Shown in pieces: positions 1-64,000 of a stretch of 64,000 bases of DNA. Under the pieces are notes generated by a model. It saw only the letters and a program-made list of their open reading frames with translations, had not been told where the DNA came from and did no database searches. Source of the stretch: Balanoglossus misakiensis (Eukaryota; Animalia; Hemichordata). Location: the NCBI GenBank assembly GCA_040954595.2, contig CM082588.2, positions 9,904,844-9,968,843 on the forward strand, read 5' to 3'. Position numbers and translations under genes: made by a program. Every line of letters begins with the position of its first letter. The stretch's first letter is position 1.

Positions 1-1100
1 AATGCACTTGTCGAACATCCCCAGTATGTTGTACAAGCTGAGAAACAGATAGAGAGGCTTGAAAAGCAAGTAAGAGACTTGAGTAAAGTTGACGTTGACT
101 TTTTCAAAATGCTTGATTTGGTGGCTGTGAAATGAAATGCCAGCATTTATCAGCAATCTCAAGAATTCAGTAATTACTGCAAAACAAACACTGTTGATCT
201 GAGTACACTTGATGTTGAATATATTGTCAGTGAGATTGACCCTGTGTTATGGAACACTGTTGTATATTTAACGTTGAACAACAGTGAACGCAGTAAATTA
301 AAAAGCTCCAACTTTGAATGGAATAAACACTATTATAATATACCTCATGCTAATACTGTGCCGTGATTCGCCAGAATCCGTCACGTGATAGGAAAATAGA
401 ATCGACTATGAACCGCTAGGGAAATAGCAGAAAAAATATAAACCGGTCACGTGACCAGCGTGAGTGTGCAGACTCGGTCACGTCAATCACGGTCACGTCG
501 TCAGACACAATGGCCACTGCTGAAGATGTCGTCTGCCAACCTCAAGAGAAAATTGCAAGATTTTCCCAGCTGTTAGCATGAGGTTTATTATAAAACACCT
601 ATAGCCTGGCCTATATTCGGGCCATAGCAGCCGTTTTTACCCCCTCGTGGCTGTGAGTTACCAGAATCATATGGCCAGGCAATAGGTGTTCACTATGGAT
701 TTTATGACCGGCACTCTATGGAGAGTAGAGCACGATTCCTCAGGCGTTTGTTTTGTGTGTATGCTATTGTTCACTTGTTCTGATCATTGTACTTACCCAT
801 TGCATACTTACCTGACTGACATTGTTGAAGGTTATAGTAGGTCATTTACTCTAGTGAAAATTCTAAATCGATTTGGTATTATTTGTTCTGGAGATACATT
901 GCATAGATACATGTTGGGAGTTATCAACAAAAGAACATCAGCTGATTTCATAGAGGAAAATATTGCAAATAATGCATTTTGTATAACTTCCATTGACAAT
1001 ATTGATAAATCAACTAAATATGCAGCTGTTAGAGCTGATCCAAAGGATAGAGGTTTCCACGGTACCTCTTATCAAATGGTCCAACCAAAAGCAAAGTCAA
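1..1100 (+). pseudogene. N-terminal and first catalytic part of the Academ-like transposase
   Basis: Frame 1 is open over 1-333 except TGA at 133-135. Removing 334-696 gives WNKHY-GFYDRHSMESRARFLRRLFCV. A 2-bp loss in (TG)n at ~754-760 shifts into ORF 686..1657, which has the DNID motif (Asp at 995-997). Confidence 0.8.
334..690. mobile_element. Non-autonomous hairpin element with two adjacent inverted-repeat pairs and a 6-bp flanking direct repeat
   Basis: CACTAT at 328-333 and 691-696. IR pair TATAATATACCTCATGCTAA (334-353) / TTAGCATGAGGTTTATTATA (573-592). Second pair AACACCTATAGCCTGGCC (594-611) / GGCCAGGCAATAGGTGTT (673-690). Excision restores the host frame. A partial second copy lies at ~16730-16855. 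Confidence 0.85.
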
Positions 1101-1162
1101 TTTTGAACAGTGTTGATGATATTGTTTTTGGCAGTCATGGCAAACATTCAACTGTCAAAGAT

Positions 1163-1650
1163 TTTCAGCTAATCAACATATATGGTGATGGAAGGTGCTT
1201 TTTCAGGAGCATCTCTGTGAGAAATGATTTTGCATTGCGAAATTGCGATCGTCTACCTAATGGACTCCCTTCTGACCCAATTTTAGCTGACCGAGAGAAA
1301 ATATTCGCAGACAAGTTAAGAGCAGATACAGTAGACATAATGTGTGCCAATCATATATACTTTGAAGGACTGGATGATGCACAACTTGATGTCTTGTTAG
1401 ACGGCACTCGTTATATGGACATTTTGCACAGAACACAATGTATGGAAAAGGCAGATGAATATGCTGGTATGCCAGAAATGTTATCTGTAGTGTATGTTGC
1501 AAAATGTCCATTACATATATATACACCAAGCAGAATGATATATTTGGAAGAGGAGAAACATTTGGTGATGTGTTCTCCAAGACTGAGCCTGTCTGTCTCT
1601 TGTACACACCAGACAGGCCAGGTCAATCAGGCCATTATGATTTGCTTCTT
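1163..1650 (+). pseudogene. OTU-family cysteine protease (deubiquitinase-like) domain within the transposon ORF
   Basis: Cys loop INIYGDGRCFFRSIS (Asp 1187-1189, Cys 1196-1198), ADKLRADTVD helix, YAGMPEM..V...KCPLHIY. After a +2 slip in (AT)n at ~1515-1522 comes the His loop SGHYDLL (His 1633-1635). Confidence 0.85.
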
Positions 1651-1652
1651 AA

Positions 1653-2637
1653 GGTAGTTGGAAAGGCTAGGGCGTCAGTTAAAATTTCATTTATAAACAC
1701 CGAATTTATAACTAGAAATATATTAGAGAAAAATTAAACTCATAAAAAATTCGGGGCAATAAACGTGTAACAAGATATGGCTGGTTTTATGATACCTAAT
1801 TTCATACATCTGGCAAGGAAGCTAGGGAGCCTTATTTGAGCGCCCTCTAGGGGAAGACTTCTCCTAGGCTATGCGCACAAGGACGGGTTCCCCTAGCCAA
1901 GGGCATTTAAATGTAACTTGCAAACACTGATTCTTGCAATTTTCAACGATAGATAACCTTGCTTGTTTATTAAAGGCTGCCAAATTATGGACATTTTTGC
2001 ATTTCTAGGGAACCCGAAAGGCCAGCGGAAAGGCGTTTGACCCAGATAAATGCGATCCTTCGCCGTGAACTGCCGCTAAACTTTGCGTATTTCGCTACTT
2101 TTCTGCCCTTCGCCATAATGTAATGGTTTTTATTTGTGATTGAATTGGTATGCCAGATATTTTTTTATCATGAAACTTTCAGGAAAGGCTCGGGACATCC
2201 CAAAGAACAATTTTACAGGACAGTTTTTTCATAAGTTTTCCCGTTGTGTTTTGGCAGCACGTTAAAGTTGTTTACAAAATATCAACAAAAACTGTGTTTT
2301 CCTGAGTGATAACTTTGAAAAAAATAAGTTTATGCTGAAAATGTCCCATACATTGCTTGAGGGGTTGCTTAATATTAAAATGAATACAAATTATTCAATC
2401 ATTTGTGAAAACATGTCAAGATTCAATCAATATTTTGTAAAATTATGAATATTTATATTTAGGCATATCAAATTTCTTAATTTTAGCAGATATTTTTACA
2501 GTCATATTTTTCCCTCACTTTTTAGTTTGTTAAGAATACATGCTGCAAATTTCAAGTCATTATCTTTATTCTAACTTGTGACAATAAATTCACAAACATT
2601 GAGAGAATTTGCTTCAAAAATAGCCTTTCCATCTACC
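1653..2637. mobile_element. 985-bp non-autonomous TIR transposon with TTAA target duplication (Kolobok-type termini)
   Basis: TTAA at 1649-1652 and 2638-2641. TIR GGTAGTTGGAAAGGCTA / TAGCCTTTCCATCTACC (16/17). It starts with purines rather than piggyBac CC. Removal rejoins YDLLL-NRQLIKSKD. Confidence 0.85.
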
Positions 2638-2641
2638 TTAA

Positions 2642-3020
2642 CAGGCAGTTAATTAAAAGTAAAGATAGTCTGGTGAATGAAAATGCACAGAATTCATTTG
2701 AACGGTGGCAGGAATTAAACAGTGGCTTTTGTTCATAAAATACAGTAGACTCTGAAATGAATGAATTTTTTGGCGATTTTCCTTGTGGAAATAATACTAA
2801 AATCATGGTTGACAGATCTACCTCAAAAATACTGGTACAGATTTGAGTGCACCTGTGAGAAAAGCCCATACATTTACAGAGAAAAAATCTAATGATACTG
2901 TTCATGATGATGTAGTATTTAATTAAACCACCTCTACTGAGACAACATCAACCACAGTCATCAATTTCGCTGTCAGATTTTGACATTAAACAAGACGAAT
3001 CCATTGCTTGGTCAGAACTG
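2642..3020 (+). pseudogene. Continuation of the Academ-like ORF after the OTU domain
   Basis: In frame with GHYDLLL once the TTAA element is removed. Degenerate peptide ..APVRKAHTFTEKK..SISLSDFDIKQDESIAWSEL with stops and shifts. Confidence 0.55.
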
Positions 3021-3666
3021 TTTTCCATAATACCCAGCACTGATTTTTTTGTGACAGTACACAGTACGATATTTCACCCACAATTCTCCATGATTTGTAT
3101 CATTGAAGGTTGCCCATTTAATAACTTTTTCTGTTTTATATACTTACAATGATATGAAGTACATATAAATCTATTTATTTTTATCTAGGAAAAGTACGAT
3201 TAGGAATTAGAGTGAAAATTTCAAAATCAAAATTTAAAAGCCATAGAAATCAAAGTATCCATGTACTGCAAATGTCACACTTTGGAGGAAACAAGCAATG
3301 ATTGACTGAAGTGGCCAGTCTCTGTTGAAAGTTAACATGCAAATTTCCATTGTTCTGTCAATAGAAAAAATCAATATCTTTTTGTTTGATTAAACAGTTG
3401 TTTCAAGTGACCCTGTTTTACTCCAAACTTTTTTGTATGGCTGGCTATACAATTGCTTGATTATTTTATAAAATTCGTATCTCCTCTCTCAATAATGCAT
3501 AATTTTCTAAATCATTTGAAATGGTAATTGACAATAAGATTCACCTTAAAGGTAAGATCTCAAAATTTCTATTAGTGGTCTACAATTCTCTCTACACATG
3601 TGAACTTTGCCTGGTTTGACTGAGTAATCTCTGATTGTACAAATCAGAATGAATTATGGGATATTT

Positions 3667-4290
3667 CACGTACTGTGCAGAAGGGCAAATACAGACAAAA
3701 CTTTCAAATTTTGGGTTAGATTTATAGAGGAAGATTTGTTTGCATACATGTCTTTGTACATTGCAATAAGGTCAGGAAATTGGAACCTTCGAATATTGGC
3801 TTTGAAAAAAAATGAACCCACTGTTCCATGCATATGACCGATCCCTGTACTTGAGGTTAATTCCCAGACATCTTGCTGACCTTCTGAAGATGCCAAACTC
3901 TCTGTTGTTACATTTCAAAGCAGGTGGTTTTGTTAGCAATTAGTCAGGCTCAACTTGGGTTAATGTAGCACTAGTTGAAGCCCATGAAATGTGCGTCAAT
4001 AAAGATGTTAAAGCTGCACTGCATACTTCTACAGGTGGGTTAATGGAGAGAATAGCAATTTATTTACCCTATAGAGCTATGGCTGCCAAGAATCTAAAAT
4101 ATCAGTTATTTCCTTTCCAAAATGAAACCCATAATTCAGTTAGCGTACATAAAATACATGAGTCAAACTGCAGGTTGTATATCAATTGTCTTGAAGGTGC
4201 TGATGTATTTTCACTACTTAATACCGCCAGGGAGCTAACTAATATATTTTCAGATGACACAGCAAAATATAGCATCACGGACACTGTGGT
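3667..4290 (+). pseudogene. C-terminal part of the Academ-like transposase domain
   Basis: ORFs 3649..3837 and 3989..4345 join through a +1 shift in the A-run at 3805-3812 and a TAG at ~3941: KKMNPLFHAYDRSLYLRLIPRHLADL..GGFV..VALVEAHEMCVNKD. Confidence 0.75.
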
Positions 4291-4399
4291 CCCATTTGAG
4301 GATTATGTGGAAATAGTGACACACCAGAATAAAAATTACAGGTGACATTGCAAGCAGATATGATCTTACGATATAGAAACATGGAATGTAAAAAAATTA

Positions 4400-5140
4400 A
4401 CAAGGAACATGACCAAAAATTGTCTGTACAAACACATATGAGAAGCAACTTCTTTCAGTCAGCCCTGGAACAGACAGACAGACACACACACACACTGACC
4501 TGCCACTAGTAATTAAAAATTTAATAGCCCATGATCTCTCTAATAGCTGGCTTATTGAAGTTATGTAAACATGTCTAAGTTGGGGGTAACAACTCCTTGT
4601 AAACAGTAACTTTCAAAACAACTGGACAATTTGTTTAGGAGAAAAAACTCGCTAAATATTGAATATTTCTGATATCAGAATTGAATAAAAGTTGCACATA
4701 TATACGTATGTGTTAGGAAATTATATCCTAAATTTCAAAGCAATCAGAGAAAAAACAAATTTCAAAGCAATCAACAAGCAGTTTCACAAAAGATATTTGT
4801 TCAAAAGTGGCAAAAACACAAATATGCAAATATCACCAAAATTGTACAATATCTTACTTCAATCACTTCAAGGAACATGCTGCCAAAGTTCAATGCAATA
4901 TGACAAGCAGTTTCAGGAAAACAATTTTTTGACAAAAATTGCAAAAGTTTCCCCGATAACACATTTATGAAAATATCACATTTTGTTCAACATATTACTT
5001 GGGTTACCCCTACGAACATGCCTACAAAATTGCAAAGCAATCTGGCATGCGGTTTTAAAGAAAACAAAAATTTACCAAAAATGACAAATATTGCTCAAAA
5101 TTATAAATATGCAAATTTTTCAACAAATAGGGACAAGAGT
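4400..5140 (-). repeat. Degenerate interspersed-repeat fragments replacing part of the Academ ORF
   Basis: (CAGA)n(CA)n at ~4470-4495. AATTTCAAAGCAATC-like motifs at ~4731, 4758 and 5028 are the reverse complement of the GATTGCTTTGAAATTTG motif repeated at 17.8-19.3 kb and 21.7-22.1 kb. Confidence 0.5.
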
Positions 5141-5142
5141 CT

Positions 5143-6431
5143 TTTCGTCGGTAGTAATGGAATTGTGTCTGAGTGGGAAGCCAAAAGTTGTCATGAAGAA
5201 GCTGACAGTAGATGCATCCTTCATGCAGTTCAGTCCTCTTACAAGAAAGGTGTTATTTACTCCCCTAATATCGATACTTATCATGTTCTCCTCCCAGTAC
5301 TATATCAACATGTTCAAAAGGAGATATTTGTACAACTTGATAATGATTTATCAAATCTCACTTATTTAGACATGAATCAATTCAAATCAGATTTAAATTT
5401 AGACCCTGATTTGCAACATATTCCTCTCCAATATTTAGGCAAAATATTTCAAACACTGTTCATATGCACAGGTTGTGACTATACTTTGCAGGCATTGGAA
5501 ATAAATCTTTCTACAAGACATTTTTTCAATACTCTGAATTTATAACTAGTGGCACCCTTATACCTGGAACACTGATAGACACAACAGTAGACAGTGTAGG
5601 GAATGGAATTTTTGCTTTCATACGTTTAAAAGGTAGTGTTTATGTTAAGAAACATTTCCAAGCATTTGATGCATCTCATCCTTTTGAACTTTATCGACAA
5701 GTAGCCAGTGTCACTAACAGTCTTAAAGATAACCACATCAAATGGCTTACATATATACGAGAAACAATTTGGCCACGTATCCAGTATGAGGAAGAATGTA
5801 TCCCTTCCTTTGAAGCCCTACAACTGCACTGGAACAGATCATGCTGGGTCTCTCAGTTATGGTCCCAGGCCGATCAGTGCCATGTTACGTTTCCCTTATT
5901 CAATAATTATGGATACAGACTAAGCAACGGCGAACTTGATATTATTTGGGACAGTGATGCCAATTTAGAAAAAGTAAAACTAATTTGGAGTTGCTAACAA
6001 AAGGGTGTGGCTGCAAAAAGATGCCAACTTGTAATAGCAGATGTTGTAAATGTTATAAGACCCACAATGGTTGTGGCCCTGCGTGTCGATGCAATGACTG
6101 CAGTAATCCACATAATGGGAACCCTGGATTCTGTACCACATCGAAAAAGTATGGGGTATACCCAAAATTTACAGATAAGTCACCACTATTAGAATCACCA
6201 TCACCAATCACTGATACTGAACATCATAATATGGAAAATAGCATCGATGCAATTTTACAGGAGGAGTCACATGAAATTGACATTTTAAGAGAAGAAGAGG
6301 GAAATATTTACGAGACTGATTCTGACTTTGACGAACTGACTGATGAATATAACTGGACGGAAGAAAATCAAACTGATAATGCAAAGAATGGTGATTGTGA
6401 TTCCAATGATGGTGACTATGATGACATTTAA
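5143..6431 (+). pseudogene. XPG/FEN1-like nuclease domain, Cys8 (CXC-like) finger and acidic C-terminus of the Academ protein
   Basis: HEEADSR (5192), SPNIDTYH, H3TH-like GCDY..FAGIGNK with a frameshift at ~5485, a long open frame to WDSDANLEKV, a shift at ~5983, Cys cluster ~6007-6105, then an Asp/Glu-rich tail. Confidence 0.8.
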
Positions 6432-6464
6432 TGAATCATCAAAGAAATTGATTTGGTCTTTTGG

Positions 6465-8120
6465 GGGTTGCAGCCCTGTTGTGGTTTCAGTCATACCTTT
6501 CCAATCGCACCCTGTGTGTATGTGTTAATTTCAGACATGGTTACTATAACCGTGTTCCAAACAATCACCATTTTATCCGCTTGACACTGAGGGGACACAG
6601 GGATCAGTTCTTTGTCCTATACTTTTTAATATGTACACTTCTCCATTAGGTGAATTAGTTTCTAGTCATGGATGCCTGTATATAGCTTTTGTGCAGATGG
6701 CTCTTCATTGTCTTTTACCAAGCAGAATGCTCCCAGAATGCTTTCAAATCTTGAACGTTGTATTTCAGATGTCGGTACTGGATGTCTGAAAATGTCTTGT
6801 GTTTAAGATGGGTCCCTGGGATCTTTTTGCTCGTTGCTATGGGCCTTTATAGGACACTACACTCAATTTTGATCGAAACCGTTATGAACGTCCGACAAGG
6901 GGCTTGTAACTAGTTAAAAATACACACGATTGTGTGAACACCCCCTGCCCGAGTATGTTTACGGCAGCTACCGCCCGGCCATAGGCCGCCACGCTAATAC
7001 AGCAAAGCAGCGGTCATCGATAGCGTGCGCGTCCTGTAACCACAGTAACTGGATCGAACGCTAAAAATCCAATGTTTTGTACACAGAGATTTTGTACCGT
7101 TCACGAAAATCCCTAAGGCTTTTTTCACAGGCTATGTAGGCCAGCCAAATTTGACCTGCTTGTTGAGAACGCACTTCCGCACAGTGTGACGGATCGTTTT
7201 TTCGGTTTTCGTCGTGCTAAGAAGCGATACCAGTGGAAGAGTGCGTCCAAAAACACCCAAAATCGATGACTTTTTCAGGTGTGGTACGGGTATGCTGAAA
7301 TCGTATGATACAACGATAATATTCGAAAACAAAATCCGTCACGATCTTCCCTGGTTCAAGCAACTAATGAATACATATCAAGTTCGTTTTTGAGGTCACG
7401 GAATAAAAAGCCTTAGGCTTTTGAAATTTGACCTAACTAATTTGCATATCAATGGCGTCAGGGGGCGCGCGCTCACAATCCTGCAGATTTTCAACTAGTT
7501 ACCAGCCCCTTGTTAGACTCTGAAAACGGCTTAGTCCAAATCAGGTTGTAATGTCCTATAAAGGCCCATAGCAACGGGCAAAAAGATCCCAGGGACCCAT
7601 CTTAAATAACGATAAGACTGAATTTGTTATTTTTTCTGCTACTTCGGGTAATCTATCTGCCAGAGGGATTACAGAAATTCATGTTGCGATGCTCTGAAAC
7701 CTGTTCATTGACTGACAATAATTGCACAGATCTGCCATTCAGTCGCTTTTCATTTGCAGCATATTGCACTTGTCTGTAAATATTTATCTCAAGCCGCCAC
7801 AGAGCAATAAAGTTCCTGCTTTTGTTGCATTTCGAATAGATTCGTGTAATTCACTTTAATTTGGACTCCCTAAGTACTAGATCAGCCGTATTCAAGTTCA
7901 AAATATTGCTGCTAGTTCCAAAATCACCTTTTACATCAATGCAATTTCAGTTGCATTGGTTACCTGTGTCTGATTGTATTGTTTTCAAGATTTTATTTCT
8001 TATTTTTGAATTCATTCATAGACTTGGACCATCAAATCTGTGTGATATGATCAAATTATATGTTCCAAATCGAAACTTGAAGTCAGCTGATCAGCTCAAA
8101 CTCTTTCCTGTTCAGCCCAA
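6465..8120 (+). mobile_element. Degenerate, 5'-truncated L2/CR1-group LINE (reverse transcriptase C-terminal half)
   Basis: ALLWFQSYLSNRT, QGSVLCPILFNMYTSPLG, LERCISDV..WMSENVLCL|NNDKTEFVIF (split by a MITE), LHWLPV..FKIL..YVPNRNLKSAD. Confidence 0.85.
6807..7601. mobile_element. 795-bp non-autonomous TIR transposon with TTAA target duplication (Kolobok-type termini)
   Basis: TTAA at 6803-6806 and 7602-7605. Near-perfect ~55-bp TIR starting GATGGGTCCCTGGGATCTTTTTGC, extending imperfectly to ~115 bp. Removal restores the L2 peptide CLNNDKTE. Confidence 0.92.
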
Positions 8121-8139
8121 TGCAATGATGACAACAAAA

Positions 8140-9068
8140 GTCAAAACAAAATTGCTTGCCTTCAGACACAAATATTTATTGCATATATCATCAGCGAATA
8201 AAGGGAAATGGTTTCGAAGTTACAGTTGGCATTTTGCATTTTCGAAACGTCTACTTATATCCCAGGCCACGATACGGAGAAAAAAAATAAAAATACACCA
8301 GCTGAGCTCATCGCACGTACGAAGTCATGAATGGTAAACCTGGCATTCTGTCCATATGGGACCTACATTTGTAGGCGATTGATCGATGTTGTGTCGAAAT
8401 CAGGCCCGTAATTAAGTTAAAACTTGGCTAATACGTTACCTTAGGGTGTTATACATTATCCAGTAACTGTTTTACTTAAGAATTGCCTTTCAAAAGCTGT
8501 TTTCCCCACGGTAAACGTATCGTTTCACGATCAACGCAACACTTCTGTATTTACAAGTCTAACATGGAGCCGGAGAGGTCAACTTTTACTTCCGGGTCAT
8601 ATCGTCGAACGACATCGATTATTTTTAAGCGGACTGTTACACAAGCATTTCGAATTAATTTATTTTCACGGATGTCGGGACCGATATTAGACCTCTCTGT
8701 CAGGAAAGTTTGGTTAACTTCCGAGGTCGTTTTCAAATGATTTTTGACACGTTTGTGGACGTCTCTTTCGGGGTCACCAACATACCACCGAAAACACGTT
8801 AAAAACTTCTACTATTACCGACAGATTTTCATAAAATTTACGTCTGCATTGAAAAATGGGAATCACTTTCGTAATTTATCCAGCTAACATGGTATTTTAT
8901 TGCACAACAGAGCGTAAAAATCAAGTTGAAAATCACCTTGGAAACTGGCCTATTGCCGTCTGTTTGAAAGTTAACGGTCGCTCGCTTGATGAACTTTCAT
9001 ATGCAAATGAGCGCCGTGCGATCTGACTGTGTATATGTACTCCGTGTAGACTGAATGGGACCACTGTG
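8140..9068. mobile_element. CpG-rich fragment, probably one end of a DNA transposon with a CAC terminus
   Basis: Abrupt compositional change after the L2. Ends in GGGACCACTGTG (CACAGTGGTCCC on the minus strand). No partner end seen. Confidence 0.3.
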
Positions 9069-9178
9069 TGCTTGACGCAATTTTTTACACTCATCAGGTA
9101 TATTTTGACTAACACAAGCCAAAATATCACCAACTCATCTGAGAAATCTTATCCCAGGTCCTAAGGTTGTGAGATTAA

Positions 9179-9580
9179 TAGAATCTCACACTCCCAAGGA
9201 CTAGGGGTCATAATTCTGACATGAGTTGGGGATTTTCTGTCCCTCACGAGCCGCAGGCGAATGTGGGACAAAATATCCCTGACAAGTGTGGGAAATATGA
9301 TCCTAGGTCCTTTGTGTATGAGATTATATTTCTCACACGGGCAAAAATTAGCCAAATTCGTCTTAAAACATTGAATAAATGACTCTTGAATTGTCATCTG
9401 GCATGTTGTAGTTTCTTTATCGTGTCATTGGATAACATTTAGCACAAGTTATTAAAAAACGCTTTGTCATCCAATCAGCGCTCGCATCATATACAGCTTT
9501 CGTTTCAGTGAGAATGTGGGATTGATTTGTTCTCACACTCTGATCCCACACTCTCAGCGTGCCAGGAGTGTGAGAATCTA
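9179..9580. mobile_element. Non-autonomous hairpin element (long imperfect hairpin plus second IR pair)
   Basis: Hairpin 9183-9324 centred on CACGAGCCGCAGGCGAATGTG. TTCTCACAC (~9330) pairs with GTGTGAGAA (9568). The ends TAGAATCTCACACTCC / GGAGTGTGAGAATCTA are also inverted, and each abuts TTAA. Confidence 0.7.
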
Positions 9581-9901
9581 TTAAGATCTACGAGTTTGAA
9601 ATCTTAGGTGAAGAGTTTATCAATTTCACTGCCAACCCTGTAGGGCATTCTGGGATATGTGTTCATGCCAAAGCACAAACAGTTATGACCTGACAGATCA
9701 GTTTGTAGATAATTTCTACAAATCCACAAAGAGACTCAAAGTTTAGAAAAGTCGTGTCTGTTAGAAATATTAGAAATATCACTGTTAATACTAATTTCAA
9801 AGCCATGTGAATTTGTTCACTTTATGGAAATTTTTAAAGGAAGGGAGGATTGGTATTGACTTGAATAATTACAACAGATGTTTTTTTCCCTCTATTTTCA
9901 G

Positions 9902-10021
9902 ATGTGAATGAGTGTTCAGATTCTGTTTGTGCTGGAGGTTTTCTCAATGCAGAGGGTGGATTCAGCTGTTGTTGCGGTGATGATGGTTTCTCTATGAGTG
10001 CAGATCATGTCAATTGTTTAG
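9902..10021 (+). pseudogene. Calcium-binding EGF-like exon (phase 1-1, 120 bp)
   Basis: Pyrimidine tract + CAG acceptor and GTAAGT donor. Reads (D)VNECSDSVCAGGFLNAEGGFSCCCGDDGFSMSADHVNCL; the third canonical Cys is Phe. Confidence 0.8.
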
Positions 10022-10456
10022 GTAAGTTTTTTTGAGTGGGGAGGGGATAGGTCAACAATGGCTTGGCATTTCCTGCCTCAAAAGGGCGCTTACAGAAGTT
10101 GTAAGTGACAAAGATTACAGCCAGTCACCATGTAAAAACAAATATAAGTTATCAGGCACTTTCCAAAGTTACACATTTAAAAAAAAATTGAGTTTGTTGT
10201 CTCGTGTGTGATATTTTTGGCTTGCAGAACACTAGCTTGTAAAATGTAATGTGGTTACTACATTGTTTGTTCATCAGTATACAGTACTGGTACAGATAAA
10301 CATATGATATGACCAAGTTATATGCCAGATGATATTTACTAAGTTTCACACAATTTTGCTCTCTTGTCGTATATTTTCAAATGTGCACTCAAGGACAACT
10401 GTAATTCAGATGTATTCATTCTAACACAATTTATCATATTCGTGTTTTCCCCACAG

Positions 10457-10566
10457 ATGACAATGAGTGTGATCAAGCTGGTTGGTCACCGTGCCAATAA
10501 GTATGTTACAACACACCAACCAGTTACCAGTGTGGTTGCAGACCAGGATTCAACATACATGCGTTG
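10457..10566 (+). pseudogene. Second cbEGF exon, disrupted
   Basis: ttttccccacag acceptor and GTGAGT donor. Reads (D)DNECDQAGWSPCQ*VCYNTPTSYQCGCRPGF with TAA at 10498-10500. Length 110 bp puts the terminal TCV codons out of frame. Confidence 0.8.
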
Positions 10567-10707
10567 GTGAGTATCTACAATTTGGAGAGAAAGTAAGATG
10601 TATGGGTTTGTACTTAGTGTCTTATACATGTATATGTGACACTGAAATCATATATTGTACAATCAGTCATTGGTAAATGTCTGCTATTCATGACACAAAT
10701 CAACATA

Positions 10708-10896
10708 CAGTCAAACATGTGTGAGTGGCCACCTCTATTAGGCAGCCACCTCTATATAGTGGTCACTTTATTCTAGTCCCTGTGCAATTTACATCTACAT
10801 TAATTGACTTTTCTACAAGGTATAATGGCCACTTATCTATAAAGGCCAGTTTAGAAAAGTCCCTTCACTAGCCATAATGGGCAGGTTTGACAGCTG
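10708..10896. mobile_element. Tc1/mariner/pogo-type MITE, degenerate
   Basis: TA-CAGTCAAACATGT left end, GGCAGGTTTGACAGCTG right end, internal GGCCACCT subrepeats. Confidence 0.65.
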
Positions 10897-11351
10897 TTGT
10901 GTTGATTTCTGTCTGTTTTACGTGTAACACAATCATGACATTTTTCATAAAGAGGGCAGCCTTCCAAAATAAAGTGTCATCTCCATGCAGACAATGTGAA
11001 AAAGGCGGTCAGTAGAGTACTGCTCGAGCTCATCTAGTTTGTTGTATACATGATACAAGTTGCGTGTAAAACTGACCTTACAATAAAATGTGGCTGTCGA
11101 ACATAAGTCCCAACTGTAGTGTTGATACACAAGACAATCAAGTTTTTACTTTGTGACCAACTGGCCTCATGTTTGCGTCTTGGAAGGGTAACATGACTGC
11201 ATAGCAATGTTTTATTAAAATTTGGTACATAGAGAAATGGACTATTGTGACAGTATTGACTCTGGGAACTATGTAGATGATGCCCAGCCTAAAATACTGA
11301 CTCTCTGCAAATATATTTTTTAGCATTTTCGTTCAATTGTACTTTCAAGTA

Positions 11352-11521
11352 CAGTCAAACCCGTCTAACACCAAAGGGACTGAAGAAATTGTTCAGATTG
11401 CAGGTGTCCAATTTAAAGAGGTTCTTTCAACATGTGGTTCCATGTCAAAAGGTTTGAACAATGTCTTTGAAATAGACAGGTTTCCAGATTAGACAGGGTT
11501 CGGTTGAGACAGGTTTTACTG
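11352..11521. mobile_element. 170-bp Tc1/mariner/pogo-type MITE with TA target duplication
   Basis: TA-CAGTCAAACCCGTCT ... AGACAGGTTTTACTG-TA. Confidence 0.8.
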
Positions 11522-11542
11522 TATTTTGATACATGCTCTGGC

Positions 11543-11620
11543 TTAACCCTTTCACCACCATGGTTCAGTCTAAACCCTTTATTTTCTATGGTAAGGTTGG
11601 ATCTTTAAAGAGGAAACTGT
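11543..11620 (+). mobile_element. Short piggyBac-like MITE remnant; related inverted remnant at ~16618-16690
   Basis: TTAA-CCCTTTCACCACCATGGTTC start. The 16.6-kb sequence (CCTTTCACCCC..ATGGATTTGGACCGAACCAT) resembles its reverse complement. Confidence 0.45.
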
Positions 11621-12472
11621 TTTTTTTCTGGGAATCTCTTTATTTCTTCTGTCACAAAAATTGCATGGGAATTCTAATTCTAAAAGGAGAAATGATTTGA
11701 TAAAAGATCTCAAAGTCAAGTTTTGGATGTGGCTCCATTTCAAGTATTGTAGGTGACTAGTTTTTTGGAGTTCAAGTCTGTATACTTGCTATAGAGTTGG
11801 TCACACGTACTTGGGTAATCTGAGTGTGGTCAGAAATTGAACTTACACACATTGAGTTGAGTTACGAACATGTCTGGTGTATTACTGTAATATGACTAGA
11901 TACTGCAAATGCATTAACTATAAGCGTATGTTAAAATACACAGTTTTCATCGATATATCTGATTCACGAAATTAAATACACTTGTTCGTTAAAACACACT
12001 ATGATATAGTGCCCTCACTGTTCAGGATGTCCATTTTGAAGTCCTACATCTATGACGTCATGCCTAGCTGTCAATGTTAACTGATGTGTACTTGTACTAC
12101 TAGTAAATGGAAGTATTTTAAAGTAAAGCTCAGATGCAAGGTTTTTGTAAAATAAATATAATATTAAAATGTTGCAATCATTTTAGTCCTTTGGAACAGC
12201 GGTCCAATTGATTAATGTGATCAATCTGTGTGCGACATAGGGCATATTAAGCATTTAGTATTTTTCAATCAGAAACCGTTAATCCTGTGACTCTAGACGT
12301 ATTCTGCTTCTTGCAACATTGACTTTAAATCACCACACATGAATATATTTATCCAAAGGACTGCGGTGCCCAAGTTTTAATGATAAGAGAAACAAACAGT
12401 GTAATTCACTGAAGAAGTGAGCGAGCACTTGCCCATTCATTGCTCAATGAAAGGTGACCACCAAAACAAAAG

Positions 12473-13266
12473 TATTGAAAAAATAACCTGAAGTTGGAGT
12501 TATTGAGTTTTAAATTGATTTCAATCATCTCCCAGGTGAAAAGCTTGGATTGGCTGAAGCTCCTGTAGTCAGTTACCTGTAGGTAGATTGACACACATGA
12601 CAATGTTTGACTGTTTACACATTTCTTTGTTTGATCTTTTAGAGGAATATTCAAGCACTGCAGAAGAATCTAGAGATGGCACAGAAAAAAAAAACTTGAA
12701 TTGAAACAACAGCAAGATCAACATGCAAGACAAAGTCAACTCATAGCACTAAGACAACAACATCAACAACAACATCAATTACAAAGGTTACAACAACAGA
12801 GAGCCCAACAACAACAACAACAACAACAACAAGCAGTGCAAGCACAGCCATCCAATATACAATCAACAAATCATTTATTGAAAAAATAACCTGAAGTTGG
12901 AGTTATTGAGTTTTAAATTGATTTCAATCATCTCCCAGGTGAAAAGCTTGGATTGGCTGAAGCTCCTGTAGTCAGTTACCTGTAGGTAGATTGACACACA
13001 TGACAATGTTTGACTGTTTACACATTTCTTTGTTTGATCTTTTAGAGGAATATTCAAGCACTGCAGAAGAATCTAGAGATGGCACAGAAAAAAAAACTTG
13101 AATTGAAACAACAGCAAGATCAACATGCAAGACAAAGTCAACTCATAGCACTAAGACAACAACATCAACAACAACATCAATTACAAAGGTTACAACAACA
13201 GAGAGCCCAACAACAACAACAACAAGCAGTGCAAGCACAGCCATCCAATATACAATCAACAAATCA
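12473..13266 (+). repeat. Near-identical tandem duplication, period 403 bp
   Basis: TATTGAAAAAATAACCTGAAG at 12473 and 12876. The copies differ by A10 vs A9 and (CAA)9 vs (CAA)6; copy 1 stops before the splice donor. Confidence 0.95.
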
Positions 13267-13288
13267 ACAACTAAGTCACCTCTTACAA
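13046..13288 (+). pseudogene. 243-bp Gln-rich exon of an unidentified gene
   Basis: ttctttgtttgatcttttag acceptor and GTAAGT donor. Phase-0 frame is open: RNIQALQKNLEMAQKKKLELKQQQ..QQLSHLLQ. Confidence 0.6.
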
Positions 13289-14862
13289 GTAAGTTGTCAT
13301 AATAATGTGTACAGTGAATATTTTGAAAACCAAGACTGGTACCTGTGGCACTTCTGGGAATTGTTATGTGGGGAAAAATAAAATCAGTTTTCTCAAAAAG
13401 GAGCTTTCTTGATGGTACAAATAACATTGGTCTGTGCCATTCCCAAAATTATTTTAATGTATTGAAGACCTGAAAGTCACGCAGAATAAATTCAATGCAC
13501 TATTTGCCCAACATGACAACTTTTCCCCACACAGAGTTTGATGTGGTGGGTATGGCCGCTTTGCCTCAAATCGGCCATACACACCACATCTATTAATATT
13601 CATGAGTTTACTTTTCTTGTTTACGTACACTACTATAACAATTGGAAATCTAGAGAATGTCTATTTCATCAAGTTGACAACCCCCGCATGTGTAAGTCAT
13701 GTACATAAACAAAAATAGTCTGGTGTGTGGAGCCTTCTCCCTTTTTACAGGAAGTACTTTCGAAAATGTTTTATGCAATCAGTCCACACTCATGATCAGT
13801 TTTGTGTCAGAATTATAGTCCAAGTCACCTACCTAAGCATGCCATAGATATATTGACGATACAAACATTGGGAACAAAAGGATTAAGGGAGGTGTGACTG
13901 GTCCAACTTGTTTAGTTTTAGTGTGGGGGAAAAGCTGGAATGAAAGCAGACCTAAATTACAGACAAAGAAATACAACAAATCTTGTCTCATTCTTATTTT
14001 CAATTCCTCTAGTTTTTCCATGGTACCAGTGTGGAAGCACTGATGATAACCTCTGGCAGACAGTTTTAAATGACGACAATCATCTTACTCTTATGCACAT
14101 GTGCGTTAATTTTATGTGTACAAAATAACTTCCAATCCAAATATTCTGCACAATTTTATGTGCGTGCATTCATATAGTGGACTGCCTTCGCTTCCTTCTA
14201 TATTTCTTGCACGCCATATAAGAAGAATTTAGTTTTGTCTCTTCTTTTCACTCAATTTGCTGTCTTTTCCTAATCTATGACACAGACTATGGTTGCCGCC
14301 ACCTTGTCTGTTGTTAAGACAGCACTTGTGGCATAGATAACAATTTTGTAACTAGAGTCTCTGCTTTGGCAAATGTGCGTTAGACGAACAATACCCTTTA
14401 ACAAAAGTCTGCTTAGAATTCAAATCATATTCTTTTCAAAATTTCTGCATGTGATTACATAGTGAATTAAAGCTGCAAGCAGTGTTCACTGGGCCCAAGC
14501 AATTCCCAGGATTCCTACTAAATACCAAGGATTATCTGCTGTGGATACCCAAAATTTTGTCAAAAAGTTTGGTCCTAAACTGATCTATGTCCTACAAAAT
14601 CTAAACTTCTAGATCTATTGGTCAGCCTAGAATTAGGAGTGTACATAATTCATTAGGTCAACGGGGGTCCTGAAACTAACCATCAAATTTTAGACACAGC
14701 CTAAATCAATGTCCCATTGTACAGTAACTAACTATATGCTGCCGTAAATGTCAGTCTGATTGACAAATGTGAACAATGTTAAAGAGAGCAGTCTCATGAT
14801 ACATTGCCACCTTCTGTGAAGTGACTTTTAAAGAAAACCGTTTTGTTTGCATTCAACTGCAG

Positions 14863-15140
14863 CAGCAACAACAACCAGAACACAATCAACCATTCCACCA
14901 CCAAAACAACAACCAGCAGCAACAAAACAAACATGGCAACAACAACAACAACAGCAGTTATCACAACAACAACAACAACAGCTGTAACTAGGACAACAGC
15001 CAAGGCCGCAACCAAAGGTACCTCAGATGGACTTGGCACCCAGCTTGCAACAAACACAGCAACAATCAAGTAGTAGTCTGCTGGCTGATGACATGAGTCT
15101 TTTTGATATTCTGAATCAATATACTCATACAGGAAACTGA
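14863..15140 (+). pseudogene. Disrupted Gln-rich terminal exon
   Basis: Acceptor ..ttttgtttgcattcaactgcag. The frame from 14865 reads ..IPPPKQQPAATKQTWQQQQQQQLSQQQQQQL*LGQQPRPQPKVPQMDLAPSLQQTQQQSSSSLLADDMSLFDILNQYTHTGN*. Confidence 0.55.
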
Positions 15141-15268
15141 CTATAATGAACAGGAGACTGTTCATGCCTTCATTACCATTTTAACTTCTATATACTAAAT
15201 GAAACCCAGATGCCCAAAGAAATGTCAGAAATTTCTCAAGGTATGCGGGAATTTTCAAATATTCCAGA

Positions 15269-15638
15269 CAGTATATGGCCATTTCTTTCTGCTTCCAAAA
15301 CGAGCATCTAGAGTCATGCATGCCACTGGCCCAATAAAGCCTGATAGCCCTTGCTGAGAATTGTAATGTTACTAGCATCTCCCTTTAAGTCACTCACATA
15401 AACTGATCAGTGGTGATTGCTTATAGTGAAGGCAAGGCTAATTTAAATTCAAAATGGTAACCATCCTTAATCACACATATGTATCATTTGACCAATCATT
15501 GGAAAAACAGAGTCTGTGATTGACTTCAAAGGGATGCTAATTACATCACAATTCCCAGCAAGGGGTTTCAGGCTTTATTGGGCCAGTGGCATGCATAGTT
15601 TCTGGAAGCAAAGCAGAAAAAATACAGCTTTATACTAG
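15269..15638. mobile_element. MITE-like element with long inverted repeats
   Basis: Perfect 29-bp IR at 15316-15344 / 15568-15596 (ATGCATGCCACTGGCCCAATAAAGCCTGA), with degenerate outward extension. Confidence 0.65.
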
Positions 15639-16729
15639 ACTAATATTTCATTAACGTCTGATCATTAAATTGGAGAACGTATCTCTAAAGTTGGTCTCTA
15701 TCGCTCCCTCAGGGAAGAGAGCAATAGACAGAACTTTGAGTGACAGAACTTCCAGTTGTGTACTTATCATTTGTATTGCCCAATCACAGACATTGTATTA
15801 TTGGTCATTTATCTGTCCAATTCTTGTGTTCAGTTGAGCATTACATCAACAAAGTTTCGCTTTAACAGTGACAATACAACACTTGCAAAAACATGGATTG
15901 CTCAGGTCAGCCTATATGGTTACAGATTACCTGTGAACCAACTAATCCAGTTATAATGAATGTGTTTCGTTATATACAGAGAATTGTAGATTGTATGAGA
16001 CGTGTTAATATTACACTCTAGCATGGGGCAATGTTCACACGTATATATTTATCATGTGAAAGCCACAAAGTCACCAGCTCTTCATGTTCATTTTCAGTTT
16101 TTTTGTTTTGTTTCATGGAATCATTTTATAGTAAAGGTCTGCTTGCTGATAATTGAATTGAACTGAACTCACAAGATATGTGTGGACATAACATGTTAAT
16201 ACTTCCATGTCATTATTTCTGTTACTGCCAAACAATTAAATAACACCATAATGTCAAAAATAGCAACTTTGTCATTACTTTGAAGGGATACAGATCCAGG
16301 GTTAATGTTTCATTGGGGAGTCTAACAGTGTTTGAAAATGTCACATTGTCATTTGAAATGTTGAGATTGGGCAGTGACAATGACATTGTTTGTGTACAGA
16401 CTTTGCATGGAAATCTTTGAAAAATGAAAAGTGGTGCGTGGAAAAGAATGAAGTCTTTTGGGCTTATATCAGGTGCCTTCATTTGACTCTCAAGGAGAGT
16501 TTTGTAAAACAATTAACTTGTTGTGTGTCAGCATTATTGGGAAAGATTAAGCACACACATGTGTATACAGGTTAGATTATAATGGAAAATCACCATCAGC
16601 CTTTTTCTTAGCACTCTCACCTTTCACCCCAAGTTCCCTGTGTAGACACCCAACTTTTCCAACAGAAACAATGGATTTGGACCGAACCATTAGTTCATTT
16701 GAATACCGGTATGTATGTAATATCTGTAT

Positions 16730-16855
16730 TTATAACATACCTCATGCTAACACTGTGTTGTGATTCGCCAGAATCCGTCACATTATAAGAAAATAGAATC
16801 GACTATGAATTCCTCTGGGAACTAGCAGAAAATCTATAAACTGATCACGTGACCA
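16730..16855 (+). mobile_element. Partial copy of the 334-690 hairpin element
   Basis: TACCTCATGCTAACACTGTG..GATTCGCCAGAATCCGTCAC..AAAATAGAATCGACTATGAA..TCACGTGACC aligns to 341-457. Confidence 0.85.
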
Positions 16856-17779
16856 AAGGGATATAAAAGAATCCCATACATATACTTTGTCAGTTCACCT
16901 CTGTAGCCAGACTGGCCATACGTATGAACTGATGATGTCCCTGTTATAGGCATATGTCTTGTGAAACTGTTAAACCATTTTGTTGTGTTTTGTGTTTGGT
17001 GAACGGCAACATCCGTGACAAGCATGGTAGAATCAAACTATTACATACACGTTAAGAAATATAGTCAATTATTAGGAAGTGACCATAGTTGCCAAACGAT
17101 TAAAATCACATTTTTAATATCAATATTCACATGTCATTGCTTTCTACATTTCTAGAATTTCCTAACATTTTTATGTTAACAAAAACAAGAGCCTTCCGTG
17201 ACCACTTATTGACTTTTGAAAATATTTCATGTAATCAGCCATTCATTTTATGTTTGTGTAAAGAATGACACCCTGAGGCTGTTGAATCATGTATAGTGCT
17301 GAAGGGAAGGGGGGACACCACTCCTCAATTTCTTTCATTTTGCAAAAGATGCTAAGTTGGTTTATTTTTTTCCGGATATTGCTTATATTGTAATGAAAGT
17401 TTGGTATGTTATGCAGTTCTTAAGAAGAGCTTTTGACAAACATTTCAGTGTACTTTTAAGACTGCTAGAGTATGTAGATAGTGTATGCAGCGTTAGGAAG
17501 AAATATCTTTGATATTTTTATTCTAACAATTTTCCTATCATGATAAACAAGTAGACAGAGATATCATGTTAGGATTTTTGCATACATAAAATAAATATTC
17601 TGATAAAATGAGTGCTTTTGTCTGTCTCTTTGATTTCAGGTGAGGATCAGCCGCTCCAACAAATGGTCTGCTTACTTCCCTTTTTCATCTGATTAAAATC
17701 AAATGTAGTGTTAGGCGCTGGTGATGATTTTGGCTATTCTGTTCTCAGTTTTGGCTGTTCTCGGGTACATTAGCTGGGA

Positions 17780-19320
17780 ACTACTGGTCAGATTGCTTTG
17801 AAAAGTGGTATGCACGTTTCTTATGCCAACATCATAGAGCTATATAAGTTCTAAGCTAATATCGTGAATTATCTACTTTTTATGAACGTTTTGTCGTTTA
17901 ACACAATGGTAAAATATTTTCTATGAAAGTAATTGGCTGATTTCTTTAACATTTAGTATAAAGCTTCCTATAGGTGTAATTGTTGCAAAGTTTGCACATT
18001 TGTAATTATGAGCCAAATTTTGCAATTTTGGGTCAAAAATCGTTTTCTCTGAAACCTCGCGCTTGTCAGATTGCTTTGGAAATTGGTAGGCATGTTCTCA
18101 GGGTTAAGCAATTGTAAGTTGTTTAAACATTTTGCTGAAATTTGCTTATTTGTGTTCTTGAGGTAACTGTTGTGATTTTCTCGTTGAAACCACTTGTCAG
18201 ATTGCTTTGAACTTTGGTAAGCATGTTCCCATCGAAGTAAGATATTGTAAAATTTTGGTGATGTTTGCTTTTTTGTGTTTGGCAGTTTTGGGACAGTTTT
18301 TTAAAATTAGATCATATCTACTTTTTTGGTATTAGGTCATTAACAAAAAATTAAGTCATAGAGTTGGTCACACATCCTACTTATAGCACAAGTGTGAGAA
18401 TACGACCAGTTTGTGTCGCGTTATCTGCTTTCATTGAGGAATTACAGCGCCCGCAAGTAAGGTGTTAATGTCACATTTGTATTAGTATATTCCAGTGGGA
18501 CCTTATGAGATTGGTTGCATCTGTATGGATGTATGGGAGTATGTCCATCCACATCAAAAACTTGAAGACCGCTACGCGTACAACCTCGATATTTGGTGTG
18601 TAGATGCATACCGGTTTGTAGATGGGAGTTTGTTCAAACGAAGTTGTCATAGCCAAAAATATGCAAATTTTCTGGGAAAACCTAAATTTGGTAAAAATTC
18701 AGAAAACTAACAACCCCTGGTCGTAATGATTCTGTATGTTTTGAGGTAATAGTGTGAATTTTCTATTTTTTTGTGCAATTTTTGCCCTTTTCTACATTTT
18801 TGTTAACAAACTACCTTTCTGGAACTAATCAGCCCACCTCTTTGAAATTTAGTATGGAGCTTCATATATGATCTGACTTATCAAAGTTTTGTTTAAATTG
18901 CTGCCAAATTTTTACATTTTTGATCATTTTTTAAATGTAAAATCGCTCATAAATTGCTTTGGAAATTTGCATGTATGTTTGTCAAATCAACTAGGAGAAT
19001 TTAATATTATATTTTTGGGGTGATTTTTGCCATTTTTGGTCAAAACTCTTTCTCAGAACCCTCTACCCTATTGCTTTGACATTTGATTTAAAGGATCCTG
19101 GGTGAGTTGTCATGATAATTTACAAAACCTATGATGAAAGTGTCAATGCTTTTTGTGGGCAATATCTTGTATTTTGTGGGGCATATTTTCCAATTTTGAA
19201 AAATAATATTTCCCAGTGTATTACTCTAAAATTTGAGTTAATAGTATTGGCTTCTTTAGAATTATAATGGAATTAAATTATAGGTAATTCGGAACTTTTA
19301 TATTTTGTAGGATATTTTGC
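17780..19320 (+). repeat. Highly diverged tandem repeats, probably from Helentron-associated elements; a second patch at ~21680-22150
   Basis: Recurring CTTGTCAGATTGCTTTGAAATTTGGTA-like motif (17788, 18062, 18194, 21822, 21972, 22077) in T-rich context. Confidence 0.55.
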
Positions 19321-19479
19321 TGTTCATTTTGGTGCATGGACAGTGTTGGCCTGTCGATTTATCTATGTTTAGGAAATTTGATCAAATTCAAACTTGAATT
19401 GCATTGAATCAATTTTAATTCCCGCCAAAAACACTTTATTGACTACAAACGTTTGTTTTGTTGGATGGGTAAAATTTAA

Positions 19480-21480
19480 GACCTCTCGACCAACGCAGAG
19501 TGAAGTTTAATACTTTTGAAGTTGTCAAAATCGACTAAACAGAGCGAGAAAAACGGCAATTTGCGCTGTCGGCACATTTCGTCTCCTGCCTCGAATTATC
19601 GACACCAGGACCCCCCTCCCCCCCCCCAAAAAAAAAAATATATCAATTATGGTTCATCACATAACTAGACTGTGCATCGTTCATGAAATCAAACTAGACG
19701 ATGGACAAAACAGCAGAAAAACTTCGCCGATTCCGAGGTAAACCTATCCCGACAGGATAAGAATTCCGCTATGTGACGTCATCTAATTTCCTTGCAATCA
19801 TGGCTTGGTCGTTACTTCGGGAATGGCACATAATCTTCTCGCTTCGGCCTTTAATTTCCATGACCCCGGTTGTTTCGGCCAAGACGCAAACTGATTCTTC
19901 ACTTTGTAGTTCAGTAAAGTTGGCGAATGGGATAGTCTGTTAATGGTGAATGCAGGCCTGTACGCAGTGCTAGCGAACGGGACTATTGACATAAAAAGCG
20001 AGCCTGGTGTCAGATTAGTGGGACTGTCATATCATGAACACAATACGGGAGGCGTGATAAAGGCATTATAAAGACCGAGCGTGAAACAGACATGGAAACG
20101 ATCGACAGTACGGTACAGTGGCTGTGGGTAGAGCGAGCGTGTTGCTGTGCCGAACACATTTACCATGTTTGTTAAATACAACCATGGACGTAAAAAGAGA
20201 AGGACTTCAGACTGCCTCTTAAGCCCATTCACACCTATTGTGTTCTCTTTGTCTATGCTGTCCTTTGATGTCTTTGGTGACTGTTGCTGCTGTATATGTA
20301 CACAGTGACACACCCCCTCGGGTACTCTCAGCAGTACTCACGACAACTTGCTGTTTAAGTCACAAAGAAGTGGTAAATTACTGTAAAATTATCACCATTT
20401 GTGTGTCTCGATGTAACGGAAATAAAGAAGTGAAAACAGAAAAAATCGACGCATATTTGACCAAATGGCGAACCGATCTTTATAAGCATGCTAAAAAACA
20501 AGACATTTTAAAATCACTCTCACTTTAAAAAGTTCAAGGGTCCTACGTCTAATTTTTGCATTTAGGAGGAGACGAAGCAATAAACTTTCAGAAAATGTGC
20601 GTCTTATATGCAGGAGCACATGGCCATTTTCGCTATCCACGTTCGGATTTTGCCAAATTTCGCGAAGTGCGGTTACTCTGTCGCCATAGGATTACACGTC
20701 CATGGTTTGAAATGCGCGGCTGTGGTAGAAAATTACCCACTGTTCTTTGGGGCGTGAGCCACCCCCCTGAGACAATGGTGCACTCACACTCGAGAACATA
20801 GGTGCGCTATTTGCATATACAAATGGAATATTCCTTCGAATGCGAGCATGTTCCAGTGCGTTCTAAAGAAATAAAATATGCAGCTATAGCATGTATGCAT
20901 ATTCATTAGTGTGTCGTAATGCTAACTTTGGTCTGTGATTGGGTAACAAGTCCCACTCTCCATAACAACAGGTGATCATTGACCCGTTTCCGGTGTGCGA
21001 CGTCGGGTTTCAATCACTTTCCTTCTTACTGCCGCGGGATCAAGACGTCTTTTCGGTAGGCTCATAATCCAGTCGTTGCTTTTAGTACCATAGCCTATAT
21101 AGCTACGTTACCGTCGCTCGATTGTTTTGTCTGGTATTAGGTGATTTGCAGCTATCCGTTCAACACCTTGTAGTTGAACAGAAGTAGGTCTTATTCCAGA
21201 AAAAAAATCCGAGCTACGGGCGTGCAGCTAGCCATGCCTCTCGGCCATTCTGTGTATGGCTTCGCTGCTGACCAGGAGGTCATAATCGAGAAAGTCTAGT
21301 CATATTTATAGGGTTATACTCTGTGAGAATTTTATAGCTAGGCCTCTTGCCTAAGCGCGCGTAGGGCCATTGTTTGCATTTTTTTACGGTTTAAACTTGG
21401 TTGGTGTATTTTCGCGTTTCTGTTTGTTTTGTTTTTTGTAACATTTTACTGTTTACATGTTGTTGGCGTATTTTCGCTTT
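19480..21480. promoter_or_regulatory. CpG-rich, island-like segment (possible promoter, or young TE interiors)
   Basis: Visibly higher CpG density than the flanks. CRE palindrome TGACGTCA at ~19774 and ETS-like TTCCGG at ~20988. No ORF of recognisable family. Confidence 0.3.
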
Positions 21481-23991
21481 TCTGGTGAGATTTCCACCTC
21501 ACCGTTGGTATACTTAAACAATTATCCTAATTTTTATTGGGCAAACCGAGAAAACCAAAACCACCACAAGTAAAGAAAATTGTAATCTGTTTGGTGATAA
21601 CCCTTTTAGCTTTGAGAGATAACCGATTTAATGTTTTAGTAAAACCAAATTTTTGACCAGGGTGACAAGCATTTTTTTCTCCAAGAGTCGTGTTGCTTTG
21701 AAGCATACATCTGGATATATGGTCCCAGTTTATGAAAACCTGGTTGATGAAAAATGTGCATATTTATAATTTTGTACTATTTTTTGTCTTTTGTGGTCAA
21801 AAATTGTTTTATCTAAAACTGCTTGTCAGATTGCTTTCAAATTTGGCAGGGTTTTTCCTTGGGAATAATTAAGTGAGATGTTTTAGAAAAATACTTGAAA
21901 TTTGCATATTTGCGTTTTGTGTGTGATAGTTGTGGAATTTTTCATCAAAAATTATTTTCTTTCAAACTGCATGTCAGATTGCCTTGAGCTTTGGTAGGCA
22001 TCTTCCCTGAAGCGGTTGACGTAATATATTGTACAATTTTGGTGAAAATACTGATTTTTCTGAAACTGCATGTGGGATTGCTTTGAAATTTGATAGGAAT
22101 ATTGCAATGGGTAACCCAAGTTTTGTCTGATTGTGTTGATTTCCCTATACTGAGACTCGCCAAGTACACTATATGTTTTTATTACTAGGGAGTTCAGAAT
22201 CCAATATGGCCGCCATACGAACTGGGACATACTGTGTAATCTGATTATTTTCTAAACTTGACATATTTTAATTTCTCGATCTCACAAATAAAAATGAAAT
22301 GCCAAAAATTGAGTAACTTTCGTTTCTTCCTGCTTGTTGTCCGTTAAAGTCTTTTTCCTCCCACTGGGAAAGTGGCTAGAGTCAATATGTGCATAATGGC
22401 AGCATTATATGGCACTGAATAAATGGCAGGGGTGTTTACATCTCCTAATTTGTTTTCACTTAAACCATTATAAATATCTAACAGTATATGATCATATTGT
22501 GTATGCAACTCGGAGATGCGTTTCACTTCAGGGTTGGAAGTTTGTTTAGTCAAGTCTGGGAAGTGACATGTCTTCAAAGTGACTGATGTTATCTGCTTAG
22601 AGCTGAATGCCCATGGGTGTTCTTTCCTAGAATACATTTTCTTTGCATTTCATAGACCTGTGTATAATTATAATTTCAGTTATATATTCTAATTTGCGTT
22701 TAGGTAGAGTATGCATGGAATTAAAATAATTATTCTGTAATTACCCAACAAAAATGTTTCTCTTACAATTGTCTAGCAAGTGGATATTTTGATTGTTAAT
22801 TTGCACAGGCAACATTATGGAAGTAGCATTAAGAGTATTCGATAATATAGCAGACCTTCTAGCCAGAAAGAAGAGCTTAGAAGATTTATCAGCTCATAAT
22901 ATTCATTTAACCAATGAACTTTATATGAACTTGCACACCTGCCTTCAAGATACAGGAATTAATGTTCAGGAAACCTTACCAGCTCTAGTACATTTATTTC
23001 AGCCAGAAATTGAATTACCAGAAAAAAAATCAGTAATGTTAGAAAGACACAGTCAGAAAATAAATGGAGAAAGCCAGCAAGGAAGGCAGAAAAGTGGAAT
23101 ACATGAAAGACACAGTTTGCTTAAACTACGTGTGTATGCAGTAAAAACTGTATGGTGCAAGGACGTTCATTTTTATGATTTATAGCCAGCCAGTCTTTCC
23201 ATGCATATCATACCAAAATTAATATGAAAATCGTGTTAATGTTAATAGACTACAAGGATAGTACAGATACATGTAGAACGTACACTATCCAACTTTCTCC
23301 ACTTTTGATATCTGCTCAACACAGGCAAGCAAAAGGGCCGATCTGAGAGTTTGACTTGAATGATGGCAATTTTTGCTGTCCAGAAGTAACTGTATAAAAT
23401 AATATTTGGTAGTAGTATAATTGCTCAAAATACACAAGAATTTAAATATTTCCACTCACTACAGTGATTGAACTGATTTTCAGCAAATTGCAGTGTATAA
23501 ACAAATATTGCCATCTAATGAAATATCAATCCAATATGGCCGCCCATTTGCAATGGTAAAATGCTAGGTTTTTCCTTTTTTGAGCGCCTGGGAATTTAAA
23601 TTATAATCCAGATATCAAAAACTTAAGTCACTATCTGTATCTGCACATATATTGTAATATATTCTGAAAATTTCGTTACAATTAGATCAACTATGATTGA
23701 GACACGGAACATCAAACATTGCAAAATTTCATATTTCCCATGGTGCCATGCAAAAAATAGAGATTTTCTTTACAAGTTTAGATGATCTCCTGTAAAACTG
23801 AAAGAAGTATTCTTCTGTGAATCGTGCATAATTTTTTGAAAAATGTTGAAGATACTTGAGAATATCAGTATTTTTTGATGCTTTTGTACCTTGAAAACCA
23901 GTGAACCGATTTTGATAATTGTCTTTATTATAACCTACAAAGACCTATAAACATTTTTATCAGTAAAATAAACGGCCTTATATAATTTTAC

Positions 23992-24545
23992 TGGTCCAGC
24001 TGTTACAGAGACCACCGGCTATTTTATTATAAACTGGTGGTAGGTCAGTGAATGCCTCTGTCTGATTGGACTAATCAGCTTGTCATACTCGCATGTATTT
24101 TTACAGACAGTTTTTGGACAAAAATCAGCTGTGGTCCAGCTGTTACAGAGACCACCGGCTATTTTATTATAAACTGGTGGTAGGTCAGTGCATGCCTCTG
24201 TCTGATTGGACTAATTAGCTTGTCATACTCGCATGTATTTTTACAGACAGTTTTTGGACAAAAATCAGCTGTGGTCCAGCTGTTACAGAGACCACCGGCT
24301 ATTTTATTATAAACTGGTGGTAGGTCAGTGAATGCCTCTGTCTGATAGGACTAATTAGCTTGTCATACTCGCATGTATTTTACAGACAGTTTTTGGATAA
24401 AAATCAGTTGTGGTCCAGTTGTTACAGAGACCACCGACTATTTTATTATAAACTGGTGGTAGGTCAGTGAATGCCTCTGTCTGATTGGACTAATTAGCTT
24501 GTCATACTCACATGTATTTTACAGACAGTTTTTGGACAAAAATCT
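23992..24545 (+). repeat. Tandem repeat, 140-bp unit, ~4 copies
   Basis: TGGTCCAG(C/T)TGTTACAGAGACCACCG at 23992, 24132, 24272 and 24411. Confidence 0.97.
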
Positions 24546-25657
24546 GTTTTTTTAGTGCTGCTTGTAAGATTGCAGTGACACATAACACTTGATTGGGCAT
24601 GGTGATTTTTTTTATGTTTCCATAGTATTTGAATATTTTTGCCATATATGCTTGCCAATGTCTCCCGCGATTTAATTTTGGTGAATACCTAAAATCTGTG
24701 TAATCCCCAAATGGCACAACAGTTTCCTATACGCTATGTTTTAAGAAGTTAATTATACATAGATATGCATCTTGTTAAAATGCACAACAGTCACGATTTT
24801 GTTCACGAGTTTTATTGCTGCCAGGACATAACCCAAATATTTTGATAATTTTGGCAATGACCTTTGAACTACTATCCCATGCCTTGGCATGTACAGCAGA
24901 TACAGCCTTCAAATTTGGAGGACTGGAACACCTAATGAAGTACATGTATTAACTTTAACACAATAATTATGTATATGAGCTATTTAAAGTTAACCAATAA
25001 AGCGTAGAAGTCTGGTTTTTGCTGGACACTTATCAGTTTGATATCAAAATTTGTTGGCACAAATTTGCGTGACCTCTGGCTTACTTACCATTTCTCAGCA
25101 TCCATAACAGATACAGCCTTTGCTTTCTGTTGGAACCATGCTAACCACTTTGGCTCCTACAATGCTGCTTATAGTTGGGTCTTCTTCATGGCGGCCATAT
25201 TGGTTTTTTGGATAACCTTTAAAAGTTGACATTTTTTTCAAAAATTACAAGGCCAATCAAGTTCTAATTTACTGTCCGTTCCAATTTTTTTCAATAATAT
25301 TGTTAGTAGTCATGTGAATTTGGATTAATTATGGATTTTTGAAAAATCTCATGAAAAATTTCCAAAGTCTTTTTTAATCAAGCTTTCAAGTGAATTGTGA
25401 TTGCTTTAACCTTATTCGAGCCAAATTGGATTTTCTGAACACTGATGAAAAACAAAGATTTCCTATTTCTAGCCTACTCATTGATAGCACACAAATTCCA
25501 TTTTTGGATACAAGTCGGCATATGACTAGAATACGTTACATTTTTGGCAACTTTCACATGTTCTTTGATCCAGTTTTTTTTCAGAATTTGATTAAACAAT
25601 TTGTTGGCCACTCTCACATGTCCTTTGATCCAGTAATTCTAGAACTTAATTTTATGT

Positions 25658-28600
25658 GGATATGCCTCTTGTTAAAAAGCACAACAGTCATAATTGTGTT
25701 CACATGAGTTTTATTGCTGCCAGGACATAACCCAAATATTTTGATAATTTTGGCAATGACCCTTGATCTACTTGGATATGTCTCTTGTTAAAAAGCACAA
25801 CAGTCATGATTTTGTTCACATGAGTACTATTGCTGCCTGGACATAACCCAAATATTTTGATAATTTTGGCAATGACCCTTGATCTACTTGGATATGTCTC
25901 TTGTAAAAAAACACAACAGTCATGATTTTGTTCACATGAGTACTATTGCTGCCTGGACATAACCCAAATATTTTGATAATTTTGGCAATGACCCTTGATC
26001 TACTTGGATATGTCTCTTGTTAAAAAGCACAACAGTCGTGATTTTGTTCACATGAGTACTACTGCTGCCAGGACATAACCAAAATATTTTGATAATTTTG
26101 GCAATGACCCTTGATCTACTTGGATATGCCTCTTGTAAAAAAACACAACAGTCATGATTTTGTTCACATGAGTACTATTGCTGCCTGGACATAACCCAAA
26201 TATTTTGATAATTTTGGCAATGACCCTTGATCTACTTGGATATGCCTCTTGTTAAAAAGCACAACAGTCGTGATTTTGTTCACATGAGTACTACTGCTGC
26301 CAGGACATAACCAAAATATTTTGATAATTTTGGCAATGACCCTTGATCTACTTGGATATGCCTCTTGTTAAAAAGCACAACAGTCATGAGTTTGTTCACA
26401 TGAGTACTATTGCTGCCTGGACATAACCCAAATTATTTGATAATTTTGGCAATGACCCTTGATCTACTTGGATATGTCTCTTGTTAAAAAGCACAAGAGT
26501 CATGATTTTGTTCACATGAGTTTTATTGCTGCCAGGACATAACACAAATATTTTGATAATTTTGGCAATGACCCTTGATCTACTTTGATATGTCTCTTGT
26601 TAAAAAGCACATCAGTCATGATTTTGTTCACATGAGTTTTATTGCTGCCAGGACATAACCCAAATGTTTTGATAATTTTGGCAATGGCCCTTGATCTACT
26701 TGGATATGTCTCTTGTTAAAAAGCACGACAGTCATGATTTTGTTCACATGAGTTTTATTGCTGCCAGGACATAACCCATATATTTTGATCATTTTGGCAA
26801 TGACCCTTGATCTACTTGGATATGTCTCTTGTTAAAAAGCGCAACAGTCATGATTTTGCTCACAGGAGTTTTATTGCTGCCAGGATATAACCCAAATATT
26901 TGGATAATTTTGGCAATGACCCTTGATCTACTTGGATATGTCTCTTGTTAAAAAGCACAACAGTCATGATTTTGTTCATATGAATTTTATTGCTGCCAGG
27001 ACATAACCCAAATATTTTGATAACTTTGGCAATGACTCTTGATCTACTTGGATATGTCTCTTGTTAAAAAGCACAACAGTCATGATTTTGTTCACACGAG
27101 TTTTATTGCTGCCAGGACATAACCCAAATATTTTGATAATTTTGGCCATGACCCTTGATCTACTTGGATATGTCTCTTGTTAAAAAGCACAACAGTCATG
27201 ATTTTGTTCACATGAGTTTTATTGTTGCCAGGACATAACCCAAATATTTTGATAATTTTGGCCATGATCTACTTTCCCATAACTTGCCATGCACAGCAGA
27301 TACGGCTTTCAAATTTAGAGGACTGGAACACCTAATGCAGTATTAATCTTTAACACAATCATTATGTACTTATCCTATTTAAAGTTAACCAATTGAGCTT
27401 AGATGTTTGGTTCTTGTTGGACACTTATCAGTTTGATGTCAAAATTTGTTGGCACAAATTTGCGTGACCTCTGGGTTACTTACCATTTCTCAGCATCCAT
27501 AACAGATACAGCCTTTGCTTTCTGTTGGAACCATGCTACCCACTTTGGTCACTCCAATGCTGCTTATAGTTGGGTCTTCTTCATGGCGGCCATATTGGAT
27601 TTTCTGATAATCTCTAAAAGTGGACATTTTTTTCTAAACTGCAGGGCCAATCAAGTTCTAATTTACTGTCCGTTCCAATTTTTTTCAATAATATTTTTAG
27701 TAGTCATGTGAATTTGGATTAATTATGGATTTTAGAAAAATCTCATGAAAAATTTCCAAAGTCTTTTTTAATCAAGCTTTCAAGTGAATTGTGATTGCTT
27801 TAACCTTATTCGAGCCAAATTGGATTTTCTGAACACTGATGAAAAACAAAGATTTCCTATTTCTAGCCTACTCATTGATAGCACACAAATTCCATTTTTG
27901 GATACAAGTCGGCATATGACTAGAATACGTTACATTTTTGGCAACTTTCACATGTTCTTTGATCCAGTTTTTTTTTCAGAATTTGATTAAACAATTTGTT
28001 GGCCACTCTCACAACAGTCATAATTGTGTTCACATGAGTTTTATTGCTGCCAGGACATAACCCAAATATTTTGATAATTTTGGCAATGACCCTTGATCTA
28101 CTTGGATATGTCTCTTGTTTAAAAGCACAACAGTCATGATTTTGTTCACATGAGTACTATTGCTGCCTGGACATAACCCAAATATTTTGATAATTTTGGC
28201 AATGACCCTTGATCTACTTGGATATGTCTCTTGTAAAAAAACACAACAGTCATGATTTTGTTCACATGAGTACTATTGCTGCCAGGACATAACCCAAATA
28301 TTTTGATAATTTTGGCAATGACCCTTGATCTACTTGGATATGCCTCTTGTTAAAAAGCACAACAGTCATGATTTTGTTCACATGAGTACTATTGCTGCCT
28401 GGACATAACCCAAATTATTTGATAATTTTGGCAATGACCCTTGATCTACTTGGATATGTCTCTTGTTAAAAAGCACAAGAGTCATGATTTTTTTCACATG
28501 AGTTTTATTGCTGCCAGGACATAACCCAAATATTTTGATAATTTTGGCAATGACCCTTGATCTACTTTGATATGTCTCTTGTTAAAAAGCACATCAGTCA

Positions 28601-31600
28601 TGATTTTGTTCACATGAGTTTTATTGCTGCCAGGACATAACCCAAATATTTTGATAATTTTGGCAATGGCCCATGATCTACTTGGATATGTCTCTTGTTA
28701 AAAAGCACAACAGTCATGATTTTGTTCACGTGAGTTTTATTGCTGCCAGGACATAACCCATATATTTTGATCATTTTGGCAATGACCCTTGATCTACTTG
28801 GATATGTCTCTTGTTAAAAAGCGCAACAGTCATGATTTTGTTCACATGAGTTTTATTGCTGCCAGGATATAACCCACATATTTGGATAATTTTGGCAATG
28901 ACCCTTGATCTACTTGGATATGTCTCTTGTTAAAAAGCACAACAGTCATGATTTTGTTCATATGAATTTTATTGCTGCCAGGACATAACCCAAATATTTT
29001 GATAACTTTGGCAATGACTCTTGATCTACTTGGATATGTCTCTTGTTAAAAAGCACAACAGTCATGATTTTGTTCACACGAGTTTTATTGCTGCCAGGAC
29101 ATAACCCAAATATTTTGATAATTTTGGCCATGATCTACTTTCCCATAACTTGCCATGCACAGCAGATACGGCTTTCAAATTTAGGGGACTGGAACACCTA
29201 ATGCAGTATTAATCTTTAACACAATCATTATGTACTTATCCTATTTAAAGTTAACCAATTGAGCTTAGATGTTTGGTTCTTGTTGGACACTTATCAGTTT
29301 GATGTCAAAATTTGTTGGCACAAATTTGCCTGACCTCTGGCTTACTTACCATTTCTCAGCATCCATAACAGATACAGCCTTTGCTTTCTGTTGGAACCAT
29401 GCTACCCACTTTGGTCACTCCAATGCTGCTTATAGTTGGGTCTTCTTCATGGCGGCCATATTGGATTTTCTGATAATCTCTAAAAGTGGACATTTTTTTC
29501 TAAACTGCAGGGCCAATCAAGTTCTAATTTACTGTCCGTTCCAATTTTTTTCAATAATATTGTTAGTAGTCATGTGAATTTGGATTAATTATGGATTTTT
29601 GAAAAATCTCATGAAAAATTTCCAAAGTCTTTTTTAATCAAGCTTTCAAGTGAATTGTGATTGCTTTAACCTTATTCGAGCCAAATTGGATTTTCTGAAC
29701 ACTGATGAAAAACAAAGATTTCCTATTTCTAGCCTACTCATTGATAGCACACAAATTCCATTTTTGGATACAAGTCGGCATATGACTAGAATACATTACA
29801 TTTTTGGCAACTTTCACATGTTCTTTGATCCAGTTTTTTTTTCAGAATTTGATTAAACAATTTGTTGGCCACTCTCACATGTCCTTTGATCCAGTAATTC
29901 TAGAACTTAATTTTATGTGGATATGCCTCTTGTTAAAAAGCACAACAGTCATAATTGTGTTCACATGAGTTTTATTGCTGCCAGGACATAACCCAAATAT
30001 TTTGATAATTTTGGCAATGACCCTTGATCTACTTGGATATGTCTCTTGTTAAAAAGCACAACAGTCATGATTTTGTTCACATGAGTACTATTGCTGCCTG
30101 GACATAACCCAAATATTTTGATAATTTTGGCAATGACCCTTGATCTACTTGGATATGTCTCTTGTAAAAAAACACAACAGTCATGATTTTTTTCACATGA
30201 GTACTATTGCTGCCTGGACATAACCCAAATATTTTGATAATTTTGGCAATGACCCTTGATCTACTTGGATATGCCTCTTGTTAAAAAGCACAACAGTCAT
30301 GATTTTGTTCACACGAGTACTATTGCTGCCTGGACATAACCCAAATTATTTGATAATTTTGGCAATGACCCTTGATCTACTTGGATATGTCTCTTGTTAA
30401 AAAGCACAACAGTCATGATTTTGTTCATATGAATTTTATTGCTGCCAGGACATAACCCAAATATTTTGATAATTTTGGCCATGATCTACTTTCCCATAAC
30501 TTGCCATGCACAGCAGATACGGCTTTCAAATTTAGAGGACTGGAACACCTAATGCAGTATTAATCTTTAACACAATCATTATGTACTTATCCTATTTAAA
30601 GTTAACCAATTGAGCTTAGATGTTTGGTTCTTGTTGGACACTTATCAGTTTGATGTCAAAATTTGTTGGCACAAATTTGCGTGACCTCTGGCTTACTTAC
30701 CATTTCTCAGCATCCATAACAGATACAGCCTTTGCTTTCTGTTGGAACCATGCTACCCACTTTGGTCACTCCAATGCTGCTTATAGTTGGGTCTTCTTCA
30801 TGGCGGCCATATTGGATTTTCTGATAATCTCTAAAAGTGGACATTTTTTTCTAAACTGCAGGGCCAATCAAGTTCTAATTTACTGTCCGTTCCAATTTTT
30901 TTCAATAATATTGTTAGTAGTCATGTGAATTTGGATTAATTATGGATTTTTGAAAAATCTCATGAAAAATTTCCAAAGTCTTTTTTAATCAAGCTTTCAA
31001 GTGAATTGTGATTGCTTTAACCTTATTCGAGCCAAATTGGATTTTCTGAACACTGATGAAAAACAAAGATTTCCTATTTCTAGCCTACTCATTGATAGCA
31101 CACAAATTCCATTTTTGGATACAAGTCGGCATATGACTAGAATACATTACATTTTTGGCAACTTTCACATGTTCTTTGATCCAGTTTTTTTTTCAGAATT
31201 TGATTAAACAATTTGTTGGCCACTCTCACATGTCCTTTGATCCAGTAATTCTAGAACTTAATTTTATGTGGATATGTCTCTTGTTAAAAAGCACAACAGT
31301 CATGATTTTGTTCACATGAGTACTATTGCTGCCTGGACATAACCCAAATATTTTGATAATTTTGGCAATGACCCTTGATCTACTTGGATATGCCTCTTGT
31401 TAAAAAGCACAACAGTCATGATTTTGTTCACATGAGTACTATTGCTGCCTGGACATAACCCAAATATTTTGATAATTTTGGCAATGACCCTTGATCTACT
31501 TGGATATGTCTCTTGTTAAAAAGCACAACAGTCATGATTTTGTTCACATGTGTACTATTGCTGCCTGGACATAACCCAAATATTTTGATAATTTTGGCAA

Positions 31601-34387
31601 TGACCCTTGATCTACTTGGATATGTCTCTTGTTAAAAGGCACAACAGTCATGATTTTGTTCACATGAGTTTTATTGCTGCCAGGACATAACCCAAATATT
31701 TTGATAATCTTAGTAATGACCCTTGATCTACTTGGATATGTCTCTTGTTAAAAAGCACAACAGTCATGATTTTGTTCACATGAGTACTATTGCTGCCTGG
31801 ACATAACCCAAATATTTTGATAATTTTGGCAATGACCCTTGATCTACTTGGATATGTCTCTTGTTTAAAAGCACAACAGTCATGATTTTGTTCACATGAG
31901 TACTATTGCTGCCTGGACATAACCCAAATATTTTGATAATTTTGGCAATGACCCTTGATCTACTTGGACATGCCTCTTGTTAAAAAGCACAACAGTCATG
32001 ATTTTGTTCACATGAGTACTATTGCTGCCTGGACATAACCCAAATATTTTGATAATTTTGGCAATGACCCTTGATCTACTTGGATATGTCTCTTGTTAAA
32101 AAGCACAACAGTCATGATTTTGTTCACATGAGTTTTATTGCTGCCAGGACATAACCCAAATATTTTGATAATCTTGGCAATGACCCTTGATCTACTTGGA
32201 TATGTCTCTTGTTAAAAAGCACAACAGTCATGATTTTGTTCACATGAGTACTATTGCTGCCTGGACATAACCCAAATATTTTGATAATTTTGACAATGAC
32301 CCTTGATCTACTTGGACATGCCTCTTGTTAAAAAGCACAACAGTCATGATTTTGTTCACATGAGTACTATTGCTGCCTGGACATAACCCAAATATTTTGA
32401 TAATTTTGACAATGACCCTTGATCTACTTGGACATGCCTCTTGTTAAAAAGCACAACAGTCATGATTTTGTTCACATGAGTACTATTGCTGCCTGGACAT
32501 AACCCAAATATTTTGATAATTTTGGCAATGACCCTTGATCTACTTGGATATGTCTCTTGTTAAAAAGCACAACAGTCATGATTTTGTTCACATGAGTTTT
32601 ATTGCTGCCAGGACATAACCCAAATATTTTGATAATCTTGGCAATGACCCTTGATCTACTTGGATATGTCTCTTGTTAAAAAGCACAACAGTCATGATTT
32701 TGTTCACATGAGTACTATTGCTGCCTGGACATAACCCAAATATTTTGATAATTTTGGCAATGACCCTTGATCTACTTGGATATGCCTCTTGTTAAAAAGC
32801 ACAACAGTCATGATTTTGTTCACATGAGTACTATTGCTGCCTGGACATAACCCAAATATTTTGATAATTTTGGCAATGACCCTTGATCTACTTGGATATG
32901 TCTCTTGTTAAAAAGCACAACAGTCATGATTTTGTTCACATGAGTACTATTGCTGCCTGGACATAACCCAAATATTTTGATAATTTTGGCAATGACCCTT
33001 GATCTACTTGGATATGTCTCTTGTTAAAAAAGCACAACAGTCATGATTTTGTTCACATGAGTTTTATTGCTGCCAGGACATAACCCAAATATTTGGATAA
33101 TTTTGGCAATGACCCTTGATCTACTTGGATATGTCTCTTGTTAAAAGGCACAACAGTCATGATTTTGTTCACATGAGTTTTATTGCTGCCAGGACATAAC
33201 CCAAATATTTTGATAATCTTGGTAATGACCCTTGATCTACTTGGATATGTCTCTTGTTAAAAAGCACAACAGTCATGATTTTGTTCACATGAGTACTATT
33301 GCTGCCTGGACATAACCCAAATATTTTGATAATTTTGGCAATGACCCTTGATCTACTTGGATATGTCTCTTGTTAAAAAGCACAACAGTCATGATTTGGT
33401 TCACATGAGTACTATTGCTGCCTGGACATAACCCAAATATTTTGATAATTTTGGCAATGACCCTTGATCTACTTGGATATGCCTCTTGTTAAAAAGCACA
33501 ACAGTCATGATTTTGTTCACATGAGTACTATTGCTGCCTGGACATAACCCAAATATTTTGATAATTTTGGCAATGACCCTTGATCTACTTGGATATGTCT
33601 CTTGTTAAAAAGCACAACAGTCATGATTTTGTTCACATGAGTACTATTGCTGCCTGAACATAACCCAAATATTTTGATAATTTTGGCAATGACCCTTGAT
33701 CTACTTGGATATGTCTCTTGTTAAAAAGCACAACAGTCATGATTTTGTTCACATGAGTTTTATTGCTGCCAGGACATAACCCAAATATTTTGATAATTTT
33801 GGCAATGACCCTTGATCTACTTGGATATGTCTCTTGTTAAAAAGCACAACAGTCATGATTTTGTTCACATGAGTTTTATTGCTGCCAGGACATAACCCAT
33901 ATATTTTGATCATTTTGGCAATGACCCTTGATCTACTTGGATATGTCTCTTGTTAAAAAGCACAACAGTCATGATTTTGTTCACATGAGTTTTATTGCTG
34001 CCAGGACATAACCCAAATATTTGGATAATTTTGGCAATGACCCTTGATCTACTTGGATATGTCTCTTGTTAAAAAGCACAACAGTCATGATTTTGTTCAT
34101 ATGAATTTTATTGCTGCCAGGACATAACCCAAATATTTTGATTATTTCGGCCATGACCCTTGATCTACTTGGATATGTCTCTTGTTAAAAAGCACAACAG
34201 TCATGATTTTGTTCACATGAGTTTTATTCTGGCCAGGACATAACCCAAATATTTTGATAATTTTGGCCATGACCCTTGATCTACTTGGATATGTCTCTTG
34301 TTAAAAAGCACAACAGTCATGATTTTGTACACATGAGTACTATTGCTGCCTGGACATAACCCAAATATTTTGATAATTTTGGCCATG
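25658..34387 (+). repeat. 116-bp satellite blocks: ~14 (25658-27265), ~10 (28012-29130), 5 (29919-30482) and ~27 (31270-34387) copies; 4 more at 36081-36527
   Basis: Monomer GGATATGTCTCTTGTTAAAAAGCACAACAGTCATG..GACCCTTGATCTACTT, starting at 25774, 25890, 26006 and so on. Confidence 0.97.
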
Positions 34388-37358
34388 ATCTTCTTTCCCA
34401 TAACTTGCCATGCACAGCAGATACGGCTTTCAAATTTAGAGGACTGGAACACCTAATGAAGTATTAATTTTTAACACAATCATTATGTACTTATCCTATT
34501 TAAAGTTAACCAATTGAGCTTAGAAGTTTGGTTCTTGCTGGACACTTATCAGTTTGATGTCAAAATTTGTTGGCACAAATTTGCCTGACCTCTGGCTTAC
34601 TTACCATTTCTCAGCATCCATAACAGATACAGCCTTTGCTTTCTGTTGGAACCATGCTAACCACTTTGGTCACTCCAATGCTGCTTATAGTTGGGTCTTC
34701 TTCATGGCGGCCATATTGGATTTTCTGATAATCTCTAAAAGTGGACATTTTTTTTCTAAACTGCAGGGCCAATCAAGTTCTAATTTACTGGCCGTTCCAT
34801 TTTTTTTTTCAATTATATTAATAGTGGTCATGTGAATTTGGATTCATTATGGATTTTTTTCAAAAACTCATGAAAAATTTCCAAAATCTTTTTTAATCAA
34901 GCTTTCAAGTGAATTGTGATTGGTTAAACCTTATTGAAGTCAAATTGGATTGTCTGAACTCCGATTAAAAACTAAAATTTCCTATTTCAAGGCTACTGAA
35001 TGATAGCACACCAATCCTTTTTATGGATACGAGTCACCTTAAGTCCAGAATATGTTAAACAATTTTTATCAACTTTCACATGTCCTTTCATCCATTTTTT
35101 CAACACTTAATTATACTATTTTTTTGCAACTTTCATTCGTCTTTTGATCCAGATCTTTCAGAACTTAATTCTACGTTGATATGCCTCTTGTTAAAAAGCA
35201 CAACAGTCGTGATTTTGTTCACATGAGTACTACTGCTGCCAGGACATAACCCAAATATTTTGATAATTTTGGCAGTAACTTTTGATCTACATTCCCATAA
35301 CTTGGCATGTACAGCAGATACAGCTTTTAAATTTAGAGGCTTGGAACACCTAATGAAGTACATGTATTAACTTTAACACAATAATTATGTATATAAGCTA
35401 TTTAAAGTTAACTAATAAAGCGTAGAAGTCTGCTTTTTGTTGGACACTGATCAGTTTGGTATCAAATTTTGTTGGCACATTTTGCATCACCTCTGGCATA
35501 CTTTACCATTTCTAGGCATCCACAACAGATACAGCCTTTGCTTTCTGTTGGAACCATGCTAACCGCTTTGGCCACTCCAATGTTGCTTGTAGCTCTAATT
35601 GTCTTCTTCATGGTGGCCATATTGGATTTTCTAATAACCTTTAAAAGTTGACATTTTCATAAACTACAGGGCAAATCAAATTCTAGTTTACTGTAGGGTT
35701 GAAAGTTTCACAAAAATATCATTAGTGGTCATGTGACTTTGGGTGCCTAATTGGATTGTTTAAAAATCTCATTAAAAAATTACAGAACATCTTTTTCTAA
35801 TCAAGTTTTCAAGTGAATTGTGATTGGTGTCACCTTATTGGAGCCAAATTGGATTTTTCTGAACACTGATTAAAAACTAAGATTTCCTATTTCTAGCCTA
35901 CTCATTGAAAGCACACAAATTAATTTTTTGGATACGAGTCGCCATATGACTAGAATACGTTACATTTTTTGGCAACTTTCACATGTCCTTTGATCCAGTT
36001 TTTTCAAAACTTGATTAAACAATTTGTTGGCAACTCTCGCATGTCCTTTGACCCAGTAATTCCATAACTTAATTGTATGTGGATATGGCTCTTGATAAAA
36101 AGCTCAACAGTCATGATTTTGTTCATAGAGTACTACTGCTGCCAGGACATAACCCAAATATTTTGATAATTTTGGCAATGACCATTGATCTACTTGGATA
36201 TGTCTCTTGTTAAAAAGCACAACAGTCATGATTTTGTTCATAGAGTACTACTGCTGCCAGGACATAACCCAAATATTTTGATAATTTTGGCAATGACCAT
36301 TGATCTACTTGGATATGTCTCTTGTTAAAAAGCACAACAGTCATGATTTTGTTCACATGAGTTTTATTGCTGCCAGGACATAACCCAAATATTTTGATAA
36401 TTTTGGCCATGACCCTTGATCTACTTGGATATGTCTCTTGTTAAAAAGCACAACAGTCATGATTTTGTACACATGAGTACTATTGCTGCCTGGACAAAAC
36501 CCAAATATTTTGATAATTTTGGCCATGATCTACTTAAATCCTATTTAAAGTTAACCAATTGAGCTTAGAAGTTTGGTTCTTGTTGGACACTTATCAGTTT
36601 GATATCAAAATTTGTTGGCACAAATTTCCGTGACCTCTGGCTTACCTACCATTCTAAGAATCCACAACAGATACAGAGTTTGCTTTCTGTTGGAACCATG
36701 CTAACTGCTTTGGCCCCTGTGATGCTGCATGTTCTTTTAATTGTCTTCTTCATGGTGGCCATATTGGATTTTCTGATAACCTTTAAAAGTTGACATTTTT
36801 TTTTCAAAAATTACAAGGCCAATCAAGTTCTAATTTACTGTACGTTCCAATTTTTTTAAATAATATTGTTAGTGTTCATGTGAATTTGGATTTATTATGG
36901 ATTTTTGAAAAATCCCATGAAAAATTTCCAAAATCTTTTTTTAATCACGCTTTCGCGTAAATTGTGATTGGTTAAACCTTATTGAAGCCTAATTGGATTT
37001 TCTGAACTCCGATTAAAAACTAAAATTTCCTATTTGTAGGCTACTGAATGATAGCACACCAAGCCTTTTTATGGATAGAGTCAACATAAGACCAGAAATT
37101 TGTCAACTTTCACATGTCCATTGATCCTTTTTTTAACACTTAATTATACAATTTTTTGCAACTTTCATTTTCCCTTTGATCAAGATCTTTCAGAACTTAA
37201 TTGTACATTGATATGTCTCTTGTTAAAAAGCACAACAGTCATGATTTTGTTCACATGAGTACTACTCTGGCAGGACATAACCCAAATATTTGGATAATTT
37301 TGGCAATGACCCTTGATCTACATTTCCAAAACTTGGCATGCACAGCAGATACAGCTTT

Positions 37359-39321
37359 TATTAGCTCTGCTGTCACTTGTGTCAGCCGAGCTGTAGCAGT
37401 AGGTTGATAAATGTCCGTCCGTCGTCTGTCGTCCGTCATCCGTCATCCGTCGTCCGTCGTCCGTCAACTTTTGGTATTTCAATCTTCTTCTATAAAACTA
37501 CTTGGCATATTTAGCTGAAATTTGGTTGGAATGTGTGTTATGGTGCCCTTACCTGATTTTGTTAATTTGGATTTGATCGGGTCATGAATATGCAAATTAG
37601 ATCTAAAAATAAAATTTTTGGTAAAAAAATCTTCTTCTCCCTAACTACATGTACGATGGAGCTGAAATTTGGTAGGAATGTGTGTTATGGTGTCCCTACC
37701 TGATTTTTAGCTCTGCTGTCACTTGTGTCAGCCGAGCTGTAGCAGTAGGTTGATAAGTGTCCGTCCGTCGTCCGTCGTCTGTCGTCCGTCGTCTGTCGTC
37801 CGTCGTCCGTCGTCCGTCGTCCGTCAACTTTTTGTATTTCAATCTTCTTCTTTAAAACAACTGGGCATATTTAGCTGAAATTTGGTTGGAATGTGTGTTA
37901 TGGTGCCTTTAACTGATTTTGTTAATTTGGATTTGATGGGGTCATGAATATGCAAATTAGATCTAAAAATAGAATTTTGGTAAAAAATCTTCTTCTCCAT
38001 AACTACATGTACAATGGAGCTGAAATTTGGTAGGAATGTGTGTTATGGTGCCCCTACCTGATTTTGTAAATTTGGATTTGATGGGGTCATAAATATGCAA
38101 ATTAGATCTAAAAATATAATTTTTGGTCAAAAATGTTCTTCTCCCTAACTACACGTACGATGGAGCTGAAATATGGTAGGAATGTGTGTTATGATGCCCC
38201 TACCTGATTTTATAAATTTGGATATGATCGGGTCATGAATATGTAAATTAGATCTAAAAATATAATTTTTGGTAAAAAATCTTCTTCTCCCTAACTATTT
38301 GTACGATGGACATGAAATTTAGTAGGAATGTGTGTTATAGTGTCCCTACCTAATTTTGTTAATTTGGATTTGATTGGGTCATAAATATGCAAATTAGATC
38401 TAAAAATAGAATTTTTGGTCAAAAATCTTCTTCTCCCTAACTACATGTACGATGGCGCTGAAATTTAGTAGGAATGTGTGTTATGGTGCCCCTACCTGAT
38501 TTTGCTAATTTGGATATGATGGGGTCATAAATATGCAAATTAGATCTAAAAATAGAATTTTTGGTAAAAAAATCTTCTCCCTAAATACATGTACGATGGA
38601 GTTGAAATTTGGTAGAATGTGTGTTATGGTGCCCCTACCTGATTTTGTTTTATTGGAGTTTTGATCGGGTCATGAATATGCAAATTAGAACATTGGTACT
38701 TCCTTTTGATGTTGTTCTTTAGGAATAAATTCTTTCTTTCTTTAGCACAATGAATCAAGCTGAATGTGGATATTAAATACTTGTGATGTCTATGTTTGGT
38801 TTTGTTTAATAGAATACAATTGTTATGATTAAAACCTAGGGTATTCATATCATTGCCCAGCTATAGGTTTCACTGTTAAAGTCAGCAGAGCTCTTTTGAC
38901 CGATAGGTCACTTGTGTTAATTTGGATTTGATCGGGTCATGAATATGCAAATTAGATCTAAAAATAAAATTTTTGGTAAAAAATCTTCTTCTCCCTAACT
39001 ACATGTACGATGGAGCTGAAAATTGGTAGGAATGTGTGGTATGGTGCCCCTACCTGATTTTGTTAATTGGAATTTTGATGGGGTCATGAATATGCAAATT
39101 AGAACCTTGGTACTTCCTTTTGATGTTGTTCTTTAGAATTCAATTCTTTCTTTCTTTAGTGCAATGAATCAAGCTGAATTTGGATAAATACTTGTGATGT
39201 CTATGTTTGGTTTTGTTGAATAGAATACAATTGTTATGAATTAAAACCTAGGGTATTCATATCATCGCCCAGGTTACACTGTTAAGGTCAGCAGAGCTCA
39301 TTTGACCAATAGGTCACTTGT
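37359..39321 (+). mobile_element. Helentron-associated non-autonomous element (HINE/DINE-1-like), outer copy
   Basis: 5' TTAGCTCTGCTG, (CCGTCGT)n microsatellite, ~146-bp internal repeats, 3' CAGCAGAGCT subterminal IR plus TGACC-AATA-GGTCA stem-loop plus CTTGT. Inserted in the T-run of GATACAGCTTTT|AAATTTAGAGG with no target duplication. Confidence 0.88.
37706..38915 (+). mobile_element. Second copy of the same element nested in the first
   Basis: Same 5' end at ~37707 and same 3' end at 38881-38915. It splits the internal repeat CCTGATTTT|GTTAATTTGG. Confidence 0.88.
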
Positions 39322-41999
39322 AAATTTAGAGGACTGGAACACCTAATGAAGTGCATGTGTTAACTTTAACACACTAATTATGTATATGAGCTATTTAAAG
39401 TTAACCAATAAAGCGTAGAAGTCTGCTTTTTGTTGGACACTGATCAGTTTGGTATCAAATTTTGTTGGCACATTTTGCCTCACCTCTGGCGTACTTTACC
39501 ATTTCTGGGCATCCACAACAGACACAGCCTCTGCTTTCTGTTGGAACCATGCTTAACACCTTGGTCCCTCCAATGCTACTTTTAGTTGTAATTGTCTTCT
39601 TCATGGCGGCCATATTGGATTTTCTAATAAGCTTTAAAGGTTGACATTTTCATAAACTACAGGGCCAATCAAGTTCTAATTTACTGTGCGGTTGAAAGTT
39701 TGATAAAATATCATTCGTGGTCATGTGACTTTTGGTGCCTTATTGGATTTTTTAAAAATCTCATTCAAAAATTACGAAAATCTTTTTCTAATCAAGTTTT
39801 CAAGTGAATTGTGATTGGTTTAACCTTATCAGAGCCAAATTGGATTTTCTGAACTCCGATTAAAAGCTAAAATTCCTTTTTTTATCCTACTCATTGAAAG
39901 CACACAAATTCTTTCTGTGGATACGAGTCACCATATGACTAGAATATGTTACATTTTTTGACAACTTTCATATGTTCTTTGATCCAGTTTTTTTTCAGTA
40001 TTTGATTAAACAATTTGTTGGTGACTCTCGCATGTCCTTTGATCCAGTTATTCCATAACTTAATTTTATGTGGATATGGCTCTTGATAAAAAGCTCAACA
40101 GTCATGATTTTGTTCAAAGAGTACTACTGCTGCCAGGACATAACCCAAATATTTTGATAATTTTGGCAATGACCTTTGATGTACTTTCCCATAACCTGGC
40201 CTGCACAGCAGATACAGCCTTCAGATTTTTAGGCCTTAAACACCTAATAAAGTATTAAACTTTAACAAAAAAGTTGTGTACATAAGCTTTTTCTAGTTAA
40301 CCAATAGAGAATAAAAGTCTGTTTTTTTGTTGAACACTGATCAGTTTGATGTCAAAATTTGTTGGCACAAATTTCCGTGACCTCTGGCTTACCTACCATT
40401 TGTAAGCATCCACAACAGATACAGAGTTTGCTTTCTGTTGGAACCATGCTAACTGCTTTGGTCCCTGTAATGCTGCATGTTCCTTTAATTGTCTTCTTCA
40501 TGGTGGCCATATTGGATTTTCTGATAACCTTTAAAAAATGACAGTTCTTTTCAAAAAACTACAGGGACAATCAAGTTCGAATATACTGTGCAGTTCAAAG
40601 TTTGACAGTAATATTGCTAGTAGTCATGTGACTTAGAATTCCTTATTAGATTTTTGAAAAATATCATTAAAACACTTTTTCTAATCAAGTTTTCAAGTGA
40701 ATTGTGATTGGTTAAACCTTATTGGAGCCAAATTGGATTTTCTGAACAACGATTTAAAACTAAGATTTCCTATTTATGGCCTACTCATTGATAGCACAAA
40801 CATTATTTATATGTATATGAGTCACTATATGACCAGAATATGTTACCATTTTTGGCATATTGCATATGTCCTTTAATCCAGTTTTTTCAACACTTAATAA
40901 TACAAATTTTAGGCAACTTTCATTTGTCTTTTGATCCAGATCTTTCAGAACTTAATTAAAGTTTATTGAAGCCAAATTGGATTTTATGAATTCCGATTAA
41001 AAACTTTGATTGCACACCAATTCTTTTTATAGATACGAGTCACCATATGACCAGAATACGTTGCATTTTTTGGCAACTTTCGCATGTACTTTGATCCATT
41101 TTTTTTCAGAACTTAATTATTCGTGGATATGCCTCTTGTTGAAAAGCAAAACAGTGATGATTTATTTTTCACACGAATAGTACTGCTGCCAGGACATAAC
41201 CCAAATTTTTTGATAATATTGGCATTGAACTTTGTCCTAAGTTTGGCACCTGTATTCTTTTCTGAATATCTTATGGCGACTAGACTAATAGCACTAGAGG
41301 TTTGGTTTTTGATGTATATGGACAAGTATGGGACTTAGCTTTTTTTGTTACATTTGGAATCCACTGGACCAATGTTGAGCTTATTAAATATGTGAATATC
41401 TAATGCTGAGCTTACCCATATTGTTACAGGTTGAATTTTTTATGAACATGCTCTACTATTGGACTTAATTTTTTTGCTGAATTTCTTGACCAATGATAAC
41501 CTTATAAATATGTGCTTACGTAATTGTAGACTAGATAATGAAGCTTTGAGTCTGGGTTTTCTTGAACATTCACCAGTATGCGATCACATTTTTTTCTGAC
41601 ATTTTTGTTAGCTTTGGTTACCTTTAACCTATTTTCCCTGCCTTGGCATGCACAGCAGATAACGCCTTCAAATTTTGAGGGCTGGAACACCTAATTACCA
41701 GGTTAACCAATAGAGCCAGAAGTCTTGTTTTTCATTTTACACTGATCATTTTGGAAGAAAAATTTGTTGACAATTTTGGGTGAGCTCTTGGTGACCTTTG
41801 ATCTGCTTTCCTATATACATAGCAGATACAGCATTGGCACTCTCTGGTATCCATAGGAACTGCTTTGACCCAGCCAATGTTGGTTGCACTTTAATTTTTT
41901 TTCATTAATTGACCATATGTACCCCTTGACCCGCAGTATGTTGGGTTGGGCTGGCTTGCCAAATTAATCCTATTATTATCATTGATTTCATGCATTTAA

Positions 42000-42660
42000 T
42001 TCTTTCATTCTTTTTTTTTTGTAGGTCCCACCGGTACTCTTCTCCTTCTCTCTCTCTTTCTTTCTTTCTTTCTTTTTTTCTCTTCTTTTCTCTTTTTTTT
42101 TCTTTTTTTCCCTGTAGGCCCCAATGGTAACACCATAATCAACCTACTAACGTAAAATTTGATGGATGGATGGAGCGGAGTGTCAACCATAGTCAACCTA
42201 CTAATATAAACTTTGATGGATGGATGGATGGAGCGGAGCGTCAACCATAGTCAACCTACTAATATAAACTTTGATGGATGAATGGAGCGGAGCGTCAACC
42301 ATAGTCAACCTACTAATATAAACTTTGATGGATGGATGGTGGAGCAGAGCGTCAACCATAGTCAACTTACTAAAATATAAACTTTGATGGATGGATGGTG
42401 CCGCGGAGCGTCAACTTAAAGGATGGAGAAGTGGAAGGATGGAGAAGTGGAGTTTTTCTCTGTTTTTTCCTCTTTTTCTTTCCTGTAGGGCACACTGGTA
42501 ACACCATAATCAACCAACTAACGTAAAATTTGATGGGAGGATGGAGCGGAGTGTCAACCATAGTCAACCTACTAATATAAACTTTGATGGATGGATGGAT
42601 GGAGCGTCAACCTAAAGGATGGAGAAGTGGAAGAATGGAGAAGTGGAGTTTCAACATAAT
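42000..42660 (+). repeat. Pyrimidine tract plus ~55-58-bp minisatellite containing (GATG)n, locally duplicated
   Basis: GTCAACCATAGTCAACCTACTAATATAAACTTTGATGGATGG repeated over 42180-42415 and again at ~42553. Confidence 0.85.
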
Positions 42661-44200
42661 ATCCTCTTGACCGAAATTATAAGATAGAGTAATATAGACG
42701 TACAAAACGAGGTGATCGTAATATAAAACTTAATAGTCCAATAAATCGGGTTAATAATTGGTAGTGATTACTTGTTTTAAAATTAGGTTAACAGCAATGG
42801 CTTTGTGCAGGGTATGATAATAGGTTCCGAAATGTGTATGGTATAATAACGGTGAACACATTTGAATTTGGTTTAATAAAAGGGTTACAAATGTGATGAT
42901 GGTTTTATGGTAAAATTTGAGTGTACACAGGTTATAAAGGGGTAACAACGGTTGCTTGTATGAAGGGAATAATATTAGGGTAACAAATGTGGTATAAAAA
43001 GGTATAACGGGTTTATAATATGATGATGGCTTGTGTACACAGGTTATAATGGGTATATGAATGAGAAGGGTATAATAATAGTAATAACTGTGTCGGGTTT
43101 AATAAGGGTAACAATTGTGCAAGGTATAATAACGATTAATAATTGTGGTGATGGCTTATGGTGATATTAAGTATAAAAAGGGTGTTAATATTGATGATGA
43201 TGACAGAGGTATAATAATGATAAAATGTTAAATAAGTGTCCAAGGTCTAATAATCATGTTGGTTCATTCATTGGTTAATGTGTATATTTTATGAATAACA
43301 TGCTATTATTTCTCAGATAGATAGTACTCGTCAGCATCGTTATTCGGTGGAATTTCTCGCAACGGTACCCGTGATTGTATTCGCGCATCGACACATTGTA
43401 CGCGACAGACATGCAGAAAATGTTAGCACAATGTTAGGTTAGCTTAACCTCCCCACCCCATCCAAATTCCAAATTTAGCTTAGATCATGGGGTGAGAGGA
43501 GGAGAGGACAGTTTTTTTTCCCTCTTTTGTAATTGGTATGAGGTTTTTTAACTGCCCTTTAGGCGCGTAAATTAGATGTGTTATCATACATGTAGTTATC
43601 TTGCTTTATTTTAAAACAATTGCGAATGAGCTCTGCGAGATTATGTACACGATAGTGTGTTATATAATGCTAAGGTAAAAGTAAACTTAACCCACTAACC
43701 CATCACACTATTGTGTGCATAATTAGCAGATGCTATTTTGACTGGCCCATTGGTCAACCAAATGACACCTTGTTTCAAAAAGAGCTGAAACTATATTGGT
43801 TAACTTCTTTCAGTTTAACCACATGACACATTGTTTCAAATTGGCCTGCAAGATATGCTACTTGAACTTCCCCCCCCCCCCCACCCCCACCCCCCAAAAA
43901 CAATAAATTAGGGATTAATCACTCGCTATATTATGAACATTCACATGAAAATTATGCAACCAAATTAAAGGTATTCTGGAGGCGTCTTCTGATGTCAGGT
44001 GGTTCAAATCCACCGATACCTAAGCTGGAAACATAACTTTTCATTGGTGTTCATATATGGCGAATAAAACACGCATATTCGTATTATCATATTTCAGAAA
44101 TGAACGAATTGAAATAGATTCTTTTCGATATGTCACTATAAACTTTAATCCCATTTCACCCCTTTTACTCAAAATGTAATGTTTAAATAGCAAAGAAGTA

Positions 44201-47200
44201 ATCACTAAACTTTGACACCGGGGTTTAAAATGCATACAGGGATACTAAAAGTTGACTGAAATCCCTTGGTTAATACGTGTCCAAAAGCAATCCTATTTGA
44301 CATTGCTAATGCAATGATGACATTGAATTTGATTCTTTGCATTAGGGGGAATGGCGATGCAAGCTTGATGATGCAGCCAGGTAGATAGTGATGCAAACAC
44401 TTCACTTTGACATAGGTATTTAATGCATGTGCATGGGTATTTAATGTTGACTGTAAATCCCCAGGTTAATACGTGGCCAAAAGCACTGTAATTTGACATT
44501 GCTAATGCTACCGTGACACTAAATCTGATTCTTGCATCAGGGTAAATTGTGAAGCAAGCTTGATGATGCATCATGATAGATGGTGTTTCAAGCCCTTCAC
44601 ATTGACATTGGAATATAACGCATAAGGGGATTTAAAGTTGATTGTAAATCCTCAGGTTAATACGTGGCCATAAGCAATGTAATTTGACATTGCTAATGCA
44701 ACGATGATATTGAATCTGATTCTTTGCATCAGGGTAAATGGCGATGCAAGCTTGATGATGCATCACGGTAGATATTGATGCAAACACTTCACTTTGACAT
44801 GGGTATTTAATGCATGCGCATTGATATTTAAAGTTGACTCTAAATCCCGAGGTTAACACATGGCCAAAAGCACTGTAATTTAAAATTACTAATGCAAGGG
44901 TGACATTGAATATGGATAAATGGTGGAGCAAGCTTGATGATGCATCATGATAGATGGTGTTTCAAGCCCTTCACATTGACATTGGAATATAACGCATAAG
45001 GGGATTTAAAGTTGATTGTAAATCCTCAGGTTAATACGTGGCCATAAGCAATGTAATTTGACATTGCTAATGCAACGATGATATTGAATCTGATTCTTTG
45101 CATCAGGGTAAATGGCGATGCAAGCTTGATGATGCATCCCGGGAGATAGTGATGCAAACACTTCACTTTGACATGGGTATTTAATGCATGCACATTGATA
45201 TTTAAAGTTGACTCTAAATCCCGAGGTTAATACATGGCCAAAAGCACTGTAATTTAAAATTACTAATGCATGCGTGACATTGAATATGGATAAATGGTGA
45301 AGCAAACGTGATGATGCATCAGGATAGATGGTGTTTGAAGCCCTTCACATTGACTTTTGAATATAATGCATATGGGGATTTCAAGTTGATTGTAAATCCC
45401 TAGGTTAATACATGGCCAAAAGCACTTTTATTTGACATTGCTAATGCAACAGTGACATTGAATCTGATTCTATGCATCAGGGTAAATGGCGATACAGGCT
45501 TGATGATGCATCACGGTAGATAGTGATGCAAACAGTTCACTTTGACATGGGTATTAAATGCATATGGGGATTTCAAGTTGATTACAAATCCCTGGGTTAA
45601 TACGCATCCAAAAGCACTGTAATTTGACATTGCTAATGAAATGGTGACATTGAATGTAATTCTTTGCATTAGGGGAAATGGCTAAAAAGCTTAATGATGC
45701 ATTGGAGTAGATGGTGATGCAAGCTATGCATTTTGACATAGGTATTTAATGCATGTGCATGGGTATTTAATGTTGACTGTAAATCCCTGGGTTAATACAA
45801 GTCCAAAAGCACCGTAATTTGACATTGATAATACAACGGTGATATTTAATCTGATTCTTTGCATCAGGGCAAATGGTGAAGCAAGCTTAATGATGCATCG
45901 GAGTATATGGTGATGCAAGCTCTGCATTTTGACATAGGTATTAAATGTATATGCATGGGTATTTAAAGTTGTCTGTAAATCCCCAGGTTAATACGTGGCC
46001 ATAATCACTGTAATTTGACATTGCGAATGCAACAGTGACATTTAATCTGATTCTTTGCATTAAGGCAAATGGCGAAGCAGGCTTGACGATGCATTACTGT
46101 AGATAGTGGTGCAAACACTTGGCTTTGACATGGGTATAAAAAGCATATGGGGATTTCAAGTTGATTATAAATCCCGATGTTAATACATGTCCAAAAGCAC
46201 TGTAATTTAAAATTGCTAATGCAAGGGTGAAATTGAATCTGATTCTTTGCATCAGGGCAAATTCTGAAGAATGCTTGATGATGCACCAGGGTCAATGGTG
46301 ATGCAATCACTAAGCTTTGACACCGGGGTTTAAAATGTATACAGGGGGATTAAAAGTTGACTGAAAATCCCTGGGTTAATACAAGTCCAAAAGCACTGTA
46401 ATTTAAAATTGCTAATGCAATGGTGACATTGAATGTGATTCTTTGCATTAGGGGAAATGGCTTAGCAAGCCTAATGGTGCATCAGAGTAGATGGTGATGC
46501 AAGCTCTGCACTTTGACATAGGTATTTAATGCATATGCATGGGTGTTTGATGTTGACTGTAAATCCTCAGGTTAATACGTGGCCATAAGCACTGTAATTT
46601 GACATTGCTAATGCTACAGTGACATTGAATCTGATTCTTTGCATTAGGGCAAATGGCGAAGCAAGCTTGATGATGCATCACGGTAGATATTGATGCAAAC
46701 ACTTCACTTTGACATGGGTATTTAATGCATGCGCATTGATATTTAAAGTTGACTCTAAATCCCGAGGTTAACACATGGCCAAAAGCACTGTAATTTAAAA
46801 TTACTAATGCAAGGGTGACATTGAATATGGATAAATGGTGAAGCAAGCTTGATGATGCATCATGATAGATGGTGTTTCAAGCCCTTCACATTGACATTGG
46901 AATATAACGCATAAGGGGATTTAAAGTTGATTGTAAATCCTCAGGTTAATACGTGGCCATAAGCAATGTAATTTGACATTGCTAATGCAACGATGATATT
47001 GAATCTGATTCTTTGCATCAGGGTAAATGGCGATGCAAGCTTGATGATGCATCACGGTAGATATTGATGCAAACACTTCACTTTGACATGGGTATTTAAT
47101 GCATGCACATTGATATTTAAAGTTGACTCTAAATCCCGAGGTTAATACATGGCCAAAAGCACTGTAATTTAAAATTACTAATGCAAGGGTGACATTGAAT

Positions 47201-50200
47201 ATGGATAAATGGTGAAGCAAGCTTGATGATGCATCATGATAGATAAATTACTAATGCAAGGGTGACATTGAATATGGATAAATGGTGAAGCAAGCTTGAT
47301 GATGCATCATGATAGATTGTGTTTCAAGCCCTTCACATTGACATTGGAATATAACGCATAAGGGGATTTAAAGTTGATTGTAAATCCTCAGGTTAATACG
47401 TGGCCATAAGCAATGTAATTTGACATTGCTAATGCAACGATGATATTGAATCTGATTCTTTGCATCAGGGTAAATGGCGATGCAAGCTTGATGATGCATC
47501 CCGGTAGATAGTGATGTAAACACTTCACTTTGACATGGGTATTTAATGCATGCACATTGATATTTAAAGTTGACTCTAAATCCCGAGGTTAATACATGGC
47601 CAAAAGCACTGTAATTTAAAATTACTAATGCAAGCGTGACATTGAATATGGATAAATGGTGAAGCAAACGTGATGATGCATCAGGATAGATGGTGTTTGA
47701 AGCCCTTCACATTGACTTTTGAATATAATGCATATGGGGATTTCAAGTTGATTGTAAATCCCTAGGTTAATACATGGCCAAAAGCACTTTTATTTGACAT
47801 TGCTAATGCAATGGTGACATTGAATCTAATTCTATGCATAAGGGTAAATGGCGATACAGGCTTGATGATGCATCACGGTAGATAGTGATGCAAACAGTTC
47901 ACTTTGACATGGGTATTAAATGCATATGGGGATTTCAAGTTGATTACAAATCCCTGGGTTAATACGCATCCAAAAGCACTGTAATTTGACATTGCTAATG
48001 CAACGGTGACATTGAATCTGATTCTATGCATAAGGGTAAATGGCGATGCAGGCTTGATGATGCATCACGGTAGATAGTGATGCATACAGTTCACTTTGAC
48101 ATGGGTATTAAATGCATATGGGGATTTCAAGTTGATTACAAATCCTTGGGTTAATACGCATCCAAAAGCACTGTAATTTGACATTGCTAATGAAATGGTG
48201 ACATTGAATGTAATTCTTTGCATTAGGGGAAATGGCTAAGCAAGGTTAATGATGCATTGGAGTAGATGGTGATGCAAGCTATGCATTTTGACATAGGTAT
48301 TTAATGCATGTGCATGGGTATTTAATGTTGACTGTAAATCCCTGGGTTAATACAAGTCCAAAAGCACCGTAATTTGACATTGATAATACAACGGTGATAT
48401 TTAATCTGATTCTTTGCATCAGGGCAAATGGTGAAGCAAGCTTAATGATGCATCGGAGTATATGGTGATGCAAGCTCTGCATTTTGACATAGGTATTAAA
48501 TGTATATGCATGGGTATTTAAAGTTGTCTGTAAATCCCCAGGTTAATACGTGGCCATAATCACTGTAATTTGACATTGCGAATGCAACAGTGACATTTAA
48601 TCTGATTCTTTGCATTAAGGCAAATGGCGAAGCATGCTTGACGATGCATTACTGTAGATAGTGGTACAAACACTTGGCTTTGACATGGGTATAAAAAGCA
48701 TATGGGGATTTCAAGTTGATTATAAATCCCGATGTTAATACATGTCCAAAAGCACTGTAATTTAAAATTGCTAATGCAAGGGTGAAATTGAATCTGATTC
48801 TTTGCATCAGGGCAAATTCTGAAGAATGCTTGATGATGCACCAGGGTCAATGGTGATGCAATCACTAAGCTTTGACACCGGGGTTTAAAATGTATACAGG
48901 GGGATTAAAAGTTGACTGAAAATCCCTGGGTTAATACAAGTCCAAAAGCACTGTAATTTAAAATTGCTAATGCAATGGTGACATTGAATGTGATTCTTTG
49001 CATTAGGGGAAATGGCTTAGCAAGCCTAATGGTGCATCAGAGTAGATGGTGATGCAAGCTCTGCACTTTGACATAGGTATTTAATGCATATGCATGGGTG
49101 TTTGATGTTGACTGTAAATCCTCAGGTTAATACGTGGCCATAAGCACTGTAATTTGACATTGCTAATGCTACAGTGACATTGAATCTGATTCTTTGCATT
49201 AGGGCAAATGGCGAAGCAAGCTTGATGATGCATCACGGTAGATATTGATGCAAACACTTCACTTTGACATGGGTATTTAATGCATGCACATTGATATTTA
49301 AAGTTGACTCTAAATCCCAAGGTTAATACATGGCCAAAAGCACTGTAATTTGACATTGCTAATGCTACAGTGACATTGAATCTGATTCTTTGCATTAGGG
49401 CAAATGGCGAAGCAAGCTTGATGATGCATCACGGTAGATATTGATGCAAACACTTCACTTTGACATGGGTATTTAATGCATGCGCATTGATATTTAAAGT
49501 TGACTCTAAATCCCGAGGTTAATACATGGCCAAAAGCACTGTAATTTAAAATTACTAATGCAAGGGTGACATTGAATATGGATAAATGGTGAAGCAAGCT
49601 TGATGATGCATCATGATAGATGGTGTTTCAAGCCCTTCACATTGACATTGGAATATAACGCATAAGGGGATTTAAAGTTGATTGTAAATCCTCAGGTTAA
49701 TACGTGGCCATAAGCAATGTAATTTGACATTGCTAATGCAACGATGATATTGAATCTGATTCTTTGCATCAGGGCAAATGGCGAAGCAAGCTTGATGATG
49801 CATCACGGTAGATATTGATGCAAACACTTCACTTTGACATGGGTATTTAATGCATGCACATTGATATTTAAAGTTGACTCAAAATCCCGAGGTTAATACA
49901 TGGCCAAAAGCACTGTAATTTAAAATTACTAATGCAAGGGTGACATTGAATATGGATAAATGGTGAAGCAAGCTTGATGATGCATCATGATAGATGGTGT
50001 TTCAAGCCCTTCACATTGACTTTTGAATATAATGCATATGGGGATTTAAAGTTGATTGTAAATCCCTAGGTTAATACATGGCCAAAAGCACTTTTATTTG
50101 ACATTGCTAATGCAACGGTGACATTGAATCTGATTCTATGCATCAGGGTAAATGGCGATACAGGCTTGATGATGCATCACGGTAGATAGTGATGCAAACA

Positions 50201-53200
50201 GTTCACTTTGACATGGGTATTAAATGCATATGGGGATTTCAAGTTGATTACAAATCCCTGGGTTAATACGCATCCAAAAGCACTGTAATTTGACATTGCT
50301 AATGAAATGGTGACATTGAATGTAATTCTTTGCATTAGGGGAAATGGCTAAAAAGCTTAATGATGCATTGGAGTAGATGGTGATGCAAGCTATGCATTTT
50401 GACATAGGTATTTAATGCATGTGCATGGGTATTTAATGTTGACTGTAAATCCCTAGGTTAATACATGTCCAAAAGCACTGTAATTTAAAATTGCTAATGC
50501 AAGGGTGACATTGAATCTGATTCTTTGCATCAGGGCAAATTCTGAAGAATGCTTGATGATGCACCAGGGTCAATGGTGATGCAATCACTAAGCTTTGACA
50601 CCGGGGTTTAAAATGTATACATGGGGATTAAAAGTTGACTGAAAATCCCTGGGTTAATACAAGTCCAAAAGCACTATAATTTAAAATTGCTAATGCAATG
50701 GTGACATTGAATGTGATTCTTTGCATTAGGGGAAATGGCTTAGCAAGTCTAATGGTGCATCAGAGTAGATGGTGATGCAAGCTCTGCACTTTGACATAGG
50801 TATTTAATGCATATGCATGGGTGTTTGATGTTGACTGTAAATCCTCAGGTTAATACGTGGCCATAAGCACTGTAATTTGACATTGCTAATGCTACAGTGA
50901 CATTGAATCTGATCCTTTGCATTAGGGCAAATGGCGAAGCAAGCTTGATGATGCATCACGGTAGATATTGATGCAAACACTTCACTTTGACATGGGTATT
51001 TAATGCATGTGCATTGATATTTAAAGTTGACTCTAAATCCCGAGGTTAACACATGGCCAAAAGCACTGTAATTTAAAATTACTAATGCAAGGGTGACATT
51101 GAATATGGATAAATGGTGAAGCAAGCTTGATGATGCATCATGATAGATTGTGTTTCAAGCCCTTCACATTGACATTGGAATATAACGCATAAGGGGATTT
51201 AAAGTTGATTGTAAATCCTCAGGTTAATACGTGGCCATAAGCAATGTAATTTGACATTGCTAATGCAACGATGATATTGAATCTGATTCTTTGCATCAGG
51301 GTAAATGGCGATGCAAGCTTGATGATGCATCCCGGTAGATAGTGATGCAAACACTTCACTTTGACATGGGTATTTAATGCATGCACATTGATATTTAAAG
51401 TTGACTCTAAATCCCGAGGTTAATACATGGCCAAAAGCACTGTAATTTAAAATTACTAATGCAAGCGTGACATTGAATATGGATAAATGGTGAAGCAAAC
51501 GTGATGATGCATCAGGATAGATGGTGTTTGAAGCCCTTCACATTGACTTTTGAATATAATGCATATGGGGATTTCAAGTTGATTGTAAATCCCTAGGTTA
51601 ATACATGGCCAAAAGCACTTTTATTTGACATTGCTAATGCAACGGTGACATTGAATCTAATTCTATGCATCAGGGTAAATGGCGATACAGGCTTGATGAT
51701 GCATCACGGTAGATAGTGATGCAAACAGTTCACTTTGACATGGGTATTAAATGCATATGGGGATTTCAAGTTGATTACAAATCCCTGGGTTAATACGCAT
51801 CCAAAAGCACTGTAATTTGACATTGCTAATGCAACGGTGACATTGAATCTGATTCTATGCATAAGGGTAAATGGCGATGCAGGCTTGATGATGCATCACG
51901 GTAGATAGTGATGCATACAGTTCACTTTGACATGGGTATTAAATGCATATGGGGATTTCAAGTTGATTACAAATCCTTGGGTTAATACGCATCCAAAAGC
52001 ACTGTAATTTGACATTGCTAATGAAATGGTGACATTGAATGTAATTCTTTGCATTAGGGGAAATGGCTAAGCAAGGTTAATGATGCATTGGAGTAGATGG
52101 TGATGCAAGCTATGCATTTTGACATAGGTATTTAATGCATGTGCATGGGTATTTAATGTTGACTGTAAATCCCTGGGTTAATACAAGTCCAAAAGCACCG
52201 TAATTTGACATTGATAATACAACGGTGATATTTAATCTGATTCTTTGCATCAGGGCAAATGGTGAAGCAAGCTTAATGATGCATCGGAGTATATGGTGAT
52301 GCAAGCTCTGCATTTTGACATAGGTATTAAATGTATATGCATGGGTATTTAAAGTTGTCTGTAAATCCCCAGGTTAATACGTGGCCATAATCACTGTAAT
52401 TTGACATTGCGAATGCAACAGTGACATTTAATCTGATTCTTTGCATTAAGGCAAATGGCGAAGCATGCTTGACGATGCATTACTGTAGATAGTGGTGCAA
52501 ACACTTGGCTTTGACATGGGTATAAAAAGCATATGGGGATTTCAAGTAGATTATAAATCCCTGTGTTAATACGTGTCCAAAAGCACTGTAATTTGACATT
52601 GCTAATGCAATGTTGACACTATATCTGAGTCTTTGCATCAGGGCAAATGGCGAAGCAGCTTGATGATGCATCAGGATAGATGGTGATGCAAGCTCTGCAC
52701 TTTGACATGGGGATTAAAGGCATGCTGAGGGGGATTTAAAGTTGTCAAAACAAACTTGATGATGCATCAGGGTAGATGGTATTTCAAGCCTTTCACATTG
52801 ACATTGGAATATAACGCATATGGGGATTTAAAGTTGATTGTAAATCCCCAGGTTGATACGTGGCCATAAGCACTGTGGTTTGACATTGCTAATGCTACCG
52901 TGACATTGAATGTGATCCTATGCATCAGGGTAAATGGCGATACAGGCTTGATGATGCATCACAGTAGATAGTGATGCAAACAGTTCACTTTGACATGGGT
53001 ATTAAATGCATATGGGGATTTGAATTTGATTACAAATCCCTGGGTTAATACGCGTCCAAAAGCAATGTAATATGACATTGCTAATGAAATGGTGACATTG
53101 AATGTAATTCTTTGCATTAGGGGAAATGGCTGAGCAAGCTTAATGATGCATTGGAGTAGATGGTGATGCAAGCTATGCATTGTGACATAGGTATTTAATG

Positions 53201-56200
53201 CATGTGCATGGGTATTTAATGTTGACTGTAAATCCCCAGGTTAATACATGTCCAAAAGCACTGTAATTTGACATTGATAATACAACGGTGACATTTAATC
53301 TGATTCTTTGCATCAGGGCAAATGGTGAAGCAAGCTTAATGATGCATCGGAGTATATGGTGATGCAAGCTCTGCATTTTGACATAGGTATTAAATGTATA
53401 TGCATGGGTATTTAAAGTTGTCTGTAAATCCCCAGATTAATATGTGGCCATAATCACTGTAATTTGACATTGCTAATGCTACCGTGATACTAAATCTGAT
53501 TCTTTGCATCAGGGTAAATTGTGAAGCAAGCTTGATGATGTATCATGATAGATGGTGTTTCAAGCCCTTCACATTGACATTGGAATATAACGCATATGGG
53601 GATTTAAAGTTGATTGTAAATCCCCAGGTTAATACATGGCCAAAAGCACTGTAATTTAAAATTGCTAATGCAATGGGTGACATTGAATGTGATTCTTTGC
53701 ATTAGGGGAAATGGCGTAGCAAGCCTAATGGTGCATCAGAGTAGATGGTGATGCAAGCTCTGCACTTTGACATAGGTATTTAATGCATATGCATGGGTAT
53801 TTAATGTTGACTGTAAATCCTCAGGTTAATACGTGGCCATAAGCACTGTAATTTGACATTGCTAATGCAATGGTGACATTGAATGTGATTCTTTGCATCA
53901 GGGCAAATGGCGAAGCAGCTTGATGATGCATCAGGATAGATGGTGATGCAAGCTCTGCACTTTGACATGGGGATTAAATGCATGCTGAGGGGGATTTAAA
54001 GTTGTCAAAACAAACTTGATGATGCATCAGGGTAGATGGTATTTCAAGCCTTTCACATTGACATTGGAATATAACGCATATGGGGATTTAAAGTTGATTG
54101 TAAATCCCCAGGTTGATACGTGGCCATAAGCACTGTGGTTTGACATTGCTAATGCTACCGTGACATTGAATGTGATCCTATGCATCAGGGTAAATGGCGA
54201 TACAGGCTTGATGATGCATCACAGTAGATAGTGATGCAAACAGTTCACTTTGACATGGGTATTAAATGCATATGGGGATTTGAATTTGATTACAAATCCC
54301 TGGGTTAATACGCGTCCAAAAGCAATGTAATATGACATTGCTAATGAAATGGTGACATTGAATGTAATTCTTTGCATTAGGGGAAATGGCTGAGCAAGCT
54401 TAATGATGCATTGGAGTAGATGGTGATGCAAGCTATGCATTGTGACATAGGTATTTAATGCATGTGCATGGGTATTTAATGTTGACTGTAAATCCCCAGG
54501 TTAATACATGTCCAAAAGCACTGTAATTTGACATTGATAATACAACGGTGACATTTAATCTGATTCTTTGCATCAGGGCAAATGGTGAAGCAAGCTTAAT
54601 GATGCATCGGAGTATATGGTGATGCAAGCTCTGCATTTTGACATAGGTATTAAATGTATATGCATGGGTATTTAAAGTTGTCTGTAAATCCCCAGATTAA
54701 TATGTGGCCATAATCACTGTAATTTGACATTGCTAATGCTACCGTGATACTAAATCTGATTCTTTGCATCAGGGTAAATTGTGAAGCAAGCTTGATGATG
54801 TATCATGATAGATGGTGTTTCAAGCCTTTCACATTGACATTGGAATATAACGCATATGGGGATTTAAAGTTGATTGTAAATCCCCAGGTTAATACATGGC
54901 CAAAAGCACTGTAATTTAAAATTGCTAATGCAATGGTGACATTGAATGTGATTCTTTGCATTAGGGGAAATGGCGTAGCAAGCCTAATGGTGCATCAGAG
55001 TAGATGGTGATGCAAGCTCTGCACTTTGACATAGGTATTTAATGCATATGCATGGGTATTTAATGTTGACTGTAAATCCTCAGGTTAATACGTGGCCATA
55101 AGCACTGTAATTTGACATTGCTAATGCAATGGTGACATTGAATGTGATTCTTTGCATCAGGGTGAATGGCGAAGCAGCTTGATGATGCATCAGGATAGAT
55201 GGTGATGCAAGCTCTGCACTTTGACATGGGGATTAAATGCATGCTGAGGGGGATTTAAAGTTGTCAAAACAAACTTGATGATGCATCAGGGTAGATGGTA
55301 TTTCAAGCCTTTCACATTGACATTGGAATATAACGCATATGGGGATTTAAAGTTGATTGTAAATCCCCAGGTTGATACGTGGCCATAAGCACTGTGGTTT
55401 GACATTGCTAATGCTACCGTGACATTGAATGTGATCCTATGCATCAGGGTAAATGGCGATACAGGCTTGATGATGCATCACAGTAGATAGTGATGCAAAC
55501 AGTTCGCTTTGACATGGGTATTAAATGCATATGGGGATTTGAATTTGATTACAAATCCCTGGGTTAATACGCGTCCAAAAGCAATGTAATATGACATTGC
55601 TAATGAAATGGTGACATTGAATGTAATTCTTTGCATTAGGGGAAATGGCTGAGCAAGCTTAATGATGCATTGGAGTAGATGGTGATGCAAGCTATGCATT
55701 GTGACATAGGTATTTAATGCATGTGCATGGGTATTTAATGTTGACTGTAAATCCCCAGGTTAATACATGTCCAAAAGCACTGTAATTTGACATTGATAAT
55801 ACAACGGTGACATTTAATCTGATTCTTTGCATCAGGGCAAATGGTGAAACAAGCTTAATGATGCATCGGAGTATATGGTGATGCAAGCTCTGCATTTTGA
55901 CATAGGTATTAAATGTATATGCATGGGTATTTAAAGTTGTCTGTAAATCCCCAGATTAATATGTGGCCATAATCACTGTAATTTGACATTGCTAATGCTA
56001 CCGTGATACTAAATCTGATTCTTTGCATCAGGGTAAATTGTGAAGCAAGCTTGATGATGTATCATGATAGATGGTGTTTCAAGCCCTTCACATTGACATT
56101 GGAATATAACGCATATGGGGATTTAAAGTTGATTGTAAATCCCCAGGTTAATACATGGCCAAAAGCACTGTAATTTAAAATTGCTAATGCAATGGTGACA

Positions 56201-59200
56201 TTGAATGTGATTCTTTGCATTAGGGGAAATGGCGTAGCAAGCCTAATGGTGCATCAGAGTAGATGGTGATGCAAGCTCTGCACTTTGACATAGGTATTTA
56301 ATGCATATGCATGGGTATTTAATGTTGACTGTAAATCCTCAGGTTAATACGTGGCCATAAGCACTGTAATTTGACATTGCTAATGCAATGGTGACATTGA
56401 ATGTGATTCTTTGCATCAGGGTGAATGGCGAAGCAGCTTGATGATGCATCAGGATAGATGGTGATGCAAGCTCTGCACTTTGACATGGGGATTAAATGCA
56501 TGCTGAGGGGGATTTAAAGTTGTCAAAACAAACTTGATGATGCATCAGGGTAGATGGTATTTCAAGCCCTTCACATAGACATTGGAACATAATGCATATG
56601 GGGATTTAAAGTTGATTGTAAATTCCTAGGTTAATACGTGGCCAAAAGCACTGTAGTTTAACATTGCGAATGCAACGGTGACATTGAATGTGATCCAATG
56701 CATCAGGGTAAATGGCGATACAGGCTTGATGATGCATCACAGTAGATAGTGATGCAAACAGTTCGCTTTGACATGGGTATTAAATGCATATGGGGATTTC
56801 AAGTTGATTACAAATCCCTGGGTTAATACGCGTCCAAAAGCAATGTAATATGACATTGCTAATGAAATGGTGACATTGAATGTAATTCTTTGCATTAGGG
56901 GAAATGGCTAAGCAAGCTTAATGATGCATTGGAGTAGATGGTGATGCAAGCTATGCATTGTGAGATAGGTATTTAATGCATGTGCATGGGTATTTAATGT
57001 TGACTGTAAATCCCTAGGTTAATACATGTCCAAAAGCACTGTAATTTTAAATTGCTAATGCAAGGGTGACATTGAATCTAATTCTTTGCATCAGGGCAAA
57101 TTCTGAAGAATGCTTGATGATGCACCAGGGTCAATGGTGATGCAATCACTAAATTTTTACACCGGGGTTTAAAATGTATACAGGGGGATTAAAAGTTGAC
57201 TGAAAATCCCTGGGTTAATACAAGTCCAAAAGCACCGTAATTTGACATTGATAATACAACGGTGACATTTAATCTGATTCTTTGCATCAGGGCAAATGGT
57301 GAAGCAAGCTTAATGATGCATTGGAGTAGATGGTGATGCAAGCTATGCATTGTGACATAGGTATTTAATGCATGTGCATGGGTATTTAATGTTGACTGTA
57401 AATCCCCAGGTTAATACGTGGCCATAATCACTGTAATTTGACATTGCTAATGCTACCGTGATACTAAATCTGATTGTTTGCATCAGGGTAAATTGTGAAG
57501 CAAGCTTGATGATATATCATGATAGATGGTGTTTCAAGACCTTCACATTGACATTGGAATATAACGCATATGGGGATTTAAAGTTGATTGTAAATCCCCA
57601 GGTTAATACATGGCCAAAAGCACTGTAATTTAAAATTGCTAATGCAATGGTGACATTGAATGTGATTCTTTGCATTAGGGGAAATGGCGTAGCAAGCCTA
57701 ATGGTGCATCAGAGTAGATGGTGATGCAAGCTCTGCACTTTGACATAGGTATTTAATGTATATGCATGGGTATTTAATGTTGACAGTAAATCCTCAGGTT
57801 AATATGTGGCCATAAGCACTGTAATTTGACATTGCTAATGCAACGATGATATTGAATCTTATTTTTTGCATCAGGGTAAACGGCGATGCAAGCTTGATGA
57901 TGCATCTCGGTAGATAGTGATGCAAACACTTCACTTTGACATGGGTGTTAAATGCATATGAGGATTTGCTAATGCTACCGTGACACTAAATCTGATTCTT
58001 TGCATCAGGGAAAATGGTGAAGCAAGCTTGATGATGCATCAGGATAGATGGTGTTTCAAGCCCTTCACATTGACATTAGAATATAATGCATATGGGGATT
58101 TAAAGTTGATTGTAAATCCCCAGGTTAGTATACGGCCAAACGCACAATAATTTGATATTGCTAATGCAACAGTGACATTGAATCTGATTCTTTGCATTAG
58201 GGCAAATGGTGAAGCAAGCTTAATGATGCATTGGAGGAGATGGTGATGCAAGCTATGCATTGTGACATAGGTATTTAATGCATGTGCATGGGTATTTAAT
58301 GTTGACTGTAAATCCCCAGGTTAATACGTGGCCATAATCACTGTAATTTGACATTCTAATGCTACCGTGATACTAAATCTGATTGTTTGCATCAGGGTAA
58401 ATTGTGAAGCAAGCTTGATGATGTATCATGATAGATGGTGTTTCAAGACCTACACATTGACATTGGAATATAACGCATATGGGGATTTAAAGTTGATTGT
58501 AAATCCCCAGGTTAATACATGGCCAAAAGCACTGTAATTTAAAATTGCTAATGCAATGGTGACATTGAATGTGATTCTTTGCATTAGGGGAAATGGCGTA
58601 GCAAGCCTAATGGTGCATCAGAGTAGATGGTGATGCAAGCTCTGCACTTTGACATAGGTATTTAATGCATATGCATGGGTATTTAATGTTGACTGTAAAT
58701 CCTCAGGTTAATACGTGGCCATAAGCACTGTAATTTGACATTGCTAATGCAATGGTGATATTGAATCTTATTCTTTGCATCAGGGTAAATGGCGATGCAA
58801 GCTTGATGATGCATCTCGGTAGATAGTGATGCAAACACTTCACTTTGACATGGGTGTTAAATGCATATGAGGATTTGCTAATGCTACCGTGACACTAAAT
58901 CTGATTCTTTGCATCAGGGAAAATGGTGAAGCAAGCTTGATGATGCATCAGGATAGATGGTGTTTCAAGCCCTTCACATTGACATTAGAATATAATGCAT
59001 ATGGGGATTTAAAGTTGATTGTAAATCCCCAGGTTAGTATACGGCCAAACGCACAATAATTTGATATTGCTAATGCAACAGTGACATTGAATCTGATTCT
59101 TTGCATTAGGGCAAATGGCGAAGCAAGCTTGATGATGCATCACGGTAGATATTGATGCAAGCACTTCGCTTTGACATAGGTATAAAATTCATATGGGGAT

Positions 59201-61740
59201 TTCAAGTTGATTATAAATCCCTGGGTTAATATGTGGCGGAAAGCACTTTTATTTGCCATTGCTAATGCTATGGCGACACTAAATCTGATTCTTTGCATCA
59301 GGGTAAATTGTGAAGAAAGCTTGATGATGCATCAGTATAGATGGTGTTTCAAGCCGTTCAAGTTAACATTGCAATATAATGCATATGGGGATTTAAAGTT
59401 GATTGTAAACCCCCAAGTTAATACATGGCCAAACGCTTAGTAAATTGACATTGCTAATGCTATGGTGACACTGATTATTTGCATCAGGGTTAATGGCGAA
59501 ACAAACTTGATGATGCATCAGGGTAGATGGTATTTCAAGCCCTTCACATTGACATTGGCATATAATGCATATGGGGATTTAAAGTTGAGTGTAAATCCCT
59601 AGGTTAATACATAGCCAAAAGCACTGTAATTTGACATGGCTAATGCTACTGTGATACTAAATCTGATTCTTTGCATCAGGGCATATAGCGAAGCATGCTT
59701 GATGATGCATCAGGATCAATGGTGACATGCGTATTTAATGCATATGCACTGATGTTTAAAGTTGACTGTAAATCGCCAGGTTAATATGTGGCCAAAAGCA
59801 CAGTAATTTGACATTGCGAATGCAATGGTGACATGGAATCTGATTCTTTGCATTACGGCAAATGGCGAAGCATGCTTGACGATGCATTACTGTAGGTAGT
59901 GATGCAAACACTTCGCTTTGACATGGGTATAAAAAGCATATGGGGATTTCAAGTTGATTATAAATCCCGATGTTAATACATGGCCAAAAGCACTGTAATT
60001 TGACATTGCTAATGCAATGGTGACACTATATCTGATTCTTTGCATCAGGGCAAATGGCGAAGCAGCTTGATGATGCATCAGGATAGATGGTGATGCAAGC
60101 TCTGCACTTTGACATGGGTATAAAATGCTTGCTGAGGGGGATTTAAAGTTGTCGAAACAAACTTGATGATGCATCAGGGTAGATGGTATTTCAAGCCCTT
60201 CACATTGACATTGGAATATAGTGCATATGGGGATTTAAAATTGATTGTAAATCCCCAGGTTAATACGTGGCCAAAAGCACTGTAATTTGACATTGCTAAT
60301 GCAATGGTGACACTATATCTGATTCTTTGCATCAGGGCAAATGCCGAAGCAGCTTGATGATGCATCAGGATAGATGGTGATGCAAGCTCTGCACTTTGAA
60401 ATGGGTATAAAATGCTTGCTGAGGGGGATTTAAAGTTGTCGAAACAAATTTGATGATGCATCAGGGTAGATGGTATTTCAAGCCCATCACATTGACATTG
60501 GAATATAATGCATATAGGGATTTCAAGTAGATTATAAATCCCTGTGTTAATACGTGTCCAAAAGCACTGTAATTTGACATTGCTAATGCAATGGTGACAC
60601 TATATCTGATTCTTTGCATCAGGGCAAATGGCGAAGCAGCTTGATGATGCATCAGGATAGATGGTGATGCAGGCTCTGCACTTTGACATGGGTATAAAAT
60701 GCTTGCTGAGGGGGATTTAAAGTTGTCGAAACAAACTTGATGATGCATCATGATAGATGGTATTTCAAGCCCTTCACATTGACATTGGAATATAGTGCAT
60801 ATGGGGATTTAAAGTTGATTGTAAATCCCTAGGTTAATAATGGCCAAAAGCACTTTTATTTGACATTGCTAATGCAATGGTGACACTATATCTGATTCTT
60901 TGCATCAGGGCAAATGGCGATACAGGCTTGACGATGCATCACGGTAGATAGTGATGCAAACACTTCGCTTTGACATGGGTATAAAAAGCATATGGGGATT
61001 TCAAGTTGATTATAAATCCCGATGTTTATACATGGCCAAAAGCACTGTAATTTGACATTGCTAATGCAATGGTGACATTGAATCTGATTCTTTGCATCAG
61101 CGTAAATGGCGAAGCATGCTTGATGATGCATCACAGTAGATAGTGCTGCAAACACTTCGCTTAGACATGGGTATAAAAAGCATATAGGGATTTCAAGTTG
61201 ATTATAAATCCCTGTGTTAATACGTGTCCAAAAGCACTGTAATTTGACATTGCTAATGCAATGGTGACACTATATCTGATTCTTTGCATCAGGGCAAATG
61301 GCGAAGCAGCTTGATGATGCATCGTAGTATATGGTGATGCAAGCTCTGCATTTTGACATAGGTATTAAATGTATATGCATGGGTATTTAAAGTTGTCTGT
61401 AAATCCCCAGGTTAATACGTGTCCAAAAGCACTGTAATTTGACATTGCTAACGCAATGGTGACACTATATCTGATTCTTTGCATCAGGGCAAATGGCGAA
61501 GCAGCTTGATGATGCATCAGGATAGATGGTGATGCAAGCTCTGCACTTTGACATGGGTATAAAATGCTTGCTGAGGGGAATTTAAAGTTGTCGAAACAAA
61601 CTTGATGATGCATCAGGGTAGATGGTATTTCAAGCCCTTCACATTGACATTGGAATATAGTGCATATGGGGATTTAAAGTGAACTCTAAATCCCCAGGTT
61701 AATACGTGGCCAAGAGCACTGTAATTTGACATTTCTAATG
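44201..61740 (+). repeat. ~17.5-kb satellite array, ~190-196-bp monomers (deletion variants down to ~95 bp) with higher-order repeats
   Basis: GGTTAA(T/C)AC anchors at 44464, 44655, 44851 and 45029. Repeated ORF-track entries give periods of 374, 2555, 3831, 1259-1260 and 287 bp. Confidence 0.97.
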
Positions 61741-61749
61741 ATGGTGAGA

Positions 61750-61879
61750 TGTTGTTTGCTCCCCAGGGAGTTGAATGGAATAGTAAGGTCCAACGACCTA
61801 GGTCAAATTACCATGGGACAACTTTAAAGCATGTTGAGATTTAATGTGCTACATAAGTTATAAATATTATATTAATATT
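61750..61879 (+). mobile_element. 3' part of the SINE seen at 63470-63825
   Basis: GTTGTTTGCTCCCCA..GGTCCAACGACCTAGGTCAAATTACCATGGGA matches 63681-63820. Confidence 0.75.
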
Positions 61880-62513
61880 TAGGGGTTATTACACGAATTT
61901 TGGTCGATAACGCGTTGTATTCGAGTGATGTCCGTATTTTGATGAGTTGCGCTTCGCAACGAGTCAAAATACGGACATCACGAGAATGCGTCGCGTTATC
62001 GACCAAAATTCGTGTAATAACCTCTTTATCATACATGCCTACCTATAAAACAGTACGATTTGCAGAAATGCGCCGAGAAAAACAATTTCAAATTTGAACC
62101 GGGCGCTGGGATCACAGTAGTAGCCATGTTGTGACGTATGACGTGTGGGCCGTAGTATCATTTTAAGGGGGTTGGCAGCTTTCATTACGATGGGCACATC
62201 CGCATTCTAAATAAAATTGTCTACGTTCTCTTTCAAAATATCATGTTAACAATTATTTTGCATTGAGAATTTCGAAGAACTAAAAATGATGCATTCAACA
62301 TGACAAAACCGCCAGCTTTGAAAACTTTATTACAGCTTCTAATAACCGAATTTTACAACACCCCTCTCCACTATGCCCCGTGTGTCGCTCGCGCGCGCAG
62401 TGAACTGTCACACCGAGACGCGGACACGATATTTTCACATTGTGAAATACCGTAAAATATCTTCGGGGCGAGAACAATAGAAAGTGTTAAATACTGGCGT
62501 TGCATGTATGATA
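61880..62513. mobile_element. Non-autonomous hairpin element (~140-bp near-perfect hairpin plus second IR pair)
   Basis: GGTTATTACACGAATTTTGGTCGATAACGCG (61884) / CGCGTTATCGACCAAAATTCGTGTAATAACC (to 62022). TTATCATACATGC (~62026) / GCATGTATGATAA (62502). TAATATT on both sides. Absent from the paralogous site at ~63820. Confidence 0.88.
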
Positions 62514-63469
62514 ATATTACATAAACAACACTCTTACTTAGCTAAGGAAGTGGTCAGGTGAAATATATTTGCAGAGCTGACCAATTCTTTAAGGAAAATT
62601 AAAGTTGGGTATTTTGGATGTATTCATACCTACAAACTGTGTTATGTATGGGACATTGATGTTGCCTAATACATCTCCACATTAACTTGAATTCTTAACG
62701 GCAGCTATACAAGGCAGCGTATGGAAAGATCATTGTAAGACATACACAACACTTTTAGGGAGCATGGGAAATGTTCATGAGAACTGTGTTCTCGGAGCTC
62801 ACAAACTGTGTTATGAGAAATTCAAGCTGCTAAACTTGCGTGTCTCTAAATTGACTGAAACTGTGATTATGAGCCAAAGAAGGCAACGTATAGGAATGTC
62901 ATTCTACCACATACTGTTACTCAACACTTCTATTAAGCATGGGAAATAGTATTGAGAACAGTATTCTCAAAGTTGACAAACTGTGTTATGTGTAGAATAT
63001 CCAAATTGCCTAATTGGCAATCGTTAGCAACCAGTTGTCTTCAAGAGGGTTTGGGGCACCAACCTCAACATGCTTTAGTCTTTAGTGATCTAGCAAGTTA
63101 GCCTGCATATCGAGCAACTGTTAATGGAGTGAGTTGCTCAATGATAGGAAACTCCTTTGTTCATTTTCAAAATAACCAAAAATGTGAACAAAACACACTG
63201 AATTATGTATGGGATATATGGGATTGCCTAATTTGCGTGTCTCCACATTTACTTAAACTCTCACAGGGAGACAAATGTCACAGCAGACGGAAAAATGATT
63301 ATGCCACACAACACTTTTATTTAGCACGGGAACTGGTCTTGGGAAATGGGAGCTGACGCACTGAATTTTTGGAAATTCAAAGAGCCTAATATGCACGTTT
63401 CCATATTTGCTTAAACTCTGACTGGGAGCTGAACAAGGCACTAAATGGAAAGGTCATTGAGCCACATAA

Positions 63470-63825
63470 AGTCATAGTCCAGTCGTTAGAGCATCAGACC
63501 CATAATCAAAGAATCAAGAGTTTGATCCCTGGCATGGTTGTGGTGTTGTGTCCTCTAGCAAGGCAATTTACATCTCCTTGCCTCTCCCCGCCCATAAGAA
63601 AATGGTAATTTGGTGGATCGGATATTGTAATGTGTATGTTCAGGTCAGCTGTGCTGATATAAAAGCTGCACATGTGAGCTGTTGTTTGCTCCCCATGGAG
63701 TGGGATGGAATATTTTAGGTCCAACGACCTAGGTCAAATTACCATGGGAAACACTTCAAAGCAGCACATTGAGATTTATTGCATAATGTGCTATATAAGT
63801 AATAAATATTATATTGATATTATTA
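63470..63825 (+). mobile_element. Degenerate tRNA-derived CORE-SINE-like element with L2-like tail
   Basis: A-box-like TAGTCCAGTCGTTAG, B-box-like GAGTTTGATCCC, CORE-like TTGTGTCCTCTAGCAAGGCAATTTAC, and 3' CATTGAG..AATGTGCTATATAAG followed by a TATT-rich tail. Confidence 0.65.
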
Positions 63826-64000
63826 CATAAACAACACTCTTACTTAGCAAAGGGAGTGGTCAGGTGAACTATATTCGCAGAGCTGACCAATTGTTTTAAG
63901 GAGCAAAGTCTCTCTTTCGCCGCCTTTTTTCAATTAATTAAGTTTGATACAAGAACCCGTTTATGTTTTTCTACATGTGGCTATATAGTGAATCAACATT

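Follow-up and report, generated by a model that had tools for sequence, protein, structure and literature searches.

In AcademX transposons, an XPG nuclease is fused behind the transposase and a Cys8 finger stands at the C-terminus, and AcademH elements have a helicase gene and a TSD of 9-10 bp. In the available part of PMC10045372, AcademX is given as the nuclease-encoding group with TSDs of 3-4 bp. OTU domains have been described on other transposons. Cut-and-paste transposases of the Ginger1 type end in a C-terminal OTU or Ulp1 domain, for which a role in transposition or DNA repair was proposed in 2010 in the accessible text of PMC2836005, where OTU domains in Helitrons are also cited. Ginger1 resembles the family described here in having a DDE transposase and an OTU in one chain, in its occurrence in aquatic invertebrates plus an aphid, and in the same proposed link to ubiquitin and repair, as far as the covered part of PMC2836005 goes. 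It differs in that its OTU trails a Gypsy-like integrase at the C-terminus, whereas the Academ family has the domain embedded within the core of an unrelated transposase. OTU-carrying Helitrons likewise show OTU as animal transposon cargo, but they are rolling-circle elements without a DDE core. The initial annotation was right that OTU cargo is known from some Helitrons and viruses, but the theme is commoner than it stated, as is illustrated by Ginger1, cited above, and by presumably hAT-like transposases at two loci (L003 and L004).

Academ elements with an OTU in the core represent a family-wide architecture that is apparently undescribed within this recurring theme. No published OTU in an Academ element was found in the literature searched, whose reach ended short of Kojima (2020), Yuan and Wessler (2011) and Repbase. 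Academ is mentioned in PMC10294476, on bivalves, with no OTU in the main text or in 12 of its 33 supplements, and in PMC10799480, the covered part of which never names OTU; in that of PMC5751038, OTU appears once, as a general filter. Dada elements, considered as further OTU carriers, were dropped; the Dada paper contains neither 'protease' nor 'ovarian'.

Layout and state of the copy in the window

The window, that is, the whole 64 kb stretch of DNA that was analysed, holds an element copy at its start, which was read from 1 to 6431 (Table 1). This copy is a dead AcademX-type transposon with an OTU in frame behind the first catalytic block. Full-length homologues (tblastn of P0135 and P0015; P-numbers denote homologue proteins) were collinear with the window from 34 to 6395. 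The 5′ end of the element lies outside the window, which begins within the ORF.

Table 1. Coordinates of the element copy, its motifs and its nested inserts in the window
Feature	Position	Strand or frame	Evidence or remark
Upstream transposase frame, one stop at 133-135	1..333	+ (frame +1)	tblastn of P0135, P0015; profile match 139-354, E 1.5e-14
Nested insert 1, 363 bp, CACTAT at both borders, two split inverted repeats	334..696	.	Skipped by X1, X2 contigs
CACTAT borders of insert 1	328-333 and 691-696
Open frame	686-1657	+2	Window ORFs
Academ-type transposase: pre-core helices, first catalytic Asp (DNID), HGTS strand, QPK	697..1090	+	Frameshift near 750-768
DNID	995-1006	+2	Window translation
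FHGT	1055-1066	+2	Window translation
VQPK	1079-1090	+2	Window translation
OTU-fold cysteine protease domain: GDGRC, YAGMPE, slip, GHYD	1157..1650	+	Profile, motifs, fold of homologue P0097
GDGRC	1184-1198	+2	Window translation; same open frame as DNID
Catalytic Cys of OTU	1196-1198
YAGMPE	1460-1477	+2	Window translation; same open frame as DNID
2-nt slip in AT run	near 1515-1522
GHYD	1630-1641	+1	Beyond the slip
Catalytic His of OTU	1633-1635		Reached across the slip
27-nt arms of insert 2	1643-1669 and 2621-2647
TTAA borders of insert 2	1649-1652 and 2638-2641
Nested insert 2, Kolobok-like non-autonomous element 1653-2637 plus TTAA	1653..2641	.	Inverted arms; skipped in X1, X2, X4 contigs
Decayed post-OTU linker and beginning of next conserved helix	2642..3020	+	Weak profile match, E 0.0016 (among six frames)
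DNA without family match; second catalytic Asp region (GD, GDWH) absent here	3021..3663	.	Profile positions 754-1101 unmatched
Transposase helical insertion part and last catalytic motif (VEAHE; DE.HE in relatives)	3664..4306	+	tblastn, profile; frameshift near 3806, stop 3941-3943
Repeat DNA replacing first half of XPG-like domain	4307..5122	.	Profile 1319-1575 unmatched; related copies at window 17987-22121
Second half of XPG/FEN1-like domain (EEAD, SPNID, GCDY), frameshift near 5482	5123..5979	+	tblastn, profile
Cys8/CXC-like finger and acidic tail, stop 6429-6431	5970..6431	+	Pfam TCR E 0.003, below curated cut-off

Most of what had been claimed for this copy held up. As the initial annotation stated, a single frame leads from the DNID, FHGT and VQPK block into GDGRC and YAGMPE, GHYD follows a 2-bp slip in an AT run, and the catalytic Cys and His of the OTU are both present. 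Homology in frame +2 begins only near 750-764, behind another frameshift, in both tblastn and profile comparisons. The transposon-like peptide said to resume after the TTAA insert was recovered as a weak linker match, but it contains stops. The copy is dead, as proposed, with more damage than had been noted: extra frameshifts were found, and the family profile was unmatched at positions 754-1101, where the linker and second Asp should be, and at 1319-1575, which cover the front half of the nuclease-like domain. These two gaps therefore make the copy dead beyond the defects listed previously.

The proposed reconstruction, in which both inserts and the slip are deleted, was matched by contigs of other DNA sequencing runs. 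Contigs of runs X1 and X2, which come from one sample, skip 331-691 and 1648-2636 and are without the 2 nt at 1515, and X4 contigs also skip the latter interval. The rebuilt ORF thus matches real sequence. One X1 contig spans QPK to the OTU Cys (1067-1369), and a second contig form in X1-X4 misses 146 bp of the OTU. No gap was reported in the contigs at the frameshift near 750-768, so the contig copies are probably defective too; they are either alleles or paralogues of the window copy. Between the window and the contigs (774-1394), 16 of 24 differences were non-synonymous, which fits a decaying copy. Contig depth was around 40 on single MITE flanks and 1,400-3,800 on several X1 Academ contigs; this hints at many copies, but as depth does not equal copy number it was not counted as evidence. 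RNA run X7 yielded 0 reads in the roughly 6% of it that was covered, a share too small to bear on expression.

In insert 1, an internal segment (573-611) is complementary in turn to the left end and to the right end of the insert, which has a 6-bp border repeat; we take this layout to be reminiscent of tyrosine-recombinase elements of the DIRS or Crypton type. The insert had high depth in X1 and X2, and a partial second copy lies at window 16731. Insert 2 bears other flanks at 1649-1650 in the contig comparison. Its TTAA borders and GG..CC ends fit Kolobok rather than piggyBac, GG..CC ends being the Kolobok rule in the covered part of PMC9587614. Downstream, the copy is adjoined by an inverted-repeat element at window 6802-7606, with 144-nt arms (81% complementary) and high depth in the runs. 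At window 42001-62000, 20 kb show a steady positive GC skew of 0.13-0.24 after around 16 kb of negative skew; this stretch could reflect a tandem array or a single long unit of transcription.

The OTU domain and its place in the transposase

The claim that the segment is an OTU was supported by both profile and structure prediction. An OTU profile based on 10 homologues from outside the window (it is circular for those 10) matched the window with E 8e-34 in frame +2 and 2e-9 in frame +1, and it had no other match at E < 1 in the six frames of the 64 kb. The window's own OTU stretch received an Atlas score of 0.93. Pfam alone gave 0 families for the window's OTU ORF, a PDB sequence search with the window OTU gave a chance match only, and a PDB search with the family profile returned no OTU or XPG match. 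Among 30 proteins scanned, Pfam OTU was above the cut-off in P0003, P0009, P0013, P0056, and P0123. Pfam OTU overlooks many of the transposon members, so cargo of this sort is probably under-annotated; P0003 is already auto-labelled 'OTU domain-containing protein' in databases.

The structural model of homologue P0097 (pLDDT 85) matched OTUD1 and OTUD3 with a Z of 13.7 and an rmsd of 3.0 Å over 133-135 residues. Its structure matches at ranks 1-31 were all OTU or related DUB, with nairovirus OTUs within Z 12-13.7. The fold is common to OTUD1, OTUD3, DUBA/OTUD5, yeast Otu2, and nairovirus OTUs (PDB 4bop, 4bou, 3tmp, 7pl7, 6dx3; Z 12-14), as are the motifs G-D-G-x-C and H-x-D of the cellular and nairovirus domains. 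Identity to them is only 13-21%, however, and the transposon subtype differs from known OTUs by an extra C-x-R..G-x-P loop behind the catalytic helix. Judged from the modelled fold, which alone leaves the substrate unfixed, the domain is likely a deubiquitinase.

The catalytic Cys and His were invariant in all of the 17 OTU domains selected as complete, and the residue at His+2 was Asp in 14, Asn in 2, and Glu in 1. The selection left out the degenerate P0005, P0153, P0008, P0033, and P0100, the internally deleted P0106, the fragment P0012, and truncated domains. Cys, His, and the G-x-G-x-C loop were among 8 invariant columns at a median OTU identity of 36%, compared with 43-44% for the core and 17% for the linker (17 proteins). 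OTU identity tracked core identity pairwise (Spearman 0.66, permutation p 0.0002), and the domain is co-inherited with the transposase. Several lineages have kept degenerate OTU-like inserts at this site, and in the three that were aligned (P0005, P0153, and P0008) Cys and His are gone.

Along the family's protein, the first Asp is followed by the OTU, a linker, the second Asp and the Glu, and then by the acidic nuclease-like domain and the Cys8 finger. In the model of P0003 (1,197 aa, pLDDT 78, pTM 0.59), OTU matches at around 482-667 were nested within the transposase matches, which included the P-element transposase (Z 12.9, 352-1194, rmsd 6.3 over 351), Hermes (Z 9.6), Tn5 (Z 8.4), and integrases (435-1197). 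The predicted strands run in the order 441-450 (first Asp), 464-474, OTU plus disordered linker, 856-863, 893-897 (second Asp), and 919-923. The model thus puts the OTU within the RNase H core, after the first catalytic Asp and before the second, and from the strand order we infer that the insertion separates strand 2 from strand 3 of this fold. This placement, and the frequent loss or degeneration of the domain in relatives, were absent from the initial annotation. The distance from DNID to DE.HE was 646-718 aa in 14 proteins with the OTU vs 406-471 aa in 10 proteins without it.

The family has in common with the AcademX lineage one large ORF with DNxD, GD/GDWH, DE.HE, an acidic nuclease-like domain, and a Cys8 finger. 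The Academ motif D-N-x-D and the RNase H fold were both found, from motifs and fold matches, with the published profile compared by eye only. That profile, in the covered supplement of PMC5751038, has 465 positions and opens with D-N-x-D, so that its majority form leaves no space for the insert. The length of the profile agrees with the OTU-less relatives, whereas the present family has an insert of around 230 aa with the OTU between the first and second Asp and, in two full loci, an SGNH/GDSL exon upstream. In the nuclease-like domain the motifs EGM, FD, HEExD, SxDxD, and GxDY/F are conserved, and we take them to fit XPG/FEN1. Atlas gave weak leads for this domain (Pox_G5 0.82, XPG 0.78-0.79), and Pfam and PDB profile searches gave no XPG match. 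The eight finger cysteines were invariant in the 9 of 9 rows covering them, and the finger had weak TCR/CXC matches (LIN54 CXC, E 0.002 with the family profile). No helicase match was found among four ORFs scanned in the two full loci.

Relatives, hosts and history of the domain

Word-index searches with the window stretch gave no match; a HMMER search did, with 591 matches at E up to 0.001 among 1.84 billion representatives, of which 150 were listed. Among these 150, the first-Asp block was followed by an OTU 12-41 residues behind it in 19, the block and the downstream core were present without an OTU in 25, only an OTU was present in 4, and 102 were uninformative because they end too early or diverge. 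Four of the 19 OTU-bearers matched the OTU profile weakly (P0005, P0008, P0033, and P0100). The query contained the OTU, so the ranking favours OTU-bearing matches. A second search returned 12 long proteins, of which 10 were new; 9 of these 10 had the OTU, and two of them are the proteins of loci L001 and L002.

These loci come from a metagenome-collection scan (four loci, L001-L004, out of 114 pattern matches). Unbroken ORFs were found at L001 2039-8443 and L002 2904-9056, with 2,134 and 2,050 codons, and the DNA of the two loci is only around 64% alike in the best stretch. The OTU is thus, as had been proposed, a family trait rather than a one-off, given the same-site domain in relatives and these intact single ORFs. 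Of the three refuting conditions named in the initial annotation, none was borne out, the third (that such families are already catalogued) within the literature searched. A search for intact copies with TIRs and TSDs had also been suggested; the unbroken ORFs supply intact coding regions, but no TIR above noise was found in L001 and L002, whose 5′ ends probably lie beyond the contigs, and no TSD of 3-4 bp was seen either.

An SGNH/GDSL hydrolase exon was observed at L001:52-985 and L002:490-1449 (mutual identity 25%, E 1e-17; Pfam Lipase_GDSL_2). It has a basic tail and a matching splice acceptor and donor, lies 1-1.5 kb 5′ of the transposase ORF, and likely belongs to the element. No relatives of it were found in viral contigs or among the collected homologue proteins.

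Named OTU-bearers are Branchiostoma lanceolatum, Patiria miniata, Acanthaster planci, Amphiura filiformis, and Owenia fusiformis, and Asterias rubens records fall in the cluster of P0161. The OTU is degenerate in Ptychodera flava and, by cluster membership, in Strongylocentrotus purpuratus, and B. floridae, Antedon, and Lytechinus are OTU-less. The closest named match to the window OTU, among those listed, was a Saccoglossus kowalevskii gene model (55% over 82 residues), a hint, though no proof, of a hemichordate host. A Saccoglossus acetylcholine-receptor gene model, P0031, ends in a piece of this OTU, probably because gene prediction fused a transposon fragment to it.

The same OTU subtype was also observed ahead of transposases at L003:1104-2834 and L004:786-3204, which we take from their motifs to be hAT-like, and behind another transposon-like protein in P0154. 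The subtype thus moves between superfamilies.

In quick trees built without the insert, which were unrooted and had no outgroup and in which the window row sat on a long branch, OTU-less rows were nested among OTU-bearing ones, and at least four state changes were needed. A single clade of OTU-bearers was rejected (AU p 5e-12; 19 rows of a quick tree, with the group picked after viewing it). Several OTU-less rows are gene models in which predicted splicing could conceal the domain. Sister families with and without the domain are represented by P0162/P0164 and P0149/P0169, respectively. Since every OTU-bearer has the same site and subtype, the most economical reading, and the one that best fits these sequences, is that the OTU was probably gained once and lost or inactivated several times.

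Possible function of the domain

The reading we favour, with a probability of around 0.6, is that an active deubiquitinase is borne to the transposon ends by the core and acts there on the transposase or on nearby chromatin or repair proteins. The protease would be tethered to the transposition complex through the RNase H core in which it sits. In active families it would strip ubiquitin in cis off the transposase, or off chromatin or repair proteins at the cut ends, and the outcome would be a longer life of the enzyme or a steered repair of the breaks. Weighing against this, 25 of the 44 informative matches among those listed are without the OTU. The frequent loss marks the domain as an accessory, not a requirement. 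The wider picture is tentative, and we hold it at somewhat below even odds: an undescribed, ancient marine-invertebrate Academ lineage with a working deubiquitinase in the RNase H core and an SGNH esterase exon, in which the protease would control ubiquitin in cis at the element's own breaks, and whose sister families have kept, lost or inactivated the graft.

An active OTU might instead counter silencing in trans, removing repressive ubiquitin such as H2AK119ub or hitting host defence proteins as viral OTUs do, with its core position incidental. Viral OTUs do tie with cellular ones in the fold search, and the occurrence of the same subtype on presumably hAT-like transposases means that it functions in different settings. 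However, the domain is fixed at one site, in frame, across deep branches, it co-varies with the core, and the full loci L001 and L002 showed no stand-alone OTU gene, and we regard this alternative as unlikely. A ubiquitin-binding or structural module with dispensable catalysis would agree with the persistence of degenerate inserts lacking Cys and His at the same site in P0005, P0153, and P0008; it is made distinctly improbable by the invariance of Cys, His, and the G-x-G-x-C loop at 36% median identity.

The OTU fold can cleave at Gly-Gly, the protein is multi-domain and around 2,000 aa long, and in its nuclease-like domain 10 of 12 rows retain one GG pair, so that processing of the element's own polyprotein in the manner of a viral papain-like protease could be considered. 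Cleavage close to the OTU would break the catalytic core in two, however, the linker GG occurs in only 4 of 16 rows, and OTU-less relatives share the same layout, which leaves self-processing with very little probability. Repeated loss, with the state changes on the tree, is also what speaks for a neutral passenger, or for a fusion peculiar to this one genome, but the domain is found in amphioxus, starfish, brittle star, and annelid proteins with invariant catalytic residues; this last explanation is already largely refuted and hardly tenable.

Ubiquitin and SUMO proteases recur on many unrelated transposases, and no test of the 2010 proposal (PMC2836005) was found in the text covered. With intact single-ORF elements, sister families with and without the OTU, and degenerate versions at hand, the role of an active deubiquitinase in transposition is directly testable. 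The family indicates that a DDE core can accommodate a whole enzyme of around 170 aa between its first and second catalytic residues. If the favoured reading is true, the families keeping, losing, and inactivating the graft would constitute a natural experiment on the capture of ubiquitin proteases by transposons.
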